Assembly (NCBI GenBank): GCA_964556325.1
Contig: CAZKVS010000002.1
Location: forward strand, 13,599 to 77,598
Source: an uncultured Candidatus Saccharibacteria bacterium
GTDB taxonomy: Bacteria; Patescibacteriota; Doudnabacteria; UBA920
Reading direction: 5' to 3'
Length of the DNA stretch: 64,000 nt
A model generated the notes under the pieces. That model did not search any database. It worked only from the letters and a program-made list of their open reading frames with translations, and was not told where the DNA came from. The position numbers and the translations under genes were made by a program. This document shows positions 1 to 64,000 of the stretch, piece by piece; positions within the stretch are counted from its first letter, which is position 1, and each line of letters starts with the position of its first letter.

Positions 1-3000
1 CTTTATTTGCACCAAGTCTTCTCGGCCTAAGTACTCATAACCCAACACTCGGAACACGTAGTCCAGTATGGACGTAGACATTTTAATGTTGTCATGTCCC
101 TGCACCGGCCCCGCTGGTTCAAACCGAGTAAAGGTAAAGGTGTCTACGTACTCTTGCAAACTTACTCCGCGCTGCAAACCTTTGGACACCGCAATGGCAA
201 AACAGTTAAGCAAGGAACGGTACGCAGCCCCGTCTTTATACATGTCTATAAATACTTCACCCACCCGACCATCTTCATACTCACCGGTACGCACGTATAC
301 TTTATGCCCACCGACTATTGCTTCCTGCGTCCAACCGCGGCGCTTAGTAGGCAAGCTTTCTTTTATTCCACGAGCAAGCGCGTGAGAGTGCACGGCTTCT
401 GGAGTGACTTCGTTTATGTCGTCTGGGTCTGCACCTAAGAGCGAAGCAAAGTCTGCGGTTGTGTTGGAGTTCAGCGGCTGGGAGAGTTTGGACCCATCCC
501 GGTACAAGGCCACCGCCTTCAACATAACCTTCCAAGAGTCCCAGTAGACTTTCTTTACCTCGTCTATGTTGGCCTCTGCCGGCATGTTTATAGTTTTGGA
601 AATAGCGCCAGAAATAAACGGCTGCACCGCGGCCATCATTTTCACGTGCGCGTCATAGGCAATGTATCGCTTGCCTTTGGTCCCACACTTGTTAGCGCAG
701 TCAAAAATAGCATAGTGTTCTTCCTTTAAGTACGGCGCGCCTTCAATAGTCATAGTCCCGGCTACGTACTCGTTCGCTGCTTGCACATGGTCAACAGTAA
801 AGCCGAGCGCACCCAGCACATCAAAGTTGGCTTCTTTCACATATTGGGCCAAACCAATACGATTCATTACCTCTTCACCCAAAGTCAGCGGGTTAAGCAC
901 AAAGCGAATATCAAAAGCAGAACCGAGTTTGGTTTCAACAAGCGCTAAGTCAGCGTCGGTAAACCCTTTCGCTTTCAAAGTCTCATGGTTAACAAACGGA
1001 GCGCCAACCAAAGTTCCATGCCCACGGGTATAGCTCTCTATCTCCGTAACCTGTTCTTCACTGTAGCCTAAACGCTTAAGTGCTTTTGGCACGCTGCTAT
1101 TTACAATTTTAAAGTATCCCCCACCGGCCAACTTTTTGAACTTTACCATGGCGAAGTCCGGCTCTACGCCGGTCGTGTCACAGTCCATAACCAACCCGAT
1201 AGTTCCGGTCGGCGCAATAACCGTTACCTGAGCGTTACGATACCCGTGCTTCTCGCCTCGCTCTAAGGCTTCATCCCAGACACCTCGAGCTGCTTGCACT
1301 AAGTATTCCGGAGCATGTTCGGCAGCAATACCTACCGGTAAAATAGTTAAACCTTCGTATTCTTTAGCCGTAGCGTTATACGCAGCACGACGATGGTTGC
1401 GAATAACTCGTAACATGTGCTCCTTATTCGCATCGTACCGGGCAAATGCGCCTAAGTGTTCCGCCATTTCTGCGCTTGTCGCATAACTCTCCCCGCACAT
1501 AATAGAACTAATACACCCGGCAATGCTCCTGGCTTCATCCGAGTCGTACGGTACACCCATGGTCATGAGTATAGTGCCCAAGTTGGCGTAGCCCAAACCC
1601 AAGGTTCGGAAAATGTAAGACAATTGAGCTATTTCTTGTCCCGGAAACTGGGCCATGAGCACGGAAATTTCTAACACAATAGTCCAAAGCCGGGTTGCAT
1701 GCTTAAAGCCGGCGACGTCAAACTGTCCGGTTTCTGCATTGTAAAAATGAGCCAAGTTTATGGAAGCCAAGTTACAGGCGGTGTTATCCAAAAACATGTA
1801 TTCACTGCATGGGTTAGAACCATTAATGCGACCATCTTCGGGACAGGTGTGCCACTCATTAATGGTGGTATCAAACTGCAAACCCGGATCGGCACAGGCC
1901 CACGCCGCGTAGCCAATTTGGTCCCATAATTGTCGAGCTTTAATCGTCCTCGCCACCGCGCCGGAAGTACGCCAGGTTAAATCCCAGTTCCGGTCATGAC
2001 TTACCGCTTCCATGTACTCGTTAGTCACTCGAATAGAGTTGTTGGAGTTCTGACCGGATACGGTATTATATGCTTCGCTTTCAAAATGCGTGTTAAATGT
2101 CGGAAAGTCCAATTTGTCATAACCCTGGTCAACCAACGCCAACGCTCGGACTATGTAGCTCATGGGCACCTGGAACGAAAGAGCTGTCTTAATAGCCTTA
2201 CGCAACTTTTCGTTCGTGTGATAATCGGTCGTCTTCTCAGCCGTGGCAATAGCCATAATGTCGTTCAAGTGCTGAGAGTTGATGGTACTACCGGTAACTA
2301 GATCGGCAACTTTTTGCTCCTCTAATACTTTCCAGTTAATAAACTCTTCTACATCCGGATGATCGGCATTTACTACCACCATTTTAGCGGCGCGACGAGT
2401 AGTACCGCCGGACTGGATAGCGCCTGCGGAACGGTCAAAAATACGCAACCAAGACATCATACCGGAAGTCTTACCCCCACCGGTTAACGGTTCGCCTTTC
2501 GCACGCAACGTAGAAAAGTTACCACCAGTACCGGAGCCGTATTTAAACAAGCGGGCTTCGCGCGTAATGGCGTCAAAAATACCGCCCGGGTTCACCAAGT
2601 CATCGTTTACCTTTTGGATAAAACAGGCGTGTGGCTGTGGATGAGTATACGCATCTTCAGACAATTTAGTCACTCCGGTTGCCGGATCCACATAGTAGTG
2701 GCCCTGAGGTTGCCCGGTAATGCCGTACGCCCAATTTAAACCGGTGTTAAACCACTGCGGACTGTTGGGTGCGCCCATTTGTGTAATGAGCATGAACTCC
2801 ATTTCATCTTGGAATGCCTGCGCATCTTCTGCTGACGCAAAATACCCATGTTCCTCACCCCAAAACCGCCAAGTCCCCGCCAATCTCCGTACCACCTGCC
2901 GACTGCTTTTCTCACTTCCCGTCACAGGCTTGCCGTCTGAGTCAAACACCGGTTTCCCCTGCTCATCCACCTGAGGCACCCCGGCTTTTCGGAAATATTT

Positions 3001-3233
3001 TTGAGCCAAAATGTCCGTTGCTACCTGGCTCCAGGTGACCGGAACTTCAACATCTTTTATTTCCTTTACAATGGAGCCGTCGGGGTTGCGAATAACCGAA
3101 CTGCGCTTTTCATACACCAATTGTGCCAGAGGATCTACGCCGGCCTGGGTGTAAACACGGGGTATTTTCAGACCTGAGCCCTTTTTTGCTTTAACTGCAG
3201 GAGTGGTTTGTTCTTGGGTGAGTGTTTCAGACA
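1..3233 (-). CDS. nrdJ: Adenosylcobalamin-dependent (class II) ribonucleoside-diphosphate reductase, N-terminal about 1077 aa; the C-terminus runs off the window start
   Basis: Own translation of the minus strand from ATG at 3233 gives one long reading frame to position 1. It contains the class II RNR signature '[23 protein letters not shown]'. It was not in the ORF track because no stop lies in the window. nrdR sits immediately upstream. Confidence 0.85.
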
Positions 3234-3277
3234 TAGGGGTGTAATTTATTTTTAGCTGGTATTCGAAAAACAAAAAA

Positions 3278-3724
3278 TTATAGTTTACTTAACGCCGCGC
3301 GGAAATCTTCCGGATCCTCAAACTGCAGATAGACTGCTGCAAAGCGGATATAGGCGGCCTTACTCGCTTTCTTAAGCCTCTTCATCACTATCTCGCCAAT
3401 TTCTTTGCTTTCAATTTGACTATTGGCCGATTTTTTTTGAATGTCCTGCTCAATGCCGGAGACTATTTTACGCAGCGTTTCATCTGTATGAGGTAACTTC
3501 CAGAAAGACTGTTTTACTCCTCGCTCCATTTTTTCTCGCGAGTAACTCTCTACATGACCGTCGCGTTTAATCACGCTTAAATCCAAAATTTCTATTTGTT
3601 CGTAGGTAGAGAAGCGAAAACTACAGGCGTCACACTCCCGACGCCGCCTAATAGCGTCGTCTTCCTCTACGGGACGGGAGTCGATGACCTTAGTTTCATC
3701 CTTCAGACAACTCGGACATCGCAT
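3278..3724 (-). CDS. nrdR: Transcriptional repressor NrdR (zinc ribbon plus ATP-cone)
   Basis: N-terminal 'MRCPSC...C..C' zinc ribbon, ATP-cone-like remainder, 148 aa, directly upstream of the RNR gene. Confidence 0.9.
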
Positions 3725-3758
3725 AATTTGTTATTTTACTGCTATTCTTTTCAAACTA

Positions 3759-3806
3759 ACGTGTATATCGTGTCGTTCGTAAGCCAATAAACACAATATG
3801 TTGTGT
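3759..3806 (-). promoter_or_regulatory. Tandem NrdR boxes upstream of nrdR-nrdJ
   Basis: 'ACACAATATGTTGTGT' at 3791-3806 is a near-palindromic match to the NrdR-box consensus acaCwAtATaTwGtgt. A weaker box 'CGTGTATATCGTGT' lies about 32 bp away at 3759-3774, matching the usual three-turn spacing. A TAAAAT -10 lies just before the ATG. Confidence 0.5.
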
Positions 3807-3968
3807 TTCAAGATATGTCTTACATACCATATGTAGTATATCCAACAATATCAAAACAACCAAAAAACAAACTCGGCATAGCTATGAGCAACCAGAAAAT
3901 GTAAAAATAAGTTATCCACAAAAAATCCTACCCTTGCATAGGAAGGGTAGGATTATATCTCAGTGTAA

Positions 3969-5171
3969 CTATTTTATTTTGCGCCGAATGAAAGCAGGGA
4001 TATCTAGCTCATCATCCGATCCGCTTGCTGACTGAGCAGGGGCGCTAGCTTCACTTATAGGCGTAAATTGAGGACGTCTCGGCTGAGCAGAGGGCTCAAC
4101 GGCAACCGGAGGCTGTTGTGGCGCCACAGGAGCTTGAGGAGTGTGTGCGGTAAAAATCCGACGCTCCTCCGGCTGTGCAGGCTGCGGTGCAGTGACCGGC
4201 TTTCTATTGGTCTCATCAAAACCGGTAGCAATGACTGTTATACGTACTTCGTCGCCCATTTCTTCATCTATAACAGCGCCAAACTTCACTCGCGCATCCG
4301 GATCTATGCTCTTAGTAATAGCCTTGGCAGCTTCATCGATTTCAAACATACCCAGCGATGAACCACCGGTGATATTGAACAGCACGCCTTGAGCACCGTC
4401 TATGGAAAGTTCTAATAACGGAGAGTTTACAGCCATACGAGCTGCTTCTGCCGCTCTATTTTCACCGCTCGCTCGGCCAATACCCATAAGAGCGGTTCCG
4501 GCATCCTGCATAATACTCCGAACGTCTGCAAAATCTGCGTTGACTACCCCGTGAGAGGTAATTAAGTCCGAAATACCGGCAATGCCTTGTCGAAGAATGT
4601 CATCCACGGTGCTAAATGCGTCTACCAGGGAAGTCTTCTTGTCAATTATCTGTAAAATTCGATCGTTATGTATAGAGATAATTGCGTCGACTTTGTCTTT
4701 GAGATTAGCGTATCCCATCTCAGCAATCTCTTTACGCTTATTCCCCTCAAAATTAAACGGCTTTGTAACCACTGCAACGGTCAGTATGCCCCGATTCTTA
4801 GCCAACTCAGCAACAATGGGTGCAGCACCGGTTCCTGTACCACCACCAAGACCGCAGGTAATAAATACCATATCGGCATTGCTGATAACTTCTTCTATCT
4901 CCTCTTGAGACTCTTCGGCAGCCTGACGTCCGATGTCAGGATTCATACCACTACCCAAGCCTTTGGTAATGCTCTTGCCGATATGCACCTTTTTATCCGC
5001 AGCATTATTATGTAAAGCCTGAGCATCCGTATTGATTGCCACAAACTCCACACCACGAATACCCAACTCAGTCATACGATTAACTGCGTTGGTACCGCCT
5101 CCGCCCACACCGAGTACTTTAATCCGGGCAAATGACTCTATCTTTGTCTTAACTTCCATTGTTTTCTTCAT
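3969..5171 (-). CDS. ftsZ: Cell division GTPase FtsZ
   Basis: GGGTGTG tubulin signature, 'DIPAFIRRK' C-terminal peptide, 400 aa. Confidence 0.95.
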   Translation of the reverse strand: MKKTMEVKTKIESFARIKVLGVGGGGTNAVNRMTELGIRGVEFVAINTDAQALHNNAADKKVHIGKSITKGLGSGMNPDIGRQAAEESQEEIEEVISNADMVFITCGLGGGTGTGAAPIVAELAKNRGILTVAVVTKPFNFEGNKRKEIAEMGYANLKDKVDAIISIHNDRILQIIDKKTSLVDAFSTVDDILRQGIAGISDLITSHGVVNADFADVRSIMQDAGTALMGIGRASGENRAAEAARMAVNSPLLELSIDGAQGVLFNITGGSSLGMFEIDEAAKAITKSIDPDARVKFGAVIDEEMGDEVRITVIATGFDETNRKPVTAPQPAQPEERRIFTAHTPQAPVAPQQPPVAVEPSAQPRRPQFTPISEASAPAQSASGSDDELDIPAFIRRKIK

Positions 5172-5279
5172 ACGGTCCGATCCTAATATACGAATTGTAT
5201 CGGAATATCCCGAATACTACAAATCTTCCCAAGACCCTACAAAACTAGTACTCGAAATAACGGCAATTCTGCGAATCGG

Positions 5280-6521
5280 CTACGGTAAAAATGACTTAAA
5301 CCAGCGCTTTAATTTTAACATATTGGGGTTTTCCAACAACCGTCTCGCACTTGAGCCAAAACCACTCGAGCTGGCCGAAAAAGCGGAAGACCACAGCACT
5401 AACCCGCACACTGCCGCAAACGACGGATCATCTACTCGGTCAATAATAGTCCGTAAACCCTGCAATTGTCCTCGACTTGCGGGTAACCGTAAAGCGCTCT
5501 TTGCGTATTCTGCTATACCCGGTAAATTCGCCGACCCCCCGACCAATACAACCCCTGCAGGCAGTTTGCCGTCACGGTTAATGAGCTTTAGCTCTTTGTT
5601 CACGTACTCAAAAATTTCTGCAAGACGAGCTTCTATAATTTCCACCACTTCGCGCCGATCCACCTGTTCAGTTTCCGTTTCGTCCAGTTTAGATAAATCT
5701 ATGGTTAAATGTTTATCTATACTTTCCGGATCTGCATGTCCGTAGAGCACCTTCACCCGCTCAGCGGTGTCTATACTTGTACGAAGCCCAATCGCTAAAT
5801 CGTTGGTAATATGTAAACCACCCAACGGCAACACCGCGGTGTGTAATAAAGTATTTTCTTCGTATACTGCAATACTCGTTGTGCCCGCTCCTATGTCTAC
5901 AAGCACGACACCCAATTCTTTTTGCTTGCGGGACAACACTGCAGTCGCAGATGCGAGGGGCCCTACCACTAACTCGTCTACCTGCAAACCAGCCTGGCTG
6001 CACACTCGCTGCATATTCTTTATAAGCGGGCTTGAACCATGCACAATGGTTGTTTCCACTTCCAGCCTCACCCCTGTCATCCCCAATGGATCTTTTATAC
6101 CTTCCTGACCGTCCAATACAAAGGTCTTGGGAATAACGTGCAGTACTTCTCTATTGGAAGGGATAGAGACGGCCTGCGCTGCGTCGATAACTCGAATAAT
6201 ATCTGCCTCTGTCACCTCACCGTCAGCTTTAGACACCGCAATGACCCCGCGAGAAGTTAGACAGGCCAAGTGCGCTCCGCCCACGCTTACTAAAGCACTG
6301 GTCACCGGCACCGCAGTCATGCGCTCCACCTTTTCCAACGCACTCGATATTGCAGTAACTGCTTCATCCAGGTCAACCACTACGCCACGCCGAAGGCCGG
6401 CTGCGGGAACACTCACAGCACCCACCACCGCTGGTTCAACTTCTGGCTCAAGCTTAACCTGAACCACTCGAACAGAGTGGGTACCAATATCAATTCCGGC
6501 GATGTAGTGCTCTTTAGCCAT
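5280..6521 (-). CDS. ftsA: Cell division protein FtsA (actin-like ATPase)
   Basis: 'MAKEHYIAGIDIGTHSVRVV' N-terminus typical of FtsA, immediately upstream of ftsZ. Start chosen at the internal ATG at 6521; the ORF track extends to 6542. Confidence 0.9.
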   Translation of the reverse strand: MAKEHYIAGIDIGTHSVRVVQVKLEPEVEPAVVGAVSVPAAGLRRGVVVDLDEAVTAISSALEKVERMTAVPVTSALVSVGGAHLACLTSRGVIAVSKADGEVTEADIIRVIDAAQAVSIPSNREVLHVIPKTFVLDGQEGIKDPLGMTGVRLEVETTIVHGSSPLIKNMQRVCSQAGLQVDELVVGPLASATAVLSRKQKELGVVLVDIGAGTTSIAVYEENTLLHTAVLPLGGLHITNDLAIGLRTSIDTAERVKVLYGHADPESIDKHLTIDLSKLDETETEQVDRREVVEIIEARLAEIFEYVNKELKLINRDGKLPAGVVLVGGSANLPGIAEYAKSALRLPASRGQLQGLRTIIDRVDDPSFAAVCGLVLWSSAFSASSSGFGSSARRLLENPNMLKLKRWFKSFLP

Positions 6522-6603
6522 AATTCTAAATGCAAATTGCAAATTGTTGATTGTAGATTTAAAAGTGCGCCTGAATGAGCAATCTCAAATCTGCAATGTG
6601 CAA

Positions 6604-7044
6604 TTATTTTAGTGTTTCTTTAAGTACTTTTGAAAGCACGGCCCCGTCTGCAGAGGCGCCAAACTTTTCCTTCAATGCTTTCATTGCTAAGCCAAACTCT
6701 TTTGCCGTCCAACCGTTAGCAACGCTCAATTCTTGCACTGCAGCCGTAATCTCTTGCTCACTCACCTGTGCCGGTAAAAATTCAAGCAACACCTCTGCTT
6801 CCGCTTTTTCTGCCGCCGCAAGCTCTACCCTATTCCCCTTTATAAATTCACCTTCCGCTTCCTTGCGACGTTTATATTCAGACTGTATAACCGCCAAGAC
6901 GGCCGCTTCGGAAAGGTCCGAACCGGCCGCAATGCGTTCATTCTTTAATCGCGATAACAACATACGCAAAGTTCGAGAGGTAACTTCATCTCTCGCTTTT
7001 AAAGCGACACTCACTCGTTGCTCTAAATCTTGTATGGAAACCAT
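6604..7044 (-). CDS. yqeY: GatB/YqeY domain protein
   Basis: Similarity to the YqeY family ('RMLLSRLKNERIAAG'). The rpsU-yqeY pairing is conserved. Start taken at MVSIQ. Confidence 0.75.
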   Translation of the reverse strand: MVSIQDLEQRVSVALKARDEVTSRTLRMLLSRLKNERIAAGSDLSEAAVLAVIQSEYKRRKEAEGEFIKGNRVELAAAEKAEAEVLLEFLPAQVSEQEITAAVQELSVANGWTAKEFGLAMKALKEKFGASADGAVLSKVLKETLK

Positions 7045-7107
7045 GCGTATTTGTTTTATATGCCAGACTAGACTGTAGCCCAACAAAAATTTTTGATAAA
7101 TAAACTA

Positions 7108-7353
7108 CTATCGGGACTTGAACTGAGTCGTATGTCGAGTAATGGGCTTACCGAGTTTTTTCAGTTCTTCGCGAAGCTCTCGGAGTTCAGAACGTCGCCG
7201 AGCAGCTACCCGTTGCAGGTTACGGCTCTTGCCCGGTTCAAAAAACCGAGTTTTGCGAGCGCGCACTAAAATACCGCTTTGTTGAATTTTGCGGTTAAAA
7301 CGTCGGAGTAAACTTTCAAATGACTCGTTGTCTTTACGTTTAACTTCTACCAA
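7108..7353 (-). CDS. rpsU: 30S ribosomal protein S21 (TTG start, C-terminal basic extension)
   Basis: 'MVEVKRKDNESFESLLRRFNRK...ARKTRFFEPG' S21 signature. GAGGTGA Shine-Dalgarno 6 nt upstream of a TTG start. Confidence 0.85.
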   Translation of the reverse strand: MVEVKRKDNESFESLLRRFNRKIQQSGILVRARKTRFFEPGKSRNLQRVAARRRSELRELREELKKLGKPITRHTTQFKSR

Positions 7354-7598
7354 TTCTGCTCACCTCTCTCTCTAATAGATATCTTTTCGTGCTTGATCAA
7401 GCAAAATATGCTTTAAAACAGCACAATAAGTAGGGTAACTGTACCATAACTAAGCCGGCTTGGTCAAACAGCCGCAACCCATCCTAATCCTTAACCCGCC
7501 TTGACTCGTCGGCGAGGCAGGTCTTTTATCCTGGAGCAGAACCCCCAGCAAATAAAAGAATAGCAACCAGGATGCAACCACCGAAGGTTAACCATAGA

Positions 7599-7940
7599 CT
7601 ACTCCGCCAACTCCATACCACCGAGTACGTGCAAATGAAGATGCGGTACAATCATTCTGCCATTTTTGCCTACGTTATACGATAAGCGATACCCCGTCTG
7701 CTCCACTCCCAACTGCTTAGCTACCCGCTGGGCAGTCAATACCATTTTTCCCACCAACATTTGATCTGCATCCGTTAAATCCACAACAGAAGGAATATGC
7801 TTCCTCGTAATGACCAAAACATGCACGGGTGCCTTAGGCAAAATATCTTGTATGGCCAATACGTCGTCATCTTCAAAATAAACTTTCGCCGGAACCGTAT
7901 GTGTGGCGATATTGCAAAATACGCAGTCGTCGTTATCCAT
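7599..7940 (-). CDS. HIT-family (histidine triad) nucleotide hydrolase
   Basis: 'HLHLHVLGG' histidine-triad motif. Start taken at MDNDDCVFCNI; the ORF track starts at 7973. Confidence 0.8.
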   Translation of the reverse strand: MDNDDCVFCNIATHTVPAKVYFEDDDVLAIQDILPKAPVHVLVITRKHIPSVVDLTDADQMLVGKMVLTAQRVAKQLGVEQTGYRLSYNVGKNGRMIVPHLHLHVLGGMELAE

Positions 7941-8028
7941 ATTCGTAGCTTCATGAGCTTCAAAAGCTTGCAAGCTTCCAAAGCTGTGTTAAATCTTAAA
8001 GCTTGGGAAGCTGTAGAAGCTCCAGAAG

Positions 8029-9309
8029 CTATCTCCCTAGTCTCTTTCTTACTTCATCTACAATTTTATCATAGCTAAAGACCTCTTGCATCCCGCTTTT
8101 TACATCCCGCAAGATTACCACCTCATCAACTGCCTCTTTCTGGCCCATTATGAGCGCCACAGGACTCCCCGCCTCTTGAGCTGCTTTAAGCTGATTTTTC
8201 ACACCCACATATCCAAAATAATCAAACACAGTCATACCTCCCTCAACTAAGTCACGGAACAATCGGAGTGACCGTTTGGCAGCCAGCTCACCGAGTGGCA
8301 CCAAATATACTTCTGCAGGCCGCTTAGGAGTTGCCTTTGCCACTGCCCCTCGCTCCATAAGCGCTTGATGCAGCTGGAGAAAACTGCCGTGTAACCCAAA
8401 AGCATGAACGTTTTTACCCCCTAATTTTTGGACCAAATTAGTATGACCTTCTGCTTGCGCAACGACTAAGGCGCGCCCATCCAATTTTAACTTCAATACC
8501 GCAATTGTCCCGCTCGCACCTTCCATCCCAGCCAATAACGGGTTCAACTGATAAGGAATTTGTAGTTCTTCAAGGGCTTCGAGTAAATTAGTAAAGTGCT
8601 TACGGGAAGATTCATCTAAGAAATCTAAAATAGTAGGCGCCTCACTCAACAAAGACTGGCAGTCCAAATTCTGACACCTCAGTACCGCCAAAGGATGTTC
8701 TTGTAGGTTATCTGCGCAGGTATCACAAAGCTGATATCGTTTCCCTTTCAAAAAATCCCGCAAAGCTGCTCCATAGGTTTCTTGGCACGATTCATTTCCG
8801 CAGGTATTCACTTCAAAGGCCACATCACTGAGACCAATTGAACTAAATAATTGCCAGGCTGCCCCTAATACTTGCGCTTCGGTCAGGTGATTGTAGCTTC
8901 CCCAGACTTCCAAACCAAACTCATAGTCGGCAGCGAGTTGTTTTTGTCCGTCTTGTATTACCGTGCCGCTATAAACCCATTTGGTAAGTTTAGGATCCTG
9001 GGTACGAACTTGAGAGAGCAAACGCAACATAGAGGGTAGCAGACTCGAACGAAAGGCGACTTGCCGACCCGCTGCTTCACCCACCACTAAATTTTTAACT
9101 CGAGCATCTTCCGTAGCGTATACATGTTGATACAAGAGCGGATCTTCTGCTACTGGTAGCTCCAGTCGAGTAAAACCGTATTGGCTCGCGTAGCGGTCAA
9201 AATTCTCAAGTAAGGTCTGCCAGGCACTGTCTGCACTGGTGATGATGTCAAATATTCCTGGTAAGTTAGCAGCTTTACGACTCGATTGGGTGGCTATTTT
9301 TTTATCCAT
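8029..9309 (-). CDS. hisS: Histidyl-tRNA synthetase-like protein (HisS/HisZ family) with degenerate catalytic motifs and a Cys-rich insertion
   Basis: N-terminal HisRS-family similarity and a C-terminal HisRS-type anticodon-binding domain ('VYLVPLG...ALIMGQKE...VILRDVKSG'). Motif 2 (FRYER/GRYREF) and motif 3 (GGRYD) are not recognisable. Insert with CGNESC...CDTC...CQNLDC. Start at MDKK (9309). Confidence 0.65.
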   Translation of the reverse strand: MDKKIATQSSRKAANLPGIFDIITSADSAWQTLLENFDRYASQYGFTRLELPVAEDPLLYQHVYATEDARVKNLVVGEAAGRQVAFRSSLLPSMLRLLSQVRTQDPKLTKWVYSGTVIQDGQKQLAADYEFGLEVWGSYNHLTEAQVLGAAWQLFSSIGLSDVAFEVNTCGNESCQETYGAALRDFLKGKRYQLCDTCADNLQEHPLAVLRCQNLDCQSLLSEAPTILDFLDESSRKHFTNLLEALEELQIPYQLNPLLAGMEGASGTIAVLKLKLDGRALVVAQAEGHTNLVQKLGGKNVHAFGLHGSFLQLHQALMERGAVAKATPKRPAEVYLVPLGELAAKRSLRLFRDLVEGGMTVFDYFGYVGVKNQLKAAQEAGSPVALIMGQKEAVDEVVILRDVKSGMQEVFSYDKIVDEVRKRLGR

Positions 9310-9341
9310 AGTTCGTGTAATAAAATACTGAGTGGGAAGGG

Positions 9342-9974
9342 TTATTGAGGGAAATTGTAATGCTGTATGAAACCCAGTTGGCTTAACGGGAGCACTCGAA
9401 GCCATACTTTTCCTATAAACTCGGCTTTGGGTAAGGGACCCCAGACTCTTGAATCACTACTGTACATTCGATTATCTCCCAGCACATAGTACTCACTCCC
9501 ACTCAACTCAACCAGTTCTGGCCTACCCAATGTGACATTTTGATCAGGCAAATACGTTTCGTCTAAGGTAAACCCTTCGGGATGCGCTGTGTTATATACA
9601 GTTACACGCCCCTGCCCTACCGTGACTCGCTCTCCCGGTAAAGCAATGATTCGTTTAATGAAATACTGGGTGGGATCTTTTGGATACCGAAACACAATAA
9701 CGTCCCCTCGCTCAGGTTGATGAAAACGATACGATAGCTTTTCAACAATCAAGTATTCCCGATTATGAAAATTGGGCACCATAGAAGACCCAGAAACTAC
9801 AAAAGGCTCGGCTATAAAAGGGCGGATAATGCCCCACACTAAAACGAATGCCACTAAAAAAACTTTGGCCAAATCCCACACAAATAAGGCAATAGACCGA
9901 ACCGTGGCTGCCAATTCACTGGTTTTATGTCCTTCATCTAACTTTTCATTGTCTGTTTGTTTGAAATTGAACAC
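9342..9974 (-). CDS. lepB: Signal peptidase I
   Basis: 'GSSMVPNF', 'RGDVIVF', 'YFIKRIIALPGE', 'GDNRMYSSDSR' S26 motifs, with an N-terminal TM helix. Confidence 0.85.
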   Translation of the reverse strand: MFNFKQTDNEKLDEGHKTSELAATVRSIALFVWDLAKVFLVAFVLVWGIIRPFIAEPFVVSGSSMVPNFHNREYLIVEKLSYRFHQPERGDVIVFRYPKDPTQYFIKRIIALPGERVTVGQGRVTVYNTAHPEGFTLDETYLPDQNVTLGRPELVELSGSEYYVLGDNRMYSSDSRVWGPLPKAEFIGKVWLRVLPLSQLGFIQHYNFPQ

Positions 9975-10101
9975 GAATATAGTCTTAAATTATGAAGTAT
10001 GAATCAGGAATTAAGAATAACGAAAGAAATCATAACGGGTTGTTCGTAATTCAAAATTATTCTGGTGGGCGCGCTCAGCGTGCCCTTCACCACGCTAAGC
10101 G

Positions 10102-10178
10102 TGGTGGTCGCACCTGGACTCGAACCGGGGACCTCACCGATGTGAACGGTGCGCTCTAACCAACTGAGCTATGCGACC
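10102..10178 (-). tRNA. tRNA-Val (anticodon CAC), CCA encoded
   Basis: Reverse complement folds as a cloverleaf: acceptor GGTCGCA/TGCGACC, D-stem GCTC/GAGC, anticodon stem CACCG/CGGTG with loop TTCACAT, T-loop TTCGAGT (one C·A mismatch in the T-stem). Confidence 0.75.
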
Positions 10179-10447
10179 GATGTGATACAAAATATTCTTC
10201 TCTCATCAACGGATACCGACGATATACCAGACCAGCTGCTTGTCCCTCGTAGTTCCGACTCTTAGTCGGAACGTAGGGGGAAGCTAATTGTCCGCCACAC
10301 CTATAAAATCCTGCGTACGTATCCAGAAAGGAAGCAATCTACGCGGAGATTAAACCAACTATACCATCCTAAACCTAACTATGCAAGATAATTAAGCCCA
10401 AAAAAATCCGCACAAAAGTGCAGTTTTTTGCTATACTTACATACACT

Positions 10448-11983
10448 ATGACCGATTCCCACGACCGATCACATTTCGTTGATGGCGTACGCCAAGCACC
10501 CCATGTTTCCGTGCATTTTGGACCACCCACATCATCACCAAAAACCCCTACAACTACGAAGGTTAAAACCAAGAAGCGACGGTGGCTAAAAATTGTGATT
10601 GGAACACTGTTCGCGCTCGTCCTCATAGGAGGAGGTCTGTTTGCTATTGCCAATACATGGTCTTCAAGTAGTTTTGTCGGTTCACAGCAAGGCTTTTTTG
10701 GAAATGCGAAAGACATCCTACTGCACGGGGGCAATAGTGACGTACATATTAACGGCGAAGAAACAGGTTACGTAAACGCTCTTTTACTGGGCATTGGAGG
10801 TGAGGGCCATGACGGACCATACTTAACCGACACCATTATCGTTGCACGATTGAAGTTGGATACGAATGAAGTGTCTTTAGTAAGTATCCCTCGCGACTAT
10901 CAAGTAAAACTGGGGGGAATTGGCTATCGAAAAATTAATGCGGCCTTTACAGAAGGCTTTCTCAAACACAAAGATTGGAACGAAGCAGGTAGTATGGCTC
11001 AGCAGGCGGTCAGTGACATTACTGGACTTAATATCCCCTACTTCGCCGTGTTAGATTTTAGCGGTTTTGAAAAAGCCATCGATGAAATTGGCGGAGTGGA
11101 TGTACATGTGGAGCGCACGTTTACTGATTATCAATATCCCAACAGTGGGACGGGGTATCTACCTCCGCAAACCTTCACCGCAGGAGACCAACATTTCAAT
11201 GGAAGCCAGGCACTTATCTTTTCTCGCTCCCGACATGCAGCCGGACCGGAAGGATCAGATTTTGCGCGCAGTCAGCGACAACAAAAAATTATCCAAGCGG
11301 CACGAGCTAAGGTTCAAAAGCTGAATCTTCTTACCGATACCGGAACCATCACAAAACTTTTACAAACATTTACCAGCCATTTCCATACTAACTTTAGTCC
11401 TGGACAAGTCTTTCGACTTGCACGCATTGCCCAAGGCGTAACATCCAGCCAAATTAGCAGTAGCAGTTTGGACCCCAACACTGGTATTATTTGTCCTTAC
11501 ATCGAACCCGAAAGTAAGGCCTATGTACTTGTCCCCTGCCCAAATAAAACAGCCGACGACGTAAAGGACTACTTTAGCAACAGCTTCAGCATTGGCAAGC
11601 TCGCCCAAGAAAAAAGTGTCGTATGGATAGCCACCACCGACCCTAAAAGTAGCCGGTACAAACGGGTAGCAGCAAACTTGGAACAGGCCGGACTCACTGT
11701 ATGGGCCATTACCTACCCGGACCTGGAACCAGAGCAAACCGTACTCTATCAAGTAAACCAAAAACCTGAAACGGCTACCTACATAAAAAACACCCTCAAG
11801 GCCCGAGAAGTGAGCCTGGCTCCGCCAAATATCCGCGTTGACGCCGCACGAAGCGATGTTGTCCTTATACTGGGCAAAAACCTTCCCGATAGATTTACCG
11901 CACCACTACCCGCTACCACCCAACCGACTGCCATACCAGCAGCTACAGGAACTACCACTACCCCACTTGAATTAGATAATTAA
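10448..11983 (+). CDS. LytR-CpsA-Psr (LCP) family cell-envelope phosphotransferase
   Basis: N-terminal TM helix. 'LLGIGGEGHDGPYLTDTIIVARL...SIPRD' LCP core. Pro/Thr-rich C-terminal tail. Confidence 0.8.
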   Translation: MTDSHDRSHFVDGVRQAPHVSVHFGPPTSSPKTPTTTKVKTKKRRWLKIVIGTLFALVLIGGGLFAIANTWSSSSFVGSQQGFFGNAKDILLHGGNSDVHINGEETGYVNALLLGIGGEGHDGPYLTDTIIVARLKLDTNEVSLVSIPRDYQVKLGGIGYRKINAAFTEGFLKHKDWNEAGSMAQQAVSDITGLNIPYFAVLDFSGFEKAIDEIGGVDVHVERTFTDYQYPNSGTGYLPPQTFTAGDQHFNGSQALIFSRSRHAAGPEGSDFARSQRQQKIIQAARAKVQKLNLLTDTGTITKLLQTFTSHFHTNFSPGQVFRLARIAQGVTSSQISSSSLDPNTGIICPYIEPESKAYVLVPCPNKTADDVKDYFSNSFSIGKLAQEKSVVWIATTDPKSSRYKRVAANLEQAGLTVWAITYPDLEPEQTVLYQVNQKPETATYIKNTLKAREVSLAPPNIRVDAARSDVVLILGKNLPDRFTAPLPATTQPTAIPAATGTTTTPLELDN

Positions 11984-12113
11984 CTCTTAAGCTCAAACCT
12001 CAACCCCTTAAGTATCTTGCCTAAATTCCCAATACCCAATTCTCAATTTCCAATGAAATGCTAAATTCTGGAAGTTAGAAATTGGAAATTGGTAATTGGA
12101 AATTTATTCTACT

Positions 12114-13535
12114 ATGTCTATCCCCATCGTCGCTATCGTCGGACCTCCAAACGCCGGCAAATCTACGTTATTTAATAAAATTATTGGCGAGATGAAAGCT
12201 GTCACTTCTGACGTAGCTGGTACAACTCGAGACCGCCAGTACGCCCCTACTGCTTGGAACGGGAGTGTCTTTGAACTTGTAGACACGGCGGGGTTGGATT
12301 CCCCCTCCACCCCATCTTCTAAAGGAGTACACTCTTCTTCCGCTGCTTTCAAAGGCGGAGCCAGGGGTGGTGAAAGCGAACTTGAAACGTCAGTCAACAA
12401 ACAAATAGACGTGGCCGCAAAAGAAGCACAGGTAATTGTTATGGTAGTGGATGGTAAGCTATCACCTGACAGCTTAGACCGGCAGGTGCTACTTAAATTT
12501 AGAAAATCCAAACAACCGGTAGTGTTGGCTATCAACAAACTCGACTCCCCTAAAAATTTAGAGGCTCTGACCGCAAGCTTCCTAAAACTAGGTTTAAAGG
12601 CCGTGTTCCCCGTTTCGTCAGTTACTGGCCGCGGCATTGGGGACATGCTCGACCATATTGTTTCCGTCCTCCCTGCAGCAAAACTAGACCCTAATCCCTT
12701 AGCACTTAGCCCTTCTACTGGCATTGCCGTGGCAATAGTTGGAAAGCCAAATGTGGGCAAGTCCAGCATTTTTAATCAAATCCTCAAAGACGAACGGGTC
12801 GTTGTGTCCAACGTACCGGGCACCACTCGCACTGCTATTGATAGCGAAATGACTATCAATGGTACCGACTACACGTTTATCGACACTGCGGGTCTCAAAA
12901 AGAAAGCCGCCAGACAAGCCCAACCAGACGTGTTCTCGAGCTACCAAACCTATAAATCTATCCGCCGAAGCGATGTCTGTTTCTTTGTTATCGACGCTAC
13001 TGAGGAAGTAACCAGCCAAGACCAATCCGTAGCCCAAGAAATTATTTCCCAAGAAAAAGGTTGTATTGTCTTAGTGAATAAAGTGGACCTGTACGACGCA
13101 GGGCAACAAAAAAAGAAAACCGTTGCCCTTCCTACCCGAGACAAACTCCAAGCCTACGTTTCCCACCACTTCCCTTTCCTCTGGATGTGCCCTGTATTCT
13201 TTGTATCCGGCAAAACAGGTGAAGGACTCAGCGAAGCTATCGCCGCTATTAACAAAATAGACGCCAGTCGAAAACAAGTCGTCGACCCTGAAGCGCTCAA
13301 AGATCTCCTTGCCCGACGAAAGAAACAAAACCCACCCAAGCGACTTATGGACCAAAAAGAGCCAAAGGTTTATAGTCTTGCCCAAGTGGAAACCAATCCG
13401 CCCAAGTTTGAACTCTTGGTTAACCATACGCCGGCCATTCAGGAGAACTTCCGGAAATCTGTAGAAAACGCCATCATCAAAGAACTCAACTTTTGGGGTA
13501 CTCCGATAAAAGTCCGACTTGTAAAGAAAGTGTAA
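12114..13535 (+). CDS. der: Ribosome-biogenesis GTPase Der/EngA (two GTPase domains plus KH)
   Basis: Two P-loops (GPPNAGKST and GKPNVGKSS), DTAGL motifs, C-terminal KH-like domain. Carries in-frame repeat-derived inserts (see findings). Confidence 0.9.
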   Translation: MSIPIVAIVGPPNAGKSTLFNKIIGEMKAVTSDVAGTTRDRQYAPTAWNGSVFELVDTAGLDSPSTPSSKGVHSSSAAFKGGARGGESELETSVNKQIDVAAKEAQVIVMVVDGKLSPDSLDRQVLLKFRKSKQPVVLAINKLDSPKNLEALTASFLKLGLKAVFPVSSVTGRGIGDMLDHIVSVLPAAKLDPNPLALSPSTGIAVAIVGKPNVGKSSIFNQILKDERVVVSNVPGTTRTAIDSEMTINGTDYTFIDTAGLKKKAARQAQPDVFSSYQTYKSIRRSDVCFFVIDATEEVTSQDQSVAQEIISQEKGCIVLVNKVDLYDAGQQKKKTVALPTRDKLQAYVSHHFPFLWMCPVFFVSGKTGEGLSEAIAAINKIDASRKQVVDPEALKDLLARRKKQNPPKRLMDQKEPKVYSLAQVETNPPKFELLVNHTPAIQENFRKSVENAIIKELNFWGTPIKVRLVKKV

Positions 13536-13605
13536 ACTCCCCCAGGGGCCACTATGTCAGTGGCCCTTTTGCATGCAAACAAAAAGAACTTGCTATAATA
13601 AACTC

Positions 13606-14169
13606 ATGAAAATAATTGTCGGTCTCGGTAACCCCGGTAAAAAATACGAACTCACCCGACACAACGCTGGTTTTTTAGCCATCGATGAATACTTAAAACA
13701 ACTCGAAACCATTTCCTGCGCTTCCCGCTTTCAAGGGCAAATTTGTGAAGTTCACTTTACCGCCACGCAACACCCGCAGGGTCCTATCAAAACTTTTTTT
13801 ATCAAACCGCAAACCTTCATGAACAAGTCGGGTGAAGCTGTCCGAGAAATTGTGCAGTTTTATAAAGTTAACCCGGAAACTGACATACTCGTGGTACATG
13901 ATGAGCTCGACTTAAAATTCGGCTACTGGAAAACAGCGTTTGATTCTCGCGCCGCAGGCCATAACGGCGTTGCCAGTATTATAGAAGCGCTCGGCACACA
14001 AAAAATTCATCGCATTCGAATTGGTGTAGAATCTCGAATCTCTCGCCACGAAAGCCCTACCGAAGATTATGTATTAAGCCCTTTTTCTAACGAGGAGCTC
14101 ACAACGCTCCACGAAAAGGTGCTCCCCCAGACTCGCGAAGCTATTGATAATTTTATTTTTGATAAATAA
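13606..14169 (+). CDS. pth: Peptidyl-tRNA hydrolase
   Basis: 'MKIIVGLGNPGKKYELTRHNAGF' Pth signature. Confidence 0.85.
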   Translation: MKIIVGLGNPGKKYELTRHNAGFLAIDEYLKQLETISCASRFQGQICEVHFTATQHPQGPIKTFFIKPQTFMNKSGEAVREIVQFYKVNPETDILVVHDELDLKFGYWKTAFDSRAAGHNGVASIIEALGTQKIHRIRIGVESRISRHESPTEDYVLSPFSNEELTTLHEKVLPQTREAIDNFIFDK

Positions 14170-14170
14170 A

Positions 14171-14204
14171 AAAGCTCTCCGCATATGAGCGGAGAGCTTT
14201 TTAT
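14171..14204 (+). terminator. Rho-independent terminator after pth
   Basis: AGCTCTCCGC-atat-GAGCGGAGAGCT hairpin followed by TTTTT. Confidence 0.8.
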
Positions 14205-14403
14205 GTTCACTATCCCACTTGCAAGTGAAAGGCTACAGACAAACGCCTATAAACCTTTACTCGCTGCTAGTAGCAGAAGGTAGGAGGGATGACTTCTACG
14301 TTCGCACTTACAAGCAGGAAACTGAACACAAAATAATTATAGTGGATAATTACTGCTATTCAACTGTTATTATTATACACCTTTATAGTAATATTGTCAA
14401 GCC

Positions 14404-15498
14404 ATGAATCCCCTTGCCGATACTATATATTTACACGGTTTAAACCTCTTTCCTGCATTTGGCCCGAAACGGCTCGGTCTCTTGGGTAACTATTTTCAGA
14501 ACTACGCGGATGCCTTTGCCGCCCCTACCGCCGAGCTTATGGCGGCGGGTCTCGATGCAGAACTTGCCCAAAAATTTGTTCTATTCCGACAGACTATCAA
14601 CTTAAAAGTAGAAAACGAGAAACTACAAAACTTAGGTATACATCTGGTAAGCATCCAGGACCATACGTACCCACAATTACTGCTTGAGTGTAGCCTTCCT
14701 CCATCAATTCTCTACGTACGCGGAACAATACCGAACCCGGAGTGGGCCATTGTATCCGTGGTGGGCACGAGAAAGATTACCACCTACGGCATGAGTGTAA
14801 CCCCTCGCATACTCGGACCCCTGGTGGATGCAGGTATAGTTATTGCTTCTGGCCTGGCATATGGTGTTGACGCTCTCGCGCATAAACAGGCAGTAGAGAA
14901 AAATAAACCCACCATCGCCATACTCGGTGGAGGTATAGATGACAAAACTATATACCCCAAACACCATGTACTTCTTGCTCACGAAATAATGGCAACCGGA
15001 GGCTGTCTTATAAGCGAATACCCACCGGGAACTCCTCCGTTTAAACAACACTTTGTCGCACGCGACCGCATTATTTCTGGTATAAGCATAGGGACGCTTA
15101 TTATAGAGTGCAGCCTTAAAAGCGGTTCGCTCATTACTGCCCAATACGCGCTTGAACAAAACAGGCGTCTCTATGCAGTACCTGGTCCCATCTATGCCGA
15201 AGAGTCTCGCGGACCAAATAATTTAATAAAAATGGGCGCGAGTTTGGCAACTGAAGCTGCGGATATTTTAAACGATTTAAATATAAGTCCAAAACTCGAG
15301 GCAACCCTCCCCGCACAAGACTACACACCCACCGAACAAATAGTTCTTGCTATACTTACGTCTGAACCAATGACCGTAGATGCGATTATACAAAACTCAA
15401 ATGCGGATGCATCGGCCATTACAACCACGCTCACTTTTCTAGAAATGAAAGGCACCATTAAAAACGTTGGCGGCCAGCAGTACATTCGTGTTCGCTAA
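14404..15498 (+). CDS. dprA: DNA-processing protein DprA (Smf)
   Basis: Rossmann-like DprA core ('GTRKITTYG', 'GLAYGVDALAHK', 'ILGGGID') and C-terminal winged helix. Confidence 0.85.
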   Translation: MNPLADTIYLHGLNLFPAFGPKRLGLLGNYFQNYADAFAAPTAELMAAGLDAELAQKFVLFRQTINLKVENEKLQNLGIHLVSIQDHTYPQLLLECSLPPSILYVRGTIPNPEWAIVSVVGTRKITTYGMSVTPRILGPLVDAGIVIASGLAYGVDALAHKQAVEKNKPTIAILGGGIDDKTIYPKHHVLLAHEIMATGGCLISEYPPGTPPFKQHFVARDRIISGISIGTLIIECSLKSGSLITAQYALEQNRRLYAVPGPIYAEESRGPNNLIKMGASLATEAADILNDLNISPKLEATLPAQDYTPTEQIVLAILTSEPMTVDAIIQNSNADASAITTTLTFLEMKGTIKNVGGQQYIRVR

Positions 15499-15547
15499 AA
15501 ACGAACCGAGATATTCGTTGGTCCTATACATCTTATCAGCCCCAATA

Positions 15548-15596
15548 ATCATATGGGTCCTATCTGACCTATCTGACCTATCTGACCTATCTGACC
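15548..15596 (+). repeat. Tandem 9-bp repeat (CCTATCTGA) x about 4.5 upstream of the CapA-like gene
   Basis: Direct reading: gtCCTATCTGACCTATCTGACCTATCTGACCTATCTGAcctataaa, followed by a TATAAA -10-like box. Confidence 0.9.
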
Positions 15597-15623
15597 TATA
15601 AATTTTATTCCCTTATAGCAAAA

Positions 15624-16835
15624 ATGTCCCACAAACTTCTGCACCTTCTGTTTATTTTAATAATTGCGCTAACAATTACCAGCACAATAACTTTTGCGTT
15701 GCGCGACAAAAACCCGGAACGCCAGTCCGCTGACTCCAGCAAAACCCTAGACGATTACTTCACCCAAAGTCAAAGCCTCAAAAAAAATACCCTCACGGAA
15801 CAAGAAACCCATACCGTCACGCTCTTGGCAGTCGGCGATATTTCCTTATCTCGGAACATTGCCCAAACTATTAAAATAAAACAAGACCCGCTCTACCCAT
15901 TTCGAGGCATAGAGCCACTTTTACAGTCGACCGATTTCAACTTTGGCAACCTGGAAACCCCTTTTTCCAAGAGCGACGCCTTTACTCCAAATAACACCTT
16001 AGTCTTTAATGCCCCCAAAGCAAATGTGGCAGGTCTAAAAGCGTACAATTTTAAAGTTTTAAATCTGGCCAACAATCATGCTTTTGACCAAGGACTAAGC
16101 GGAGTACTTACCACTCGCAAAATCCTAGCAGACAACAATATACTTTTTACCGGCAGTGGTGAATCCTTAGATGAAGCATGGATGCCCGCTGTATATGAAA
16201 CAAACGGAATTAAGATAGGTTTCATTGGAGCCTCTTACTCCTCTATAAACGACGGAGGTAAAACCACCAACAACTACGTCGCCCGCATCGAAGACCTAGA
16301 CCGTCTCACGGCTCAAGTCTCATTTCTCAAGTCTCAAGCTGACTTCATAGTGGTCACCATGCACGCAGGAACTGAATACACCGCCACACCAAATGAAGCC
16401 CAAATCAAATTTGCTCACGCAGCCGTTGATGCGGGTGCCGATATAGTCATAGGCGCGCACCCCCACTGGGTACAGGAAAAAGAACTATACTGCCCCATTT
16501 CCGGTTCCTCCCCTTTCAAAGGGGAGGTTAGGTGGGATGAACATTCGCAGAATTCGGATGCTCATCCGTTGCATTCGGATTGTAAATGGATCTACTACTC
16601 ATTGGGCAACTTTATCTTCGACCAATCCTGGAGTGAACAAACCAAGAAGGGTTTAGCCCTTAAAATTACTCTTTCCAAAACGGGTACAAACTCACCCACG
16701 CTCAGCGGCGCCGCAACCCTCAATGACCTGCAACCCGCCGGCGGCAAGGAGAGACCTGAAACAAATCTAGATATTATCGAAGAAATCCCCATTTATATTA
16801 AAGGCAACTGCTGTCCAATAATTGCACCAAAATAA
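15624..16835 (+). CDS. CapA-family metallophosphatase (poly-gamma-glutamate synthesis-like), membrane-anchored, with an in-frame repeat insertion
   Basis: 'LLAVGD', 'NLANNHAFD', 'TMHAGTEY', 'GAHPHWVQ', 'YSLGNFIFD' CapA motifs. About 35 extra residues lie between HPHWVQ and YSLGNF, encoded by palindromic repeat DNA at 16495-16590. Confidence 0.7.
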   Translation: MSHKLLHLLFILIIALTITSTITFALRDKNPERQSADSSKTLDDYFTQSQSLKKNTLTEQETHTVTLLAVGDISLSRNIAQTIKIKQDPLYPFRGIEPLLQSTDFNFGNLETPFSKSDAFTPNNTLVFNAPKANVAGLKAYNFKVLNLANNHAFDQGLSGVLTTRKILADNNILFTGSGESLDEAWMPAVYETNGIKIGFIGASYSSINDGGKTTNNYVARIEDLDRLTAQVSFLKSQADFIVVTMHAGTEYTATPNEAQIKFAHAAVDAGADIVIGAHPHWVQEKELYCPISGSSPFKGEVRWDEHSQNSDAHPLHSDCKWIYYSLGNFIFDQSWSEQTKKGLALKITLSKTGTNSPTLSGAATLNDLQPAGGKERPETNLDIIEEIPIYIKGNCCPIIAPK

Positions 16836-16865
16836 ATAGCGGTCGCAGTGAATAAATGTAATACT

Positions 16866-17081
16866 TTATTCACTGCGCCGCTGCTTTGCGTAATGGTCGT
16901 GATTGCACCATCGGTGCTGCTCTCGACCACCACACCTCTTACACCTTACAGTCTGGTCATATTTCTGTTCATGCTCAGTAATAATTTTACCGCAATGACA
17001 GCAAACTTTAACCAGCTGAAGTTTGGGACGTACTGTATCAACCACAACTCTCCTCCTTATCGCAGATTTAGCCAACCACAC
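16866..17081 (-). CDS. Small zinc-ribbon protein (hypothetical)
   Basis: 71 aa with CxxC...CxxC ('CCHCGK...CKRCGG'). The overlapping + ORF (16848..17144) looks like a non-coding translation. Confidence 0.3.
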   Translation of the reverse strand: MWLAKSAIRRRVVVDTVRPKLQLVKVCCHCGKIITEHEQKYDQTVRCKRCGGREQHRWCNHDHYAKQRRSE

Positions 17082-17249
17082 AATCTAGCAGAGATACTAT
17101 CATTTGACAAGATGCATACTTCATGGTTAAAATTGCCATTGTAACTCAACTAGTCGTTAGTAAATAGTAATTAGTAATCAGAAAATACTAATTTAATTCT
17201 TTACTGATTGCTTATTACTCCTTACTAAATTACTAATTATTCGTAGTTC

Positions 17250-17285
17250 ATTCGTAGATTCGGATGAATTCGTAGATTCGGATCG
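17250..17285 (+). repeat. Tandem 18-bp repeat ATTCGTAGATTCGGATSR x2 (plus a partial third) immediately upstream of the topA start
   Basis: Direct reading at 17239-17285. The related CATTCGGAT(A) words recur before dnaJ, before the pilin gene and inside the capA insertion. Confidence 0.85.
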
Positions 17286-17288
17286 CGT

Positions 17289-19664
17289 ATGGCAAAGCCA
17301 TTAATAATAGTAGAGTCGCCTACCAAGGCGAAAACCATCAGCAAATTCCTCGCCGGCAAGTACGACGTTGAGGCGTCTTTTGGACATATCCGAGACTTAC
17401 CGAAAAGCAAAATTTCTATAGATGTTGAACACGATTTTGAACCGAAATACATCATCCCACCAAAAGCCTTAGAAACGGTCGCAAAGCTTAAAGCCCTCGC
17501 CAAGCATGCACCGGAAATCATCCTGGCGAGTGATGAGGACCGCGAAGGGGAATCCATTGCCTGGCACCTGGTCCAAGCTCTAGACTTAGATGAAAGCAAG
17601 CCGAAAAAGAAAGTTCGCCCAGATGATTCTAAAACAGACGAAGTGAAGGTGGATACAGACCGAGTCAAACGGATTGTTTTTCACGAAATTACCAAAACCG
17701 CCATTGATGAGGCGCTCGCCCACCCACGCTCCATAGACCAACGCATGGTAGACGCACAGCAAGCCAGGCGCGTGCTAGACAGGCTGGTAGGCTATGAACT
17801 TTCACCATTCTTGTGGCGTAAAATCCGCTACGGCCTTTCGGCCGGGCGTGTCCAGAGCGTAGCAGTACGACTAGTGGTTGAACGAGAACGAGAAATTCAA
17901 GTATTTGATAAAGAAGAATACTGGAGTATAGAAGCAAAGCTCTCTAAGCTCACCTCTTTTTCCCCCCTTCATGAGGGGGGGCTAGGGGGGGTATTTGTGG
18001 GCAGACTCTCTAAAATACACGACAAGTCGGTAGGTAAAATGGATATTAACTCCAAAACCGGTGCAGAGACTATTGTTGCAGACTTGAACGGTGCAGAGTA
18101 TATAGTTACAGATATTCAGAAAAAAGAGGTTAAGCGAAACCCTGCCGCTCCATTTACCACTTCTACACTGCAGCAAGAAGCAGCTCGCAAGCTTGGATTC
18201 TCTGCCAAGCAGACCATGATGATTGCCCAACAGTTGTACGAACATGGACACATTACCTATATGCGTACTGATAGCTTAAACTTAGCTGCAAGCGCTCTCA
18301 AGCAGGCTCAGGAGGTTATTGCAACTGAGTTCGGCAAACAATACGGCCTTGATACTCCTCGGCACTACACTAACAAATCCAAAGGCGCCCAAGAGGCACA
18401 CGAAGCTATTCGCCCCACAGACTTATCTCTCCTCCCTCAGAACTTCAAAGCGGGAGTTGCTGATAAAGGCCATGGTCGATTATATGATTTAATTTGGAAA
18501 CGCACCATTGCATCTCAAATGCAGCATGCTATATTCGACCAAACATCCGTGGACATTAGCGCTAAACACTATACATTTCGCGCTAATGGCCAAGTGGTGA
18601 AGTTTGATGGGTTCATACGCGCCTACACCGAAGGACAGGACGAGAAAGCAGAAGATGAAATTGAAGGCGTACTGCCCGAACTTTCTGCGGAAGAAAAGCT
18701 TAAACTACACGAGCTCCTCCCCCTGCAGCACTTTACTGAACCTCCGCCACGCTACACAGACGCCACCCTGGTGAAAGCTTTGGAAGCGAACGGTATTGGC
18801 CGGCCTTCTACGTACGCCCCTACTCTGGCCACCATCCAAGAACGAGACTATGTAACCAAAGAAGACAAGAAATACTCCCCCACTGAAGTTGGCTACTTAG
18901 TGAACGACATGCTGGTCGCAAACTTTCCGGAAATTGTGGACATCAACTTTACCGCCAAGGTAGAAGAAGACTTTGATAAAATCGCCGAAGGCGAAGAAGA
19001 CTGGGTAAAAGTTATCCGCGACTTCTATACTCCCTTCAAAAAACACTTGAACGAAAAAGAGGCAACGGTAGAAAAACAAGTAGAAACTTCTACTACTCCC
19101 TGCCCTCATTGCAGTAAAATGATGCTGATCAAGTTCGGCCGCATGGGTAAGTTCCTTGCCTGCCCTGACCCTGAGTCAAAAGTAACCATGCCGCTCCCTG
19201 AAGAAGCTGCCAAAATTGCTGAGCTAGAAGCAAAAACAGTTGGCGAAATTTGTCCTATATGCAGCAAACCCATGGAAGTTAAGCGCGGCCGCTTTGGTTA
19301 TTTTCTTGGGTGCGTAGACTACCCCAAGTGTAAAGGTATTGCTAAAATATGGAATAAAACTGGCTTTAAATGCCCGTCCTGTCTTGCATCCGATAGCCGT
19401 AAAGACAAACCGGGTGACGTAGTCGAAAAGAAATCCCGTGGCCGCGGTAAACCCTTCTTCGCCTGCACCCGCTGGCCAGACTGCGAATTTATTGCCAACC
19501 TAAAACCGGAGAGTGAGGCCCATCTCCAAGAACTTTATAAAATCTGGTTAGAAAATAAGGATAAGCCAAAAACCGGCAAAAAGTTTGCTCGTAAAACCGC
19601 AACTAAGAAGTCAACTAAAAAAACTACGAAAACATCCGCTGCAGAAAAAACCGTCGAGGCCTAG
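17289..19664 (+). CDS. topA: DNA topoisomerase I
   Basis: TOPRIM N-terminus 'LIIVESPTKAKTISKFL', active-site region, C-terminal C4 zinc ribbons (CPHC...CP, CPIC, CPSC) and a Lys-rich tail. 791 aa. Confidence 0.95.
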   Translation: MAKPLIIVESPTKAKTISKFLAGKYDVEASFGHIRDLPKSKISIDVEHDFEPKYIIPPKALETVAKLKALAKHAPEIILASDEDREGESIAWHLVQALDLDESKPKKKVRPDDSKTDEVKVDTDRVKRIVFHEITKTAIDEALAHPRSIDQRMVDAQQARRVLDRLVGYELSPFLWRKIRYGLSAGRVQSVAVRLVVEREREIQVFDKEEYWSIEAKLSKLTSFSPLHEGGLGGVFVGRLSKIHDKSVGKMDINSKTGAETIVADLNGAEYIVTDIQKKEVKRNPAAPFTTSTLQQEAARKLGFSAKQTMMIAQQLYEHGHITYMRTDSLNLAASALKQAQEVIATEFGKQYGLDTPRHYTNKSKGAQEAHEAIRPTDLSLLPQNFKAGVADKGHGRLYDLIWKRTIASQMQHAIFDQTSVDISAKHYTFRANGQVVKFDGFIRAYTEGQDEKAEDEIEGVLPELSAEEKLKLHELLPLQHFTEPPPRYTDATLVKALEANGIGRPSTYAPTLATIQERDYVTKEDKKYSPTEVGYLVNDMLVANFPEIVDINFTAKVEEDFDKIAEGEEDWVKVIRDFYTPFKKHLNEKEATVEKQVETSTTPCPHCSKMMLIKFGRMGKFLACPDPESKVTMPLPEEAAKIAELEAKTVGEICPICSKPMEVKRGRFGYFLGCVDYPKCKGIAKIWNKTGFKCPSCLASDSRKDKPGDVVEKKSRGRGKPFFACTRWPDCEFIANLKPESEAHLQELYKIWLENKDKPKTGKKFARKTATKKSTKKTTKTSAAEKTVEA

Positions 19665-19678
19665 CCCGACGGTTTTTT
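19646..19678 (+). terminator. Terminator overlapping the topA stop (AAAAACCGTCGAGGC-ctagc-CCGACGGTTTTTT)
   Basis: Hairpin plus T-run. A near-identical copy lies at 21587-21620. Confidence 0.75.
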
Positions 19679-19830
19679 GTATATCACACGCATTGCCCCC
19701 GCGTCCTATTAGTCCTATCTGTCGTATCGGTCCTATCTGTCGTATGCATCCAATTAGTCCTATGTGGGCACCAAACCCACAAAAGAATCAACACACCTAC
19801 CCGCCTCCTACACTCATTCGTCACTAATGA

Positions 19831-20628
19831 CTATAGTCCTAACTCTGCCATTTTACGCTTTGTAAACTTGGTATCCGCAAAATAATCAGATTCGTAATAA
19901 TTAGACCGGTGAAAGATTTCGTCTATAATGAAACCGCTCATATGGTTATAAGTCAGCTGGAATACCCTATCGGCCACCTCTGAAGGCATAAGCCAATACT
20001 CGGGGCTCGCATTGGTTCTTTGGAATACATATGGACGAGTTATTAGTTCGTGCGGACAAATAACTGAACTAATATTTAGCAGAAAAAAAGAGGTCGCGGG
20101 ACTTATATGTACTATCTCAAACATCCGAGCCTTGATCTTATCCATGACTTTCCACCAAGAAGTATGCACCATGGGCTTGCTTTTATCACCCAACCCTCCG
20201 AATATAAGCGCCTTTATTGGCAAACCAGTAGACTGCAGCGCTTCGGCCATACCAAGAAACGCTTTATAGGATAAATTCACCACTCTATCGTCTACCCCGT
20301 CACCGTCTTGATCATGTGATATTTCTAATGCACCGTCTTTTCCAACCTCAAAAGGATATACACCCACGGCATGCACGTATATAATTTTTTCGTAATTACT
20401 CACTCGCAGCTTCCGAGCAAACGACATGCAGTCCTCCTGGCTAGATATGTCACCTATTGCGCACACGAGTGTGCGGTCAGGAAGGTATCCATCTACGCAA
20501 AACATATCTGCAGCTGGAGCCTGTCTGCTGAGGCCGATAATGGTCGCGTCATTTGCCCTGCTAAAACGGGCCAGACACGCTCCGCCCAACGCACCAGTAA
20601 CCCCATTAATTATTATCAATGTTTTCAT
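19831..20628 (-). CDS. NAD(P)-binding Rossmann-fold (SDR-like) protein
   Basis: N-terminal 'INGVTGALGGA' glycine-rich dinucleotide-binding motif. No clear YxxxK catalytic motif, so the function is uncertain. Confidence 0.55.
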   Translation of the reverse strand: MKTLIIINGVTGALGGACLARFSRANDATIIGLSRQAPAADMFCVDGYLPDRTLVCAIGDISSQEDCMSFARKLRVSNYEKIIYVHAVGVYPFEVGKDGALEISHDQDGDGVDDRVVNLSYKAFLGMAEALQSTGLPIKALIFGGLGDKSKPMVHTSWWKVMDKIKARMFEIVHISPATSFFLLNISSVICPHELITRPYVFQRTNASPEYWLMPSEVADRVFQLTYNHMSGFIIDEIFHRSNYYESDYFADTKFTKRKMAELGL

Positions 20629-20708
20629 GGAGAGAGCTTAACTCATAGTCAGTAAAATGTCATAAAAGTCCTTATATTTACATAATTAGTAAAATATAAT
20701 TTTATTTT

Positions 20709-21605
20709 TTGATATGGACATGCTACTGTATGTGCATGATCTTAACTACTCCAACCAGCATCGAAGACCACATCGTCTCTCTCTTACGAGACGGACCCAT
20801 TGGCACCGTAGAACTTATTTCGCATATTAGAAAATATTTACCAAAAGCTACAAAACAAGCCGTCTATGCTGCACTTCGAAAACTGAAGGGTCAGGAGGTT
20901 GTAGTCGTGCACAACAAACAAGCGTCACTTAGCATACAATGGCTACGAAAGCTGGAATTGTTTGTAAACATTGCCGAAGAACGGTCATTCGATGCTGAGT
21001 CACGTTCAAATGGAATTTTAGCGCTCACGAATGGAGACCGGATTGAGTACCATTTTAAAAATGCCCACCTCATGGACTCGTTTTGGTGGCATGCATCTGC
21101 CTTACTTCTGGAAACACAATCCGCCCAAGAGCCTGTTTACATATACCACACCCACGAATGGTTTCTTCACGCAAGGCGAAACACTGAGCTAGGCTTCATA
21201 CGGTATATAAAAGATAATCGTCGTACGCTCTTTCTGGCAGTAAGCAGGAACACACCGTTGGACAAACTGGCAGCCAAAGACTTTGATGGAACCACGGCCC
21301 AATATTACATGTATTCAGTGTCTCCGTTCCCCAAGAACAACTACTACCTAAATGTATTTAACGACTATATATTTGAAGTCTGGCTGGATAAAAGCATGTC
21401 GAGCGAACTAGATGCGCTATATCGTAACACCAAAACTATCACCCCAGAAATTCTAGAACAGATTAAATCCCTAACAAGCAAACCAGGAAAAAGTCGCATG
21501 ATAATTTCCCGCAACACAAAACGGGCAGAAAAACTTAAAAAGTTACTTGGTAAACACTTCTTCGTACCAAAAGAGTATCGCTCTAAAAAAACCGTCGAGG
21601 CGTAA
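20709..21605 (+). CDS. Hypothetical protein with a predicted N-terminal winged-helix domain
   Basis: 'IVSLLRDGPIGTVELISHIRKY...AVYAALRKLKGQEVVVV' resembles a wHTH. The rest is unrecognised. Start uncertain (20709 or 20736). Ends 'KTVEA' inside the shared terminator. Confidence 0.5.
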   Translation: MIWTCYCMCMILTTPTSIEDHIVSLLRDGPIGTVELISHIRKYLPKATKQAVYAALRKLKGQEVVVVHNKQASLSIQWLRKLELFVNIAEERSFDAESRSNGILALTNGDRIEYHFKNAHLMDSFWWHASALLLETQSAQEPVYIYHTHEWFLHARRNTELGFIRYIKDNRRTLFLAVSRNTPLDKLAAKDFDGTTAQYYMYSVSPFPKNNYYLNVFNDYIFEVWLDKSMSSELDALYRNTKTITPEILEQIKSLTSKPGKSRMIISRNTKRAEKLKKLLGKHFFVPKEYRSKKTVEA

Positions 21606-21620
21606 GCCCGACGGTTTTTA
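21587..21620 (+). terminator. Terminator (duplicate of the topA terminator)
   Basis: AAAAAACCGTCGAGGC-gtaag-CCCGACGGTTTTTA. Confidence 0.7.
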
Positions 21621-21630
21621 TTTGACTGAA

Positions 21631-22758
21631 TTACACCCCTAGTACGCTTCTATATTTCCGTCCCGCTCGCCGTAACCCCATACGAGCTAATAGTCCGGTT
21701 TGGGCTGAGTTTCTTAGTATCCGCAAAGCTTTCCCCGAACCCAGTGGCACATACTCGGCGTGGTTGCGCGGCACATAGTAATTTACTCGCATGTTCTGCA
21801 TAACCCGGGGCAAGATAGAAGCCACATACTCCGCCTCGGCAAGCGTTTCTCGCACCGCGCCATGACGATGCGGAAACGGCGGCGACGCTTGGTCGCCAAC
21901 ACAAAATATATTGGGGAATAATTGAGTCTGAAATTTATTGTTTACCAAAATCTGATTTCGGGAGCCGATGGGTAGCATTCCCCCCTCTACTCGAATATCT
22001 TGCGCCTTCCATCCCGCAGCCCATATGACTCCATCTACTGGCCATTCCATGCCGTCTACTGTGGAAACGTACGATTGTTCAACTTTTGCAATGGCTGTAT
22101 AGCAACGTACCTCAACGCCCAAAGCATGCAAACAGTATTCCGCCGCTCGCCCTACTTCATAGGCATGCGCCGGCAGAAGTCTTCCCTGCTGCTCGAAGCA
22201 AACTATGCGTATGCGCTCAATAGGAAAGTTATGTTCACGCGCCACTGAATGCACAAAAGGGGTAAGCTGCGCTGCTGCAGACACACCAACTAATCCCCCG
22301 CCCACAACTGCTATCGTCAGGGGCTGCCGTGTAGTTGCATGCCGCTGACGTTGCAGGGCAAACTGCAACATGTGGTGTACCTGCTGTATGTACGCCCTGT
22401 TGACAGGAGAAACCGTATGATCAGGCAATAAAGTCTGACTACTCCCCAACGCCAACACTGCATAGTCGTAAGACAGAGTCCGGTTCTCTAACTTCACCAT
22501 CCGCTCACGCATATCCATACCCTGCACCATACCCCGCACATACACAAAGCCAAACTGTTGAGCTAATTTACTAAACTCAATAGAATTTTTAGTTAGGCCG
22601 TCATGTTGAGTCGGCGAAACTAAGAGAGATGCAAATGGCAACTCGTGCTGTCCTAGTCTATCTACGAGTGTAATGGAATTTCTTGGGAGCACTTTGCTGA
22701 GGGCAACCACTACCCGCATACCAGCCACTCCCCCGCCGAGCACTACTACCTGTTTCAT
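21631..22758 (-). CDS. ndh: Type II NADH dehydrogenase-like FAD/NAD(P)-binding oxidoreductase
   Basis: Two dinucleotide-binding motifs ('VVVLGGGVAG', 'IAVVGGGLVGV') and a 'FCVGDQA' C-terminal motif typical of the Ndh / pyridine-nucleotide disulfide oxidoreductase family. Confidence 0.75.
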   Translation of the reverse strand: MKQVVVLGGGVAGMRVVVALSKVLPRNSITLVDRLGQHELPFASLLVSPTQHDGLTKNSIEFSKLAQQFGFVYVRGMVQGMDMRERMVKLENRTLSYDYAVLALGSSQTLLPDHTVSPVNRAYIQQVHHMLQFALQRQRHATTRQPLTIAVVGGGLVGVSAAAQLTPFVHSVAREHNFPIERIRIVCFEQQGRLLPAHAYEVGRAAEYCLHALGVEVRCYTAIAKVEQSYVSTVDGMEWPVDGVIWAAGWKAQDIRVEGGMLPIGSRNQILVNNKFQTQLFPNIFCVGDQASPPFPHRHGAVRETLAEAEYVASILPRVMQNMRVNYYVPRNHAEYVPLGSGKALRILRNSAQTGLLARMGLRRAGRKYRSVLGV

Positions 22759-22838
22759 TACATAAGTATACAACAGCTCCGGCATTTCATGCCGGAGCTG
22801 TTTCTATAAAATTATTATGTACTCTGTATGCGTCTTCT

Positions 22839-23333
22839 TTACTGCATACCTTTAGGAGTGAGAGTATGAAGACCAGCGGGTATAGTACCCACTTTAGAGC
22901 CTAAGCAAAAATAATACGCATAATCCGGATAGACCGTGAGACCATTATATGTGGAAGAAGTACCGCTCGCCACATAATAATAACCAACACTGGCCGGCTG
23001 ACCATTTGGGTATGTGAGAGCATCGCAGGGAGAATCGGTAGGCACCGGAGACACAGGCACTCGACCAATGAAATTTGGAGTCATATTATCCGGTTGGCTC
23101 ACATTAGTAGCAGCTGGATAGCCACGGTTGGATGTATTGAAAGACTCTAACGCTGTCATCATTTGGGTCATGTCCCCCGCCCTACGTGCATCCCGAGCTT
23201 TTGCGCGCGCGGAGTATATACTAACCATGACTACCGACGCCAATAAACCGATAATGGCAATAACGACCAACAACTCAATGAGGGTAAAACCTCTTTGAGT
23301 TGCATCTGGTTGCAGCTGATTTTTATTTTTCAT
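22839..23333 (-). CDS. Type IV pilin / pseudopilin (prepilin-type N-terminal cleavage/methylation domain)
   Basis: 'QRGFTLIELLVVIAIIGLLASVV' class III signal. Start taken at MKNKNQ (23333). The track ORF extended upstream across the tRNA-like region. Confidence 0.75.
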   Translation of the reverse strand: MKNKNQLQPDATQRGFTLIELLVVIAIIGLLASVVMVSIYSARAKARDARRAGDMTQMMTALESFNTSNRGYPAATNVSQPDNMTPNFIGRVPVSPVPTDSPCDALTYPNGQPASVGYYYVASGTSSTYNGLTVYPDYAYYFCLGSKVGTIPAGLHTLTPKGMQ

Positions 23334-23359
23334 ATCAAAAATTAATACGTGGATAATCC

Positions 23360-23400
23360 TAACACCATTATACCATAACGGGCTCTCATTTATAATAAAA
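23360..23400 (-). promoter_or_regulatory. Putative extended -10 promoter (TGGTATAAT) for the pilin gene
   Basis: Reverse complement of 23367-23375 reads TGGTATAAT, about 35 nt upstream of the pilin ATG. Perfect palindromes CCTCCGGTGTACACCGGAGG (23441-23460) and CTCCGGTGTAAAACCGGAG lie just upstream. Confidence 0.35.
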
Positions 23401-23590
23401 GCTTTAATACCCCAAGCATTCGGATACAATTCCTCCGGTGTACACCGGAGGACCACTTTTTCGGCCCCCGCCACTATTTCATACTCCAAGTATTCGCATG
23501 AACTCTCCGGTGTAAAACCGGAGCCGTTCTTTTCGACCCCACTTTCCCCAAACCATAAAAAAGAACCTACTTGCGTAGATTCTTTTTTCA

Positions 23591-23678
23591 TGGTGGGTCC
23601 GGCGGGAGTCGAACCCGCGACCGTTGGCTTAAAGTCCGCCAGCTGGCGGATCAACCAACTGAGCTACAAGACAGGTCC
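23591..23678 (-). pseudogene. Aberrant tRNA-Lys-like copy: 44-nt 3' half identical to tRNA-Lys, anticodon-stem 5' strand replaced by palindrome TCCGCCAGCTGGCGGA
   Basis: 23591-23634 is identical to 24003-24046 (T-arm, acceptor 3' strand, CCA). The D-arm is similar. The 5' acceptor strand (GGACCTG) cannot pair with the 3' strand, and the anticodon-stem region is replaced by a tight hairpin. It is followed by a hairpin plus T-run on the minus strand. Confidence 0.4.
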
Positions 23679-23960
23679 AACCTTCCGCTTTAAGAAAACT
23701 CTCCCCTGATAACTTTTTAGAACTTTCTCCCTGTGCAATGCCTCGTGTCTGGTTTCAAACTCTTCCTTATAAACAAGCTTCCATGGGCCAGCATGCTTGT
23801 GGGTATAAGAACTCTTTTTATGGGGAAGTAAACTATTGTGGCGGGCTAAACGGACATCTAAATTATCGGTTTGCCCAATGTAGATATTGCCTGTTAGATT
23901 GGTAATGGCATAAACTATATACATAGCAACTCCTGATACTATCAGTGAATCAAGATGCAT
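23664..23960 (-). CDS. Small GIY-YIG nuclease-superfamily protein (YhbQ/UPF0213-like)
   Basis: 'YIVYAI...GNIYIGQTDNLDVRLARHN...WKLVYKEEFETRHEALHREKVLK' GIY-YIG core. The last codons (GPVL*) are encoded by the tRNA-like remnant. Likely start at MYIVY (about 23925). Confidence 0.65.
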   Translation of the reverse strand: MHLDSLIVSGVAMYIVYAITNLTGNIYIGQTDNLDVRLARHNSLLPHKKSSYTHKHAGPWKLVYKEEFETRHEALHREKVLKSYQGRVFLKRKVGPVL

Positions 23961-23974
23961 GCACTATGTCAAAT

Positions 23975-24000
23975 AAAAAATCTCCTACTCGGAGGAGATT
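23975..24000 (-). terminator. Terminator after tRNA-Lys (AATCTCCT-cgagt-AGGAGATT plus T-run on the minus strand)
   Basis: Perfect 8-bp hairpin followed by TTTTTTATTT in the minus orientation. Confidence 0.7.
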
Positions 24001-24002
24001 TG

Positions 24003-24078
24003 TGGTGGGTCCGGCGGGAGTCGAACCCGCGACCGTTGGCTTAAAAGGCCACTGCTCTACCAACTGAGCTACAGACCC
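24003..24078 (-). tRNA. tRNA-Lys (anticodon TTT), CCA encoded
   Basis: Cloverleaf from the reverse complement: acceptor GGGTCTG/CGGACCC, D-stem GCTC/GAGC, anticodon loop CTTTTAA, T-arm GCGGG-TTCGACT-CCCGC. Close to E. coli tRNA-Lys. Confidence 0.85.
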
Positions 24079-24113
24079 ATATTCAAATGGTTTAACTAAG
24101 TACACCGAGACTA

Positions 24114-24172
24114 TCTTGGTCGTTGGCATAAAAGTCCCGCTTAGCGGGATCTACCAACTGAGCTACAGACCC
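24114..24172 (-). pseudogene. tRNA-Lys 5'-half-like fragment with a hairpin (TCCCGCTTAGCGGGA) in place of the anticodon-stem 5' strand
   Basis: GGGTCTGTAGCTCAGTTGGTAGA is identical to the tRNA-Lys 5' part, followed by a hairpin, then CTTTTATGCCAACG. There is no T-arm. It lies directly upstream (in the minus sense) of the intact tRNA-Lys. Confidence 0.35.
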
Positions 24173-24329
24173 CTACTACACCTAAAGCTCCGTAGGGCAA
24201 GCCTTATCTAGCCCACATAAAATACCATAATCTACAATATTTTTCAAGTCCAGTGATAATTTTTTTGACAAACCTCACAGCTAGTTTACACTACAATATA
24301 TCATTCCTAAGTACGCAATAACGCACTAT

Positions 24330-24752
24330 ATGAGTACGAATATTAACCGAGGAACTGTAATTATAACCCTTTCCATAGCCCTTCTCCTCATAGGTCTTGG
24401 CTATTTACACGCAAAGCAGCAGGAACCGGAATTTGGAGAAGGCACGACTCTACAAGCCGATATACCGGATTCCGAAGCAAACCAGATGGACTTGTCCCAA
24501 CTTTCCCAAGCTCAACTGTCTCCCGTCGACCAAGAAGCCAACCCGACTACTGGAACAACGCTCACCCGGCAAGGAACCTTGTTGGTGTCGGACAACCACA
24601 CACGAGGAAACCTCATGCTAAAAACCCCCACTAGTAATTTTTACTTTCGTACCAGTCGAGATTACTCTTCGCTTATAGGTAAATCGGTTACGGCCACTGG
24701 AAATGGCACAACTGAACAATTTAGTCTAACCGACATTATTGAGAACAAATAA
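24330..24752 (+). CDS. Hypothetical membrane-anchored protein
   Basis: N-terminal TM helix ('VIITLSIALLLIGLGYL'), then a polar Thr/Gln-rich domain. Its stop overlaps the next start (TAATG). Confidence 0.5.
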   Translation: MSTNINRGTVIITLSIALLLIGLGYLHAKQQEPEFGEGTTLQADIPDSEANQMDLSQLSQAQLSPVDQEANPTTGTTLTRQGTLLVSDNHTRGNLMLKTPTSNFYFRTSRDYSSLIGKSVTATGNGTTEQFSLTDIIENK

Positions 24753-25651
24753 TGCATATCTACACATTTCAAAATAAATGGGACTATGAACTAATCGATT
24801 CCGGCAATGGGAAACGACTTGAACGCTGGGGAAAATATATCCTGAGCCGGCCAGACCCGCAGGCTATCTGGACACCACACGCACATGAAAATGAGTGGCT
24901 TGCGAGTGATGCCATCTTTGATAGCAAATGGCATATCCGCACGAACGTAACCCAACCCTGGACAGTTACGTGGCCTTTACCGCTCGGACCAAAGCAGGCA
25001 GTGACGGGTAACTGGGACTTAAATCTTATTGCTCGTTTATCTTCGTTTAAGCATACAGGCGTCTTTGCTGAGCAAGCCGCCAATTGGGAATGGTTAGCGG
25101 AACAAACCCAAAATGGGAAATGGAAAGTAAAAAATGAAAAACCTAGAATACTCAACTTGTTTGGCTATACGGGAGCAGCGACGGTTCTCCTGGCCAAACT
25201 AGGTTGTTTTGTAACGCATGTCGATGCGTCCAAACCCACCATCGGATGGGCCAAAGAAAACCAAGCCGCAAATCGGCTACCCGAAGATAGCATTCGCTGG
25301 ATACTGGACGACTGTGTAAAATTTGTAAAACGAGAAGTTAAACGAGGCGCGCTCTATGACGGCATTATTTTAGACCCGCCTGCATATGGCCATACTCCGG
25401 GCGGGCAAACTTGGAAATTTGGGGAAGGATTACCAGACCTTCTCAGTCTTTGCGACCAACTTCTCTCCCCCACTGCTAAGTTTATACTGGTCAATGCCTA
25501 TGCTACCAACACTTCTAGTATTGCATTACAAAATGTTCTCGAGGACACAATTAAAAAAACTCGCACCACCATAGAAGTGGGCGAGCTTTGCCTTGAGCAG
25601 CGGGACCACCGCATACTATCCACCGGTATTGTGGCCCGATGCTCGCGGTAA
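24752..25651 (+). CDS. Class I SAM-dependent methyltransferase (RlmI/RlmK-like rRNA methyltransferase family)
   Basis: 'ILNLFGYTGAATVLLAKLG...HVDASK...ILDPP' SAM-binding motifs of the PF10672-type MTases. Confidence 0.7.
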   Translation: MHIYTFQNKWDYELIDSGNGKRLERWGKYILSRPDPQAIWTPHAHENEWLASDAIFDSKWHIRTNVTQPWTVTWPLPLGPKQAVTGNWDLNLIARLSSFKHTGVFAEQAANWEWLAEQTQNGKWKVKNEKPRILNLFGYTGAATVLLAKLGCFVTHVDASKPTIGWAKENQAANRLPEDSIRWILDDCVKFVKREVKRGALYDGIILDPPAYGHTPGGQTWKFGEGLPDLLSLCDQLLSPTAKFILVNAYATNTSSIALQNVLEDTIKKTRTTIEVGELCLEQRDHRILSTGIVARCSR

Positions 25652-25895
25652 AAAATTGTTATGTGAATGTAATCTAGTTTAAATTACCTCCAAGACTCCC
25701 TATATATAACGAACTGGCTGAGGTCTCTTCTGAGTTCCGCTATACATAGTCATAGGCATCTGACAAAATTGGCAGAACCTAAAATGGCTCGTGCTTCTTC
25801 CGCACGAATCGCAAATAAATTTGTAGGCTACAGTGTTCATATATATAAGTAATTTACTTATAAAACAACACTATAACACACCGACTTTAAATAAA

Positions 25896-25925
25896 AATGA
25901 AAAAACGCCTTGTGGCGTTTCTATG
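25896..25925 (-). terminator. Terminator after the 25944..26492 gene
   Basis: AACGCC-acaa-GGCGTT followed by TTTTTTCATTTTT on the minus strand. Confidence 0.7.
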
Positions 25926-25943
25926 GCATGAATATACCTCTGC

Positions 25944-26492
25944 CTAATTCTCGCTTCGGTGGGACACAAATCGGCCAAATACTATAAGATATCCAACTGG
26001 TGCAACGAGCCAAATAAAATTTACTCCAGGCTGTGTGAATAAGAAACGAATAAGCGGATGCAGTGTGCCTTGTACAGCCGGCGGAATAAAACCTAACACA
26101 ACGTTTATGAGCAGTCCAATCTGCAAAATAGCAAAAGGAACACCAAACAAAAGTGAACTTCCGGTTTTACCTTCCGCGCTCGTACGAAAGCCGTATCGTG
26201 AGAGAAAGAAAAACAACACTATAAATAAAGCACCGAATGTAGCCAAATGTTGTAAGCTTACGGTTACAATATTTAGCTTTGCGTTTACTATTTTATGCAA
26301 AAACGGCGCCTCAATTACGAGCAGTTTGGCCATATACACAGATACCAATATAGCCAGTATTCTTCCCTTACCTGACACAAACGCATAAAGCACACCTGCC
26401 ACAACCCAAAAAAGAATAATAAACAAATCCCAGCTTGGATTATGCCAGTTAAAACTGCGAATTAGATGTTGAAACTCAACGTATTTTTCCAT
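25944..26492 (-). CDS. Hypothetical polytopic membrane protein
   Basis: 182 aa with about 5 predicted TM helices. No recognisable family. Confidence 0.55.
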   Translation of the reverse strand: MEKYVEFQHLIRSFNWHNPSWDLFIILFWVVAGVLYAFVSGKGRILAILVSVYMAKLLVIEAPFLHKIVNAKLNIVTVSLQHLATFGALFIVLFFFLSRYGFRTSAEGKTGSSLLFGVPFAILQIGLLINVVLGFIPPAVQGTLHPLIRFLFTQPGVNFIWLVAPVGYLIVFGRFVSHRSEN

Positions 26493-26572
26493 TAAGTAAA
26501 ACTCTGTAGAATGATACTAGTATTATACACCATACAGTTGCATTAAACCGATGTAAGATATACTAATTCTAT

Positions 26573-27445
26573 ATGCAATACGGTATTCTATTCGCGCTTG
26601 TCGCCCTCCTTGGTTGGGGGCTCGCAGATTTTTTGATAGAAAAAAGTACTCGTAAAATAGGTGACGCGGCCAGCCTCTTTTTTATTACAGCCATCGGCAG
26701 CCTCATCCTGTTGCCATTTGTTTACAAAGACATTGGCCCACTATTGTCGGGACACATGGGCACCACGGAGCTATGGGTGCTTATGGGCGCGGGGTTGTTT
26801 GCGTTAACGGCTTCTTTGTTCGATTTCGAGGCCTTACGCATAGGTAAAATTGCCATTGTTGAACCCATATACGCTATTGAAATTATTGGCACGTTATTAC
26901 TAACGGGCTTTGTCATTGACGAATGGCTCACCTTTGGCCAAACGGTATTAGTCTTGGCTGTCACGCTCGGTATAATTTTAGTTTCTCTAAAGTCCTTCGC
27001 GCATTTTAAAAACATACACCTGGAACGAGGCATTGTCTACGCGTTCATTGCCGCATTGTTTATGGCCGGAGAGAACTTCCTTACGGGCTATGGCTCGAGA
27101 CTCACCAATCCGCTACTCACCAACTGGATTATAGACATGGTCATAACGCTGGTCATGCTCGGCTATCTGGTCACCACCCAACAAATAAAAAGTTTAGGTC
27201 GTGACCTGTGGACACACCCAAAACTCATTTTGAGCGTTAGCATTGCCGATACTATAGGCTGGGTTGCTTTCGCCTATAGTGCCGTCTACATACCCATAGG
27301 CCTTGCTGTGGGCATAAGCGAAGCGTACATAGTACTTGCCGTACTACTCGGACTTTTCATCAACAAAGAAAAATTAAAACACCACCAACTCCTTGGGGCC
27401 TTCACTACCGTTACCGCAGCCATAATTCTCGCGTATATCGCTTAA
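26573..27445 (+). CDS. EamA/DMT-superfamily transporter
   Basis: 10-TM architecture. The 'GWGLADFL' start is typical of EamA domains. Confidence 0.75.
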   Translation: MQYGILFALVALLGWGLADFLIEKSTRKIGDAASLFFITAIGSLILLPFVYKDIGPLLSGHMGTTELWVLMGAGLFALTASLFDFEALRIGKIAIVEPIYAIEIIGTLLLTGFVIDEWLTFGQTVLVLAVTLGIILVSLKSFAHFKNIHLERGIVYAFIAALFMAGENFLTGYGSRLTNPLLTNWIIDMVITLVMLGYLVTTQQIKSLGRDLWTHPKLILSVSIADTIGWVAFAYSAVYIPIGLAVGISEAYIVLAVLLGLFINKEKLKHHQLLGAFTTVTAAIILAYIA

Positions 27446-27511
27446 GATTTTACTGAAAAAACTTACAAACTTAACTGCCAAAACACTATCAATACTTTAA
27501 AAAAAGAACTT

Positions 27512-27545
27512 ATATCTATTTCTGACGGCCGTCAGAAATAGATAT
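27512..27545. repeat. 34-bp perfect palindrome ATATCTATTTCTGACGGCCGTCAGAAATAGATAT (encodes the C-terminus and stop of the PaaX-like gene)
   Basis: Read directly. Core TGACGGCCGTCA. Between convergent genes, so it probably acts as a bidirectional terminator. Confidence 0.85.
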
Positions 27546-28091
27546 AAGCCTACGAAATTGCTTACGCAAATCTGCATCAGTGTCAAAAGCATCTACGCGA
27601 GCAAAACGGATATATCGAGTTAATCCGGAAGCTTTGAGATACGCTATACTGGCCGAACTAAGAGCAAAGGGTTGCACATATACACTAGCCTGCAAAGCCA
27701 CAAACCCATAACCTTTAAGTAGGTTCCGGAGCCTGGCCCTTACTCCCCTTGCGTGTTCCGGTATGTCAAAAATTGCCAAACGCCACTTTCCGTCCCAACG
27801 TTGGGAATGTACATCAAGTTTTGATTTTTCAAACAAAGCTTCAAGCTGACCCTTATTTGTCAATACAAGCACCTTTTTAGCCTCGCCATATTCAAACTTT
27901 AACCAGCCCTGCCGTTTGAGACGCTGTATGGTAGTCTCGAGCTTTCTGCCGGCAACGTATTTTCTATATTCAGGATAGAGCGCCGTACTTAGTTTTCCTA
28001 ACATACTGACTTTTTGTATCTGCCCGCCCGCCTCTAAGAGAGCCAATAATATCTGACTCGTAACAGTCATTCTTTTCTTATCACGGTTCAT
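27516..28091 (-). CDS. PaaX-family-like transcriptional regulator (truncated: wHTH plus WDGKW domain)
   Basis: N-terminal winged-helix-like region, then 'WDGKWRLAIFDIPE...RLRNLLKGYGFVALQASVYVQP', which matches the PaaX middle-domain pattern (WDGKW...GFG.L..S). 191 aa, against about 310 for PaaX. Confidence 0.55.
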   Translation of the reverse strand: MNRDKKRMTVTSQILLALLEAGGQIQKVSMLGKLSTALYPEYRKYVAGRKLETTIQRLKRQGWLKFEYGEAKKVLVLTNKGQLEALFEKSKLDVHSQRWDGKWRLAIFDIPEHARGVRARLRNLLKGYGFVALQASVYVQPFALSSASIAYLKASGLTRYIRFARVDAFDTDADLRKQFRRLISISDGRQK

Positions 28092-28123
28092 ACATTTATT
28101 TTTATTGTTTCCTTTAAATTGTT

Positions 28124-28159
28124 ATAGCTAAAAATGACGGCCGTCATTTTTAGCTATAA
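28124..28159. repeat. 36-bp perfect palindrome TATAGCTAAAAATGACGGCCGTCATTTTTAGCTATA between the PaaX-like start and the dnaJ end
   Basis: Read directly. Same TGACGGCCGTCA core as the palindrome at 27512-27545. Candidate operator and/or dnaJ terminator. Confidence 0.85.
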
Positions 28160-28201
28160 GATGCATATAAAGATGAATGCAAAAAAGACAAAAGACAGCT
28201 G

Positions 28202-29359
28202 TTAGAAGCTGTCTTTTATGTTTTCCCAAAAACTTTTATTTACCTGCGTAGCTTCACCATTTAGGTTGGCAAGCTTTTCTATGAGTTCTTTTTCCTGTTT
28301 GGAAAGCTTGTTTGGCACAATAACACGTACGGTAAGCAGCAAATCCCCCCGTTTACCCGAATTAACAACCGGCACACCCTGTCCAGAGACTTTCAGCACA
28401 GTATTTGGTTGGGTACCACTCGGAACTTTTACTTCTATTGTGCCGTCTATCGTGTGCACTTCTACTTTTGTACCGAGAGTCGCTTGTACAAAGCTAATCG
28501 GCAACTCTTTGTGTAAATTATTTCCATCTCGACGAAACTCCTTGGAGGCCGGCACGCGAATAGTAATGTACAAATCACCCGGGTTGGAGCCCTTATACCC
28601 CACCTCCCCCTCGCCTTGCACGCGTATGCGCTGTCCATTGTCTATACCCGCAGGAATTTTGACTTCCAGAGTCTTTGGTCTTCGCAGTACCCCACTTCCA
28701 CCACACACCGTACACGCAGTCTCGGGCGTTTTACCTTCTCCATCACACTTATCACAGGTACTCGCCGACTGCATGTTGCCAAACACAGTGCGACGAGTCG
28801 TAATAATTTGCCCCTGCCCATGACATTTGCTACAAGTGACTATTTTACTTCCCGGCGCAGCACCCGACCCCGCGCAGACATGACACTTATCACGTTTTTC
28901 CAAAGTCACTGTTTTAGTCACCCCATGCACTGATTCCTCAAAGGAAATAGTAAGTGGCATTTCTAAGTCCACCCCGCGTTCTCGACGAGACTGCCGCTCT
29001 TGCCGCCCACCAAAAATATCAGAAAAAATATCGCCTAAGTCAAAATCTACTCCCGCTTGTCCGCCAAACCCATTGAACCCATTAAAATCGAAACCGCCGC
29101 CAAATGGACCACCCGCTTGTCCACCACGACCGCCCGCACCCGGAGCTTGCTGATAATTTTCCCCAAACCGGTCGTACTGACTACGTTTACCATCGTCAGA
29201 GAGAACCTGGTAGGCTTCGTTTACTTCCTTAAACTTTTGCTCGTTGCCACCCCCCTTATCAGGATGAAACTCATGCGCCTTTTTGCGATAGGCGCGTTTA
29301 ATCTCATCCGCACTTGCGGACTTAGAAATTCCTAAAATGTCGTAAAAATCTTTTGCCAT
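28202..29359 (-). CDS. dnaJ: Chaperone DnaJ
   Basis: J domain '[32 protein letters not shown]', G/F region, four CxxCxGxG zinc-finger repeats. Confidence 0.95.
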
Positions 29360-29382
29360 TTATATAATCCTAATGCTCCGAA

Positions 29383-29438
29383 AAATATCCGAATGTTCCA
29401 AATTTGTTTCATTCGGATACATTCGTAGATTCGGATTA
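29383..29438. repeat. Inverted and direct copies of the CATTCGGAT / CATTCGTAGATTCGGAT motif upstream of dnaJ
   Basis: ATCCGAATG-N15-CATTCGGAT inverted repeat at 29387-29419, followed by CATTCGTAGATTCGGATTA at 29420-29438. The same words occur before topA. Confidence 0.8.
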
Positions 29439-29440
29439 TA

Positions 29441-29749
29441 TTATTCTGTTCTAAACCCAATATGTGGCTGCTGGTCACTGCCTGCTTTTATAGCACCAAA
29501 CTGCTCTTCATACCGCTTAATGTTTTCCTGCAATGCGGCTGCAATGCGCTTCATGTGCTGCGGGGAAAGAATGACCCGAGCTGTGACCGTACCTGTTGGC
29601 GGAAACAAGTTCATGAAATCAATCACAAACTCTTCCGGTGTATGAGCTATTTGAGCCATATTTGCATACACACCTCGGAGCATTTCATCCGTTACTTTTA
29701 CCTGCATTTGTTGCTGACCCTGCTGACCTTGTGGGTTGTTTTCGTTCAT
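29441..29749 (-). CDS. DUF3467-like small protein inserted between dnaK and dnaJ
   Basis: About 100 aa with a 'YANMAQIAHTPEEFVIDF' core resembling DUF3467. Assigned from memory of the family only. Confidence 0.45.
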   Translation of the reverse strand: MNENNPQGQQGQQQMQVKVTDEMLRGVYANMAQIAHTPEEFVIDFMNLFPPTGTVTARVILSPQHMKRIAAALQENIKRYEEQFGAIKAGSDQQPHIGFRTE

Positions 29750-30046
29750 ATAAATTGTGTTTATTGTTAAAAGATACGTTCTACACTATACTGGAGCTGC
29801 AACTTTTTACCTTCCTGGCTAGCTGGACCAGGAAAGAACCTAAAAGGAGGTAACTGCCTATGATGTTTTTGGACAAAAACTCAAACACCATAAACGCATC
29901 GAACGCGCTTAACTGCGCATGAGGTGATCCGGCTATCTCATTGCTGATCTTCTTGCTGACTTACTAGTTAGCTAATCCAAAAGAAAATACAGCGATGTCA
30001 TCCAGCTCAACTCGGGGCGGCCAAATCAATGGCCGCCCCACATTTT

Positions 30047-31924
30047 TTATTCTTTTTCTTTAAACTCCGCGTCTACTGTCGGTCCGGCATCACCAGTGGT
30101 AGCACTATCTCCATTCTGATTACTGCTTTCTGCTTTCTGCTCATCTGCTGCAGCCGGCTGCTCCGCATACATAGCAGCACCAACTTTCTGAATGGCATCA
30201 GACAGTGCAGACATGGCCTTTTGAATAACTTCTGTATCGTCTTTATCTTTCACATCCTTGAGCGCTTTGACTGCTTCTTCCACGGCAGTTTTATCTTCCG
30301 CCTTGGCTTTATCCCCTGCATCCTTCAAGGTCTTTTCAGACACGGCAATAAGTTGGTCAGCCTGGTTGCGCAAATCCACCACTTCACGACGCTTCTTGTC
30401 TTCTGACGCGTGAGTTTCTGCTTCTTGGCGCATTCGCTCTACTTCGTCCTTAGAAAGGCTGCTCGAACCTTGAATGGTTATGTGCTGTTCCTTACCGGTA
30501 GCTTTATCTTTTGCTTTTACCGTAAGAATACCGTTTGCATCTATATCAAAGGTTACTTCAATTTGTGGGACACCACGAGGTGCTGGGGGCACACCGTCTA
30601 AAATAAACTTACCGAGTGCTTTGTTATCTGCCGCAAACTCACGCTCGCCCTGAAGTACGTGAATTTCTACTGAGGTCTGGTTATCGGCCGCGGTAGAAAA
30701 CACCTGACTCTTAGACGTTGGCACTGTGGTGTTGCGGTCTATAATTGGTGTGCGAACACCACCCATAGTTTCTAAACCAAGCGTAAGTGGAGTCACATCC
30801 AGCAACAAAATTTCCTTACCCTGTACATCACCAGAGAGTATACCAGCCTGAATGGCCGCACCCTTCGCCACGGCTTCCATTGGATCCACACCACGCTCTA
30901 CCTGCTTGCCTATAAATTCCTCTACAAATTTCTGTACCACCGGCATGCGAGTAGGGCCACCAATGAGAATAATCTTTTCAATTTGTGGTGGAGTTAGCTT
31001 GGCATCGTTTAAGGCTTGAGTTACCGGCTGGCGCATACGCTCCACAATTGGCTTCACCAAGTCCTCTAAACGAGCACGGGTAATTTTCATTTGCAAGTGC
31101 TTTGGACCACCGGCGTCCGCAGTAATGAACGGCAAGTTTATTTCCGTCTCTAAGGTGGTAGAAAGCTCAATTTTGGCCTTTTCCGCCGCTTCACGCACGC
31201 GGTTCATAGCCATGCGGTCAGCCGAAACATCTATACCACTTTGAGCTTTAAACTCACCGGTAATAAAATCAATTAAAGCCTTGTCCATATCTTTACCACC
31301 AAGAGCAGTATCACCAGAAGTAGAAAGCACTTCAAAGGTTGCTTGGTTGTCTACTTCAGAGAAGTCCATAATGGTTACGTCCAACGTACCACCACCAAGG
31401 TCAAACACTAAAATTTTCTGGTCTTTCGCAGAAGTCTTGTCTAAGCCATAGGCGAATGCTGCAGCAGTTGGTTCGTTTATTACACGTACCACTTCAAGTC
31501 CGGCAATTTCACCGGCATTTTTTGTAGCTTGACGCTGCGCATCGTCAAAGTAGGCCGGTACTGTAATAACTGCCTTCTCTACCTTATCACCCGTGTAAGC
31601 TTCTGCATCTCGCTTAATTTTTTGTAAAATGTACGCAGAAATTTGCTCTGGGGCGTATTCCTTACCGTTCACCGTAAACTTTTCTTTGGTGCCCATTTTA
31701 CGCTTAGCTTCAAAAATGGTGCCATCTGGGTTGGTCACTGCCTGCCGACGGGCCGGTTCACCCACTAACAGTTCACCTTCTTTGGTAAACGCAACATAGG
31801 AAGGAAATGCTTTTCCACCTAGACTCGCACCTTCTGCTGCAGGAATAATCACTGCTTTACCACCTTCCATTACGCTTGCGGCGGAGTTGGAAGTACCTAA
31901 ATCTATACCAATTATTTTACTCAT
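30047..31924 (-). CDS. dnaK: Chaperone DnaK (Hsp70)
   Basis: '[14 protein letters not shown]', 'DLGGGTLD' and others. 625 aa. Confidence 0.97.
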
Positions 31925-31941
31925 ATATTATTCTCCTTGCC

Positions 31942-32367
31942 TTAGTTATTATCTCTCGCCAAAATTAAATCTTTTAATTTACTAATATACTCTTCCCTAT
32001 TCAGAGTCTTAGGAATATAGCCAAACCATAATGAATCTGGAGTTAGAACTTCCCATGCATTATTTTCATACAATTTTCTGATTGCGGGTGTTTTTTGTAA
32101 ATTCATCTGCGCCACGAAATTTAATACAATGGCGGGAGTTTGCTCAGCTTCCAATCTCTGATTTACTTGCTCCAACAATTTATTGCCCAATCCTTGTCCC
32201 TGAAACTCAGGCGAAATATCTAAACTTTCCAAATAGTAATAATTAAACGGCTCTGAGTATCGCTCCAACATGGCATATCCCACCTCTGTACCGTCAACGT
32301 ATAACGCTTCCTTATTCGGGCTCTGGTTATCAATACTTTGTAATAACTCCGAATTATTAGATTTCAT
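31942..32367 (-). CDS. GNAT-family N-acetyltransferase
   Basis: 'QGQGLGNKLLE' acetyl-CoA-binding motif. 141 aa. Lies between grpE and dnaK. Confidence 0.7.
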   Translation of the reverse strand: MKSNNSELLQSIDNQSPNKEALYVDGTEVGYAMLERYSEPFNYYYLESLDISPEFQGQGLGNKLLEQVNQRLEAEQTPAIVLNFVAQMNLQKTPAIRKLYENNAWEVLTPDSLWFGYIPKTLNREEYISKLKDLILARDNN

Positions 32368-32456
32368 ATTCTAGTCATCTGAACTCAGCAAATTTACATA
32401 AGTTAATTAAGTGTCGAATCTTTTAACATCGTTAACTATACAAGGAACAGAGCAAA

Positions 32457-32702
32457 TTAGTGACTCAAAAATAAACTCAGAAAATATCCGCCAATTGCTG
32501 CCAATGCTAGTAGTGCCGCTGTTATTTTAAACTTATTGCTACTGAATAGCGCGGCTAGCTGGCTCTTCAAGGGCAGGCCCGGGCTAAACAGTGGCTCTTC
32601 GTAATTCTGATTATCCTTAATTGGATTTGGAAGTGGAGGCATGCTACTCTTTTTTACTAATTGCGACCTGGGCCGGACGAATAAGTTTCCCATTAAGCTC
32701 AA
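32457..32702 (-). CDS. Small hypothetical protein with a C-terminal TM helix
   Basis: 81 aa ORF. 'ITAALLALAAIGGYFLSLFL' TM segment. Weakly supported. Confidence 0.3.
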   Translation of the reverse strand: MSLMGNLFVRPRSQLVKKSSMPPLPNPIKDNQNYEEPLFSPGLPLKSQLAALFSSNKFKITAALLALAAIGGYFLSLFLSH

Positions 32703-32796
32703 AGCCAGTTTGATATTCCTGCTATTATAGGGGCTTGCGTCGCCCCCTCCAACCAGCGAAGCTGGATTGGAGCCTCCCCCTCTCGCGCTCTCAGCG

Positions 32797-33321
32797 CTAC
32801 GTCTTTTTGCTGACTGCTACCTGGCTAGGTCTTATCATCTTGCCATTAAGTATAAAACCTGACTGATACTCTTCTATAACCATGCCGTCTTCTTCTCCGG
32901 GGACTTCTCTAACTGCTTCATGGAAGTTAGGGTCAAACTTTTTACCTACCGCCTCTATCTTCTTCACGCCTAGCTCTTCCAATGCCTTGTCGAGCTGCTT
33001 CACCAAGCCATCCAAACCACTTTGCCACTTCCCATATTCTTCTGCGAGCTTAGTGTCATCTGCGACTGGTCGATGCACAAGCGCTTGCTCCAGCGTATCC
33101 AACGAAGGAAGGAGTTTGGCGACTGCAACTTCTCGCGCGAAATCTATAAGCTCTTTATTCTCATTCTCTTTCCGTTTCTGATAGTTCTGAAAATCTGCTT
33201 CGCTGCGCTTCCAGCCATTTAGGTTCGCTTCGGCTTCCTTTTGCGCCGCCTCGAGCTGTTGTTGTAGGTCTGTTATAGATACATCCTGCGCCTGAGTATC
33301 GTCTTGTGTTTGGTCATCCAT
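32797..33321 (-). CDS. grpE: Nucleotide exchange factor GrpE
   Basis: Coiled-coil N-terminus plus 'VAVAKLLPSLDTLEQA' and a C-terminal beta domain typical of GrpE. Confidence 0.85.
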   Translation of the reverse strand: MDDQTQDDTQAQDVSITDLQQQLEAAQKEAEANLNGWKRSEADFQNYQKRKENENKELIDFAREVAVAKLLPSLDTLEQALVHRPVADDTKLAEEYGKWQSGLDGLVKQLDKALEELGVKKIEAVGKKFDPNFHEAVREVPGEEDGMVIEEYQSGFILNGKMIRPSQVAVSKKT

Positions 33322-33352
33322 ACGTCATGTCCAAAATTAATTCTGGTCAATT

Positions 33353-34114
33353 TTATTTAATTATGGTCAATAATATTATTGCTGCGCCTCCCCCACCCAA
33401 CAGCTTTGCAATATACTCCATCAAGCCCATATTCTTCTCGTATTTCATGGACTTTGGGCCAAGCAAGCCTACTACACCCTGTTTACCATCTGGTAATTGT
33501 ACGCCTGAGACTATCATAGAGTAGTCGCTCTTTTCGGACAGCTTTACTTCTTTTCCTATCACTGCTTGCGCACTGCCATTGGCGTAGTCTCGCATCATGT
33601 TTTCCGCGTGTTCGTCTATGTTGTCAAAAAAACGAGCAATCTCTCGAGCATCTTCCGGTGGTAAGGCAGGATTATCTAAAATATTCGCCAAACCCATAGT
33701 AGAAGTATCGCCGGGGAACAAAGCAAAGCTGGCCTGTTCAGAACTGTCTGCCAAGAGCTTGGCAAGCCTTCGGCCCACCTCGGCATTTACCACCTGCAAC
33801 TTTACTACTTCCTTCCGTAAGCGATCTTGCTCTTTCATAGAGAGCTTTACTCGCTCCATAAGCTCGCTCACAAAATACCGAAAGCCCATGTCGGTTGGTA
33901 CCCGACCGGCTGAGGTATGCGGCTGCATAATGTAGCCCTCTTTTTCCAGCACTTGCATCTCGTTACGAATAGTAGCACCGGACAAGTCAAAATAGTCTTT
34001 GTCGACTAAATCTTTGCTCGCCACCGGCACACCAGTATCGCAGTTTTCTTTTACTATTGCGGCCAATATTCTGGCTTGGCGCTGAGTTATTTCTGGGTAG
34101 TTTGCCATACTCAT
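33353..34114 (-). CDS. hrcA: Heat-inducible transcription repressor HrcA (short form)
   Basis: N-terminal wHTH 'ITQRQARILAAIVKENCDTGVPVASKDL' typical of HrcA. Gene order hrcA-grpE-dnaK-dnaJ. CIRCE element immediately upstream. Confidence 0.8.
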   Translation of the reverse strand: MSMANYPEITQRQARILAAIVKENCDTGVPVASKDLVDKDYFDLSGATIRNEMQVLEKEGYIMQPHTSAGRVPTDMGFRYFVSELMERVKLSMKEQDRLRKEVVKLQVVNAEVGRRLAKLLADSSEQASFALFPGDTSTMGLANILDNPALPPEDAREIARFFDNIDEHAENMMRDYANGSAQAVIGKEVKLSEKSDYSMIVSGVQLPDGKQGVVGLLGPKSMKYEKNMGLMEYIAKLLGGGGAAIILLTIIK

Positions 34115-34130
34115 ACACCATATAAAATAA

Positions 34131-34157
34131 TTAGCACTCTGTCAAGTAGAGTGCTAA
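34131..34157 (-). promoter_or_regulatory. CIRCE operator (TTAGCACTC-N9-GAGTGCTAA) upstream of hrcA
   Basis: Exact match to the CIRCE consensus: TTAGCACTCTGTCAAGTAGAGTGCTAA. Confidence 0.85.
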
Positions 34158-34264
34158 TTAAACTTTTCTGTGCATAACTATATGTAAAGTTTACTTGACA
34201 CTGCTTCTCTACCTGCTATGGTATAGCTAATAAGCTAGATAGTAACTAATTACACCCAATTCAT

Positions 34265-34831
34265 ATGAACTATAAAATAGCTGGCGGCGTGCTCGTCGCG
34301 GCAATAATAATCGGCGGCATCGCGTTCGCATCAAGCCAGATGCAACGCGGGGACACGGCCGCTGCCACCCCCATCGTAAACCCTGAGCAATCCGTGGCCG
34401 ACTCTATGGAAGCCGTGGATGCAAAGAGAGAACAAGAAACCTCGGAAAGTATGACGAAAGAAAAAGCGGCCTACGATGCCAACAAGACTTCGGAAACCAA
34501 AGAGAGCGCAACTGCTAAGTCCGGAGAATACCTAGACTACTCCCCGGAAACTCTACAAGCAGAACTTGCCGAAGGCCACAAAGTCGTACTTTTCTTCCAT
34601 GCTCCTTGGTGCCCATTCTGCAAAGCGGCCGACGTAGCCTTTAAAGCCAAATTGGATCAAATTCCTACCAATGTCGTGGTGCTTAAAACTGATTACGATA
34701 GCAACTCAACACTCAAACAAAAATACGGCGTTACCTATCAACATACCTTCGTACAAATTGACAAGGACGGCAACATGATAACCAAGTGGAACGGCGGAGA
34801 CTTGGATAACTTGAGGAAATACCTCAAGTAA
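34265..34831 (+). CDS. Membrane-anchored thioredoxin-family protein (WCPFC active site)
   Basis: N-terminal TM helix. 'LFFHAPWCPFCKA' thioredoxin-fold CxxC motif. Confidence 0.75.
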   Translation: MNYKIAGGVLVAAIIIGGIAFASSQMQRGDTAAATPIVNPEQSVADSMEAVDAKREQETSESMTKEKAAYDANKTSETKESATAKSGEYLDYSPETLQAELAEGHKVVLFFHAPWCPFCKAADVAFKAKLDQIPTNVVVLKTDYDSNSTLKQKYGVTYQHTFVQIDKDGNMITKWNGGDLDNLRKYLK

Positions 34832-34920
34832 ATTTCCAATTCCTAATTTCTAATGTCTAATGACACACAAGAAATTAGTACTCTTATCATTTGGTATTAG
34901 AAATTAGATATTAGATATTT

Positions 34921-36600
34921 ATGCTACAGATACTTCTCGCACTTATTGCCGGCATCCTCACAATAGCCGCGCCGTGCATCTTGCTCCCCCTCCCAATACT
35001 CCTCGGGTCCTCGGTTGGTCAGAAAAGTAAAACCCGACCACTGTTCATTACTCTGGGCTTTGTTATTACATTTGCGATTCTGGGCATAGCCCTAAACTTC
35101 CTAGTACAAAATCTGGGACTAAACCCCAATACTCTACGTACTGTTGCAGTAGTACTGCTGGCCTTATTCGCTGTGTTCATGATATGGCCAACACCCTTTG
35201 AAAAGCTAACCCAACACATGAGCGGACTTATTAATCGGGCAGCTAAGACCGGGCAGGCAGCTGGAACCGGTAATGCAGGTGGGTTTGTAATGGGCGTGGT
35301 TATAGGCGTCATATGGGCGCCATGCGCAGGGCCCATCTTAGGTTCTATACTTACACTTATTGCTCAGGAATCAAACACTATTAAAGCGTTAGGTCTATTA
35401 GTTGCCTACGCAATTGGTGCCGGTATTCCTATGCTGCTTATTGCCTATGGCGGACAAGCCATAACGGGGAAAATCCGCTTCATCGCTCAATACGCAACCA
35501 GACTACAACAAGTATTTGGTGTTATCCTCTTGCTTTTAGCTGTAGCTATACACTTTCAGTACGATACGCTACTACAAGCAAAACTGCTCACTCGGTTTCC
35601 CTTCCTCAATGGAGGTATAGAGTCAAAAGTATTATGCCAAGTGCCTGGTTATATAGCCCAAGGTGATGAATGCAACCAAAAAGACAACGGTATACCCGTA
35701 CTAGAAAAACCCGCCACTGCACCCAAGGCTCCGGAGTTCGCAGGCATTAGTCACTGGCTGAACACTGACCGCCCGCTTACCATAAGCGAACTTAAAGGTA
35801 AGGTAGTCTTGATAGACTTCTGGACTTACTCGTGTATTAACTGCATACGCACACTCCCCTACGTAACCAAACTCTACGACACATATAAAGATAAAGGGTT
35901 GGTGGTAGTGGGCGTGCACACCCCAGAATTCCCCTTTGAAAAAGATACGAGCAACGTAGCCAGGGCAATTCAACAACACAGCATTCACTATCCCGTCGCC
36001 CAAGACAATGACTTTAGTACCTGGACCGCATACGGTAACCACTATTGGCCAGCTGAGTACCTCATTGATCAAAATGGGAGCATTGTATACACCCATTTTG
36101 GCGAAGGCAAATACGACCAAACCGAAATGGCCATTAAGCAATTACTCGGTCTTTCCGGTGGGGCAACGGTTGATAGCGGCTCAGATCTCTCTCAAGTGAA
36201 GTCACCGGAAATGTATTTTGGCTATGAACGAGTTGAATTTCTAGCAAACGGCCGAGGTCAATCAGACGAACAGGAGTATGTGATACCCAATAGGCTCGAT
36301 CTAAACAAATTCGCCTTATCCGGAACTTGGAAACTTGAGGCAGACAAAGCTGTACTAGTACGCGGTGTGGGCAAAATTAAACTCCACTTTAAGTCTGCTA
36401 AAGTGCATATGGTTGCCAGCAGTCCAAAACCCGGTGGACATAGCATTACCGTTCGGGTAGACAACTATCCTGCTACCATACTAAATGTAAGCAACGCCGA
36501 CCTTTACACCGTCTTTGACTCTACCAATTACGGAGACCATGTATTAGAAATAACCATCCCCGATGCAGGCTTCGAAGCTTTTACGTTTACGTTTGGGTAG
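34921..36600 (+). CDS. Fusion of a CcdA/DsbD-type transmembrane thiol-disulfide electron-transfer domain with a TlpA/ResA-like thioredoxin domain and a C-terminal beta-rich domain
   Basis: N-terminal about 230 aa with a 6-TM CcdA-like pattern and paired Cys (…APC…, …APCAGP…). 'LIDFWTYSCINCIRTLP' TlpA-type CxxC. 559 aa. Confidence 0.7.
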   Translation: MLQILLALIAGILTIAAPCILLPLPILLGSSVGQKSKTRPLFITLGFVITFAILGIALNFLVQNLGLNPNTLRTVAVVLLALFAVFMIWPTPFEKLTQHMSGLINRAAKTGQAAGTGNAGGFVMGVVIGVIWAPCAGPILGSILTLIAQESNTIKALGLLVAYAIGAGIPMLLIAYGGQAITGKIRFIAQYATRLQQVFGVILLLLAVAIHFQYDTLLQAKLLTRFPFLNGGIESKVLCQVPGYIAQGDECNQKDNGIPVLEKPATAPKAPEFAGISHWLNTDRPLTISELKGKVVLIDFWTYSCINCIRTLPYVTKLYDTYKDKGLVVVGVHTPEFPFEKDTSNVARAIQQHSIHYPVAQDNDFSTWTAYGNHYWPAEYLIDQNGSIVYTHFGEGKYDQTEMAIKQLLGLSGGATVDSGSDLSQVKSPEMYFGYERVEFLANGRGQSDEQEYVIPNRLDLNKFALSGTWKLEADKAVLVRGVGKIKLHFKSAKVHMVASSPKPGGHSITVRVDNYPATILNVSNADLYTVFDSTNYGDHVLEITIPDAGFEAFTFTFG

Positions 36601-36682
36601 AAAGTAAATAGAAATCAGAAAATAGTAAACAGACCAAATAACTCCTTCTGATTTCTACTTTCTGATTACTGATTTCTCAAAC

Positions 36683-36886
36683 ATGACCATCCATAACTCT
36701 ATAAAAGAATACCGCACCACCGAGAACATGACCCAAGAAGACCTTGCGGCGTCGGTTGGCGTATCCAGGCAGACTATTATTGCTATGGAAAAAGGCAACT
36801 ACACTCCCTCGCTCATGCTTGCCCTGCAGCTTGCTCAGGTGTTTAAAGTGAAAGTCGAAGACCTCTTTAATCTAGGTTCAAGGTGA
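36683..36886 (+). CDS. XRE-family (Cro/C1-type HTH) transcriptional regulator
   Basis: 'MTQEDLAASVGVSRQTIIAMEKGNYTPSL' HTH. 67 aa. Confidence 0.8.
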   Translation: MTIHNSIKEYRTTENMTQEDLAASVGVSRQTIIAMEKGNYTPSLMLALQLAQVFKVKVEDLFNLGSR

Positions 36887-36960
36887 CAGGTTCAAGGCTA
36901 GAGTAGTACACTACCTATATAGTTCAACCTTGTCCCTTAAACCTCGAATCTCATTAGCTT

Positions 36961-37332
36961 ATGAAAGTCATCCTCTACTATCTTTTCCTACTTATTGGCA
37001 TTGCACTCATTACCGGCTTTGTTATGTCTCAAAGCACAGACGGTACTATGAGCATGTCCATGACGCAAGCTCTCAGCCTTGCCGGCCTACTTGCGCTTTA
37101 CACAGTAGCTATGTCGCTCGTAGGTGAAGGCAAACTGGAAGATGAGCGCGAACTACAACATCGCTACATTGCTAACCGTGCGGGCCTTATTGCCGGCACT
37201 GCATTGCTCGCCGTGGCGCTTATGTTTCAGCTATTCATTACCCACCGCATAGACTACTGGCTGCTCACCGGCCTTATAGTTATAAACCTAACCAAAATCA
37301 TCAGTCTTATCTGGTTGAATTACAAAAAATAA
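36961..37332 (+). CDS. Small membrane protein (partner of the XRE regulator)
   Basis: Four predicted TM segments. The XRE plus small-membrane-protein pair resembles YozG/YvaZ-type modules. Confidence 0.5.
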   Translation: MKVILYYLFLLIGIALITGFVMSQSTDGTMSMSMTQALSLAGLLALYTVAMSLVGEGKLEDERELQHRYIANRAGLIAGTALLAVALMFQLFITHRIDYWLLTGLIVINLTKIISLIWLNYKK

Positions 37333-37362
37333 ACCGGCATATGCCGGTTTATTTTTAAGAGA
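37333..37362. terminator. Bidirectional terminator AACCGGCATATGCCGGTT plus T-run
   Basis: Perfect palindrome flanked by A/T runs between convergent genes. Confidence 0.75.
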
Positions 37363-37365
37363 TCA

Positions 37366-37827
37366 CTATTCGTAAACCTGAGCCCGATTATCCCCAGGCG
37401 TATGGTTTGGAACAACGACATTCCTAACATTACCGCTATTATATTTGGCGGAAGGTTGGCTATGGGGTTTCTTAGCAGTAAACTGAGGAGCAAGCTCGTC
37501 GTCCAAAGCAAATTCGCGACGTGCCGCCTCTGTTGCCGCGCCATCCACTGCTCTCTTTTGTGCAGCCTCGTCGAATAGGCGCTGACCCGTAAACTGAGGA
37601 GCGAGTTCATCGTCTAATGCAATCTCTGCTCGAGCTCGAGCCAACGCGGCCTCATCTTTTTCTCTCTGGATGGCCGAAGCAGCGATTTGCGCAGCTTCTA
37701 AATTTTTCGCAGCTTGTGCTAACACCCCATTCTCAGGTTGATATGGCTTCTCAGCCTTACCCTCATTAAAGCTGGGGTTAAGAGCTTCTACGTCGCTGTC
37801 TTCAAAAACCTGTATTTCGTGTTTCAT
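37366..37827 (-). CDS. Hypothetical acidic protein with an internal 'ALDDELAPQFT' duplication
   Basis: 153-aa ORF of low-complexity, Ala/Glu-rich sequence with a two-copy internal repeat. Confidence 0.45.
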   Translation of the reverse strand: MKHEIQVFEDSDVEALNPSFNEGKAEKPYQPENGVLAQAAKNLEAAQIAASAIQREKDEAALARARAEIALDDELAPQFTGQRLFDEAAQKRAVDGAATEAARREFALDDELAPQFTAKKPHSQPSAKYNSGNVRNVVVPNHTPGDNRAQVYE

Positions 37828-37884
37828 ACATTTAATGTAAAAATAGTCTAAATATTAAAAACTTAGTTTATTTACTACTAGACA

Positions 37885-38601
37885 CTATTCCCCTACCAAC
37901 TCCACTAAAACCGCATATTCCGAATTGTTTGGACCAAACTTACGAGACATGCCGTAATGTTTACCATCTAGCACCACTTCGAACAGCGGTACAGCCTGAG
38001 CTTTTACACCGACTGTCTCGACATAAGTATTTGACCACTGCCGATTATATTGATCAACTAGCATTTGCGCACTCTCCATACTGTTTATAGCTTGCAAGGC
38101 TTGAGTCAGCTCGCCAATCTTCATCAAATCCGGCGCAAACTCGGCTTTGTCGCCGGGCTTTCCAGACCACACAACCTTCCCTCCTTCTACTTTTTGGTAA
38201 ATAGGAGGAGCGTCTGGTGGGGGCGGTATTATTTCGCTTCCACTTTGCTGCGCCTCAGCCTCTTGTTGTTGTTGTAATGCCAGCACAAGTTCAGACCCAA
38301 CCCGCAAAGCTTCAGCCTGAGGCACGCTCATCAGCACTAACTCTTGTGCGATTCCGCTGACTGTATAAGCGGGTAGTTCCGTTGAGCGGGGTTTCATATG
38401 CCTATCGAGAAAGCTCCGCCAAACTTCATCAGTTAAGGGAAACGGCTTCTGTATAAAAGTTGCCTCGCCCTTTTCCAACTCCCGAGTAATTGCAGCCGGT
38501 TTAATTTCCGCAGTCTGTGCCGCAGCACTTGCAGATACAAATTCAGCCCTGCCTAAATTAGGCTCATGAAGTTGCTCTGGATACGCATCTATGTTGGACA
38601 T
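37885..38601 (-). CDS. Hypothetical protein
   Basis: 238-aa ORF with coding-like composition and no recognisable domain. Confidence 0.5.
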   Translation of the reverse strand: MSNIDAYPEQLHEPNLGRAEFVSASAAAQTAEIKPAAITRELEKGEATFIQKPFPLTDEVWRSFLDRHMKPRSTELPAYTVSGIAQELVLMSVPQAEALRVGSELVLALQQQQEAEAQQSGSEIIPPPPDAPPIYQKVEGGKVVWSGKPGDKAEFAPDLMKIGELTQALQAINSMESAQMLVDQYNRQWSNTYVETVGVKAQAVPLFEVVLDGKHYGMSRKFGPNNSEYAVLVELVGE

Positions 38602-38649
38602 TTTTGTTTCGAAAATTTAACTATTTTGTCTATTATAGCATACATGAGG

Positions 38650-38690
38650 CAATAAATCAAATTAAAAACCTTTCTGCGTTCTGCAGAAAG
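38650..38690 (-). terminator. Terminator after uvrA (AAACCTTTCTGC-gtt-CTGCAGAAAGGTTT)
   Basis: 12-bp hairpin with T-runs on both sides. Confidence 0.75.
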
Positions 38691-38702
38691 GTTTTTTAGT
38701 TT

Positions 38703-41561
38703 CTATAAAATTTTCTTTAAGTACTGACCGGTGTAACTATCTTTTACTTTTGCTACGTCTTCCGGTGTACCTACCGCGACTATTTTTCCGCCCTTATCTC
38801 CCCCTTCGGGACCGAGGTCAATGAGCCAGTCAGCAGTTTTTATCATGTCTAAGTTATGTTCAATCACCACTACGGAGTTTCCTTTTTCAACTAGCTTGTT
38901 CAAAACATGGATGAGTCGTTTTACATCGGCAAAGTGCAAGCCGGTTGTGGGCTCGTCCAATATGTAGAGCGTGCGGCCGGTAGAGGCACGAGAAAGTTCA
39001 GTCGCAAGTTTAATACGCTGCGCTTCTCCACCCGAGAGGGTGGTGGCATTCTGCCCTAAATGCATATAGCCCAAACCAACTTCCGACAGCGTGTCCAGTT
39101 TCTTTTTAATAGACGGTATATGAGTGAAGAACGCCGCGCCCTCATCTACAGTCATTTCTAATACATCGGAAATAGTCCTCTCTTTGTAGTGAATCTCCAA
39201 CGCTTCCCGGTTATACCGCTTGCCTTTACACTCCTCACAAGTAATGTACACATCGGGCAAAAAGTTCATTTCTACTTTTATAACACCATCACCGCTACAC
39301 TTTTCACACCGACCACCTTTTACGTTGAAACTAAACCGACCCGCAGAGTACCCTTTCATTTTCGCTTCACGTGTATCGGCAAACAAGTCACGAATAGGCG
39401 TAAACAGACCGGTGTATGTAGCAGGGTTACTGCGTGGCGTGCGACCTATTGGGCTTTGGTCTATGTTTATAAACTTATCTATATTATCTACTCCCAATAC
39501 TTTTTTATGCTTGCCTGGTTCCGCTAAACTATTGTAAAAATAGTTACCTAAGTAGTTAGCTAAGATGTCGTTCAGCAAAGTGGACTTGCCACTTCCCGAC
39601 ACACCGGTAATGCACACAAACTTACCGAGTGGAATATCTATGTTTACATCTTTCAAGTTAAACTCTGAAGCACCCACTATGGAAAGCTTACGGCCGTTAC
39701 CTGCACGCCGGCGCTTGGGCACAGCTATTTCTTCTTTGCCCGACAAGTAGTGACCAGTTACAGACTTGGGGTTCTTTTCTACTTCTTTGGGCGTGCCTTC
39801 TGCCACCAACACACCCCCATGCTTACCCGCACCAGGACCGATGTCTATGAGCCAGTCCGCTTCGCGCATGGTTTCTTCATCATGCTCTACCACTATTACG
39901 GTGTTACCTAAATCACGTAAGTTCTTTAACGTTGCCAACAATCGTCCGTTGTCCCGCTGGTGTAGCCCAATGGATGGTTCGTCTAATATATAGAGCACTC
40001 CGGTAAGACCGGAACCAATTTGAGTCGCTAGACGAATGCGCTGTGCTTCTCCACCGGACAACGTGTCCGCCGTACGGTCTAAAGTTAAGTAGGACAAACC
40101 TACATTCAACAAGAACGAAAGACGCGCAGATATTTCTTTTAACACCAACTTCGCAATAGCCAAGTCTTTCGCGTTGAGCTGTTTGGGCAGTGCTTCAAAG
40201 AATGTATGCGTACTTTCAATGCTTCCGGCTGAGACTTCTACTATACCCTTACCGCCAACCGTTACGGCCAGTACCTCGGGTTTAAGACGCTTGCCGCCAC
40301 AGGTAGGACAGGTGCGTACGCGCATGTACTGTTCTATTTCCCCACGCATAAAGTCCGAATCGGTTTCACGGAACCGACGCTCCAAGTTGGGCACCACACC
40401 TTCAAACACGGCTTCGTAGCTGTTTAAGCCGTAGTCCATAGGCATTTTAATTTTCTTCTCTCCCGTACCATATAACACCACATCCAAGTACTTCTTTGGC
40501 AAGTCTTTCACCGGAGTATCTATAGAAAAACCATACTCTTTAGAAAGCGCGGTGAGTACTCGCAAGTACCAACCCTGTCGGCCTACTGTTTTGCTCCATG
40601 GACGAACAGCGCCTTCGGCTAAGGTAAGTTTTTGGTTGGGAATAACTAAGTCTGTTTCTACAATAAGTTTATTACCCAAACCTTTACAGTCGGGACACGC
40701 ACCATGGGGGCTGTTGAAAGAAAAGTTACGCGGGTCAAGCTCAGTCATTTGCACATGACCTTCCGGACAGGCAAAGTTTTGTGACAACACACTTTCCCCT
40801 ACTACCTTATTGCCGCCGTCCAAGGTGAGCACAATCACCAAACCATCACCAAGGTCAGCAGCTTTTTCTAAGCTTTCAGATATACGCCCGCGGGCCTCCT
40901 GACTCACCGTCACGCGGTCCACTATAACTTCTATACTATGTTTTTTCTGCTTGTCTAAATTCAGCGTGAGTGCTTCATCAAGCTCCATAACAGCGCCATC
41001 TACGCGTACACGAGCAAAGCCCGCCTTGCGGATGTTTTCAAACACCAACCGATGCTCACCCTTCTGGTCCCGAATAAACGGAGCCAGGAGCATAAGCTTG
41101 GTGGACTCGGGCAAACTTACTAACTGGTCGGCCATGGACGCAATGGTCTGGCCAGTAATTTTCTTTCCGCAGACGGGACAATGTGGCTGACCCACGCGTG
41201 CCCAGAGTAAACGCATGTAATCGTAAATTTCTGTAACAGTGCCCACGGTGGAGCGAGGGTTATGAGAGGCAGACTTCTGGTCTATAGATATAGCCGGAGA
41301 CAAACCTTCTATTTTGTCTACATCTGGCTTGTCCATAAGGCCAATAAACTGGCGGGCATAGGCCGAAAGGGACTCCACATACCGGCGTTGTCCTTCAGCG
41401 TAAATAGTATCAAACGCCAGAGAAGACTTACCCGACCCAGAGAGACCGGTTATAACCACCAACTTGTTGCGCGGGATGTCTATGTCTATCCCCTTCAAGT
41501 TATGTTGCCTGGCGCCGCGAATAGAAATATATTTCGATAAATCTTTTGTTTCTTTAGCCAT
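38703..41561 (-). CDS. uvrA: Excinuclease ABC subunit A
   Basis: Two ABC ATPase modules ([20 protein letters not shown]) and zinc-finger Cys clusters. Start taken at MAKETKDL (41561). Confidence 0.95.
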
Positions 41562-41813
41562 AGGAAAGTGGATAGTGACTAGTGGACAGTGACTAGTATA
41601 CAAACCTGTACACTGTTCACTGGTAACTGTCTACTGTTACTTATACTAACGTACACCTTAGCATAAAAATGACAAAGATTCAAGACTCTAGAAAATTATT
41701 CATGAAAACTTAATATAAATAAAAAAAGACGAGCACACCTGCACTCGTCACCAGTAAACTGGATTTTCAAAGAGCTTACTAGACTGAGGATTACCCAGCC
41801 AGGTTATTAACTG

Positions 41814-41963
41814 TTAAACTGCGGAGCGTATCGCAAAAACGATAAACGCTACTGCAGCTAAAACTAACAGTCCCCCTATCACAAAAATAAGAGGCCAACT
41901 AACAACTGGCAAACCTCCGACCATACGAAAGTGAAACCAGCGTCTGAAAGTTTTTGACTTCAA
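41814..41963 (-). CDS. Putative small membrane protein (49 aa, TTG start)
   Basis: Own translation: (M)KSKTFRRWFHFRMVGGLPVVSWPLIFVIGGLLVLAAVAFIVFAIRSAV. AGGAGG Shine-Dalgarno 7 nt upstream of TTG. Not in the ORF track. Confidence 0.3.
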   Translation of the reverse strand: MKSKTFRRWFHFRMVGGLPVVSWPLIFVIGGLLVLAAVAFIVFAIRSAV

Positions 41964-42016
41964 GCTTCCGCCTCCTGGTTTATTGAAAGCCAGTCAACGA
42001 CTGACTAAGTTTTAGC

Positions 42017-42433
42017 TCAAGTTGCGGCCCGAATTTTCTCGAGCTGTGGCAAGATAAACCAGTAAAGTAAAATCTGTTGGAAGACGAATAGCACTATCAC
42101 CGCTGACAACGCACTCCATCCGCTAATTTTGAACCATCCGCGAGCCATCCACGGAGCCGTGGCCAAGTGAATGCACGTCATAGACAAAAACAAAATAAGT
42201 ATTGTCCATGCGGTGCGCTTAACCGCGACCCGAAGAAAGGCATCGGCGAGCAAGTTTCCGCTCTTGCTGTGAACAACAAGCATGGCAATAATCGCCGCCG
42301 CCCACAGACAAAATGTGGCCCGGCCAATGTACCGGGATTGCGGAGTACCAAGTGCCAGAAAATGCCAGACGGCAGAAGCGATGAACACAAACGAGGCCGT
42401 TGTAGCAATTGTCCGAGCAGTTTTAGGTGTCAT
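42017..42433 (-). CDS. Hypothetical membrane protein (4 TM)
   Basis: 138-aa hydrophobic ORF. Confidence 0.5.
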   Translation of the reverse strand: MTPKTARTIATTASFVFIASAVWHFLALGTPQSRYIGRATFCLWAAAIIAMLVVHSKSGNLLADAFLRVAVKRTAWTILILFLSMTCIHLATAPWMARGWFKISGWSALSAVIVLFVFQQILLYWFILPQLEKIRAAT

Positions 42434-42781
42434 AAAACTTTCCTCTCAAGTTGCGAACATTGTGGTTTGACTAGTCGCCTGACTAGCCCCGGCTGTAGGC
42501 CGAACTTGGAAATTATCTCCCCTGCGTTGCAGGGGCGGTGGGTGTGTTCGTTTGCTTTGACCCTGAAAGGCCAAAGGCAATCACACCTAAAAGCAACACC
42601 AAAACCACGACCAATATTTTCATATCTTGTCCGCAAAATCGGCCAAATCCATGACCGACGACGTTTTCTTGCAAGTACAAGAAAGGCTATGAAAGTTCTT
42701 TGCTGTTCATAAACCCTCCTTGTAGGCTTAAAAAGGCAACAGACAAAACCACCGCGGGGGTGGTTTTTGTTTGCTATAATT

Positions 42782-44941
42782 ATGGCACAAATGGCCGAAT
42801 TAAAGCAACAAATTACTCACTTCCCCCACCAGCCTGGATGCTACCTGTTTCGGGACGCCACGGGCTTAGTTTTGTACGTGGGCAAAGCCAAAGACTTGCG
42901 GAAACGAGTCAGCCAGTACTTTGGACAGGACAAACGACCGCAGCTACCGTTCTTAATCGAGGACGCCTCAGACATAGACTATATAGTAGCCCGTACTGAG
43001 CTTGAAGCACTGTTTCTAGAAAACACGCTCATTAAAAAACACAACCCGAAGTACAACATAAAGCTTAAGGACGATAAAAACTACGCGTTCATTGCCATAG
43101 ACTACTCCACTCAAATTCCTCAAATTGGGTATGTACGGAAAATTACTGACGCATCCGACTTTACCCCGTTTGTAAACCCATCCGCTTCTTGGGGCAGTGG
43201 CAAGCATGAGCGTAAGACGCTCAAGTGGAAAGGGAAAAGTGGAAAGGGAAAAGTGGATTCCAAATCTTCAGGTCTACAACCTACAACCTACAACCTACAA
43301 CCTAGTTCTTACTTTGGTCCGTATTCATCAGTTAAAAAAATTCGGGAGACGCTCGACTTCGTACGAAAAATATTTCCCTACTGTGCTAACACGGAAGTAA
43401 GTGGTCGGCCTTGTTTTTACTATCACTTACACCGCTGTCCCGGCGTATGCGTGGGTGCGGTTTCTTTGGAGGAATACCAAAAAAGTTTGGCTCGCATTAA
43501 ACTCTTTCTCAACGGCAAAACAACAGAGATTAAAAAAGAGCTTAAAACGAGCATGGAGTATGCAGCGGAAACCAAACGATTTGAGTTGGCCGCGCGACTG
43601 CGCGACCAGCTGCGCGCACTTGAGTTACTAGACGAGCGACAAATTGCCCAGTTCCCCACCAGAGTAGACTACGACTTTATTTCCCTCGCTACGCAAAACC
43701 ATTTGCGGTGCGTCAACCTGTTTAAAGTGCGCGGCGGCAAACTGACCGACAAAGAAAACTTTATATACACCGCTCCTACGGATTTAAAACTAGAAGCTAG
43801 CAGCTGGAAGCTAGAAGCTATTATTCAGACCTTTGCGGAAACCTACTACGCAGAAACCACAGATTTACCCAGCGCAGTTTTTACCCAACACCCACTCACA
43901 GATACCCCATTAATAGATGAACTCCTCAAACATCGGAAAGGTAAAAGGGTTACCCTCTCTGTTCCCCGCCGTGGGAAGGCACACCAACTTATTAAACTTG
44001 GCCAGGTAAATGCTGAAGAATGTTTACGCAAAACCCTCGCCACAGACGCGACTGATTCTGATAAAATCCAAGATTCCCTAGAGAAGCTACAGAAGCTTTT
44101 GAAGCTTGCCCAGCTGCCCCGACGGATTGAGTGCTATGACATGTCTAACACCCAAGGCACTAACCCTGTAGGCAGCATGGTTGTTTTTATAGATGGCAAA
44201 CCCGCTAAAGGTGAATACCGTAAATTTAAGATTCGCTCCAAAGACACCCCCGACGACTTTGCTATGATGCGTGAGACGTTATCCAGACGGCTCCGCCGTC
44301 TGAACCCTCCCCCTCTTGAGGGGGAGATGGAGGGGGTCATAGTGAAAGATAAAAATGGTAAAGACATCAAAGAACCAAATCATTCTATGACCTCCCCTAA
44401 CCCCTCCTCAAGAGGAGGGGAACAAATGCCATGGCCGCGACCCGACTTAATAGTAATAGACGGAGGTAAAGGCCAGCTCTCTGCTGCGCTCGAAGCGCAG
44501 GAACAAGTCGAAGGTCATCAAGTCGAAAGTCAAAAGTCGAAAATCCGAGATGATAACCCAGATGGCACCCTGCCCCCTAACCCCTTAGCCCTTAGCCCTA
44601 TCCCAATGATTGGATTAGCAAAAAGGATCGAAGAAATATTTCTCCCCCACAATCCCGAACCAATTGTGCTGAGTCATGACCACCCTTCTCTCCAACTTCT
44701 CCAACGTTTACGTGACGAGGCACATCGCTTTGGCATAACCTTCCACCGCAGCCTCCGTAGTAAGCAAGCCACCAAATCCGCACTCGACACTATTCCGGGC
44801 ATTGGCCCTAAAACAAAAAAACTCCTAAAACAGAAGTTTGGCACAGTAAGTGCGATTAAGAAAATCGCACTAGAAGAAATAGAAAAGTTAGAAGAATTAG
44901 TAGGCAAAACTAAAGCCGGTATTATAAAAAAGAATTTGTAG
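42782..44941 (+). CDS. uvrC: Excinuclease ABC subunit C, expanded (723 aa) by several in-frame repeat-derived insertions
   Basis: GIY-YIG N-terminus ('GCYLFRDATGLVLYVGKAKDLRKRVSQYF'), UvrBC-interaction region, RNase H-like endonuclease ('IDGGKGQL', 'GLAKRIEEIF'), C-terminal HhH. ATG at 42782 preferred over the TTG at 42767. Confidence 0.9.
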   Translation: MAQMAELKQQITHFPHQPGCYLFRDATGLVLYVGKAKDLRKRVSQYFGQDKRPQLPFLIEDASDIDYIVARTELEALFLENTLIKKHNPKYNIKLKDDKNYAFIAIDYSTQIPQIGYVRKITDASDFTPFVNPSASWGSGKHERKTLKWKGKSGKGKVDSKSSGLQPTTYNLQPSSYFGPYSSVKKIRETLDFVRKIFPYCANTEVSGRPCFYYHLHRCPGVCVGAVSLEEYQKSLARIKLFLNGKTTEIKKELKTSMEYAAETKRFELAARLRDQLRALELLDERQIAQFPTRVDYDFISLATQNHLRCVNLFKVRGGKLTDKENFIYTAPTDLKLEASSWKLEAIIQTFAETYYAETTDLPSAVFTQHPLTDTPLIDELLKHRKGKRVTLSVPRRGKAHQLIKLGQVNAEECLRKTLATDATDSDKIQDSLEKLQKLLKLAQLPRRIECYDMSNTQGTNPVGSMVVFIDGKPAKGEYRKFKIRSKDTPDDFAMMRETLSRRLRRLNPPPLEGEMEGVIVKDKNGKDIKEPNHSMTSPNPSSRGGEQMPWPRPDLIVIDGGKGQLSAALEAQEQVEGHQVESQKSKIRDDNPDGTLPPNPLALSPIPMIGLAKRIEEIFLPHNPEPIVLSHDHPSLQLLQRLRDEAHRFGITFHRSLRSKQATKSALDTIPGIGPKTKKLLKQKFGTVSAIKKIALEEIEKLEELVGKTKAGIIKKNL

Positions 44942-44983
44942 TCGTCTTGTCGTTCCGACCTCCGAGCCGGAACCTAGGTTAAA

Positions 44984-45030
44984 TTAAAACCGACCAGTGT
45001 TCATCTCGTAAAAGATGTTCATTGGTCGGC
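44984..45030. terminator. Imperfect long hairpin between convergent uvrC and the 45093 gene
   Basis: CCGACCA...CATCT-cgtaaa-AGATG...TGGTCGG. Confidence 0.5.
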
Positions 45031-45092
45031 TCTGTTTCCGGGTCTTGTGCCCGTTTTTATCTATCCTCTCCTGCTTGATTTAGTTTTGCCCA

Positions 45093-45704
45093 CTAGGGCT
45101 TCTTCGGTTTGATTCTATTCCAGGCGCCACCGAGAGCGTCTTTCGTGGCCTTGGCACCGTCGCCAAGCTTTTCTTTGCCCTTATCTACCGCAGTAGACTT
45201 TTTGGCGTTAGCTCCCAGCTCAACAAATTTCTTGCCTTCGTCAAAGATCTTGGCCTGGCTGACGGTACCACCTGCTTCGTAACACACCACGCGGAGGTGT
45301 GCCAACTCTTTGCCGGCTGGATCATCCCATCTAACTACATAGATAAGCAAGTTCTTCTTCTCGCGAGGGATGCGGTCGTCGTCCAACCACAACAGGCTCT
45401 TGGAACCGTTGGGCGCCTTTGTCAAAATGAGGTGATCAATTTTATTCTTGACCCCCCAAGCGTCCATCAACGCCATAGCCTCTTTGCTGTAGTGGGCAAC
45501 AGTGCCCACATCCGTTGCCAGGGCGGTGGTGGAATGAATTTCCTGTTCAGCAATGCCGAGCAGGCTCCACACACTGGCATCAAGACAACGTGAATTCGGA
45601 TCGGCGCATCCACCTTTCGGGTTTTGCGCTGAGACGTTAATTGCCAAAGCCGCCGTGAACGCGACGACCAAAGTTGCTGCGATCAAACTTTTGATTCTTT
45701 GCAT
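45093..45704 (-). CDS. Hypothetical secreted protein
   Basis: N-terminal signal peptide ('LIAATLVVAFTAALAINVSAQ'). 203 aa. Lys-rich C-terminus. Confidence 0.5.
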   Translation of the reverse strand: MQRIKSLIAATLVVAFTAALAINVSAQNPKGGCADPNSRCLDASVWSLLGIAEQEIHSTTALATDVGTVAHYSKEAMALMDAWGVKNKIDHLILTKAPNGSKSLLWLDDDRIPREKKNLLIYVVRWDDPAGKELAHLRVVCYEAGGTVSQAKIFDEGKKFVELGANAKKSTAVDKGKEKLGDGAKATKDALGGAWNRIKPKKP

Positions 45705-45797
45705 ACCGATTTTCCTCTGCTGCTGTTTTTAGTTTTGGCCAGCGTTACTACGAACTTTGCCAGAGTTCTTACTAGCCACCGACGGCGCTCTCAACGC

Positions 45798-46205
45798 TTA
45801 CTTCCCTGACAAAGGACCTGACCACTCGAACTTGTAGCCTTTGTGCGTCTTCGCAAACTGCTGCTTGACCGCCGCCTCAATACCAGCCCTTTCGTCCGGG
45901 CATATTGGGGGATTAAACCAGTGATCGTTTTCAAGCGACCCCGAAGCTGGCGAGTAAGCCGGCCCGAACATTGCGATTGTCTTGTCGCTTGTTTCGATGT
46001 AAACAAGGACATTGCTTCCCTTGTAGACAGCCTTTTTGTTAACACCTTTGCCAGCGGTTCTCAGCACTGCGGGAGAACCGAGACAGTCGGCAGGAATACG
46101 ATCTTGAGCAGCAACGACGGGCACCGTAATCGAAGTTGAAAGCGTGGCAATGGCGGTTAAAGCCAAAGCCAGAAGTGCGACGAGCAGATGTTTTTTAAGC
46201 ATCAC
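45798..46205 (-). CDS. Hypothetical small secreted protein
   Basis: Signal peptide ('LLVALLALALTAIATLS'). 135 aa. Two Cys. Confidence 0.5.
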   Translation of the reverse strand: MMLKKHLLVALLALALTAIATLSTSITVPVVAAQDRIPADCLGSPAVLRTAGKGVNKKAVYKGSNVLVYIETSDKTIAMFGPAYSPASGSLENDHWFNPPICPDERAGIEAAVKQQFAKTHKGYKFEWSGPLSGK

Positions 46206-46487
46206 GTAGACTCCTTGTTTTGTGTTGGTGATTAACCAGAATAGCGTTCTACCAAGCGCTTTCTAATTAATCGGATTGTGAAAGAACTACGTAGGTTTTG
46301 GCGGTAGAGAATAAAGCTCTTAAGTAAGCGCTATTCTCTGCGGCCAAACTTAACATTACTATATATTATACGACATATATGTATATATGTCAAGATTGAC
46401 CAATACCCCCTGTTTCCCGTATGCTAAATGAGCTTAAGTGGCATTTTCTGTTCACTTTCCACTTTTCACTATTCACTAGTTCTAAAA

Positions 46488-46724
46488 ATGAAACTCTTAC
46501 CTCAAATTCTCCAACTCTCCAACATTATAGTTATGGCTTTGCTAATTATTTTTATAATTATGCAAAACCGTTCCCAAGGTCTTTCCACTGTGTTTGGTGG
46601 TAGTGGCGGTATTTCCGCGACTCGTCGTGGCTTTGAAAAGTGGGTTTTCTACGCAACTATAGTTATGTCTGTTTTATTTGTTGGTTTAAGTGTTGCAAGC
46701 CTTATAGTGGCAACTCGCCACTAA
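46488..46724 (+). CDS. secG: Preprotein translocase subunit SecG
   Basis: 'GLSTVFGGSGGISATRRGFEKWVFYATIVMSVLFVGL' matches the SecG pattern (G-rich loop between two TM helices). Start at MKLLP. Confidence 0.75.
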   Translation: MKLLPQILQLSNIIVMALLIIFIIMQNRSQGLSTVFGGSGGISATRRGFEKWVFYATIVMSVLFVGLSVASLIVATRH

Positions 46725-46745
46725 GCCTGTTCCCAATTTATATTT

Positions 46746-48443
46746 GTGAGTAACGCACGTACAACACTCAGATATTGGTTAAATCTTTCCTTGTATAGGA
46801 AAGTTTTTTCTTTCATGGCACCTTGGGAAAAGTGGCTCACGGTTGCTTTGCTAATAACTATAGTAGGAAGCTTGAGTTGGAGTGGCCTTGTTTTTTACAG
46901 GAGCCACACGAGACAAATACCAAGCCATGGCGGCATATTAAACCAGGGCGTCGTGGGTCAGCCCAGAACCATCAACCCCGTCCTTGCCACTACGCCGGCA
47001 GACCTGCTGCTAACCCGCGCAGTATTTAGCGGACTGTATACATACAACAATCAAGGCCAACCAATCTCCGACCTTGCCACAGACCTCCCCACCATTTCCA
47101 ATGACGGAAGAACCTATACTGTTACTCTCAAACCAAACCTCACCTGGCACGACGGCAAACCAGTCACGAGTAGTGATGTGGTATTTACTATTACCAAAAT
47201 TCAAGACCCTGCTATTAATAGCCCCCTACGCGGACTCTGGCTTTCCACCACGGTACAAGCCATAAACGACCAAACGATTATTTTTACAACCAAAGAAGAA
47301 AGCGGACCTTTTCTTCACAACCTCACCGTCGGACTCTTGCCAGAACATATATGGCACGGCGTAGCTGCGGAAAACTTTACCACCACCGGGCTCAATCTCA
47401 CACCGCTCGGAAACGGTCCCTATGCAGTCCGCCAAGTAGAGAACACCCCTAGTAAACGAGTAAGCAAAATCCTTCTTGATAGCTTTGCAAACTTCCCTCG
47501 TCCCCCATTTCTAGACGGGGTTACTGTTACGTTCTATGAAAGCCAAGACGAAGTAAATAAGGCTTTTTCCGGACAAGAAATAAATGCGCTTGGTGTATCC
47601 CTTACCGACAACCTTCCCGACACGCCCAGCAATCTGCAAACCAATACACGCATGAGCGTACCGCAGTATCAAGCTGTATTTCTGAACACCAAAAAAAGCA
47701 CCCTTGCCATTCCTCAAGTGCGAGAAGCACTCCTACTCAGCTTGAGCTCCGCGGATATTACGCAAGCTGCATGGCCGAACCACGCCACTGCCATAGGAGG
47801 TGTTCCCCTGGGAGAAAACGATTTTACCAATACCCAACCCACAACACCAGACATAGCAAAAGCAGACGAGTTACTCACCACCGCCGGCTGGAAAAAAACC
47901 ATAAGCGGCATTCGCACAAAAGGAAAAACAGAGCTCGCGATAAACTTAGTAACGCCTAACACCCCCGCGTTCACTACTGCAGCAGGCCTTATCCAAACAG
48001 CGTGGACTAACTTGGGTGTTAAGGTAACGGTCATTCCAGCCGAGACAAACGAACTCATTAGCACGTACGTTCGACCTCGTAACTTTGACGCACTCCTCTT
48101 TTCTGAAAAAAGCAACGCAGACGCAGATCCTTTTGCGTTTTGGCACTCGAGTCAAGTAAAGGATCCAGGGCTCAACGTGAGCGGCTTAGCTGTGCCTCAA
48201 GTAGACAAACTCATTACCGACGCACGCACAAACACCGATGAAACTACCCGAAAGGCGCTCTACGAACAGCTCACTGAATTACTTAGCACTCAACACGCAG
48301 CATTGTATTTAAACCAGTCGCTCTACATATACGTAACTGACCCGAGGTTCCATGGCATACAAGTGGAACGAATACCAGACCCCAGCTGGATACTCGCCCT
48401 TTCTCCAAGCTGGTACACCAAACTCACCCGTACGTGGAAATAA
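46746..48443 (+). CDS. ABC transporter substrate-binding protein, family 5 (peptide/nickel type), membrane-anchored, with no adjacent permease genes
   Basis: 'DGRTYTVTLKPNLTWHDGKPVTSSDVVFT' SBP_bac_5 hallmark. N-terminal TM anchor. GTG start at 46746, or ATG at about 46815. Confidence 0.8.
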   Translation: MSNARTTLRYWLNLSLYRKVFSFMAPWEKWLTVALLITIVGSLSWSGLVFYRSHTRQIPSHGGILNQGVVGQPRTINPVLATTPADLLLTRAVFSGLYTYNNQGQPISDLATDLPTISNDGRTYTVTLKPNLTWHDGKPVTSSDVVFTITKIQDPAINSPLRGLWLSTTVQAINDQTIIFTTKEESGPFLHNLTVGLLPEHIWHGVAAENFTTTGLNLTPLGNGPYAVRQVENTPSKRVSKILLDSFANFPRPPFLDGVTVTFYESQDEVNKAFSGQEINALGVSLTDNLPDTPSNLQTNTRMSVPQYQAVFLNTKKSTLAIPQVREALLLSLSSADITQAAWPNHATAIGGVPLGENDFTNTQPTTPDIAKADELLTTAGWKKTISGIRTKGKTELAINLVTPNTPAFTTAAGLIQTAWTNLGVKVTVIPAETNELISTYVRPRNFDALLFSEKSNADADPFAFWHSSQVKDPGLNVSGLAVPQVDKLITDARTNTDETTRKALYEQLTELLSTQHAALYLNQSLYIYVTDPRFHGIQVERIPDPSWILALSPSWYTKLTRTWK

Positions 48444-48632
48444 GCGATGCGCAGAAGTTGGAATTATGAATAATGAAGTATGGATAAGAGAAAAACATTA
48501 GCGTTATGAGCACTGCAGAGAAGCCATATATCAATCGCGAGCCCGTTACTTGGCAGGAAACATTGTGTTGAGTATAATTGATTAGTTCTATATTGCTCGA
48601 TTCATGATTCCTGATTCATGATTCTAGTCCCT

Positions 48633-48747
48633 GCCCAAGTGGTGAAATGGTATACACGCCCCGCCGAGGCGGGATGGGAGCAATCCCGTGGGAGTTTCCG
48701 CCTGAGGCGGACCCGCCTCAGGCGAGCGAGCTTTACAAATTATATTT
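48633..48747 (+). other. 26-nt duplicate of the tRNA-Leu 5' end followed by an 89-nt GC-rich structured element
   Basis: 48633-48658 is identical to 48748-48773. This is followed by hairpins CCGCC-GAG-GCGG, GGGA-GCAA-TCCC and a perfect 9-bp stem GCCTGAGGC-GGACCC-GCCTCAGGC. It stands out as GC-rich against the AT-rich surroundings. Confidence 0.6.
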
Positions 48748-48833
48748 GCCCAAGTGGTGAAATGGTATACACGTACGCTTCAGATGCGTATGACCGCAAG
48801 GTCGTGGAGGTTCGAGTCCTCTCTTGGGCACCA
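48748..48833 (+). tRNA. tRNA-Leu (anticodon CAG), type II with a long variable arm, CCA encoded
   Basis: Acceptor GCCCAAG/CTTGGGC, anticodon stem TACGC/GCGTA with loop TTCAGAT, variable arm GACC-GCAA-GGTC, T-loop TTCGAGT. Confidence 0.85.
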
Positions 48834-48876
48834 GAAAGCTACAGTCATTATATGACCGTAGCTTTCTGATTTTTTA
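48834..48876 (+). terminator. Terminator after tRNA-Leu (GAAAGCTAC-N15-GTAGCTTTC plus TTTTTT)
   Basis: 9-bp hairpin followed by a T-run. Confidence 0.75.
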
Positions 48877-49050
48877 GAGGACGAGAAAAGGAGGGGTTTC
48901 GCGCTTTGGCGAAATTTGTTACGACCATTTGGAGTAACAAAAGCGGCAGGGGTCGACACGAGCTTGAATGGAAGTGAATTCCATTCATCGCGAATCCTGT
49001 AGCGTTATACGACGAGGCCGTTTCGGGTGAGGAGTATAGCGGGAAGTGAC

Positions 49051-49071
49051 CGAGTCCTCTCTTGGGCACCA
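49051..49071 (+). repeat. 21-bp direct repeat of the tRNA-Leu 3' end (CGAGTCCTCTCTTGGGCACCA), att-like scar
   Basis: Identical to 48813-48833. About 215 bp separate the two copies. Confidence 0.85.
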
Positions 49072-49168
49072 TACAAAACCACAAAAATCGCCAACAGTTT
49101 TGTATATCCAACTATATGTTAAACCGGCTTAGTCTAGTCATATATTGCTCAAAAAGAAGCAAAATGCG

Positions 49169-49197
49169 TTGACAAATAGCCCCAACTCAGCTATAGT
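49169..49197 (+). promoter_or_regulatory. Sigma70-like promoter TTGACA-N17-TATAGT in the long non-coding region upstream of rnj
   Basis: TTGACAaatagccccaactcagcTATAGT. It would give a 5' leader of about 440 nt before the RNase J start. Confidence 0.45.
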
Positions 49198-49639
49198 ATA
49201 AGCACCTTAGTTTTCTCGTGAAATAAAAACACCAGTTAACAGATCAGTTCTAGAAAGTCTTTTTTATTTTTGATTTGTTAATTGTGCCTCCACTATACGT
49301 GGGGAAGATGCCTGCTCGGTGCGGCTGTATAAGCCTACCAATGCGGACATATGTATTTTTTCTTTAGATCTAATTTTACATTTGATCTTTTGCACGATTT
49401 AACAACGAAATACATTAGTATTTCACAATAACTGTAAGGGGCTTTGTTGCCACCACTGAAATCCGGGAACACATATGTTTTAGACGGCACGTCAGAATTA
49501 GACAACACTCCCCTTATAGTTACAGGCCTATAATAAAGACTTGGCTATATATAAGCTCTTCAATGCCGCGTACGCATGTATAATTGCGTGAGCGCTTGTA
49601 AACTTTGTATATATACAAGTCATAATCTTAATTTTAGTA

Positions 49640-51510
49640 TGATAAAACGCAATCCTATGCCACCAAGTAATTCTCGCCCTAATGGCCCTAGGCCTACCGG
49701 TAACAATCGACGCCAGCCATTTCCGCTGAAGCCAGTTTCCTCCGACCACTTTATAACCCCAGAACCAAGCACAGTTCGCATGAGTTCCGGAAGCGGCGCG
49801 CCAGCAGGCGCTGTTGCTACGAGCAAACACACGGTTAGTCGTACCACACTTCGCGTTATCCCTTTAGGAGGCGTAGAAGAAGTTGGTGTGAACTGTACCG
49901 CATTTGAATACGGTGACGATATTATTGTAGTCGACATGGGTTTGGCGTTTCCAGATGAAACCATGCCGGGTATAGACTATATTATTCCCGACACCAAATA
50001 TTTAGAGGACAACAAGCATAAAATTCGTGGCATATTTATTACCCACGCCCACTTAGACCACATTGGCGCCCTTCCGTACGTATTGGCCAAGCTGGGTGAT
50101 CCCCCAATTTACACCATGCCACTTTCGGCCGGGCTTATTCGCAAGCGTATGGAAGAGTTCAATATGGTGAACCGCACCCGTATAAACGCCGTCACCAAAG
50201 ACGACGTAGTACCTCTCGGTGCGTTTCGAGTGGAGTTCTTCCGCCTTAACCATAACATCCCTGACTGTATTGGTATGCGCATTCAAACACCTGTTGGGAA
50301 CGTCTTGTACGCGACTGATTGGAAGTTCGACCATACCCCTACTGATCAGCGGCCAACTGAGTTTGAAAAAATTGCTCGTTTTGGCGGCGAAGGCATACTT
50401 TTATTGCTTTCCGACTCAACTAATGCAGCTAAGCCAGGTTACTGTGTTTCGGAAACTGAATTAGCAAAGAACATTGACCGCATTTTCGCGGATTCGAAGG
50501 GGCGCATAATTTTTGCCACCTTCTCTCAGCTCATTTCTCGTATACAGTCCGTCTGTGACTCTGCCCAAAAGCATAATCGCAAGATTATTGTAACTGGTCG
50601 TTCTATGGTTAACGCCATTGAAATTGCTTTGTCCATGGGCTACCTACGAATTGAACCAAAAATATTTATCAAATCAGAACAAGCTCGCAAGTTTCCTGAT
50701 AACCAAATAGTTGTACTTACTACCGGCGCTCAAGGCGAAGAAGCTTCGGCTCTTGCCCGTATGGCTCGTGGTGAACATAAAATTATCCGCGTAAAACCAG
50801 GTGACACGGTAGTAGTATCGGCCTCCCCTATTCCGGGCAATGAACGGTCCGTAGTAAGCGTGTTAGACAACCTCACCCGCGCGGGTGCAGAAGTTATTTA
50901 CAGTAAACTGTTAGATATTCACTCTTCCGGGCACGCCCAACAGGAAGAGCTCAAGCTTATGTTCGGCCTAACCAAACCCAAGTATTTTGTTCCTATTCAT
51001 GGCGAGCACCACATGCTTGTCTCACACAGTAAGCTCGCACAGACTGTGGGTATTCCTGCGCAAAATTGTTTTGTATTGGACAATGGAAGCATTTTAGAAT
51101 TTAACTCGGCAGGTGATGCAAAGCTCAGCGACGCCAAAGTTGATGCCGGCTACATTTTTGTAGACGGGCTCGGTGTAGGTGACGTAGGTGAAGTAGTGCT
51201 TCGAGATCGCCAGGTTATGTCTACCGACGGTATGTTTGTTATTATTGTTGCTCTTGAGCACAAGACTGGCAAACTTATTAACCAACCGGATATTATCTCT
51301 CGTGGTTTCATTTACATGAAAGGCAATGAAGATATTATTCGTGAAGTAAAGCATGAAGTCCGGAAGATTTGCGAAAACAAGTCTAACCACAAGCAGACTG
51401 AGCCTAACTACGCATTCCTCCGCCAGGTCATTCGTGACCAAGTCGGTGAATACCTGTTTCAAAAAACAAACCGTCGTCCAATGGTACTGCCTGTTGTAAC
51501 GGAAGTATAA
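49640..51510 (+). CDS. rnj: Ribonuclease J (metallo-beta-lactamase / beta-CASP) with a low-complexity N-terminal extension of about 80 aa
   Basis: 'LRVIPLGGVEEVGVNCTAFEY' RNase J start motif, 'HAHLDHIGALPY' MBL His motif, beta-CASP and C-terminal domain. Start placed at MIKRNPMPP. Confidence 0.85.
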
Positions 51511-51522
51511 AGTTATAATTTA

Positions 51523-51560
51523 AAAAGTCCTCCGGTATAACACCGGAGGACTTTTTTATT
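51523..51560. terminator. Bidirectional terminator AAAAGTCCTCCGGT-ataa-CACCGGAGGACTTTT
   Basis: 14-bp hairpin flanked by A-run and T-run, between convergent rnj and the 51556 gene. Confidence 0.8.
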
Positions 51561-52722
51561 TTTCATTAAGCACTTGCAAATGATTGTTCATTCGGCGGGC
51601 GTACTTGGCTATTCTCGGAGGGCACAGAGCAAGAAATGTCCGAGCCTGTTCGTCATCCGCCTGCTCTAGCCATTCCCCTGCCGTACGAATGGCAGCTTCG
51701 GGAGCATGGTGGGCTGACGCGAGAAATAAAGCAATATCTTCAGGCTTCTCACCCGCAAGGTTGCTTAAACGGGTTAAAACTGTTTTGTCCTGTCGTTGAT
51801 TTTTTAAATAACTAATTAAATGACATGCATTATCCACCATATATAGAACCGCCGCCGCGTGATGCGCAGCTCCTCGAAGCGAACCCACCGTATCAGGTAT
51901 TCGCAGACGCTCGGGCAAGGCGGCGTTAATTATGGAAGCCCCCACAGGCTCCGCCGCTGCTCCGTCCAAAGCATGAGTGGTAAATTGGTAAGGACCGAAC
52001 GATACCAATGGATCATATAAAGCAGGAATGCTTTCTATAAATTCCTTGCCCGCATGTTGCAAAAGTAAATCAAAAGCACTCTTATTTATACGACCGTTCT
52101 CCGAAGGCATGAGCTCAGTCATGCAGAGTGCTGAAAGGTTCACGCCTGAAACGCCCTTTAATAGCTTTTGTACGAGCTCAATGTCCGGTTCGCTCATGCC
52201 CTTGAGCATACGAACCGCGTCCCAATTTATATTTTTTAAAACTACTCTTACAGCATTATCGGCCTCAGCGGTAAATTGCTCCGCACTACTTGGAGTGGGC
52301 TCATTCTTGCAATACTCATCCAACACTGCGTCGGCCACTGCTTTTACTTTAAGATTTCCATGTGAACGCTCGTTTTTCTTCACCCACATTGCAATAAGTC
52401 GCTCCGGAAAATTAACCGTAAGGCGTTCGGGCATCTTCCCATCTTCTATACCGAAATATTCCACAAACAATTTCTCCGGCATATCAGCGCCGGCCAACTC
52501 ACCTGTATCAAAACTAGCCTCCCACGTTTCCCGAGGTTCTCTTGTGATGTGTTCACGTACGGGAACCTCATCGCTGGAACCCAATTTTTCTCCAGCGAGA
52601 GAAGTCAGCGCGAGCGCACCCAAACCCACCCCCGCACTCCGCAAAAAATGACGCCGGGTTACTAGATTTTTGGGTTCATTAGGTTCGCTAAAATCTCTTG
52701 GTTGCCGTTCAAATATAGACAT
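51556..52722 (-). CDS. Hypothetical exported protein with a twin-arginine-like signal peptide
   Basis: 'TRRHFLRSAGVGLGALALTSLAG' resembles a Tat signal (RRxFL plus a hydrophobic stretch plus AxA). The remaining 350 aa are unrecognised. Confidence 0.5.
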   Translation of the reverse strand: MSIFERQPRDFSEPNEPKNLVTRRHFLRSAGVGLGALALTSLAGEKLGSSDEVPVREHITREPRETWEASFDTGELAGADMPEKLFVEYFGIEDGKMPERLTVNFPERLIAMWVKKNERSHGNLKVKAVADAVLDEYCKNEPTPSSAEQFTAEADNAVRVVLKNINWDAVRMLKGMSEPDIELVQKLLKGVSGVNLSALCMTELMPSENGRINKSAFDLLLQHAGKEFIESIPALYDPLVSFGPYQFTTHALDGAAAEPVGASIINAALPERLRIPDTVGSLRGAAHHAAAVLYMVDNACHLISYLKNQRQDKTVLTRLSNLAGEKPEDIALFLASAHHAPEAAIRTAGEWLEQADDEQARTFLALCPPRIAKYARRMNNHLQVLNEK

Positions 52723-53002
52723 AAGACTACTCTTGTCTTTTAGTATAGCACTCGTAAAACTTGATGGGCATCTTCGGGAAGATACCCATCAAGTGTGCTG
52801 GCTGAAAAAAGAAGTGGTAAAGGCGCTAAGTTTGCTTAAAACAATCGACTCGTTTACACTACATATATGCAAAAATTAATCGGCCTCAATCAAATCTGGT
52901 GGAAAGCATTACTCTGGCGGTAAGGCTGATTTTAGCATAATCTAAACAGCACCCCGCCGGGGTGCTTTTGTTTTAACTATCTAGTTCAGTTATACTAACT
53001 TT

Positions 53003-53980
53003 ATGAACAAAGAAACTATAGTAGGCGGCATACGAGCCACTAGCAAGCTCCATATTGGTAACTACCTGGGCGCACTTAAGCCATTTGTTGAGCTCTCCAA
53101 AGATAGAGAGAAGACGAGCTTCTTTTTCATTGCTGACCTGCACGCCCTCACCACTCCTTTCGAACCACACGAGCTAAGACAGAACTCAGTAGAAGTAGCA
53201 GCCGAATATATTGCAGCTGGTTTGGATGTAAATAACGCTGTTTTTTTTCTGCAAAATCACGTCCACGAACATGCCGAACTTGCCTGGATATTCAACTGCA
53301 TACTACCAATTGCCGAACTAGAACGGATGACTCAGTACAAAGACAAATCAAACCAACATAAAGACAATATCAATGCAGGTCTACTCACCTATCCTTGTTT
53401 AATGGCTGCAGATATTCTTGTATATAAAGCTCAAGGAGTCGCAGTAGGACACGATCAAGTACAGCATGTGGAACTATCAAGAATAGTCGCAAGAAAGTTT
53501 AATAACCGATTTGCGAATGTGTTCCCAGAGCCAAAAACGTACTCCTCCGATCCGCTGCGTATTATGAGCATCAAAGATCCGAGCAAGAAGATGAGCAAGA
53601 CGGGAGATGTTCCATTGTATATAGACGATGAGCCAAAAATAATTCATGAAAAGATAAAAAAAGCAGTCACCGCAACGGATGGTGCGGGAAAGTCAGCAGG
53701 GGCAGAAAATCTTTTAGGCTTACTTGCACACTTTGGCAGTCATGCCAATATTGAACACTTCAATGACATGCAGCAAACGGGCACGCTTAAGTTTAGCGAG
53801 CTGAAAGAAGCCTTGGCCACAGACATAGCTGAGCACTTTGCAGAGTTTCGAGAAAAGAAAAAAGAGCTTCTTGCTCGACCGGAATACCTAGCCGAAGTGT
53901 TGGGGGAAGGTGCCCGCAAAGCTCGAGAAGTTGCCCACGAAACGCTACGCGAAGTAAAAGAAAAAATTGGACTGCTATAG
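53003..53980 (+). CDS. trpS: Tryptophanyl-tRNA synthetase
   Basis: 'HIGNYLGAL' HIGH-type motif, 'KMSKT' KMSKS-type motif, 325 aa class Ic size. Confidence 0.9.
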   Translation: MNKETIVGGIRATSKLHIGNYLGALKPFVELSKDREKTSFFFIADLHALTTPFEPHELRQNSVEVAAEYIAAGLDVNNAVFFLQNHVHEHAELAWIFNCILPIAELERMTQYKDKSNQHKDNINAGLLTYPCLMAADILVYKAQGVAVGHDQVQHVELSRIVARKFNNRFANVFPEPKTYSSDPLRIMSIKDPSKKMSKTGDVPLYIDDEPKIIHEKIKKAVTATDGAGKSAGAENLLGLLAHFGSHANIEHFNDMQQTGTLKFSELKEALATDIAEHFAEFREKKKELLARPEYLAEVLGEGARKAREVAHETLREVKEKIGLL

Positions 53981-54047
53981 GATAGAAGAGCAAGAAGAAA
54001 TAGAAGAATTAGAAGAGCCAGCATACATAATTGATACATACACTATT

Positions 54048-54416
54048 ATGTACGAAAGTGGAAACTTTCAATCATATAAGGATTTAATTGTTTGGCAGAA
54101 ATCTTTAAAGCTAACGCACCTGGTTTATAACATAACCAAACGATTACCTAAAAGCGAGCTGTTTGGATTGGTTTCGCAAATGCAACGATCGGCAGTTTCC
54201 ATACCTTCTAATATCGCCGAAGGCTACGATAGAAACAATCCTGGAGAATTTAGACAATTTCTCGGAATCGCTTACGGATCCAGCGCAGAACTAGAGACTC
54301 AATTAATTCTCTGTACAGGAGAATACCCACACATCAGTTATACCGAAGCCACTGAAAGACTTGACGAAGTTAGGAAGATGTTAAAATGCTTAATCCTAAA
54401 ACACAAAAACCGGTAA
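54048..54416 (+). CDS. Four-helix-bundle protein (TIGR02436-like; 'S23 ribosomal protein / 23S rRNA intervening-sequence protein' family)
   Basis: 'LIVWQKSLKLTHLVYNITKRLPKSELFGLVSQMQRSAVSIPSNIAEGY' is highly characteristic. Start at MYESG rather than the track's 53967. Confidence 0.65.
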   Translation: MYESGNFQSYKDLIVWQKSLKLTHLVYNITKRLPKSELFGLVSQMQRSAVSIPSNIAEGYDRNNPGEFRQFLGIAYGSSAELETQLILCTGEYPHISYTEATERLDEVRKMLKCLILKHKNR

Positions 54417-54432
54417 CTACCGGTTTTTGTGT
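54404..54432 (+). terminator. Terminator AACCGGTA-act-ACCGGTT plus TTT
   Basis: Perfect hairpin followed by a T-run. Confidence 0.7.
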
Positions 54433-54485
54433 TACATCATAAAAATTCTATCTCTTCTAGTTCTTCTCTCTCTTCTCATTCTTCT

Positions 54486-55274
54486 CTAGAGGACCCTGCT
54501 ATCCCCCACCTGCAACACAGGCAACTTCGGGTTCTTTGCCCACACGGCGTCATCTGCGGCGTTCAGGGGGACAATCATTTCTGGTTTACCACCATTAGCA
54601 GTAAATACGCTCATACTTGGCACACCAATTAACCCGTCTGCACCGGAATAGTATAGAGTCCCATCTTTCCACTTTAACCAACTCCCCCACGGGTGTTCTT
54701 GCGTAGCGCTGTTTAATACGTAACTGCCTGCGCGAGTATAACTAGACAAGTTCAGTTTCTTTACATTCTTTAAATTGTACCCAAGCCCGGTGAAAGCGGC
54801 CATGCTGGTGAACGGCACCTTTATTTTGTCTTTCGCCATAAGGAAATATATAACTCCTCCATCCTGCGCAAGCGTGCCGGTCGGCTGAGCAGGAATAGTA
54901 ACAACTGCGCCGCCTTTGGTGGTAAAGGTAAGACCGGCAATAAAACCACCGTCATTTTTGCTGGTGACTGTATTTACTTCATATACATATGTAGTTCCGG
55001 GCACTAAGTTACGCAGGGTCATACTATGTTGGGTGACAGAGGTAAGATCAAAAACCGACAACTGTGGACCGCCAGACTGGAGTTTATACCCCACCCATGA
55101 ATCCCCTGCCACATTACTCTGCCACGAAACCACCGCGCTAGTCTCGGTTATGTTAGTCACTGCAACCTTAGAAATAGTCACGGCCGCGCGTGCTACAAGT
55201 GGCATGGTAGAGAGCGCCAGACTACTCAGTAGAACTGCGGAAACTGCATATACTTTTAAAATACGTCCGTTCAT
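54486..55274 (-). CDS. Secreted protein with an N-terminal fibronectin-III-like domain and a conserved C-terminal domain (paralog A)
   Basis: Signal peptide. 'VTNITETSAVVSWQS...GTTYVYEV' FN3-like. C-terminal 'EHPWGSWLKWKDGTLYYSGADGLIGVPSMSVF' is shared with the next gene. Confidence 0.6.
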   Translation of the reverse strand: MNGRILKVYAVSAVLLSSLALSTMPLVARAAVTISKVAVTNITETSAVVSWQSNVAGDSWVGYKLQSGGPQLSVFDLTSVTQHSMTLRNLVPGTTYVYEVNTVTSKNDGGFIAGLTFTTKGGAVVTIPAQPTGTLAQDGGVIYFLMAKDKIKVPFTSMAAFTGLGYNLKNVKKLNLSSYTRAGSYVLNSATQEHPWGSWLKWKDGTLYYSGADGLIGVPSMSVFTANGGKPEMIVPLNAADDAVWAKNPKLPVLQVGDSRVL

Positions 55275-55283
55275 AGTTGTACA

Positions 55284-56183
55284 TTATAATATTCGCTCAT
55301 CACCGGGTATTAGCACGGGTAAAGCAGGACGCTCTTGCAGCACTTTTTTATCCGCTGCATTTAACGGTACAATCATATCCGCCGTACCACCATTGGCGTA
55401 AAACACATCCATCGATGTGACACCAATTAAACCGGACGAGTGACTATAGTAAATAGTCCCATCCTGCGCCCTGAGCCAACTCCCCCACGGGTGTTCTTCA
55501 GTTGCGCTGGAAATAATATACCCGGACGAAACACGGAAACTAGATACATCTATTTTTTGTACGTGTGATAACTTGTATCCTAGACCGGTAAAGGCTACCA
55601 GGGTACTAAATGGAATTTTAACTGCATCTTTAACCATGAGGAAATATATAGTACTTCCCTCTTGCACAAGCGTGCCGGTAGCATACCCGGATGCGACTGG
55701 CGGGGTATAGAGCAAGCCTTCGGTAGACGCAGTAGACTGTGCAGGATTTTGAGTTTGTTGCGTAGGTGGAGGAGGAGTAACAACTATAGGACCGCTGGGC
55801 GTACTGAATGGCGTACCCGACAAAGATACATTGTTCCCTTCAGTATCTGCGGAGTTCACCGTGAACGCGTACTTAGTTTCGGGCTTAAGTCCGGTTAAGG
55901 TAATCTTGTGGCTGGTTACTAAGTTATCGTCTTGCAAGTTCTGGACCTTGCTCTCTCCGGTACCTATGTAAGAAATAAACGTATCAGAAGGAATGTCCGT
56001 ATTCCATGTAATTACGGCTGTAGTACTGGTGACAGTACCAACGCTCAGCTGGGCAATAGTTGGGTCTGCCCATACTTGTCTGGGAGCAAGGCTTGCCAGG
56101 CAAAACACCAAAAAAAGCAGGATAGGTGTGACACCGCCCGCTTTTTTCAAACCCACGCGTAACCGTTGGAATGTTAATTGCAT
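55284..56183 (-). CDS. Secreted FN3-like protein (paralog B of 54486..55274)
   Basis: Same architecture and a C-terminal domain ('EEHPWGSWLRAQDGTIYYSHSSGLIGVTSMDVF...VPLNAAD') about 60% identical to paralog A. Tandem duplication. Confidence 0.6.
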   Translation of the reverse strand: MQLTFQRLRVGLKKAGGVTPILLFLVFCLASLAPRQVWADPTIAQLSVGTVTSTTAVITWNTDIPSDTFISYIGTGESKVQNLQDDNLVTSHKITLTGLKPETKYAFTVNSADTEGNNVSLSGTPFSTPSGPIVVTPPPPTQQTQNPAQSTASTEGLLYTPPVASGYATGTLVQEGSTIYFLMVKDAVKIPFSTLVAFTGLGYKLSHVQKIDVSSFRVSSGYIISSATEEHPWGSWLRAQDGTIYYSHSSGLIGVTSMDVFYANGGTADMIVPLNAADKKVLQERPALPVLIPGDERIL

Positions 56184-56300
56184 ACTATAAATTTTATTTT
56201 TATTTCTGTTCGAACTATAACAAAGTAATTATAGCATAGTTTTGTGCTTTATGCAAATAAATGCAACGCGAATATCGAAATTAAAGCTTCTTAATGTTTT

Positions 56301-56395
56301 CTGTCATTCCTAGCGAAGAGGATTTTGCGACTGAGGCGAGGAATCTCTCAATTCTGCGTAGATCCCTCGACTCGATGACTCGCTCGGGATGACAG
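56301..56395. repeat. About 95-bp element bounded by 17-bp imperfect inverted repeats (CTGTCATTCCTAGCGAAG ... CTCGCTCGGGATGACAG), MITE- or structured-RNA-like
   Basis: Read directly. Intergenic, between the phosphohexomutase gene and FN3 paralog B. Confidence 0.5.
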
Positions 56396-56428
56396 ATGGA
56401 GTTAATTTAGATATTCACGCAATAGTCG

Positions 56429-58264
56429 CTAAAACACATTTACAACCACCTCCGAAAGAATGTCTTCAAATATTTTTGCCATCGCTACTTCCACCTGTTC
56501 TGCTTCAGCGTCTATGGCTGCTTTAGTTTTTTCCTGTATACGCCCTTTTATTGCAGTGTAGTATTTCATCTTCGGTTCGGTTCCGGACGGACGGACGTGA
56601 ATTACATTGCGTTCATCGTCACTAAAAAAGAAAGAAAGCATATCGCCCTTATCCCATGCGCGAGTCTCCAGCAGCGCGCCTGTTTGTCCATCTTTCACTT
56701 CTCCGGTCATACGATCTATCACTTTCACCACTTTCCTACCTGCAATTTCCGTAGGTAACTGCTGGCGCAATTTTGCCATGGCCATATTCATCTGGTCAAA
56801 TGAGCCAAAGCCTTCTATAAGGCGATAAAAAAGACGTTCGGCATAGTATCCGTATTTCTGATAAATAGACTCAAGCAACTGCATACCAGTCGTACCGTTG
56901 GCCTTGCACCATGCCGCCATTTCTGCCGCCACAATAGCAGGAGTCTCAGCGCCCTTATCACGGTAGTCATTGCTAAATAAATACCCCACACTTTCTTCAC
57001 TGCCAAACAAAAAAGTTTTTTCGGTAGGCAAATGTTCCTGACGGTCTCCAATAAACTTAAACCCTACCAGCAGGTCGCCAATGGTCTCAGCGCCAAAACT
57101 TTCAGCGACATCGCGAAGCAAGTCCGTGGTCACTGAGGTTTTAATAACAACAGGATGTTGTGGTAAGCGTCCAGCTTCTTTGAGCGCATTCATGTAAAAA
57201 TAGCCCATTAACACAGCGCCTTGATTGCCATTTAAGTTAACCCAAGCACCAGCTTCATCTTGCAGAGCAATACCCAATCTGTCCGCGTCAGGATCGGACA
57301 CAATTATTATGTCCGGGCTAACCTTCTCTGCTAATGCAATAGCCTGTTTATACACAACCGAAAATTCTGGGTTAGGAAAATGTCCTTCAACATTTGGAAA
57401 ATTACCATCTAAACTCATCTGCTCTTCCACAACATCTATATCGCTAAAACCCAGTGCTTTAAGCACAGGCAATACAGATTGAGAACCCACACCGTGCAAG
57501 GGTGAATACACTATCTTTACGTCCCGACCGGGATAGACCGATACTTTCTTGGCCGACTCCGCAAAGGCCTCGTCCACTGAATCGTCAATGTATCGAATTG
57601 TTCCTGCAGCAAGCGCTTCTTCAAAAGTCAGTTTTTTAATTGCATCAACTGCCTTAAATTCAGCTTCAATGTGCATACCCACCTCAGGCAACACCTGTAT
57701 ACCTCGTTCGTCATACACTTTATAGCCGTTAAACTCAGGCGGGTTATGACTGGCAGTGACTACGATACCGCCTGCGAGTTGTAAGTGGCGCACGGTAAAA
57801 GACAGCTCAGGTGTGGCACGATAGTACTTAAAAATATAGACAGGCACCCCGTTAGCCGCTAAGACCCGGGCAGTCTCTTTCATAAACTCTTGGGAATTAA
57901 TACGACTATCATAAGCTATGGCTATTCCCTTATGCGCGATGTCAGTTTTGTATTTTAAAAGGTATTGTGCGTAGGCCTGCGAGGCCCAGCGAATCATATA
58001 TGCGTTTAAGCGGTTCGTACCCAAATCCATCACTCCGCGTAAACCTCCTGTGCCAAAAATAAGTACGCGATAGAACGCATCCATGAGCATATCCCAGTCC
58101 GGCTTGGAAAGTCGGGCCCGAAGCTCAGGCATAAACTCTTCAAACTCTTCTTGGGTGAGCCATTTAACTATTTCTTCATAAGCCGTCTTATTAAGGCGCT
58201 TCTCTGCCAGAGCAGAGTCCAAAACTGCTTGAATTGTAGTGTCCATAAGAAAGGTAAATACCAA
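56429..58264 (-). CDS. Phosphoglucomutase/phosphomannomutase-family (alpha-D-phosphohexomutase) protein
   Basis: 'GGIVVTASHNPPEFNGYKV' active-site Ser loop, 'SDPDADR' metal-binding loop. 611 aa. Confidence 0.85.
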   Translation of the reverse strand: MVFTFLMDTTIQAVLDSALAEKRLNKTAYEEIVKWLTQEEFEEFMPELRARLSKPDWDMLMDAFYRVLIFGTGGLRGVMDLGTNRLNAYMIRWASQAYAQYLLKYKTDIAHKGIAIAYDSRINSQEFMKETARVLAANGVPVYIFKYYRATPELSFTVRHLQLAGGIVVTASHNPPEFNGYKVYDERGIQVLPEVGMHIEAEFKAVDAIKKLTFEEALAAGTIRYIDDSVDEAFAESAKKVSVYPGRDVKIVYSPLHGVGSQSVLPVLKALGFSDIDVVEEQMSLDGNFPNVEGHFPNPEFSVVYKQAIALAEKVSPDIIIVSDPDADRLGIALQDEAGAWVNLNGNQGAVLMGYFYMNALKEAGRLPQHPVVIKTSVTTDLLRDVAESFGAETIGDLLVGFKFIGDRQEHLPTEKTFLFGSEESVGYLFSNDYRDKGAETPAIVAAEMAAWCKANGTTGMQLLESIYQKYGYYAERLFYRLIEGFGSFDQMNMAMAKLRQQLPTEIAGRKVVKVIDRMTGEVKDGQTGALLETRAWDKGDMLSFFFSDDERNVIHVRPSGTEPKMKYYTAIKGRIQEKTKAAIDAEAEQVEVAMAKIFEDILSEVVVNVF

Positions 58265-58391
58265 TTATGAGTACGTATAACTGAGTATATTTTACCACCG
58301 TCACATATTTTTACATAGCCTTGGCGTATAGTCTATTTTCCGCTAAAATATGAGGGAACGTTTCATATAATTATTTCTGAACGCATATTTC

Positions 58392-59465
58392 ATGTCATTT
58401 CAAATCGGCATTGTGGGCCTGCCAAATGTAGGTAAATCCACCCTATTTAACGCCATCACTAAGAGTAAAGTCGAGGCGGCGAACTACCCATTTGCGACTA
58501 TAGACCCAAATGTGGGCGTAGTAGCCGTGCCCGACACGCGACTAGATAAACTGGCAGAACTAGAAAGTAGCGAGAAAGTTGTTCCTACGAGCATTGAGTT
58601 TGTAGACATTGCCGGATTAGTTTCCGGTGCACATAAGGGCGAAGGCTTGGGTAACCAGTTCCTCTCCCACATCCGCGAAGTAGACGCCATTATGGAAGTG
58701 GTTCGTGTGTTTGAAAATGACGACATTATTCACGTGGCCGGGAAAGTAGACCCGGTGAGCGACATGGAAACTATTGCCATAGAGCTCCAACTGGCCGACT
58801 TACAAACGGTAGATAAACGTTTGGAGTCTGTAGCCAAGCAAGCCAAAAGTGGCGACCGAGAATTTATAGTAAAAAAACAAGTGTTAGATAAATACAAAGC
58901 AGCGCTAGAAGCCGGCCATATGGCCAACACGGTAGAGCTGACCGACGAAGAAAAAACTCACAGTAAAGACATTCAACTCCTTACTAGCAAACCTTTCTTG
59001 TACGTTGCCAATTCTGAGTTTGATATAACTAATAAGTCTTATAAGGCATATACGACCAATAGGACGGATATGATTCCAATTGATGCAAAAATTGAAAGCG
59101 AACTTTCGGAACTATCAGACGAAGAACGAACCGAATACCTAACGGAGCTCGGATTGCCAGAAAGTGGATTGGATAAAATTATTCACGCCGCTTACAAGAC
59201 TCTGGGTCTTATCACCTTCATTACCGCCGGACCAAAGGAGAGCAAAGCATGGACCTGCACTGCGGGCAGCAAAGCCCCTCAAGCTGCAGGAAAAATTCAC
59301 ACTGACTTTGAACGCGGGTTCATCCGTGCAGAAGTTATCCAGTGGGACAAACTCCTAGAAGCCAACGGCTACGTGGGCGCTAAAGAAAAAGGCTGGCTCC
59401 GCGTAGAAGGAAAAGAGTATGTTGTCCAAGACGGCGACGTAGTTCATTTCCGGTTCAATGTGTAA
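58392..59465 (+). CDS. ychF: Ribosome-binding ATPase YchF (Obg-like)
   Basis: 'IGIVGLPNVGKSTLFNAIT' P-loop, C-terminal TGS-like domain, 357 aa. Confidence 0.9.
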   Translation: MSFQIGIVGLPNVGKSTLFNAITKSKVEAANYPFATIDPNVGVVAVPDTRLDKLAELESSEKVVPTSIEFVDIAGLVSGAHKGEGLGNQFLSHIREVDAIMEVVRVFENDDIIHVAGKVDPVSDMETIAIELQLADLQTVDKRLESVAKQAKSGDREFIVKKQVLDKYKAALEAGHMANTVELTDEEKTHSKDIQLLTSKPFLYVANSEFDITNKSYKAYTTNRTDMIPIDAKIESELSELSDEERTEYLTELGLPESGLDKIIHAAYKTLGLITFITAGPKESKAWTCTAGSKAPQAAGKIHTDFERGFIRAEVIQWDKLLEANGYVGAKEKGWLRVEGKEYVVQDGDVVHFRFNV

Positions 59466-59482
59466 GAACATTGTGTCAATAT

Positions 59483-59526
59483 AAAAACGGCGTGGGTTGA
59501 ATCAGTCTCAACCCCCGCCGTTTTCG
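59483..59526. terminator. Bidirectional terminator (AACGGCGTGGGTTGA-atcagtc-TCAACCCCCGCCGTT)
   Basis: Long GC hairpin plus T-rich tail between convergent genes. Confidence 0.75.
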
Positions 59527-59534
59527 TTTTCGCG

Positions 59535-59885
59535 CTAAAGACCAGGTCCGCCATCAGAACGGGCGGCAAGAACTTTCTTTACCGATGCGTTATTTGGGGC
59601 GAGATAGGTAGCCACCTCGCTAGCCTCTCCACTGCACTGATCGCAGTAGAGAAAAGTTCCGGTTTTGTCCGTTTCAAACTCCTTTTTGAAATGATGATCA
59701 GCCGGCAGCACCAGCTGAGGACCATCGGAAAGTTTCAAAATGACTTGTCCGGTCGCCGACGTAGACTCGTAAGTCCACGTAGTTTTCGACGAGACGTAGC
59801 TGCGCGCGCTGAGGGAGGCAGCGCGGGCATTACATCCAGCCACGAACAACAAACAAAAGCAAAATAGTGGCAATAGCTTGCGCAT
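59535..59885 (-). CDS. Hypothetical lipoprotein
   Basis: 'LLFVAGCNA' lipobox after the signal peptide. 116 aa. Confidence 0.5.
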   Translation of the reverse strand: MRKLLPLFCFCLLFVAGCNARAASLSARSYVSSKTTWTYESTSATGQVILKLSDGPQLVLPADHHFKKEFETDKTGTFLYCDQCSGEASEVATYLAPNNASVKKVLAARSDGGPGL

Positions 59886-60022
59886 GATAAGTGTCCCCCG
59901 TAAGGTTGGAAAGGTTTGGTTGATGTTATATCCCAGCTGGAACCAGGATGCAATCTCGGCGAAATCCGAGAATGTAAATTATAACATATATTTTAAGTTA
60001 TGTCCATGCTCAAAAACATGGA

Positions 60023-60051
60023 CAAATGGGGTGGGTTCTGGTAAAATAGTA
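60023..60051 (+). promoter_or_regulatory. Promoter TGGACA-N17-(TG)gTAAAAT for rpsF, followed by a CCGGAAA/TTTCCGG leader hairpin
   Basis: TGGACAaatggggtgggttcTGGTAAAAT. Leader hairpin at about 60072-60092. Shine-Dalgarno GAAAGGAAA before the ATG. Confidence 0.45.
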
Positions 60052-60176
60052 ACAACTTGCCGGAAATAAGCGGTTTCCGGTGAACAACTAAATATTTAAC
60101 CATATTTTCTACTTTGATTTGCGGGTGCGCTTTAGCCATCCAAGAAAAGATAGGTAGAAATGAAAGGAAAGCTTTC

Positions 60177-60716
60177 ATGCCGCGATATGAGTTGTGCTAC
60201 ATCCTCGCCGCCGGAGTCAGCGATGACCAGGTCCCCGAGGTAGCCACCCAAATTCAGAAGTTTATCACCGACTTCGGTGGTACCGATATCCAAGAAGAAC
60301 TCTTGGGTAAAAAGAAACTTGCCTACCCTATTAAGAAAACCCGTAACGGTTTTTATGTGGTAGAAACCTTTACCATGCCTGCGAATAAAATAAACGACTT
60401 GGAAGCAAAGGTTCGCTCCCAAACCGCAACGGTTATTCGTCACCTTATCATAAACGTAGACGAACACTTGGTTCGCAGCGAAAAAGACAAAGTTGCTCAG
60501 AGCAAACTGACCAAGCAAGCACCTGAAGGTGAGCAAGACCAACCGCAGGCCCCACGTCCTGCCCCAGCCGCTGCGCCGGTTGCGCGACCTGAACCAGTTC
60601 CAACACCTAAAGTGGAACCAGTAAAAGATGAAGTAAAAGAAATTGCCAAAGAGCTTTCCACCGAAGAGTTGGACAAGCAGATTGAAGCTGCGTTGTCCGA
60701 TGATCTTATTAAGTAA
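60177..60716 (+). CDS. rpsF: 30S ribosomal protein S6 with an Ala/Pro/Glu-rich C-terminal extension
   Basis: 'MPRYELCYILAAGVSDDQVPEV...KKLAYPIKKTRNGFYVV' S6 fold. Confidence 0.85.
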   Translation: MPRYELCYILAAGVSDDQVPEVATQIQKFITDFGGTDIQEELLGKKKLAYPIKKTRNGFYVVETFTMPANKINDLEAKVRSQTATVIRHLIINVDEHLVRSEKDKVAQSKLTKQAPEGEQDQPQAPRPAPAAAPVARPEPVPTPKVEPVKDEVKEIAKELSTEELDKQIEAALSDDLIK

Positions 60717-60790
60717 TTGATCAAAATTAAGTAAAATTGACCATAATTGTCCATAATTTAAATGGCAATTTTGAACAATTTTGAACAATT
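60717..60790 (+). repeat. AT-rich intergenic repeat R1 (TTGAYCAWAATT word family) upstream of ssb
   Basis: TTGATCAAAATT...TTGACCATAATTGTCCATAATTT...CAATTTTGAACAATT. Related to R2 and R3. Confidence 0.8.
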
Positions 60791-60806
60791 AATTAAATTA
60801 AAATCT

Positions 60807-61280
60807 ATGGATTTAAACAAAGTCATGATTATTGGCCGGCTCACGCGAGACCCGGAACTTCGCTCTACACCAAACGGCGCGAGTGTGTGTCAGCTTTCTC
60901 TTGCTACCAATTACGTATACACCAACCCACAAACCAGTCAAAAGGTAGAACAGGTTGAATATCACAACGTAGTACTCTGGCGAAAGTTGGCGGAGATTGC
61001 TAGCCAATACTTGAAAAAAGGCCGACGTGTATACATTGAAGGCCGCTTACAAACCCGAAGCTGGGATGGCCAGGACGGTAAGAAAAACTACCGCACGGAA
61101 ATTATTGCCGACAACATGATTATGTTAGACGGCGGTACTCCAGGTGCCACGAGCGGAAGCGCACCGTTTGCTAAACCAGCCGGCCCCGCACAAGAAGGCG
61201 GCGACCAGTCCATTGTGGACGAAGAGTTCCCTACCATCCAAGCCGAAGAAAACATTAAAGTAGAAGATATACCTTTTTAA
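60807..61280 (+). CDS. ssb: Single-stranded DNA-binding protein
   Basis: OB-fold 'MIIGRLTRDPELRSTPNGASVCQLSLATN...HNVVLWRKLAE' and a C-terminal '...DIPF' tail. Confidence 0.85.
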   Translation: MDLNKVMIIGRLTRDPELRSTPNGASVCQLSLATNYVYTNPQTSQKVEQVEYHNVVLWRKLAEIASQYLKKGRRVYIEGRLQTRSWDGQDGKKNYRTEIIADNMIMLDGGTPGATSGSAPFAKPAGPAQEGGDQSIVDEEFPTIQAEENIKVEDIPF

Positions 61281-61366
61281 TTGACCAAAATTAAATAAAA
61301 TTGTACACAATTGTCCATAATTTAGAATGGCAATTTTGAACAATTATGGTCAATTCTGATCAATTT
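61281..61366 (+). repeat. AT-rich 86-bp repeat R2 with 12-bp terminal inverted repeats (TTGACCAAAATT ... AATTATGGTCAA) upstream of rpsR
   Basis: Nearly identical to R3 over about 85 nt. Confidence 0.85.
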
Positions 61367-61377
61367 TAAATTATTTT

Positions 61378-61617
61378 ATGAGACCTCAACAACGCGACAG
61401 AGACATCCCAATGGTAAAGAAGAATTGCTACTTCTGCACCAACAAAATTACCACGGTAGACTACAAAGACGGCCAGACCCTTCGCCGCTTTATGTCCCCC
61501 CATGCCAAAATCATGTCTAACAAAAAGACTGGCAGCTGCCCAAAGCACCAGCGCATGATTACTTTGGCACTCAAGCGAGCTCGCCATATGGCATTGTTGC
61601 CATTCGTAGCCGCCTAG
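61378..61617 (+). CDS. rpsR: 30S ribosomal protein S18
   Basis: 'CYFCTNKITTVDYKD...LRRFMSPHAKI...ALKRARHMALLPF' S18 signature. Confidence 0.85.
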   Translation: MRPQQRDRDIPMVKKNCYFCTNKITTVDYKDGQTLRRFMSPHAKIMSNKKTGSCPKHQRMITLALKRARHMALLPFVAA

Positions 61618-61622
61618 GCTAA

Positions 61623-61707
61623 TTGACCAAAATTAAATAAAATTGTACACAATTGTCCATAATTTAGAATGGCAATTTTGAACAATTATGGTCAATTCTG
61701 ATCAATT
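61623..61707 (+). repeat. AT-rich repeat R3 (copy of R2) upstream of efp
   Basis: Identical to R2 from TTGACCAAAATT through ...CAATTCTGATCAATT. Confidence 0.85.
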
Positions 61708-61721
61708 ATGTAAATTGATTT

Positions 61722-62276
61722 ATGGATTTAAACGACATGAAAGTAGGGACCATTATCCTGTACAACGGCGAGCCGTTTCAGGTTATATGGTCCAACCGCA
61801 TGCGCACCGCGCAAAGAAAGCCGGTCATGCAAACCAAGCTCCGCAACGTGATTACCGGTAAGGTAATGGAGTATAGCTTCAAGTTTGGCGAGCGAATAGA
61901 TGAAGCAGACGTGTCCCGCGAAAAGGCGAACTTCTTGTACGCAGACGATGACGGCACACACTTCATGAGCAACGAGACTTTTGAGCCAATTGACTTCAAC
62001 AAAGAAGTTACCGCTGAACAGGAACCATATTTGAAAGAAGGCTTAGAAGTTTCCGTGCTCCGCTTTAACAGCCAACCTGTATCCATTGAACTACCTATTA
62101 AAGTAGACTACAAAGTTGCCGATGCCCCTCCGGGCATTCGTGGTGACTCAGGCGGCGGCGTTACTAAAAAAGTCACTCTGGACACTGGTCTAGTTATAGA
62201 CGCTCCCCTGTTCATAAAAGAAGGTGAAATAGTTCGCGTAGACACCCGCACAGGTGAATATGTAGAACGCGCGTAG
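61722..62276 (+). CDS. efp: Elongation factor P
   Basis: Three-domain EF-P ('KVGTIILYNGEPFQV', 'KPVMQTKLRNVITGKV', C-terminal OB domains). 184 aa. Confidence 0.9.
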   Translation: MDLNDMKVGTIILYNGEPFQVIWSNRMRTAQRKPVMQTKLRNVITGKVMEYSFKFGERIDEADVSREKANFLYADDDGTHFMSNETFEPIDFNKEVTAEQEPYLKEGLEVSVLRFNSQPVSIELPIKVDYKVADAPPGIRGDSGGGVTKKVTLDTGLVIDAPLFIKEGEIVRVDTRTGEYVERA

Positions 62277-62302
62277 AATAGCTTACAGGTTTTAGCTACT
62301 AG

Positions 62303-62334
62303 CTTTCAGCCAATACAAAAAGACTGCCACTCGG
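62303..62334 (+). terminator. Terminator after efp (AGACTGCC-actc-GGCAGTCT plus TTTTCTC)
   Basis: 8-bp hairpin plus T-rich tail. Confidence 0.75.
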
Positions 62335-62352
62335 CAGTCTTTTCTCTTCTCC

Positions 62353-62382
62353 CTCCCCTTTCTAAGGGGAGGCTAGGTGGGG
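62353..62382 (+). repeat. Intergenic copy of the GC-rich palindromic element (CTCCCCTTTCTAAGGGGAG plus GCTAGGTGGGG)
   Basis: Same architecture as the in-frame copies at 16507, 17961, 44307 and 42517. Confidence 0.8.
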
Positions 62383-62385
62383 TGA

Positions 62386-62452
62386 AGTTGTCCAAAACAA
62401 AAAGACGTGTCTTGCTGATACTGTGGGTATGAATCCACAACATCAGCAAGCT
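62386..62452. terminator. Long imperfect inverted repeat (AAGACGTGTCTTGCTGAT ... ATCAGCAAGCTCACGTCTT) flanked by A-runs and T-runs
   Basis: About 18-bp arms and a 22-nt loop between convergent efp and the 62489 gene. Confidence 0.55.
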
Positions 62453-62488
62453 CACGTCTTTTTGATTATCGAGAAGGCATCGCAGCTT

Positions 62489-63352
62489 TCACTGCGGGTA
62501 ACCGGGACCCGTGCCGTTGTAAAACTCCATACAACGGTCACAGGTAAACGAAAAACCGGTATCCAAGTCTTTCAAAACCACGCTCGAGCGATATAGATTG
62601 CTCGGGCCGACTGAAACTCGGTTCAAATAATCGGAGACATAGAGTTCCCCGTCAGACACGGTGGAATTTTCTTGTACGACATCGTTACCTCCGTAAAAAA
62701 ACAACGCGCTGTATCTGTGGCGTAATGTTTCATCTCCCACAACCTTCAGGGTCGCCACCGGAAAACCCACGGGATGAATGCCGCCCTGACCCGACTTGAT
62801 ACGCGGGCCGGTTTCGCGCTGAGGCGCGGCCGCATACTCATGGTAAAACTTGCTGCCGGCAAAACCAATTGGTATAAGTTGGGCATCGTATAACGTGACT
62901 AAAGCTTGCCATTCACCGAGCGAATAGCTTTCTGGAAGAGGCCCGCGGAACATCTCTTGATTAACCCGCTTAAAGATGCCACTTGGAAAGAACTTAAGCG
63001 TCACCTGTTTAATTGCCCCGCCATAAACGAATACGATGGTTGCCCACCGCACGCTTGGATATATGTCCGTGGCATAAGCTGAAAGCGTCATCGTCTGACC
63101 TGCCGGCGTATAACCCGCAGTGTGAACGATCAACTTGTCCATCAGCGGTACGGTTGAATACCCCTGCTGGACCATTGCCAGCGCTTGCTCTTTGGCCGTA
63201 ACCATCAAGGCCTGCGCTTTAGTAACAACTTCGATTTCAGGTTGTTGCCGTTCCTGCCCAAGCGTATTTGAACACCAAGCCATTAACGCGATAGCCAAAG
63301 CTAACAAAAAACATACAAGTGCGCCCCTACGCGCCGCTCTTTTGGTCAACAT
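62489..63352 (-). CDS. Hypothetical secreted protein
   Basis: Signal peptide ('ALVCFLLALAIALMAWCSN'). 287 aa. No recognisable domain. Confidence 0.5.
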   Translation of the reverse strand: MLTKRAARRGALVCFLLALAIALMAWCSNTLGQERQQPEIEVVTKAQALMVTAKEQALAMVQQGYSTVPLMDKLIVHTAGYTPAGQTMTLSAYATDIYPSVRWATIVFVYGGAIKQVTLKFFPSGIFKRVNQEMFRGPLPESYSLGEWQALVTLYDAQLIPIGFAGSKFYHEYAAAPQRETGPRIKSGQGGIHPVGFPVATLKVVGDETLRHRYSALFFYGGNDVVQENSTVSDGELYVSDYLNRVSVGPSNLYRSSVVLKDLDTGFSFTCDRCMEFYNGTGPGYPQ

Positions 63353-63855
63353 GGTTCTCTCCTATGGATGTAGCGTCATTGCGAACGCCGAGTTTGATTT
63401 TAATGTAGAAGCGTAAAGATCATTTAAAGCACGTAGATACTTTATAGACCGTTAACTTCCTGACTGAGACACATGGAAAGGTGGAAGCAAAGTACAAACA
63501 TAAATAGCTTTTACCTTTTTCCCACCTTTCATATAATCAAACTAAAGCCAAAAAGAAACCCATCTGAAATTAAACCTTCTCTAAAATATATCCCCCTGAC
63601 AAAAATGTATGTAAAAGTGCAGAACAAAAACTTGCTTTTAGGCTAGCTTTTGGCATTTTGTCCCCAACTTTTAACAATTGGCGGAACTGCATACAGTAAC
63701 ATAAAACTAATTATATGTCAATATAACGCAAACGGCACAGACTACTAGTTTGATGAGTTATACAAACCCCATAAAACTAGCACCCTGTGCCGACTTGGTT
63801 AGAGAGAAAAGTTATAGCCGATACCTATCGGCAAAAGTTCTGAAAAGCAGCTTTA

Positions 63856-64000
63856 CGGCCGATTCACACCCATGGCGGTTATGGACGGCAAACGCTGGCC
63901 ATTCTTGATGGGAATTATGTCAAAGCGAGTGTACCCCGCTGGCGGCACGAACACAAATCTTTCAACTTCGCCACCAGGTTTAATTTTTCCAATTTCCCAC
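63856..64000 (-). CDS. C-terminal fragment of an unidentified gene entering from beyond the window end
   Basis: Own translation of the minus strand gives an open frame from position 64000 down to a TAA at 63853-63855 ('...IKPGGEVERFVFVPPAGYTRFDIIPIKNGQRLPSITAMGVNRP*'). No start in the window. Confidence 0.25.

Follow-up and report, generated by a model that had tools for sequence, protein, structure and literature searches.

The window analysed here is a 64-kb stretch of a Candidatus Doudnabacteria (CPR) genome, and all window counts cover that stretch. Two of its genes, der and uvrC, share a 25-nt motif on the plus strand (Table 1). The pattern CCCTAAYCCCTTAGCMCTTAGCCCT has 2 exact matches in the window and none in 100 dinucleotide-preserving shuffles, even at 3 mismatches (0 expected by chance). 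Both copies lie in frame within intact ORFs and are translated to LDPNPLALSPSTG in der and LPPNPLALSPIPM in uvrC, as the initial annotation had claimed. Its estimate of about 24/27 identity captured a real similarity and was slightly generous: the copies are identical at 23 of 25 positions of the motif, the differences being T/C and A/C, and at 23 of 27 across the span first proposed.

The motif has the structure (CTNNNCC)(CTAAYCC)(CTTAGCM)(CTTAGCC)CT, with a period of 7, not 6. The unit is CCCTTAG (complement CTAAGGG), and each copy comprises 3.6 units, reading CCCTAAT CCCTTAG CACTTAG CCCT in der and CCCTAAC CCCTTAG CCCTTAG CCCT in uvrC. Both copies thus contain at least three head-to-tail 7-nt units, the form of a heptanucleotide simple sequence repeat (SSR), and both were picked up as period-7 arrays at 75% self-identity. 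Their scores fall under the TRF threshold of 30, which indicates that these are short, imperfect arrays.

In Der, the array encodes L191-DPNPLALSPST and forms part of the linker that joins the two GTPase domains, where the initial annotation had correctly placed it. In the AF2 model, it spans residues 191–203, preceded by a helix (175–185) and followed by a strand (204–210). The pLDDT is <50 at residues 190–200, and the linker is predicted to be disordered and tolerant of extra residues. The Der 25-mer is unchanged across three independent same-species assemblies (DNA 97–99.5% identical) and is therefore not an assembly artefact. The uvrC copy, which encodes LPPNPLALSPI, lies in a C-terminal loop that is short in distant orthologs. 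Four further period-7 arrays occur in uvrC, two of which adjoin in the N-terminal part of the gene and together span 43223..43308 (+).

Table 1. Host genes and period-7 arrays located in the window
Feature	Position	Strand	Details
der (ribosome biogenesis GTPase Der/EngA), host of copy 1	12114..13535	+	TIGR03594, 407 bits
Heptamer array, der inter-domain linker	12684..12718	+	CTAGACC CTAATCC CTTAGCA CTTAGCC CTTCTAC; core 12689-12713
uvrC (excinuclease ABC subunit C), host of copy 2	42782..44941	+	TIGR00194, 528 bits; five period-7 arrays
Heptamer array, uvrC C-terminal loop	44570..44604	+	CTGCCCC CTAACCC CTTAGCC CTTAGCC CTATCCC; core 44575-44599
Second array in the same uvrC C-terminal loop, (AAGTCGA)n	44505..44546	+	(ATTTCCA)n at the same site in L119 and L126
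uvrC mid-gene array, CTAGAAG CTAGCAG CTGGAAG CTAGAAG CTAT (LKLEASSWKLEAI)	43787..43823	+	36/37 identical in L119
uvrC N-terminal array, (AAGTGGA/AAGGGAA)n	43223-43257	+	35/35 identical vs L119
uvrC N-terminal array, (CTACAAC)4.4, read LQPTTYNLQP	43271-43308	+	36/38 identical vs L119
In-frame array in PGA_cap-family gene, (AGTCTCA)n	16302..16339	+	L120 AATCTCA, L121 AAACTAM; 38 nt in all three
Intergenic inverted heptamer array pair upstream of der, (AATTCCC)n + (TGGAAAT)n	12024..12105	+	Hairpin z = -3.2
Further array	6581-6604		Location assigned by hand
Further array	41563-41584		Location assigned by hand
Further array	46448-46481		Location assigned by hand

Reading frame and stop codons in the arrays

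Cyclic translation indicates that (CCCTTAG)n can be read only as PLALSP*. The in-frame property of the two copies is automatic, since three units amount to 21 nt, or seven codons, and any phase gives the same cyclic peptide. A perfect array inside an ORF is limited to about 20 nt, and the units flanking it must shed the in-frame TAG; this codon has given way to AAY (Asn) on the upstream side and to TCT or ATC on the downstream side. Such loss of TAG in the flanking units accounts both for the in-frame property and for the imperfection common to the two copies, CCCTAAY. A reading of CCCTAAY as a shared derived imperfection proving common descent was rejected, because it corresponds to the removal of the in-frame stop. 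The codon found in place of TAG is Asn in both window copies and Thr (ACA, in L120) or Lys (AAG, in P0363) in orthologous Der arrays. The cyclic translation of another unit, CTAGAAG, is LEARS*K, and its stop is swapped for TGG, TAT or TCT across lineages.

Every relative and every same-species assembly retains an intact frame. A phase-variable contingency locus, typically a surface or restriction gene, would switch frame as its copy number varies; the hosts here are der and uvrC with their frames preserved, and a phase-variation reading, which lacks this defining feature, was dropped. On the antisense strand, the uvrC array carries at least four G3 tracts and is, as a sequence motif, one of only two canonical G-quadruplex motifs in the window, as defined by four or more G3 tracts on one strand separated by loops of 1–7 nt; the Der array of L120 also has four such tracts. 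The window Der copy has only three, and G-quadruplex formation was rejected as a common property of the arrays.

Period-7 arrays in the window, its relatives and elsewhere

At 85% self-identity, 14 period-7 arrays were found in the window against 0.2 expected, and at 75% the count was 23 against 1.2; TRF also reports many such arrays. Periods 8 and 11 were at chance, and periods 6, 9 and 10 showed smaller excesses at the 75% threshold. About 20 different heptamer units are represented. Counted by hand with the help of Pfam annotations from syntenic relatives, about 9 of 24 arrays fall inside genes, and the inverted pair upstream of der shows that the class is present outside genes too. The genome-level excess of period 7 that marks heptanucleotide SSRs is seen in the window, and relatives L119–L126 are equal in density, with 2–13 arrays per 10 kb. 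In the window genome, as in its relatives, period-7 SSRs are pervasive, in intergenic DNA as well as in the loops of conserved proteins.

Comparison of orthologous sites revealed that arrays keep their length while changing their sequence. At the uvrC C-terminal site, four in-register units are present in six genomes (the window and five relatives), drawn from five different families. Der linkers measure 16 aa in all seven members of the cluster; among proteins >90% identical elsewhere, the variants of this one length fall into different families. Length is constant at the best-sampled sites: 16 aa in the Der linker, four units in uvrC and 38 nt in the PGA_cap-family gene. Unit identity at the uvrC site is 5.14/7 within an array and 4.03/7 at the same position between species, a difference reached in 0 of 5000 permutations; the corresponding tests of within-array likeness gave 22/5000 for the PGA_cap site and 181/5000 for the der linker. 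Greater likeness within arrays than at the same position across species is the hallmark of concerted evolution. Variation in copy number among close relatives, which slippage would leave as its signature, was not found at the sampled sites, although selection against frameshifts could mask slippage within ORFs. Constant lengths where classic slippage predicts polymorphism indicate that the homogenising process is not simple expansion and contraction.

Between the window and L119, conservation in uvrC is bimodal. Three arrays are conserved at 35/35, 36/38 and 36/37 positions, with flanks of 84–94%, and the differences in the (CTACAAC)4.4 array consist of an identical T>C change in two adjacent units. 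The two C-terminal arrays, in contrast, belong to different families; in the one that carries the 25-mer, 5 of 7 unit positions differ, and outside the changed loop the gene is 85% identical. In L119 itself, the C-terminal site of the gene holds a second copy of the mid-gene array; the 29 nt are identical and extend over irregular units (CTAACAG and CTGGAAG), making this one clear case of between-site copying in a relative. Whole blocks are replaced or homogenised at orthologous array sites.

The intergenic array cassette preceding der comes in two unrelated alleles. The window shares its allele with L121 and L122 (77% DNA identity), and the other allele is found in the same-species assemblies L247–L249 (flanks 97–99.5% identical) and in L120.

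Beyond the window, the identical 25-mer occurs in frame in the UvrB gene of contig L243, the third unrelated Doudnabacteria gene to carry it after der and uvrC. It is also present in a CsaB-like ORF of unassigned taxon. The 18-mer CCCTTAGCMCTTAGCCCT was found at no fewer than 118 loci (at least) in the contigs of species-representative genomes from unrelated phyla, and the full 25-mer at none of these loci. More broadly, (CCCTTAG)n and close variants form arrays of 3–30 units in many unrelated phyla and many metagenome contigs. Of the 120 matches listed in a search of metagenome contigs with the relaxed pattern CCCTANNCCCTTAGCNCTNAGCCCT, most are long arrays of CCCTAAA/CCCTAAG, different in kind and resembling, on sequence, either algal telomeres or bacterial SSRs; informative matches among those listed were confined to a few contigs of low GC (L243, L213).

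Telomeric repeats are long TTAGGG (6 nt) or TTTAGGG (7 nt) arrays at chromosome ends. The description of the shared segment as telomere-like hexamers does not hold, and a telomere reading was rejected: the unit is the heptamer CCCTTAG, one of the roughly 20 in the window, and each copy has 3.6 units with a single CCCTAA hexamer and sits inside an ORF. The der/uvrC repeat is neither telomere-like sequence nor a classic jumping element.

Origin of the shared segment

The 25-mer is probably a CCCTTAG array belonging to a heptanucleotide SSR family under concerted evolution, in which sequence is occasionally copied from one array to another. The arrays occupy places that tolerate insertions, namely the disordered Der linker and the uvrC loop. 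Period and register are retained at orthologous sites while the unit sequence differs by species, which, with the greater likeness of units within arrays, constitutes concerted evolution. Homogenisation would stem from pairing out of register by 7 nt as the DNA is replicated or repaired, and from subsequent correction, with selection purging changes in length that disrupt the frame. The uvrC copy of the window lineage would have overwritten an older array of the CTAGAAG type by short-homology template switching or gene conversion, the likeliest template being another CCCTTAG array. The encoded peptide probably serves no specific role other than that of a flexible Pro/Leu/Ala/Ser spacer.

The term mobile or recombining, used in the initial annotation, is apt insofar as orthologous array sites undergo block replacement or homogenisation and L119 holds a 29-nt copy at two sites of one gene, and fails in its sense of a discrete element. 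A transposable or homing unit of 25–28 nt, inserted into genes by an enzyme acting in trans in the manner of cyanobacterial small dispersed repeats (SDRs) or MITE/REP elements, would explain the identical 25-mer in der, uvrC, the L243 UvrB gene and the CsaB-like ORF, and a genuine small insertion does exist in this clade, the 33-nt palindrome in the Der linker of L121 relative to P0361. Nevertheless, we regard such a unit as very unlikely. The copies lack inverted termini or a hairpin (folding either strand of each copy as DNA gave z from -1.0 to +0.1) and a target-site duplication, their flanks differ, and their edges grade into degenerate units of the same period. At both sites, relatives hold a different array of equal length instead of an empty site, and there are two copies only in 64 kb. 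No transposase or reverse transcriptase was detected in the 10 window ORFs scanned with Pfam or in the Pfam annotation of syntenic relatives. A MITE, which is defined by its termini, empty sites and target duplication, was rejected on the same features. In diversity-generating retroelements, a template repeat and a variable repeat of about 100 nt differ from each other at adenines, and a reverse transcriptase gene lies close by; this reading was also rejected, given a match of 25 nt, differences of T/C and A/C, and no reverse transcriptase in the 10 ORFs or in the relatives' Pfam annotation. It is highly improbable that PNPLALSP was selected as a functional motif in both proteins. In the species L120, with 82% identity in der DNA, the Der array matches at 22/26 positions and PLALSP is kept with two synonymous changes, as such selection might predict. 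Against this, selection at the codon level cannot yield a 7-nt periodicity in DNA, and translating the unit cyclically gives this very peptide; the earlier dismissal of convergent protein evolution is upheld on these grounds. Ortholog alignment, which had been proposed as a check, showed the segment to be lineage-specific in both der and uvrC, most orthologs having unrelated peptides of the same length instead, and the segment falls in a low-confidence coil in the AF2 model.

Two further explanations dispense with copying between der and uvrC. The arrays may each have arisen or drifted in place, nothing having moved between the genes, if CCCTTAG is intrinsically favoured by a C-rich coding strand, by DNA prone to slippage or to G-quadruplex/i-motif formation, or by a tolerated Pro/Leu/Ala/Ser peptide. 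Independent convergence on the unit is made plausible by its occurrence at the many loci of unrelated bacteria described above, and the stop constraint would impose one form within ORFs, with two central perfect units flanked by broken ones. The PGA_cap site drifts gradually at constant length through AGTCTCA, AATCTCA and AAACTAM, the uvrC array retains AAC at the codon position of the older arrays in L119, L123 and L125, and with 23 arrays and about 1170 heptamer classes the chance of one shared class is about 0.2 by our own estimate. We nevertheless consider convergence the less probable course, though a real contender. The remaining three uvrC arrays compared match those of L119 at 95% identity or more, while the C-terminal one differs at 5 of 7 positions, a pattern that resembles an event and not drift; the change from TAG to AAY takes two steps and is found in both window copies, against ACA or AAG in the orthologous Der arrays; between-site copying is demonstrated in the clade by L119 uvrC; and families recur at non-orthologous sites above a composition-aware estimate of our own. 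Alternatively, the uvrC loop at about 44500–44604, with both of its arrays, could have been imported by homologous recombination with another Doudnabacteria lineage instead of being copied within the genome. The two unrelated cassette alleles upstream of der are distributed across species boundaries, which implies that whole array-bearing segments are exchanged or sorted between species, and both adjacent C-terminal arrays of uvrC changed jointly in a gene that remains 85% identical to that of L119. However, no CCCTTAG array, and hence no donor lineage, was found at the uvrC site among 15 aligned orthologs, and import merely shifts the question to how the array first arose there. On balance, it appears unlikely.

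Within the reading of a concertedly evolving family with occasional copying, we give roughly even odds that the uvrC array was copied from another CCCTTAG array, for which the older Der array would be the obvious candidate. The sequence evidence for Der as the template is thin. Given the family and the stop constraint, only the shared Asn codon is informative on this point, and AAC also occupies the matching codon of the older arrays of CTAGAAG type (L119, L123 and L125), which fits a patchy change in situ equally well. More speculatively, and with considerable doubt, Doudnabacteria and perhaps other CPR bacteria may possess a period-7 homogenising or copying process that rewrites loops of essential proteins as heptamer cassettes while preserving length and frame. 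If true, it would affect Der, UvrB, UvrC, the DnaK tail and the PGA_cap protein, and would represent a repeat-driven turnover of loops in housekeeping proteins, apart from both length-changing slippage and transposition.

Relation to known heptamer repeats

Heptamers are the most abundant class of long SSRs in prokaryotes, and polymerase slippage has been hypothesised as their source, according to the accounts of Mrazek 2007 in PMC4692102 and PMC4679880. As described in those accounts, these repeats resemble the present arrays in their head-to-tail units, mostly in 3–5 copies, in the dominance of period 7, in the many units per genome and in intergenic enrichment. The present arrays differ from that description in that a sizeable share, about 9 of 24, is in frame within conserved housekeeping genes, in that orthologous lengths are constant and not polymorphic, and in their CPR host. 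The GGGAATC repeats of Xanthomonas and GGGGAYT repeats of Nostoc are alike in being heptamers with a G3/C3 tract; four units are preferred, inverted pairs occur, the same loci are occupied in related species with variation, and there is G-quadruplex potential (Rehm et al. 2015; PMC4692102). Here, by comparison, the coding strand inside the ORFs is the C-rich strand. The TAACTGA repeats of Beggiatoaceae and cyanobacteria are also heptamer direct repeats, and it was pointed out for them that a translated heptamer array gives a 7-residue cyclic peptide and that stops limit coding overlap (MacGregor 2015; PMC4679880). That system has a single dominant unit, located mostly just upstream of start codons and proposed as a regulator binding site (PMC4679880), whereas the arrays described here have many units, some within ORFs with their stops mutated away. 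Literature searches returned no report of in-gene heptamer arrays of this kind for Patescibacteria.

Heptanucleotide repeats are known as the commonest long simple repeats of bacteria and have been described as intergenic and of unexplained origin. In the present case, they belong to the translated sequence of essential proteins, in a CPR bacterium with a reduced genome, and evolve in concert at fixed length. They offer a concrete case for studying the origin of lineage-specific insertions in CPR proteins and the homogenisation of repeats where frameshifts are lethal. In practical terms, such segments give spurious similarity between unrelated proteins and may mislead alignment, homology and mobile-element searches.

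The STRR of cyanobacteria, reportedly described by Mazel et al. in 1990, are said to be families of tandem heptanucleotides dispersed over many loci of one genome. Their units are CCCCAGT, TTGGTCA and CAACAGT, and they are intergenic repeats of heterocystous cyanobacteria; the arrays described here have only the heptamer-tandem architecture in common with them and, differing in unit and taxon (Doudnabacteria), are not members. The SDRs of Nostoc, reportedly described by Elhai et al. in 2008, are said to be 21–27 nt long, to occur at many sites and to be associated with tandem heptameric repeats, sometimes in genes. Unlike an SDR, the CCCTTAG 25-mer is itself a heptamer array, not a unit inserted into one, and has no defined ends. 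A likeness to SDRs is instead seen in L121 der, where, relative to P0361, the (AAGAGAC)4 array of the linker is split by the 33-nt palindromic element.

Heptamer arrays in der and uvrC

The degenerate 25-mer CCCTAAYCCCTTAGCMCTTAGCCCT matches the window exactly at two sites, within the intact ORFs of der and uvrC, where the copies are identical at 23 of 25 positions and are translated as LDPNPLALSPSTG and LPPNPLALSPIPM, respectively. No match was obtained in 100 dinucleotide-preserving shuffles, even with up to three mismatches, and the Der 25-mer was unchanged in three independent assemblies of the same species (97%–99.5% identity). The shared repeat and peptides described in the initial annotation are therefore real. 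The reading as telomere-like CCCTAA/CCCTTA hexamers is not supported, since the period in both copies is seven, not six. Homologs of Der, UvrC, and UvrB place the DNA in Candidatus Doudnabacteria (Patescibacteria/CPR).

Because three heptamers make 21 nt, an array gives one cyclic seven-residue peptide in whatever phase it is read; for CCCTTAG this is P-L-A-L-S-P-stop. A perfect array thus carries an in-frame TAG every 21 nt, so an ORF tolerates ∼20 nt of perfect repeat and the flanking units must lose the TAG. Indeed, on the 5′ side of both cores TAG is replaced by AAT or AAC (Asn), and on the 3′ side the codon after CCT is TCT in der and ATC in uvrC. The same stop and cyclic-peptide argument was made by MacGregor for TAACTGA repeats (PMC4679880). 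Unit length and selection against stops account for the in-frame placement and for the imperfection CCCTAAY found in both copies, neither of which is independent evidence for common descent. The der/uvrC sequence is a tandem heptamer array in loops, purged of stop codons. Watson-Crick structure above chance was absent from both strands of both copies (z −1.0 to +0.1).

Coordinates of repeats and host genes (window positions unless a contig is named)
Position	Feature	Description
12114-13535	der	intact ORF, host of copy 1; TIGR03594, 407 bits
42782-44941	uvrC	intact ORF, host of copy 2; TIGR00194, 528 bits
12689-12713	25-mer in der	+ strand
44575-44599	25-mer in uvrC	+ strand
11985-12111	upstream of der	paired inverted heptamer arrays
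12024-12105	inverted array pair	hairpin, z = −3.2
L247:1741-1829	upstream of der	allele unrelated to that of the window
L121:10480-10570	der linker	33-nt insert
L213:3043-4131	putative CsaB-like ORF with the array in frame	SLSPNPLALSPK
12340-12374	small hairpin repeat	degenerate copy in der
16507-16541; 62352-62386	small hairpin repeat	good copies, 91% identity; hairpin CCTCCCCTTTCAAAGGGGAGG then TTAGGTGGGATGAA
60714-60801; 61278-61365; 61620-61707	88-nt AT-rich repeat	three copies, two 100% identical
60762-61280	ssb	
33339-33371	motif related to 88-nt repeat	
27509-27548; 28122-28160	40-nt palindromes	perfect/near-perfect (CTTATATCTATTTCTGACGG/CCGTCAGAAATAGATATAAG, plus a 74% related one)
27516-28091	PaaX-like gene	
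15559-15599; 19703-19763	intergenic period-9 arrays	CCTATCTGA, 4.6 copies, 100% perfect; GTCCTATCA, 6.8 copies
19645-19678; 21586-21619	GC-stem hairpins	A and T tails (AAAAAACCGTCGAGGC..GCCCGACGGTTTTTT)
17975-18001	G-quadruplex motif	topA interior, + strand; GGGGGGGCTAGGGGGGGTATTTGTGGG

Alignment of orthologs showed the linker between the G domains of Der to be hypervariable and the array-carrying loops of UvrC to be short or absent in distant orthologs. Within one 90% cluster the Der linker is constantly 16 residues long, and the heptamer families differ between members. The window and the relative L120 are identical at 22 of 26 array positions despite only 82% identity of der DNA, indicating that the Der copy is old and stable. 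The array peptide falls in residues 190–200 of Der, for which the AlphaFold model (mean pLDDT 75) shows a coil of pLDDT <50 between helix 175–185 and strand 204–210; the other lineage-specific insert, residues 61–91, is also <50. The array sites in Der and UvrC are positions tolerant of extra residues.

Array units and Der linkers in the window and its relatives
Site	Source	Units or peptide	Family
der, CT-start register	window	CTAGACC CTAATCC CTTAGCA CTTAGCC CTTCTAC	
uvrC, CT-start register	window	CTGCCCC CTAACCC CTTAGCC CTTAGCC CTATCCC	
uvrC C-terminal	window	CTGCCCC CTAACCC CTTAGCC CTTAGCC	
uvrC C-terminal	L119	CTAAAAG CTAACAG CTGGAAG CTAGAAG	
uvrC C-terminal	L123	CTAAAAG CTAACAG CTATAAG CTAAAAG	
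uvrC C-terminal	L125	CTAGAAG CTAACAG CTCTAAG CTAGCAG	
uvrC C-terminal	L126	CTACAGC CTACAAC CTATCAG CTACAAC	
uvrC C-terminal	L124	CTCTCAC CTCTTAC CTCTCAC CTACCCA	
Der linker	window, P0362	AAKLDPNPLALSPSTG	CCCTTAG
Der linker	P0001 / L120	...PTPLALSP...	CCCTTAG
Der linker	P0363	...PKPLALNP...	CCCTTAG
Der linker	P0361	TAEQEETRDKRQETGS	AAGAGAC (cyclic reading)
Der linker	P0364	TAEREATSDKQQATSS	other
Der linker	P0368	KSEAEEKKEAKKEMNT	other

In the der linker of contig L121, an otherwise intact (AAGAGAC)4 array, uninterrupted in P0361, is broken by a palindrome-containing insert, ACCCGTCTCGACTCGGGAGTCGACCCGAGGCGG (peptide TRLDSGVDPRR), which resembles small dispersed repeats that insert into heptamer arrays. 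The degenerate small hairpin repeat in der of the window lies within the 21-residue insert at residues 61–91 (AAFKGGARGG), and this repeat probably corresponds to the first in-frame element of the initial annotation. Hairpins akin to it are present in inserts of relatives, in mid-uvrC of L124 (SSPPKIGGARGG) and in the Der linker of P0003 (PLSKGELEGV).

Period-7 arrays and their evolution

Arrays of period 7 with 85% self-identity over three units numbered 14, whereas Markov shuffles predict 0.2; with self-identity lowered to 75%, 23 were observed and 1.2 expected. Periods 8 and 11 were at chance level, and periods 6, 9, and 10 gave smaller excesses at the 75% threshold. TRF independently returned many period-7 arrays, with ∼20 distinct units in the window. 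This DNA is specifically characterized by period-7 arrays, whose density is the same in the related contigs L119–L126 (2–13 per 10 kb). When placement was checked by hand with Pfam annotations from syntenic relatives, ∼15 of 24 arrays were intergenic, although intergenic DNA is only ∼17% of the sequence; inverted pairs folding as hairpins are frequent among them. Roughly nine are genic: uvrC has five, and der, a PGA_cap-family gene, the C-terminal tail of dnaK, and a HIT gene have one each, the last being weak.

Cyanobacterial STRR elements, mainly intergenic, and SDR elements are among the closest known systems. The others are prokaryotic long SSRs with heptanucleotide units (Mrazek 2007, as cited in PMC4692102 and PMC4679880), mainly intergenic according to those citing papers, the G-rich GGGAATC and GGGGAYT repeats (PMC4692102), and the TAACTGA repeats (PMC4679880), both also mainly intergenic. 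A limited literature search brought up no account of Patescibacteria with heptamer arrays, and none of housekeeping genes whose translated arrays evolve in concert.

Immediately 5′ of the conserved CTATTCCCATGATT (IPMI) in uvrC, four units in the same register are present in six of six genomes. The CTNNAAG type is common to three lineages, one of them distant, so the CCCTTAG array of the window is the derived state, and the lineage of the window has replaced its earlier uvrC array. At this site unit identity is 5.14/7 within an array versus 4.03/7 at the same position between species, a result reached by 0 of 5000 permutations; the same tendency is seen at the PGA_cap site (22/5000) and in the der linker (181/5000). 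Comparison of uvrC in the window and L119 gave 35/35, 36/38, and 36/37 identical positions for three arrays, with flanks at 84%–94%; the two arrays next to each other at the C-terminal end are of unrelated families. The 36/38 array has one T>C change that recurs in two neighboring units, and no other difference. In the PGA_cap gene the unit drifts from AGTCTCA (window) through AATCTCA (L120) to AAACTAM (L121), and the array is always 38 nt. Arrays thus evolve in concert at constant length, and this constancy is the main observation that simple slippage leaves unexplained. Homogenization may proceed by 7-nt out-of-register pairing and correction during replication or repair, with frame-breaking length changes then eliminated by selection.

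Copying between sites and the origin of the uvrC array

In uvrC of L119, the mid-gene and C-terminal arrays share 29 identical nt, AAGCTAACAGCTGGAAGCTAGAAGCTATT, in which the irregular units CTAACAG and CTGGAAG keep their order at both sites. Independent origin of this match is very unlikely. One array can therefore serve as a template for another, and copying from site to site has happened at least once. The evidence for copying is weaker for the der/uvrC pair of the window. Once the family and the need to avoid stops are taken into account, what remains informative is the codon standing in place of TAG: both window copies have Asn there, but orthologous Der arrays have Thr (L120) or Lys (P0363). 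AAC is also found at that codon position in the older uvrC arrays of L119, L123, and L125, which speaks against a clean cassette swap at uvrC. The same 25-mer occurs in frame in UvrB of the Doudnabacteria contig L243 (LSPNPLALSPS), where UvrB orthologs carry LSPKPLALSP, LSPKTLAFSP, or different inserts of seven-residue periodicity. The same array also lies in frame in the metagenome contig L213 (GC 0.40), in an ORF that reads as a putative CsaB-like (polysaccharide pyruvyl transferase-like) protein.

There is about an even chance that another CCCTTAG array served as the template of the uvrC copy, through short-homology template switching or gene conversion. Convergence on a favored unit is a possible, though less probable, origin. 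(CCCTTAG)n arrays of 3–30 units are found in many unrelated phyla, and a relaxed 25-mer pattern recovered at least 120 metagenome contigs, mostly with long CCCTAAA/CCCTAAG arrays; the popularity of the unit keeps independent convergence viable. Import of the whole uvrC loop from another lineage by homologous recombination is rather unlikely, although the intergenic cassette 5′ of der points to it: the window and L247–L249 carry two unrelated alleles of this cassette. The window allele is common to L121/L122 (77% DNA identity), while L247–L249, of the same species and with flanks 97%–99.5% identical, carry the L120 type; both sharing partners are more distant species. Such a distribution points to exchange or sorting of cassettes between species.

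Of the mobile or recombining sequence proposed in the initial annotation, the origin at the DNA level stands and recombination is plausible; neither a discrete mobile element nor a telomere-like repeat is retained. Insertion of a mini-transposon is improbable as the source of the uvrC copy, and selection for the peptide itself is hardly credible.

Other repeats in the window

The 88-nt repeats, which flank ssb and lie ahead of efp, include CAATTNTGNN units with a 10-nt period and inverted motifs resembling TTGACCATAATT. Iterons, operators, or DnaA-box-like sites are possible identities; the GC skew does not switch within the window. The two 40-nt palindromes bracket the PaaX-like gene on each side. 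The period-9 arrays, which have related units, follow dprA and topA, and the G-quadruplex motif inside topA is the sole canonical one in the window besides that on the antisense strand of the uvrC array. Near-identical GC-stem hairpins at two gene ends look like bidirectional intrinsic terminators.

Follow-up and report, generated by a model that had tools for sequence, protein, structure and literature searches.

The window, that is, the whole 64-kb stretch of Doudnabacteria DNA analysed here, contains on its plus strand der/engA (12096-13535, with a likely start ATG at 12114), a gene for a CapA-like (PGA_cap) protein (15624-16835), topA (17289-19664) and uvrC (42767-44941), the last with four hypervariable insertion hot spots. 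Short GC-rich elements, which we call TM (triplex-motif) modules, sit within these genes and at an intergenic site. Read from 5' to 3', a module of 30-35 nt comprises a pyrimidine arm, a loop of 3-5 nt, the complementary purine arm (the G-arm), a linker of 3 nt, usually YTA, and a second purine-rich arm that is the mirror image of the first. Some modules stand alone, and others form inverted pairs that span about 75-120 nt.

The capA-like copy (16507-16539, plus strand) has the C-arm CCTCCCCTT at 16507-16515, the loop TCA, the G-arm AAGGGGAGG at 16519-16527, the linker TTA and the third strand GGTGGGATG at 16531-16539. The topA copy (17962-17992, plus strand) reads CCCCCCT / TCATG / AGGGGGG / GCTA / GGGGGGGT. 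Two modules lie in uvrC, a left one on the plus strand (44307-44337; CTCCCCCT / CTTG / AGGGGGAG / ATG / GAGGGGGT) and a right one, inverted, whose minus strand reads CCCCTCCT / CTTG / AGGAGGGG / TTA / GGGGAGGT (44390-44420). The intergenic module (62352-62384, plus strand; CCTCCCCTT / TCT / AAGGGGAGG / CTA / GGTGGGGTG) follows directly on the efp terminator hairpin, ahead of a convergent gene. The motif also lies downstream of efp in a deltaproteobacterial metagenome-assembled genome; the two EF-P proteins are 29% identical, and we treat this coincidence as chance.

These five strict copies, where about 0.05 were expected, confirm the GC-rich repeat family with several copies proposed in an earlier note on this DNA, and they occupy the sites it had listed in capA, topA, uvrC (twice) and the intergenic region at 62353. 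The expectation comes from the structure-based scan (a C-rich/G-rich hairpin followed by a G-rich tail) that returned these five copies, against one in total over 20 first-order Markov simulations. The count against chance that had been suggested also came out in favour of the family when run on the window: the pattern CTCCCC-N5-10-GGGGAG has three matches, with none in 100 shuffles, and a 31-nt consensus has two where none is expected. Four of the five strict copies are in coding DNA. A further site that had been listed as a copy, 42517-42546 (plus strand), is a doubtful member outside the family rule: it is a GC hairpin, CCCCTGC / GTT / GCAGGGG, followed by CGGTGGGTGTG, in which the arm is not homopurine and the tail does not mirror it, and the family scan missed it. 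Nor is the surrounding genome AT-rich, as had been assumed, its GC content being 43-50%. Rfam searches returned only tRNAs on the window at the gathering threshold, and no family over the TM motif at E <= 1 on eight motif-bearing loci.

The capA module codes for SSPFKGEVRWD, in a loop modelled as coil with a pLDDT of 55-67. Orthologous copies are found in the related loci L081, L082 and L207; in L208 and L210 the site has different arm sequences and the hairpin is still pairing-competent; and the loop is wholly missing from the proteins P0133, P0135, P0139, P0141, P0146 and P0200. Relatives also show module variants, one nested insertion and a second capA site. The topA module codes for SPLHEGGLGGV and is present in L082 and L209 and absent from L081 and L210, relative to which TopA has nine additional residues; these fall in a gap when aligned with solved TopA. 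This patchy pattern could also reflect precise loss instead of insertion.

The earlier note had counted two copies in uvrC. Both are strict, but they are parts of a single 114-nt inverted composite (44307-44420, no strand assigned), in which two inverted modules flank a spacer of about 52 nt and the third strands face inward (..GGTCATAG / CTATGACC..). The composite has a folding z of -3.6 and accounts for most of UvrC residues 513-555, a segment that is missing from the solved structures of T. maritima and Bacillus UvrC; the pLDDT of the UvrC model is below 50 at residues 514-525 and 535-554. It is absent from the closest relatives (P0002-P0004) and from L084 and present in P0006/L083 and P0007, and L083 carries a paralogous composite at a second uvrC site. 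As for der, the proposed copy lies in a genuine insertion of net 63 nt (21 codons), directly behind the DTAGL (G3/switch II) motif, but its sequence is degenerate. This plus-strand composite (12300-12375) consists of a reverse third-strand-like CCCCCTCCACCCC, weak hairpins and then GGGGTGGTGAA; it folds no better than shuffles, and about 7 of 10 positions fit the triplex code described below in a count made by hand. Der is 21 residues longer than its L082 counterpart, where the insert is absent, and B. subtilis EngA has nothing that corresponds to residues 68-91.

Comparison of TopA, UvrC, Der and CapA with orthologs and solved structures bears out the earlier note on this point: the reading frame is kept, and Gly/Pro/Ser-rich residues are added where orthologs have none. 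The inserts fall in variable loops, in coil (CapA) or at low pLDDT (UvrC). Presence/absence differences were also found, with sites in topA, der, uvrC and capA gained or lost among close relatives of the Doudnabacteria lineage. Across the clade, too, most copies are found in coding sequence; they keep the frame and sit in loops that vary among orthologs and are coil or of low confidence in models.

How far does the family extend? We examined the 64 kb of the source genome and about 110 kb from relatives. Close relatives have 15 TM copies in about 106 kb; more distant CPR loci, about 1 Mb altogether, yielded roughly five convincing ones. The atpG gene of a related genome (L119) contains two composites of about 117 nt with homologous spacers, and in-frame copies elsewhere include those in Uhrbacteria ruvB, a gammaproteobacterial class II RNR gene and a Brevundimonas HMGL-like gene. 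The same module is present in cyanobacteria, Nitrospirota, Proteobacteria, Bacteroidota, other CPR lineages and viral contigs. In a cross-phylum set chosen on one fixed hairpin sequence, 80 of 129 hairpins are followed by a perfect (9/9) third strand GGWGGGGWW and 103 match at 8/9 or better, compared with 0.16% and 0.9% of random windows, respectively; positions 3 and 8 of this strand are almost only T or A. In viral contigs the third strand is perfect in 55 of 74 cases, and multiple copies share one strand.

A GGGGAGG arm is paired with a GG[T/A]GGGG block and a GGAGGGG arm with GGGG[A/T]GG, and in four arm types the non-G position of the tail mirrors the position of the A in the G-arm (alignment A6). 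The arms are asymmetric in the Doudnabacteria copies, so that the mirroring can be read directly from the covariation. As far as the letters tell, this relation is the code of an antiparallel purine-motif triplex (G*G:C, A*A:T, T*A:T): on a single DNA strand, the last arm would fold back antiparallel onto the hairpin to form these triplets. Among 20 distinct modules of the clade, the code is obeyed at 148 of 167 positions, against 133 under a direct-repeat model, and A positions are faced by A or T in 33 of 42 cases, against 25% A/T overall. When tails were permuted among modules, a score of 148/167 was reached in 6 of 5000 trials, a p of about 0.001 that is modest given that the copies are related by descent and that G-richness alone lifts the direct-repeat model to 133/167. 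An alternative hairpin, in which the C-arm pairs with the tail, was ruled out, the tail being a mirror and not a direct copy of the G-arm.

All five strict copies have the layout of ITxF class II, which Holder (2015) defined by a pyrimidine stem of 6-15 nt, a loop of 1-6 nt, a purine stem, a loop of 1-6 nt and a third stem, and which also demands over-representation relative to randomised sequence; here the stems are 7-9 nt and both loops 3-5 nt. The third block, defined as antiparallel to the purine stem with G*G:C, A*A:T or T*A:T triplets and at most about one mismatch, scores 7/9, 7/7, 8/8, 8/9 and 8/8 in the window copies. In silico folding covers the hairpin part of the modules only, and we infer triplex formation by the Doudnabacteria copies from this layout and code.

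G-rich runs of this kind can be read in another way. The G-arm and tail may form a G-quadruplex, with the C-arm as the competing hairpin of a hairpin/G4 switch. All copies have four G-runs, such as GGGG-A-GG-CTA-GG-T-GGGG in the window and GGGG-A-GGG-TTA-GGG-T-GGGG in cyanobacteria, and arm plus tail would fit a quadruplex of two or three tetrads; the topA copy, with two G7 runs, and the cyanobacterial relatives fit the definition of four runs of at least three G with short loops. The other window copies, however, have GG mid-runs, and for most of them only two tetrads would form. Nothing in a quadruplex calls for the non-G bases of the tail to be placed as mirror images of the A's in the arm, or for the 3' T/A to match the A:T pairs at the loop end, and the related TMECO element is a triplex by CD and NMR (PMC4666352). 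We therefore consider a quadruplex element quite improbable and retain the triplex reading.

Orthologous copies are far better conserved than their host genes at synonymous sites. Third codon positions of the capA copy are identical at 11 of 11 in each of three genomes, those of the topA copy at 12 of 12 and those of the left and right uvrC modules at 11 of 12 each, whereas the rest of the host genes, saturated, show 40-56% identity at third positions. This argues for constraint at the DNA level: a DNA-level force, selection or conversion between copies, would keep the sequence able to form the triplex or hairpin. Such identity is not what junk under passive tolerance would show, and the picture of an invasive repeat that is merely tolerated inside proteins is not supported.

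This conservation fits a function for the host at least as well as it fits a selfish element. The repeats might thus be host-beneficial cis elements, kept for what the hairpin or triplex does in genes, such as slowing replication or transcription locally, marking DNA for repair or recombination, or providing an mRNA hairpin for translation or stability. The 92-100% third-position identity of orthologous capA, topA and uvrC copies points this way, as do the capA hairpin that survives with different arms in L208 and L210 and the repeated use of one strand in viral contigs. On the other hand, the sites are dispensable, copies in topA, der and uvrC being absent in close relatives; host genes and positions are mutually unrelated; no promoter, terminator or polymerase effect of PIT/TM elements was seen in vivo (PMC4666352); and conversion between copies could mimic selection. 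On balance we find host benefit in place of selfishness rather unlikely. Far less credible still, to the point of being nearly dismissible, is that these are ordinary lineage-specific loops in which the peptide is under selection and DNA similarity is a by-product. The peptides are indeed alike (SP..GE/GG..) and located in loops, but the same DNA recurs at an intergenic site and within genes that have nothing to do with one another, in either orientation and in more than one frame; third codon positions are also conserved, and the module is found in distant phyla and viral contigs too.

The most probable reading, in our view, is a family of BoxC/PIT/TM-type intrastrand-triplex modules that are dispersed, mostly in frame in coding loops, and spread as non-autonomous DNA. 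Because purine-motif triplexes are reported to form in DNA but not in RNA (PMC4666352), this spread would involve a single-stranded DNA step, through an HUH/RAYT-like enzyme or through template switching where the structure stalls forks. With about 90% of the genome coding, survivors would be those with a length that is a multiple of three, one of 2-5 stop-free frames and a permissive loop as the site.

Would a plain selfish palindromic mini-transposon, akin to RPEs, MITEs or REPINs, not suffice, with the G-block as a transposase recognition end and the triplex-like symmetry as incidental? In-frame insertion and presence/absence are as in RPEs and intragenic REPs (PMC10969869, PMC3733652), and inverted doublets with a conserved spacer recall REPINs. 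Yet arm and tail are related as mirror images, not as inverted or direct repeats, the exchange of A for A/T included, in four arm types and across phyla, and no end-recognition model predicts a mirror relation. The foot of the hairpin lacks the GTAG or CGTC tag. A search of about 170 kb turned up no transposase; Pfam scans, both of 30 ORFs in the window and of the genes between paired copies in L135 and L163, gave housekeeping genes only. Nor did a RAYT (Y1 HUH) appear among the scanned window ORFs or the genes with Pfam annotation in L081-L083 and L207-L209; the DNA covered amounts to about 15-20% of one genome. The composites have inverted ends, and no parent IS was found in the DNA examined. 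No target-site duplication is visible at the topA and der junctions, whose flanks are too diverged to define the ends, and the loci examined gave no terminal repeat with target duplication and no clean empty/filled junction. We judge a simple mini-transposon improbable. The RPE-like selfish palindrome of the earlier note is accordingly retained in part: the element is dispersed, in frame and variably present, but its G-box is a mirror third arm obeying a triplex code. As a separate matter, genes of the 23S-rRNA-IVS/bAvd-like four-helix-bundle type occur in the window (one, at 53967-54416) and in L083 (one); a link to the motif was rejected, an iterated profile finding none near it in 120 cross-phylum loci.

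With the BoxC/PIT/TM-type reading, what is new here is the CPR host, the fact that copies regularly sit in frame inside housekeeping genes (in other genomes also in atpG, ruvB and RNR) and the near-complete synonymous-site identity amid saturated host genes. The locus offers a handle on the origin, spread and function of these repeats: asymmetric arms let evolution report the mirror covariation, and for orthologous copies in coding sequence, synonymous sites provide an internal neutral ruler that the copies clearly beat. In a CPR genome so small and so densely coding, repeats end up of necessity within genes, where they give rise to hypervariable loops in core enzymes. Annotators should be aware that length variation and Gly/Pro-rich low-complexity segments of CPR housekeeping proteins can be repeat-derived. 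A bolder proposal, to which we give only a small chance, starts from the covariation of arm and third strand and from the near-absolute conservation of synonymous sites. It holds that cells do form purine-motif triplexes and that selection favours them, that copies in essential genes (topA, uvrC, der, atpG, ruvB, RNR) are functional DNA-level devices, and that these are carried by some ssDNA-based mobilisation system common to many phyla and their phages. If true, such devices could be, for example, programmed pause sites for forks or transcription, or hot spots of recombination and indels that remodel protein loops.

How do these modules compare with known systems? Like RPEs (Ogata et al. 2000, 2002), they are in-frame repeats in unrelated housekeeping genes of a small-genome bacterium, with the added peptides in fold-compatible loops. 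RPEs, however, are described as about 100-150 bp long, restricted to Rickettsia and without a triplex-type mirror arm, whereas the TM unit measures 30-35 nt (75-120 nt in composites) and occurs in many phyla. With REPs and REPINs (Bertels & Rainey 2011; Di Nocera et al. 2013) the modules share short GC-rich hairpins, single or in inverted doublets, and the doublets are represented by the uvrC composite at 44307-44420, the second uvrC site of L083 and the two atpG composites of L119. Occasional intragenic REPs, coding for 20-30 residues, are known notably from uvrA/B/C, recBCD and polymerase genes (PMC3733652). The GTAG/CGTC tetranucleotide of REPs is lacking, the conserved YTAG being located in the internal linker (alignment A6), and the modules differ further in their mirror third arm and in that no RAYT was seen in the DNA examined. 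H-DNA and H*-DNA have in common with them the reverse-Hoogsteen purine-motif code and mirror symmetry, but H-DNA arises from duplex mirror repeats under supercoiling, whereas the TM module carries all three strands in one (Y-R-R) and would therefore need single-stranded DNA.

Knowledge of BoxC/PIT/TM repeats goes back about 25 years, and in E. coli and cyanobacteria they were described as intergenic; Hoyne and Maher, in 2000, reportedly presented BoxC/PIT as intrastrand triplex repeats. To judge by its sequence, our element is a member of this known group and not an RPE. The TMECO consensus, CCCTCNCCC-N3-6-GGGNGAGGG-N3(TTA/CCG)-GGGNGAGGG, forms a stable triplex in vitro, and the TM motif, which also occurs in inverted pairs, is plentiful in Enterobacteria and cyanobacteria; in E. 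coli, DMS probing in vivo showed Holder et al. no protection (PMC4666352). The Doudnabacteria modules agree with TMECO in the succession of C-rich arm, 3-6-nt loop, G-rich arm, 3-nt second loop (often TTA) and G-rich third arm, in the triplex code, in a length of about 33-37 nt, in many copies per genome, frequent inverted pairs and variable presence between related genomes, and in having no known transposase. They differ in their arms, CCTCCCCTT, CCCCCCT, CTCCCCCT or CCCCTCCT instead of CCCTCNCCC, and a search for the TMECO pattern found nothing in the window and matches in only 3 of 269 fetched loci. TMECO is also reported as always intergenic in E. coli K-12, which is a description and not a formal criterion (PMC4666352), whereas in this CPR host most copies of the sampled clade reside in frame inside conserved genes.

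Three scans of the window found more copies of the motif than expected by chance. The pattern CTCCCC-N5-10-GGGGAG occurs three times, against none in 100 shuffles, and the 31-nt consensus twice, with none expected; a structure-based scan for a C-rich/G-rich hairpin followed by a G-rich tail returned five copies, against one in 20 Markov simulations taken together. These five modules lie in the capA-like gene (16507-16539), in topA (17962-17992), in uvrC as an inverted pair (44307-44337 and 44390-44420) and 3' of the efp terminator (62352-62384). The dispersed family proposed in an earlier note is thereby confirmed. The same note assumed an AT-rich background, but the GC content is 43-50%, and the hairpin it counted at 42517 violates the family rule. 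Its der copy (segment 12300-12375) is degenerate but does lie in an insert. The best protein matches of the window assign it to a Candidatus Doudnabacteria genome (CPR/Patescibacteria).

Each module (30-35 nt) consists of a C-rich arm, a loop, a G-arm, a linker and a 3' G-rich tail. Alignment of 21 modules established that the tail is the mirror image of the G-arm, and ruled out a direct or inverted copy: the G-arms GGGGAGG, GGAGGGG, GGGGGAG and GGGGGGG are accompanied by the tails GG[T/A]GGGG, GGGG[A/T]GG, GAGGGGG and GGGGGGG, respectively, and the A:T pairs adjoining the loop have T or A opposite, at the 3' end of the tail. Pairing between the hairpin arms holds in 92.9% of cells, and 10 double changes occur. 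The mirror relation of tail and G-arm follows the base-triplet rules (G*G:C, A*A:T, T*A:T) of a purine-motif triplex whose third strand runs antiparallel, the tail acting as putative third strand. Across 20 distinct clade modules the code is satisfied at 148 of 167 positions, versus 133 for a direct-repeat model, and A positions stand opposite A or T in 33 of 42 cases; when tails were permuted among modules, the observed score was reached in 6 of 5000 trials. A G-quadruplex element is a possible alternative, although the mirror covariation would not follow from it.

Synonymous sites were compared with relatives (loci denoted L) that are saturated at third codon positions in the same genes (40-56% identity). 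Third positions of the capA element are identical at 11 of 11 sites in each of L081, L082 and L207 (57% protein identity), those of the topA element at 12 of 12 in L082, and those of the left and right uvrC modules at 11 of 12 each in L083; the spacer of the uvrC composite (44307-44420, 114 nt) scores 12 of 17. Peptide selection is ruled out as the cause, and the identity points to a constraint at the DNA level, presumably selection on the nucleic-acid sequence or conversion between copies. The window elements give an unusually clean evolutionary signal for the third strand mattering. Their conservation makes a host function a serious rival explanation.

Ortholog comparison upholds in-frame insertion in UvrC, TopA, Der and CapA, with sites gained and lost among relatives in all four genes. 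Solved structures of the UvrC C-terminal domain contain nothing that corresponds to residues 513-555, and comparison of 23 aligned orthologs shows four hypervariable hot spots in the gene. The palindrome-bearing insert is common to the window and to the orthologs P0006 (69% identity) and P0007 (73%); the closest relatives, P0002-P0004, lack it and have different repeat-derived peptides there. In AlphaFold models the capA insert is coil (pLDDT 55-67), and pLDDT falls below 50 in the hot spots of UvrC, residues 514-525 and 535-554 among them. All four UvrC hot spots are modelled with low confidence. UvrC (host gene 42767-44941) ranges from 590 to 808 aa in Doudnabacteria because the repeat-derived peptides that fill these fixed hot spots vary between genomes.

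In topA, 40 nt of the element are identical in L082 and a variant form occurs in L209, while L081 and L210 lack it (net -27 nt). This pattern disagrees with the protein tree and therefore requires precise losses or repeated gains. The same loop in L208 topA (6835-9300) holds a different palindromic insert, GTAGGGGC..GCCGCCCG-loop-GCGGGCGGC..GCCCCTAC, whose GTAG...CTAC ends resemble GTAG-tagged REPs. The 63-nt Der insert immediately follows the DTAGL motif; L082 Der lacks it, and nothing in B. subtilis EngA corresponds to it. In CapA, the entire Cys-bounded loop is absent from several orthologs, others retain a hairpin plus tail at the same site with different arm sequences, and in one genome the gene contains a further copy at another position. 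The L209 capA (4565-5863) hairpin, CCTCCCCCTT...AAGGGGGAGG, has a 34-nt insertion in its loop, suggesting that the element was itself the target of a nested insertion. Two composites of ~117 nt lie within ATP synthase gamma in L119, from a related genome (same assembly as L083).

The window has other repeats too. Period-7 tandem repeats of 3-5 copies are very common, both in frame, within uvrC (43223-43304, 43790-43820, 44503-44542) and capA (16303-16338), and between genes (12024-12104, 17157-17239, 34843-34919, 41567-41638). CTACAAC x4.4 encodes LQPTTYNLQP and CTAGAAG-type repeats KLEASSWKLEA, and heptanucleotide repeats explain other UvrC hot-spot peptides of relatives. A CCCTTAG-type array (CCCTAAYCCCTTAGCMCTTAGCCCT) at der 12690-12715 and uvrC 44576-44600 gives the same peptide, PNPLALSP, in these unrelated proteins; in Der it substitutes for an L082 linker of equal length. 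A perfect 9-nt tandem repeat, CCTATCTGA x4.6, stands immediately upstream of the capA-like gene (15559-15599), and a related 9-mer array 3' of topA (19703-19763). Units of 10 and 20 nt (CAATTATGAT; ATGGCAATTCTGAACAATT), repeated between genes around ssb and efp (60735-60790, 61299-61365, 61641-61710), are possibly a shared regulatory site. A 23S-rRNA-intervening-sequence/bAvd-like four-helix-bundle gene follows trpS or tyrS (window 53967-54416; L206 5003-5212); it has 149 aa in the window and was called at 69 aa in a sample with an identical RNase J protein.

The capA/efp-type hairpin, CCTCCCCTT-N3-5-AAGGGGAGG, was sought across species, each represented by a single genome. The matches listed include Nostoc and other cyanobacteria, Nitrospirota, Bacteroidota, Planctomycetes, alpha-, gamma- and deltaproteobacteria, Leptospiraceae, Omnitrophica and Patescibacteria; among them, 80 of 129 hairpins have a perfect GGWGGGGWW third strand on one side (0.16% of random windows) and 103 of 129 one of at least 8/9 (0.9%). 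In viral contigs the third strand is perfect in 55 of 74 hairpins, and copies are often several per contig on the same strand. Some IMG/VR contigs (L213/L218, L226, L237/L267 and others) have 3-5 or more within 15-20 kb; these all share a strand, and their third strands (GGGAGGGGTTAAG) are nearly identical. In-frame copies in other phyla occur in Uhrbacterium ruvB, a class II ribonucleotide reductase and an HMGL-like enzyme. In the gammaproteobacterial reductase (L156) the motif sits between the barrel and TSCPD domains. The window has its own class II reductase (1-3273, minus strand; >1091 aa, C-terminal TSCPD domain), with a weak TACO1/YebC_N-like match in the barrel (residues 314-379), possibly another insertion. 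In a deltaproteobacterial MAG where efp, uvrC and comEC are adjacent, the efp-uvrC spacer (L135 1400-1760) is crowded with several different C-tract/G-tract hairpins, including the CCTCCCCTT hairpin.

RNA reportedly does not form purine-motif triplexes (PMC4666352), so the relevant form would be DNA folded as a single strand into a hairpin that the third arm clamps. Spread may proceed through a single-stranded step, by an HUH-type enzyme or by template switching at stalled forks, and survival within genes would reflect a filter for lengths in multiples of three and for stop-free frames, of which the element has 2-5 of 6. Neither the 30 window ORFs scanned nor the Pfam-annotated genes of the relatives L081-L083 and L207-L209 include a transposase, and no target duplication was definable at the topA and der junctions, whose flanks are too diverged.

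The elements belong to a known repeat class, that of intrastrand triplex motifs, and here keep to the reading frame of essential genes in a CPR bacterium. Hoyne and Maher renamed the BoxC repeats of E. coli as potential intrastrand triplex (PIT) elements; the name 'TM' came later (PMC4666352). The TM consensus of Holder et al. (2015), CCCTCNCCC-N3-6-GGGNGAGGG-N3(TTA or CCG)-GGGNGAGGG, forms a stable triplex in vitro by CD and NMR; TM motifs are present in hundreds of proteobacterial genomes, frequently as inverted pairs, are linked to local genome variability, are 'always intergenic' in E. coli K-12 and have no known transposase or function, and cyanobacteria are rich in G/C-rich triplex motifs (PMC4666352). 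Our elements satisfy the structural definition of this class but do not match the E. coli consensus; that consensus had no phage association according to Holder et al., whereas triplex motifs occur here in viral contigs. The heptanucleotide repeats look like cyanobacterial STRR heptamers. The earlier comparison with Rickettsia palindromic elements (PMC10969869) is partly right, as to in-frame behaviour, but wrong as to kind, the elements being intrastrand triplex motifs instead; REPs inside genes, above all uvrABC and others for DNA repair (PMC3733652), offer the same parallel, but their defining GTAG/CGTC tag is missing from the window elements.

What the first reader, a model, noticed from the sequence alone, without database searches (positions are those of the whole stretch)
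23591..24178. tRNA-Lys locus with two aberrant tRNA-Lys copies flanking a GIY-YIG nuclease gene; the anticodon-stem 5' strands are replaced by tight palindromes
The intact tRNA-Lys(TTT) is at 24003-24078. A second copy (23591-23678) shares a 44-nt identical 3' half and a similar D-arm, but has TCCGCCAGCTGGCGGA where positions about 24-31 should be. Its 5' acceptor strand cannot pair. A third fragment (24114-24172) has the identical 5' half, then TCCCGCTTAGCGGGA, the anticodon-loop sequence, and no T-arm. Both palindromes begin with TCC and end with GGA, at the same position in the tRNA. The GIY-YIG gene (23664-23960) lies between the copies and its stop codon is encoded by the tRNA-like remnant. 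Possible explanations are repeated integration or excision at tRNA-Lys by a GIY-YIG-associated element, targeted palindrome insertion into tRNA genes, or tRNA-derived decoy or regulatory RNAs. Each copy has its own downstream terminator, so the aberrant copies may be transcribed.
Basis: seen in the sequence. Interest (0 to 1): 0.72.

Follow-up and report, generated by a model that had tools for sequence, protein, structure and literature searches.

The report
Hairpin-marked GIY-YIG cassette invading tRNA genes
The two broken tRNA-Lys copies are the marks of a tiny nuclease-plus-hairpin cassette that has inserted at this tRNA gene, and the same kind of cassette sits beside tRNA genes in hundreds of bacteria from many phyla without, as far as I could find, having been described.

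Summary
All features lie on the minus strand. In order they are copy A, the intact tRNA-Lys(UUU), a terminator, an 86-aa GIY-YIG gene, and copy C. Copy A is tRNA positions 1-23, then TCCCGCTAAGCGGGA, then positions 32-48. Copy C is a degenerate 5' arm, then TCCGCCAGCTGGCGGA, then an exact 43-nt 3' part. Neither copy is a tRNA.

Syntenic relatives show three states. Two have a plain tRNA-Lys, one has copy A only, and the window has copy A plus a 412-nt insertion holding the GIY-YIG gene and copy C. Both copies are therefore derived insertions.

The pattern is general. 69 of 97 homologous ORFs, from many phyla, have a same-strand tRNA gene within 100 nt. On the other side of the ORF there is usually a partial copy of that tRNA interrupted by a GC hairpin, consensus TCCGCC-N3-4-GGCGGA. 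A protein-blind DNA search for the junction found tRNA-Lys in 46 of 47 loci and the nuclease in 35 of 47. The window's tRNA-Leu has an ORF-less fragment of the same kind.

Best reading: a minimal mobile cassette built on an Slx1/UPF0213-like nuclease. The recombination mechanism is inferred, not shown. I found no prior description.

The parts
24219..24247 (-). Promoter-like site of the tRNA-Lys transcription unit: -35 TTGAAA, 17-nt spacer, TG-extended -10 TATTTT. It lies upstream of copy A.
   Evidence: The homologous CTTGAAA... promoter is present in L085 and L092.
24118..24172 (-). Copy A, a hairpin-interrupted 5' fragment of tRNA-Lys. Positions 1-23 are at 24172..24150, the hairpin TCCCGCTAAGCGGGA at 24149..24135, and positions 32-48-like at 24134..24118. 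There is no T arm.
   Evidence: It is shared with the syntenic relative L085, where the hairpin is TCCGCCAGCTGGCGGA (two compensatory stem changes), and absent from L092 and L090.
24079..24117 (-). Spacer between copy A and the intact tRNA. It is homologous to the L085 spacer. Its last 10 or so nt match the native upstream flank seen in the naive L092.
24003..24078 (-). Intact, functional-looking tRNA-Lys(UUU), identical in sequence to that of L085 and of the naive L092.
23970..24001 (-). Intrinsic terminator after the intact tRNA. It belongs to the inserted segment and is a diverged copy of the terminator after copy C.
   Evidence: family D3.
23591..24002 (-). The 412-nt segment that is present in the window and absent from the syntenic L085: terminator, promoter/RBS region, GIY-YIG ORF, degenerate tRNA 5' arm, hairpin, and the 43-nt direct repeat of tRNA positions 34-76.
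   Evidence: exact 43-nt repeat at 412-nt spacing.
23664..23924 (-). Gene for an 86-aa stand-alone GIY-YIG nuclease of the Slx1/UPF0213-like branch. An in-frame upstream ATG at 23960 would give 98 aa. The stop codon lies inside copy C.
   Evidence: Pfam PF01541 at 59 bits. Catalytic residues are conserved. The closest solved structures are 1zg2 and 1ywl, then SLX1. The database holds this sequence as an 86-aa protein, P0001.
23591..23673 (-). Copy C, a hairpin-interrupted tRNA-Lys copy. The degenerate 5' arm is at 23673..23651, the hairpin TCCGCCAGCTGGCGGA at 23650..23635, and an exact copy of positions 34-76 with CCA at 23633..23591.
   Evidence: The identical 16-mer hairpin occurs in L001, L005, L020 and in L085's copy A.
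23556..23588 (-). Terminator after copy C. It occupies the same position as the native tRNA-Lys terminator of L085 and L092.
   Evidence: Read from the sequence; alignment.
48633..48726 (+). A second locus of the same kind without an ORF. An exact copy of tRNA-Leu(CAG) positions 1-26 (48633..48658) is followed by three GC hairpins: CCCGCCGAGGCGGG, TCCGCCTGAGGCGGA (48697..48711) and CGCCTCAGGCG. It lies just upstream of the intact tRNA-Leu at 48748..48833.

Best explanation
The tRNA-Lys locus has been invaded at least twice by members of a widespread family of minimal selfish cassettes.

Each cassette has two parts:
- an ~85-aa single-domain GIY-YIG nuclease gene of the Slx1/UPF0213-like branch;
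- a conserved GC hairpin, consensus TCCGCC-N3-4-GGCGGA, which lies within about 35 nt of the ORF on the side away from the intact tRNA and is embedded in a partial copy of the target tRNA.

Insertion leaves one intact tRNA gene and one hairpin-interrupted, non-functional copy. The layout is either fragment-hairpin-ORF-tRNA ('U') or tRNA-ORF-hairpin-fragment ('D'). In the window, copy C plus the ORF is a D-type insertion of 412 nt bounded by a 43-nt direct repeat of the tRNA 3' part. Copy A is an older U-type fragment that has no ORF.

Inferred mechanism (not shown):
1. The nuclease is too small to read a long asymmetric site.
2. It nicks or cuts at the hairpin, or at the structure the hairpin forms in single-stranded DNA.
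3. Host homologous recombination then uses the tRNA-derived arms on either side of the hairpin to copy or integrate the cassette at a tRNA gene.
4. A crossover in the 5' arm gives the U layout, and a crossover in the 3' arm gives the D layout.
5. tRNA genes supply near-universal homology arms and a ready transcription unit.
6. Repeated breaks at these loci would account for the tandem arrays, the ORF-less fragments and the copies with several hairpins.
For: **Shown**
- Anatomy of the locus.
- A three-state syntenic series. L092 and L090 are naive, L085 has copy A only, and the window has copy A plus the 412-nt insert. The tRNA-Lys is identical in the window, L085 and L092.
- Of the 97 homologous ORFs found in the loci held (4 from look-ups plus the best 80 of 458 confirmed genome hits, from many phyla), 69 have a same-strand tRNA within 100 nt. 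A further 11 lie near contig ends.
- A partial copy of that same tRNA, split by a 14-20-nt GC hairpin, lies across the ORF in most loci.
- The hairpin ends 12-35 nt before the ATG in most U loci (extremes 12-61). In D loci it starts between -22 and +17 nt from the stop.
- 59 of 77 ORFs have a GC hairpin of at least 6 bp nearby, against 12 of 213 control windows.
- A protein-blind metagenome scan for the D-arm/hairpin junction gave 114 stretches. Of 47 with enough flank, 46 have tRNA-Lys and 35 have the nuclease gene.
- In that scan the inner stem pairs were complementary in 81 of 81 cases although the pattern did not require it.
- Relatives 60-75% identical sit at different tRNA isotypes and in both layouts.
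- Tandem arrays and multi-hairpin copies exist: L055, L048, L104, L034, L097.
- Duplications can include upstream flank or promoter (L043, L099). This points to a DNA-level process rather than an RNA-level one.
- The nuclease is in the Slx1 branch, whose characterised members are structure-specific.

**Inferred**
- That the nuclease acts on the hairpin.
- That integration is recombination-dependent through the tRNA arms.
Against: - No cleavage data exist, so the nuclease's substrate (hairpin, tRNA gene or neither) is unknown.
- A hydrolytic GIY-YIG enzyme cannot rejoin DNA, so everything after the cut rests on host functions I could not examine.
- The simple ends-in and crossover models predict loss or doubling of the hairpin in some outcomes. 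They do not by themselves explain why exactly one copy keeps it.
- The tRNA arms are short (15-45 nt), near the lower limit for RecA-dependent recombination.
- The intact tRNA next to the cassette is identical to the naive allele. A classical homing scheme in which the tRNA sequence is the cleavage site would therefore mean cutting its own locus.
- 18 of 77 ORFs lacked a detectable strict hairpin.
- The family is almost absent from viral contigs (1 weak hit), so the route of horizontal transfer is unknown.
Confidence: 0.7

Rival explanations
1. Classical homing. The nuclease recognises the tRNA gene itself, as T4 SegB recognises the TpsiC motif. It cuts naive alleles in the region later replaced by the hairpin, and the hairpin is simply the insert that makes the spare copy uncuttable.
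For: - SegB is a precedent for a GIY-YIG enzyme that reads a tRNA motif.
- Within a clade, the hairpins replace a constant tRNA segment: positions 23/24-31 in Lys, 24-34 in Asn, 10-16 in Val/Ile.
- Second hairpins hit the T loop, the other most conserved tRNA motif.
- Presence/absence polymorphism exists.
Against: - An 86-aa catalytic domain has no DNA-binding domain with which to read a long asymmetric site.
- The intact tRNA beside the cassette is identical to the naive allele and would stay cuttable.
- The hairpin sequence is conserved across elements at different tRNAs, including the identical 16-mer at proteins 54-58% identical. An insert that only needs to disrupt a site does not need this.
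Confidence: 0.15
2. RNA-level function. The hairpin-tRNA pieces are structured untranslated regions that stabilise or process the nuclease mRNA within the tRNA transcript. Alternatively, they are tRNA-like decoy or regulatory RNAs.
For: - The ORF is embedded in the tRNA transcription unit. In U loci the stop codon abuts tRNA position +1, so RNase P would release the mRNA.
- Stem complementarity is maintained with variable loops.
- In tRNA-Lys loci the hairpin plus CUUUU looks terminator-like.
Against: - Neither copy scores as a tRNA, and the acceptor stems cannot form.
- There is no excess of G.U over A.C mismatches on the sense strand: 19 against 17 overall, and about 5 against 5 among TCC...GGA hairpins.
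- No U-run follows the hairpin at non-Lys tRNAs.
- ORF-less fragments and multi-hairpin copies are hard to explain as untranslated regions.
- Folding z-scores are unremarkable, about -1.8.
Confidence: 0.08
3. Not a mobile element. A host Slx1-like repair nuclease is kept next to highly transcribed tRNA genes to resolve hairpins, R-loops or stalled forks. The fragments are by-products of recombination at fragile tRNA loci.
For: - Membership of the Slx1 branch, whose bacterial members were predicted to act in repair and were not counted among the selfish lineages.
- Tandem arrays resemble repeat-maintenance phenotypes.
- The family is nearly absent from viral contigs.
Against: - Patchy presence among close syntenic relatives.
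- One gene beside one of many tRNAs per genome, with the partner tRNA differing between close homologues.
- A conserved hairpin travels with the ORF.
- Up to five tandem ORF copies, in L055.
Confidence: 0.06
4. Leftovers of an ordinary integrase-mediated genomic island or prophage at a tRNA attachment site, or a split, permuted or intron-containing tRNA.
For: A 43-nt direct repeat of the tRNA 3' end flanks the insert, as at attL/attR sites.
Against: - The insert is 412 nt and encodes only the nuclease; there is no recombinase.
- Copy A duplicates the 5' end, not the 3' end.
- An intact tRNA-Lys sits between the pieces, so they are not halves of a split gene.
- There are no group I intron or other Rfam hits.
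Confidence: 0.01

Closest known systems
Free-standing GIY-YIG homing endonuclease genes of T4-like phages, especially SegB in the T4 tRNA gene cluster (PMC2330249)
   Same: A GIY-YIG nuclease gene lies among tRNA genes. It is present or absent between relatives and spreads with its flanks. SegB's recognition site includes a conserved tRNA motif.
   Different: - SegB-type enzymes carry a DNA-binding domain; this protein is the bare 86-aa catalytic domain of the Slx1 branch.
- These cassettes are chromosomal and almost absent from viral contigs.
- They carry a conserved hairpin and always leave a partial, hairpin-interrupted duplicate of the tRNA.
Slx1 / bacterial UPF0213 (YhbQ, BH0048, EF2693) structure-specific GIY-YIG nucleases
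   Same: They are the best sequence matches to solved structures (1zg2, 1ywl, then SLX1). Both are the minimal domain lacking the C-terminal Asn of the UvrC/I-TevI lineage.
   Different: The characterised or predicted roles are DNA repair and repeat maintenance. The 2006 phylogenomic survey of the superfamily mentions neither tRNA-gene linkage nor an associated hairpin.
Integrative elements that target tRNA genes and restore them (attB in the tRNA 3' end)
   Same: The insertion is bounded by a direct repeat of the tRNA 3' part, and an intact tRNA is regenerated.
   Different: - There is no tyrosine or serine recombinase.
- The element is about 0.4 kb rather than kilobases.
- Either the 5' or the 3' part can be duplicated.
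- The junction carries a hairpin.
REP/REPIN sequences with their RAYT transposases, and IS200/IS605 (from my own knowledge, plus PMC3733652 as listed)
   Same: Short GC-rich palindromes have conserved ends and variable loops. They flank the gene of the enzyme thought to move them and also occur as copies without the gene.
   Different: - The enzyme here is a hydrolytic GIY-YIG nuclease, not an HUH/Y1 transposase.
- The hairpins seen here sit in tRNA-derived sequence rather than being scattered between genes.
Mobile GC clusters of yeast mitochondrial DNA (from my own knowledge)
   Same: Very short GC-rich palindromes insert repeatedly into and between genes, and how they move is unknown.
   Different: They occur in organelles, have no dedicated adjacent nuclease gene, and show no tRNA-copy context.

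Membership tests
GIY-YIG nuclease superfamily, Slx1/UPF0213-like branch | GIY-YIG catalytic domain above the Pfam threshold | tested here: met
   PF01541 at 59.3 bits against a cut-off of 22.6, E 4.6e-16.
GIY-YIG nuclease superfamily, Slx1/UPF0213-like branch | Conserved catalytic Tyr (GIY), Tyr-x-Gly (YIG), Arg and Glu, and no C-terminal Asn of the UvrC/I-TevI lineage | tested here: met
   Invariant Y5, Y15, G17, R25, H29, E66 and K70 in alignment A2. The branch criterion comes from PMC1564403.
GIY-YIG nuclease superfamily, Slx1/UPF0213-like branch | Closest solved relatives are UPF0213 or SLX1 | tested here: met
   1zg2 at E 1.4e-12, 1ywl at 2.6e-12, SLX1 at 1e-5, I-TevI at only 2e-3.
GIY-YIG nuclease superfamily, Slx1/UPF0213-like branch | Nuclease activity and substrate preference | not testable with these tools
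   Needs biochemistry.
Free-standing homing endonuclease gene | Presence/absence of the ORF at one conserved locus among relatives | tested here: met
   The window against L085, L092 and L090.
Free-standing homing endonuclease gene | A DNA-binding module that reads a long asymmetric target | tested here: not met
   The 86-aa protein is catalytic domain only.
Free-standing homing endonuclease gene | The donor allele is protected by a change in the target site | tested here: inconclusive
   The hairpin copy is altered, but the adjacent intact tRNA is identical to the naive allele.
Free-standing homing endonuclease gene | The enzyme cleaves the ORF-less allele and is preferentially inherited | not testable with these tools
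   Needs cleavage and cross experiments.
Integrase-mediated tRNA-targeting island | Direct repeat of the tRNA end bounding the insert | tested here: met
   43-nt exact repeat at 412-nt spacing.
Integrase-mediated tRNA-targeting island | A tyrosine or serine recombinase encoded in the element | tested here: not met
   The 412-nt insert holds only the GIY-YIG ORF.
REP/RAYT or IS200/IS605-type hairpin elements | A conserved hairpin beside the enzyme gene, plus copies without the gene | tested here: met
   (hairpin beside the ORF). Copy A, the tRNA-Leu fragment, L099, L097 and L117 lack the gene.
REP/RAYT or IS200/IS605-type hairpin elements | An HUH/Y1 transposase | tested here: not met
   The only ORF is GIY-YIG.
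Bona fide tRNA, or split/intron-containing tRNA | Covariance-model score above threshold and a pairable acceptor stem | tested here: not met
   There is no RF00005 hit for copies A or C at E up to 10, and ARAGORN calls only the intact gene. Folds show no cloverleaf.

The most novel reading that the evidence does not exclude
The TCCGCC...GGCGGA hairpin is a REP-like element cut by a bare Slx1-like GIY-YIG domain. Together they would form one of the smallest autonomous DNA mobile elements of bacteria, at about 0.35-0.4 kb. It would have no transposase or recombinase. It would spread by break-induced host recombination, using tRNA genes as universal homology arms and transcription units, and would seed hairpin-disrupted tRNA pseudogenes across many phyla.
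Probability: 0.4. Interest if true: 0.88.

Novelty: new variant of a known kind. Interest (0 to 1): 0.78.

Why it matters
- **A new role for a nuclease branch.** If the reading holds, a branch of GIY-YIG nucleases treated as housekeeping repair enzymes includes a large, cross-phylum family of selfish cassettes specialised on tRNA genes.
- **A new minimal design.** The cassette is one catalytic domain plus one 15-nt hairpin. That raises a testable question: how can a hydrolytic nuclease with no recognition domain achieve such precise genomic targeting?
- **Practical consequences.** It explains a class of hairpin-bearing tRNA pseudogenes. These confuse tRNA annotation: ARAGORN called some of them 'tRNA-???'. 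They may also break metagenome assemblies at tRNA loci, since contigs of close relatives end there.
- **Genome dynamics.** It identifies tRNA loci in reduced Patescibacteria genomes as sites of ongoing rearrangement.
- **Tractable systems.** Cultured carriers are available for experiments: Flavobacterium tiangeerense CGMCC 1.6847 (L046) and Eudoraea adriatica DSM 19308 (L052).

Tried and rejected
- **Source contig.** Looking up the contig through the nuclease protein returned nothing on record. The neighbouring methyltransferase was used instead.
- **Rfam.** A permissive search gave only the intact tRNA plus weak tmRNA and tmRNA_permuted hits. Their alignments show these rest on the T arm. I rejected tmRNA-like or permuted-tmRNA readings.
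- **Split, permuted or intron-containing tRNA.** Rejected, because an intact tRNA lies between the pieces and the palindromes are self-complementary rather than complementary to each other.
- **Hairpin as a transcription terminator.** Plausible only for tRNA-Lys, where CTTTT follows the hairpin. There is no T-run at Asn, Arg, Asp, Val or Ile loci.
- **RNA versus DNA structure.** The test of G.U against A.C mismatches on the sense strand was inconclusive: 19 against 17, and about 5 against 5 for TCC...GGA hairpins.
- **Defence system.** No meaningful PADLOC hit.
- **Phage origin.** PHROGs gave only weak generic homing-endonuclease hits. The viral contig scan gave one weak hit.
- **Literature.** Eight full-text searches and a reading of the GIY-YIG phylogenomic survey found no description of tRNA-linked small GIY-YIG genes with hairpins. 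The library omits most subscription journals, so absence is not proof.
- **Hairpin count in the window.** TCC...GGA hairpins number 19 against 3.4 expected. Two of them, at 22778 and 51531, lie just after gene ends, so this count alone is not evidence for the element.
Full report
**1. What is in the window**

All features lie on the minus strand. In order of transcription they are:

- a sigma-70-like promoter, with -35 TTGAAA at 24247 and a TG-extended -10 ending at 24219;
- copy A, 24172..24118;
- a 39-nt spacer;
- the intact tRNA-Lys(UUU), 24078..24003, found by ARAGORN and by Rfam at 73 bits;
- an intrinsic terminator, 24001..23970;
- a short region with AGGAG;
- a GIY-YIG ORF, 23924..23664;
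- copy C, about 23673..23591;
- a second terminator.

Copy A is tRNA positions 1-23 exact, then TCCCGCTAAGCGGGA, then CTTTTATGCCAACGACC (positions 32-48-like). It has no T arm.

Copy C has 15 nt identical to positions 6-20, preceded by a non-pairing 5' end that encodes the last codons and the TAG stop of the ORF. Then comes TCCGCCAGCTGGCGGA, then a 43-nt exact copy of positions 34-76 with CCA.

Neither copy is recognised as a tRNA, and neither folds as a cloverleaf. The repeat is 43 nt, not 44. The ORF starts most likely at 23924. Copy A's 'terminator' is its own hairpin.

**2. The two aberrant copies are insertions**

The neighbouring methyltransferase (24752..25651) has close homologues on long contigs with the same gene order. 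Three states were found.

| Locus | Methyltransferase identity | State |
|---|---|---|
| L092 | 65% | promoter, tRNA-Lys, terminator only; tRNA identical to the window's |
| L090 | 66% | plain tRNA-Lys |
| L085 | 77% | promoter, copy-A homologue, homologous spacer, identical tRNA-Lys, terminator; no ORF, no copy C |
| Window | - | copy A, tRNA-Lys, GIY-YIG ORF, copy C |

In L085 the sequence after the terminator continues straight into what follows copy C's terminator in the window. The three-way alignment shows that the window carries an extra 412 nt (24002..23591). This segment is bounded by the 43-nt direct repeat.

The hairpin in L085's copy A is TCCGCCAGCTGGCGGA, against TCCCGCTAAGCGGGA in the window. 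Two stem pairs have changed on both sides, so complementarity has been kept.

**3. The pattern is general**

- *The protein.* It is a single GIY-YIG domain. Contigs encoding three homologues already showed the same theme. Two had a 5' tRNA-Lys copy with a TCC...GGA hairpin, then the ORF, then an intact tRNA-Lys (L001, L002). One had tRNA-Phe, the ORF, and a hairpin-interrupted tRNA-Phe copy (L004).
- *Wider search.* A profile search of one genome per species found 458 confirmed relatives. The best 80 come from Patescibacteria, Bacteroidota, Ignavibacteria, Acidobacteriota, Nitrospirota, Desulfobacterota, Margulisbacteria and others.
- *tRNA linkage.* Of the 97 ORFs in the loci held, 69 have a same-strand tRNA gene within 100 nt. 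A further 11 lie near contig ends. Fourteen isotypes are involved.
- *Partial tRNA copy.* Across the ORF from the intact tRNA there is usually a partial copy of that same tRNA in two blocks. The blocks are separated by a 14-20-nt GC hairpin, most often TCCGCC-N3-4-GGCGGA. Variants include TCCGGC/GCCGGA, TCCCGN/NCGGGA and, at Bacteroidota tRNA-Arg, CCTGCC/GGCAGG.
- *Position of the hairpin.* It ends 12-35 nt before the ATG in most loci where the tRNA follows the ORF (U layout; extremes 12-61). It starts between -22 and +17 nt from the stop when the tRNA precedes the ORF (D layout).
- *Enrichment.* A GC hairpin of at least 6 bp lies beside 59 of 77 ORFs, against 12 of 213 control windows from the same loci.

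**4. An independent, protein-blind test**

I searched metagenome contigs for the DNA junction alone: GGTAGA, then TCCSSC-N3-4-GSSGGA, then CTTT. This gave 114 stretches.

- Of the 47 held loci with at least 450 nt on both sides, 46 have a same-strand tRNA-Lys and 35 have a GIY-YIG ORF within 450 nt.
- The pattern did not force the two inner stem pairs to be complementary, yet they were in 81 of 81 distinct cases. Chance would give about a quarter. Loops vary.
- All permutations occur: hairpin-ORF-tRNA (the commonest), tRNA-ORF-hairpin, hairpin-tRNA, tRNA-hairpin, hairpins on both sides, and arrays.
- The window's order, hairpin-tRNA-ORF-hairpin, is one of these.
- Downstream copies often carry a second hairpin replacing the T loop (L097, L163, L096, L104).
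- L034 has fragments with two or three hairpins.

**5. Signs of a recombination-prone, mobile DNA element**

- Tandem arrays include five ORF units of 382 nt after tRNA-Asn (L055), at least four 80-nt hairpin fragments before tRNA-Asn (L048), five 52-nt fragments (L104) and doubled units (L043, L022, L045).
- Some duplications include upstream flank or promoter (L043, L099). The copies therefore arise at the DNA level, not from processed tRNA.
- In the window the two terminators are also diverged copies of one another (family D3).
- Proteins 60-75% identical sit beside different isotypes and in opposite layouts, for example Tyr/U against Asn/D at 70%.
- The identical 16-nt hairpin of copy C recurs in elements whose proteins are only 54-58% identical and which sit at Lys or Asn genes.
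- Within the window a third locus belongs to the family. An exact copy of tRNA-Leu positions 1-26 is followed by three GC hairpins just upstream of the intact tRNA-Leu, with no ORF.
- There is only one GIY-YIG gene in the 64 kb.

**6. The enzyme**

The closest solved structures are the UPF0213 proteins BH0048 and EF2693, then SLX1. I-TevI and UvrC are much weaker matches. The invariant residues fit the Slx1-type active site.

The 2006 phylogenomic survey places these stand-alone bacterial proteins in the Slx1 family. It calls them the minimal form of the domain, predicts a repair role, and derives the selfish homing and restriction enzymes from the other (UvrC-like) lineage. It mentions neither tRNA-gene linkage nor hairpins.

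With 86 residues and no extra domain, reading a long asymmetric tRNA site as SegB does seems unlikely. Recognising a small structure or a short dyad is more plausible. This is inference.

**7. How it most likely works**

*Shown.* The cassette is an insertion. It always leaves one intact tRNA and one hairpin-interrupted copy. The hairpin lies at the junction between cassette and disrupted copy. Its stem is under selection for pairing.

*Inferred.* A circular or linear copy carrying 'tRNA 5' arm - hairpin - tRNA 3' arm - ORF' recombines with a tRNA gene. A crossover in the 5' arm gives the U layout, and one in the 3' arm gives the D layout. This reproduces both observed architectures and the 43-nt repeat in the window. 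The nuclease would stimulate the process by nicking or cutting at the hairpin. Repeated breaks would yield arrays, ORF-less fragments and multi-hairpin copies.

*Open points.*
- Why exactly one copy keeps the hairpin.
- How the arms come to match each new tRNA.
- How the DNA moves between cells. The family is almost absent from viral contigs.

The main rival is classical homing on the tRNA sequence, with the hairpin as an immunising insert. It fits the constant replaced segment within clades and the T-loop hits. It is weakened by the tiny protein and by the unchanged intact tRNA. An RNA-level role is not excluded but received no support.

**8. Novelty and verdict**

Eight full-text searches and the survey paper gave no description of this association. 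The library is incomplete, so prior description cannot be ruled out.

I rate it a new variant of a known kind: a selfish nuclease cassette that targets tRNA genes. Its unusual features are a minimal Slx1-like enzyme, an obligatory conserved hairpin, and systematic partial tRNA duplication.

Noticed in passing
window 48633-48726 (+), upstream of tRNA-Leu(CAG) at 48748-48833: An exact 26-nt copy of the tRNA-Leu 5' end is followed by three GC hairpins, two of them reverse-complement versions of each other (GCCTGAGGC and GCCTCAGGC). There is no nuclease ORF. This is an ORF-less relative of copy A.
   Followed up: partly
window 23400-23560, between copy C's terminator and the pilin-like gene (22839-23342, minus strand): Two roughly 70-nt repeat units (GGGGyCGAAAAG..hairpin..CGAATACTTGGrGTAT) each carry a TCCGGTG(T/A)A(C/A)ACCGGA hairpin. 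On the plus strand both score as terminators. L085 has the homologous segment with a different but still paired hairpin, GTTCTGCAACTAGCAGAAT. It may be a structured leader or a small RNA. The weak tmRNA_permuted hit there spans copy C's T arm and this region and is far below threshold (23.7 against 47 bits).
   Followed up: partly
window 10254-10270, about 76 nt upstream of tRNA-Val(CAC) at 10102-10178 (minus strand): TCCGACTCTTAGTCGGA, a 7-bp TCC...GGA hairpin, lies near the third tRNA of the window. I saw no tRNA-Val fragment next to it.
   Followed up: no
L086, L087, L088, L089 (contigs of close relatives): Four independent contigs carrying the 77-83% identical methyltransferase end 100-310 nt upstream of the 142-146-aa gene. 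That is at or just before where the tRNA-Lys/hairpin region should be. The repeats may break short-read assemblies.
   Followed up: no
L122 25-106; L159 7807-7888 and 7974-8055: ARAGORN calls hairpin-interrupted tRNA-Lys copies 'tRNA-???' with a 4-base anticodon (ggcg), taking the hairpin for an anticodon arm. This is an annotation pitfall.
   Followed up: no
Proteins P0002, P0005, P0007; L055 ORFs: Several annotated homologues have N- or C-terminal tails that look like read-through of tRNA-like or hairpin DNA. For P0002 this is shown: its tail ...DPPTGGL... matches window DNA across the copy C hairpin in tblastn. In L055 the stop codon lies 20 nt past the hairpin start.
   Followed up: partly
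window 22778-22796 and 51531-51547: Other TCCGG...CCGGA hairpins lie just after gene ends: 43 nt after the pilin-like ORF and 21 nt after the 644-aa ORF. They look like ordinary terminators, so TCC...GGA hairpins in this genome are not all cassette-related.
   Followed up: no
L005 1833-2000: After the intact tRNA-Lys of a U-type locus there are two further tandem hairpin-tRNA copies, each with a degenerate 5' arm and a perfect 3' half ending in CCA. They closely resemble the window's copy C but have no ORF between them.
   Followed up: partly
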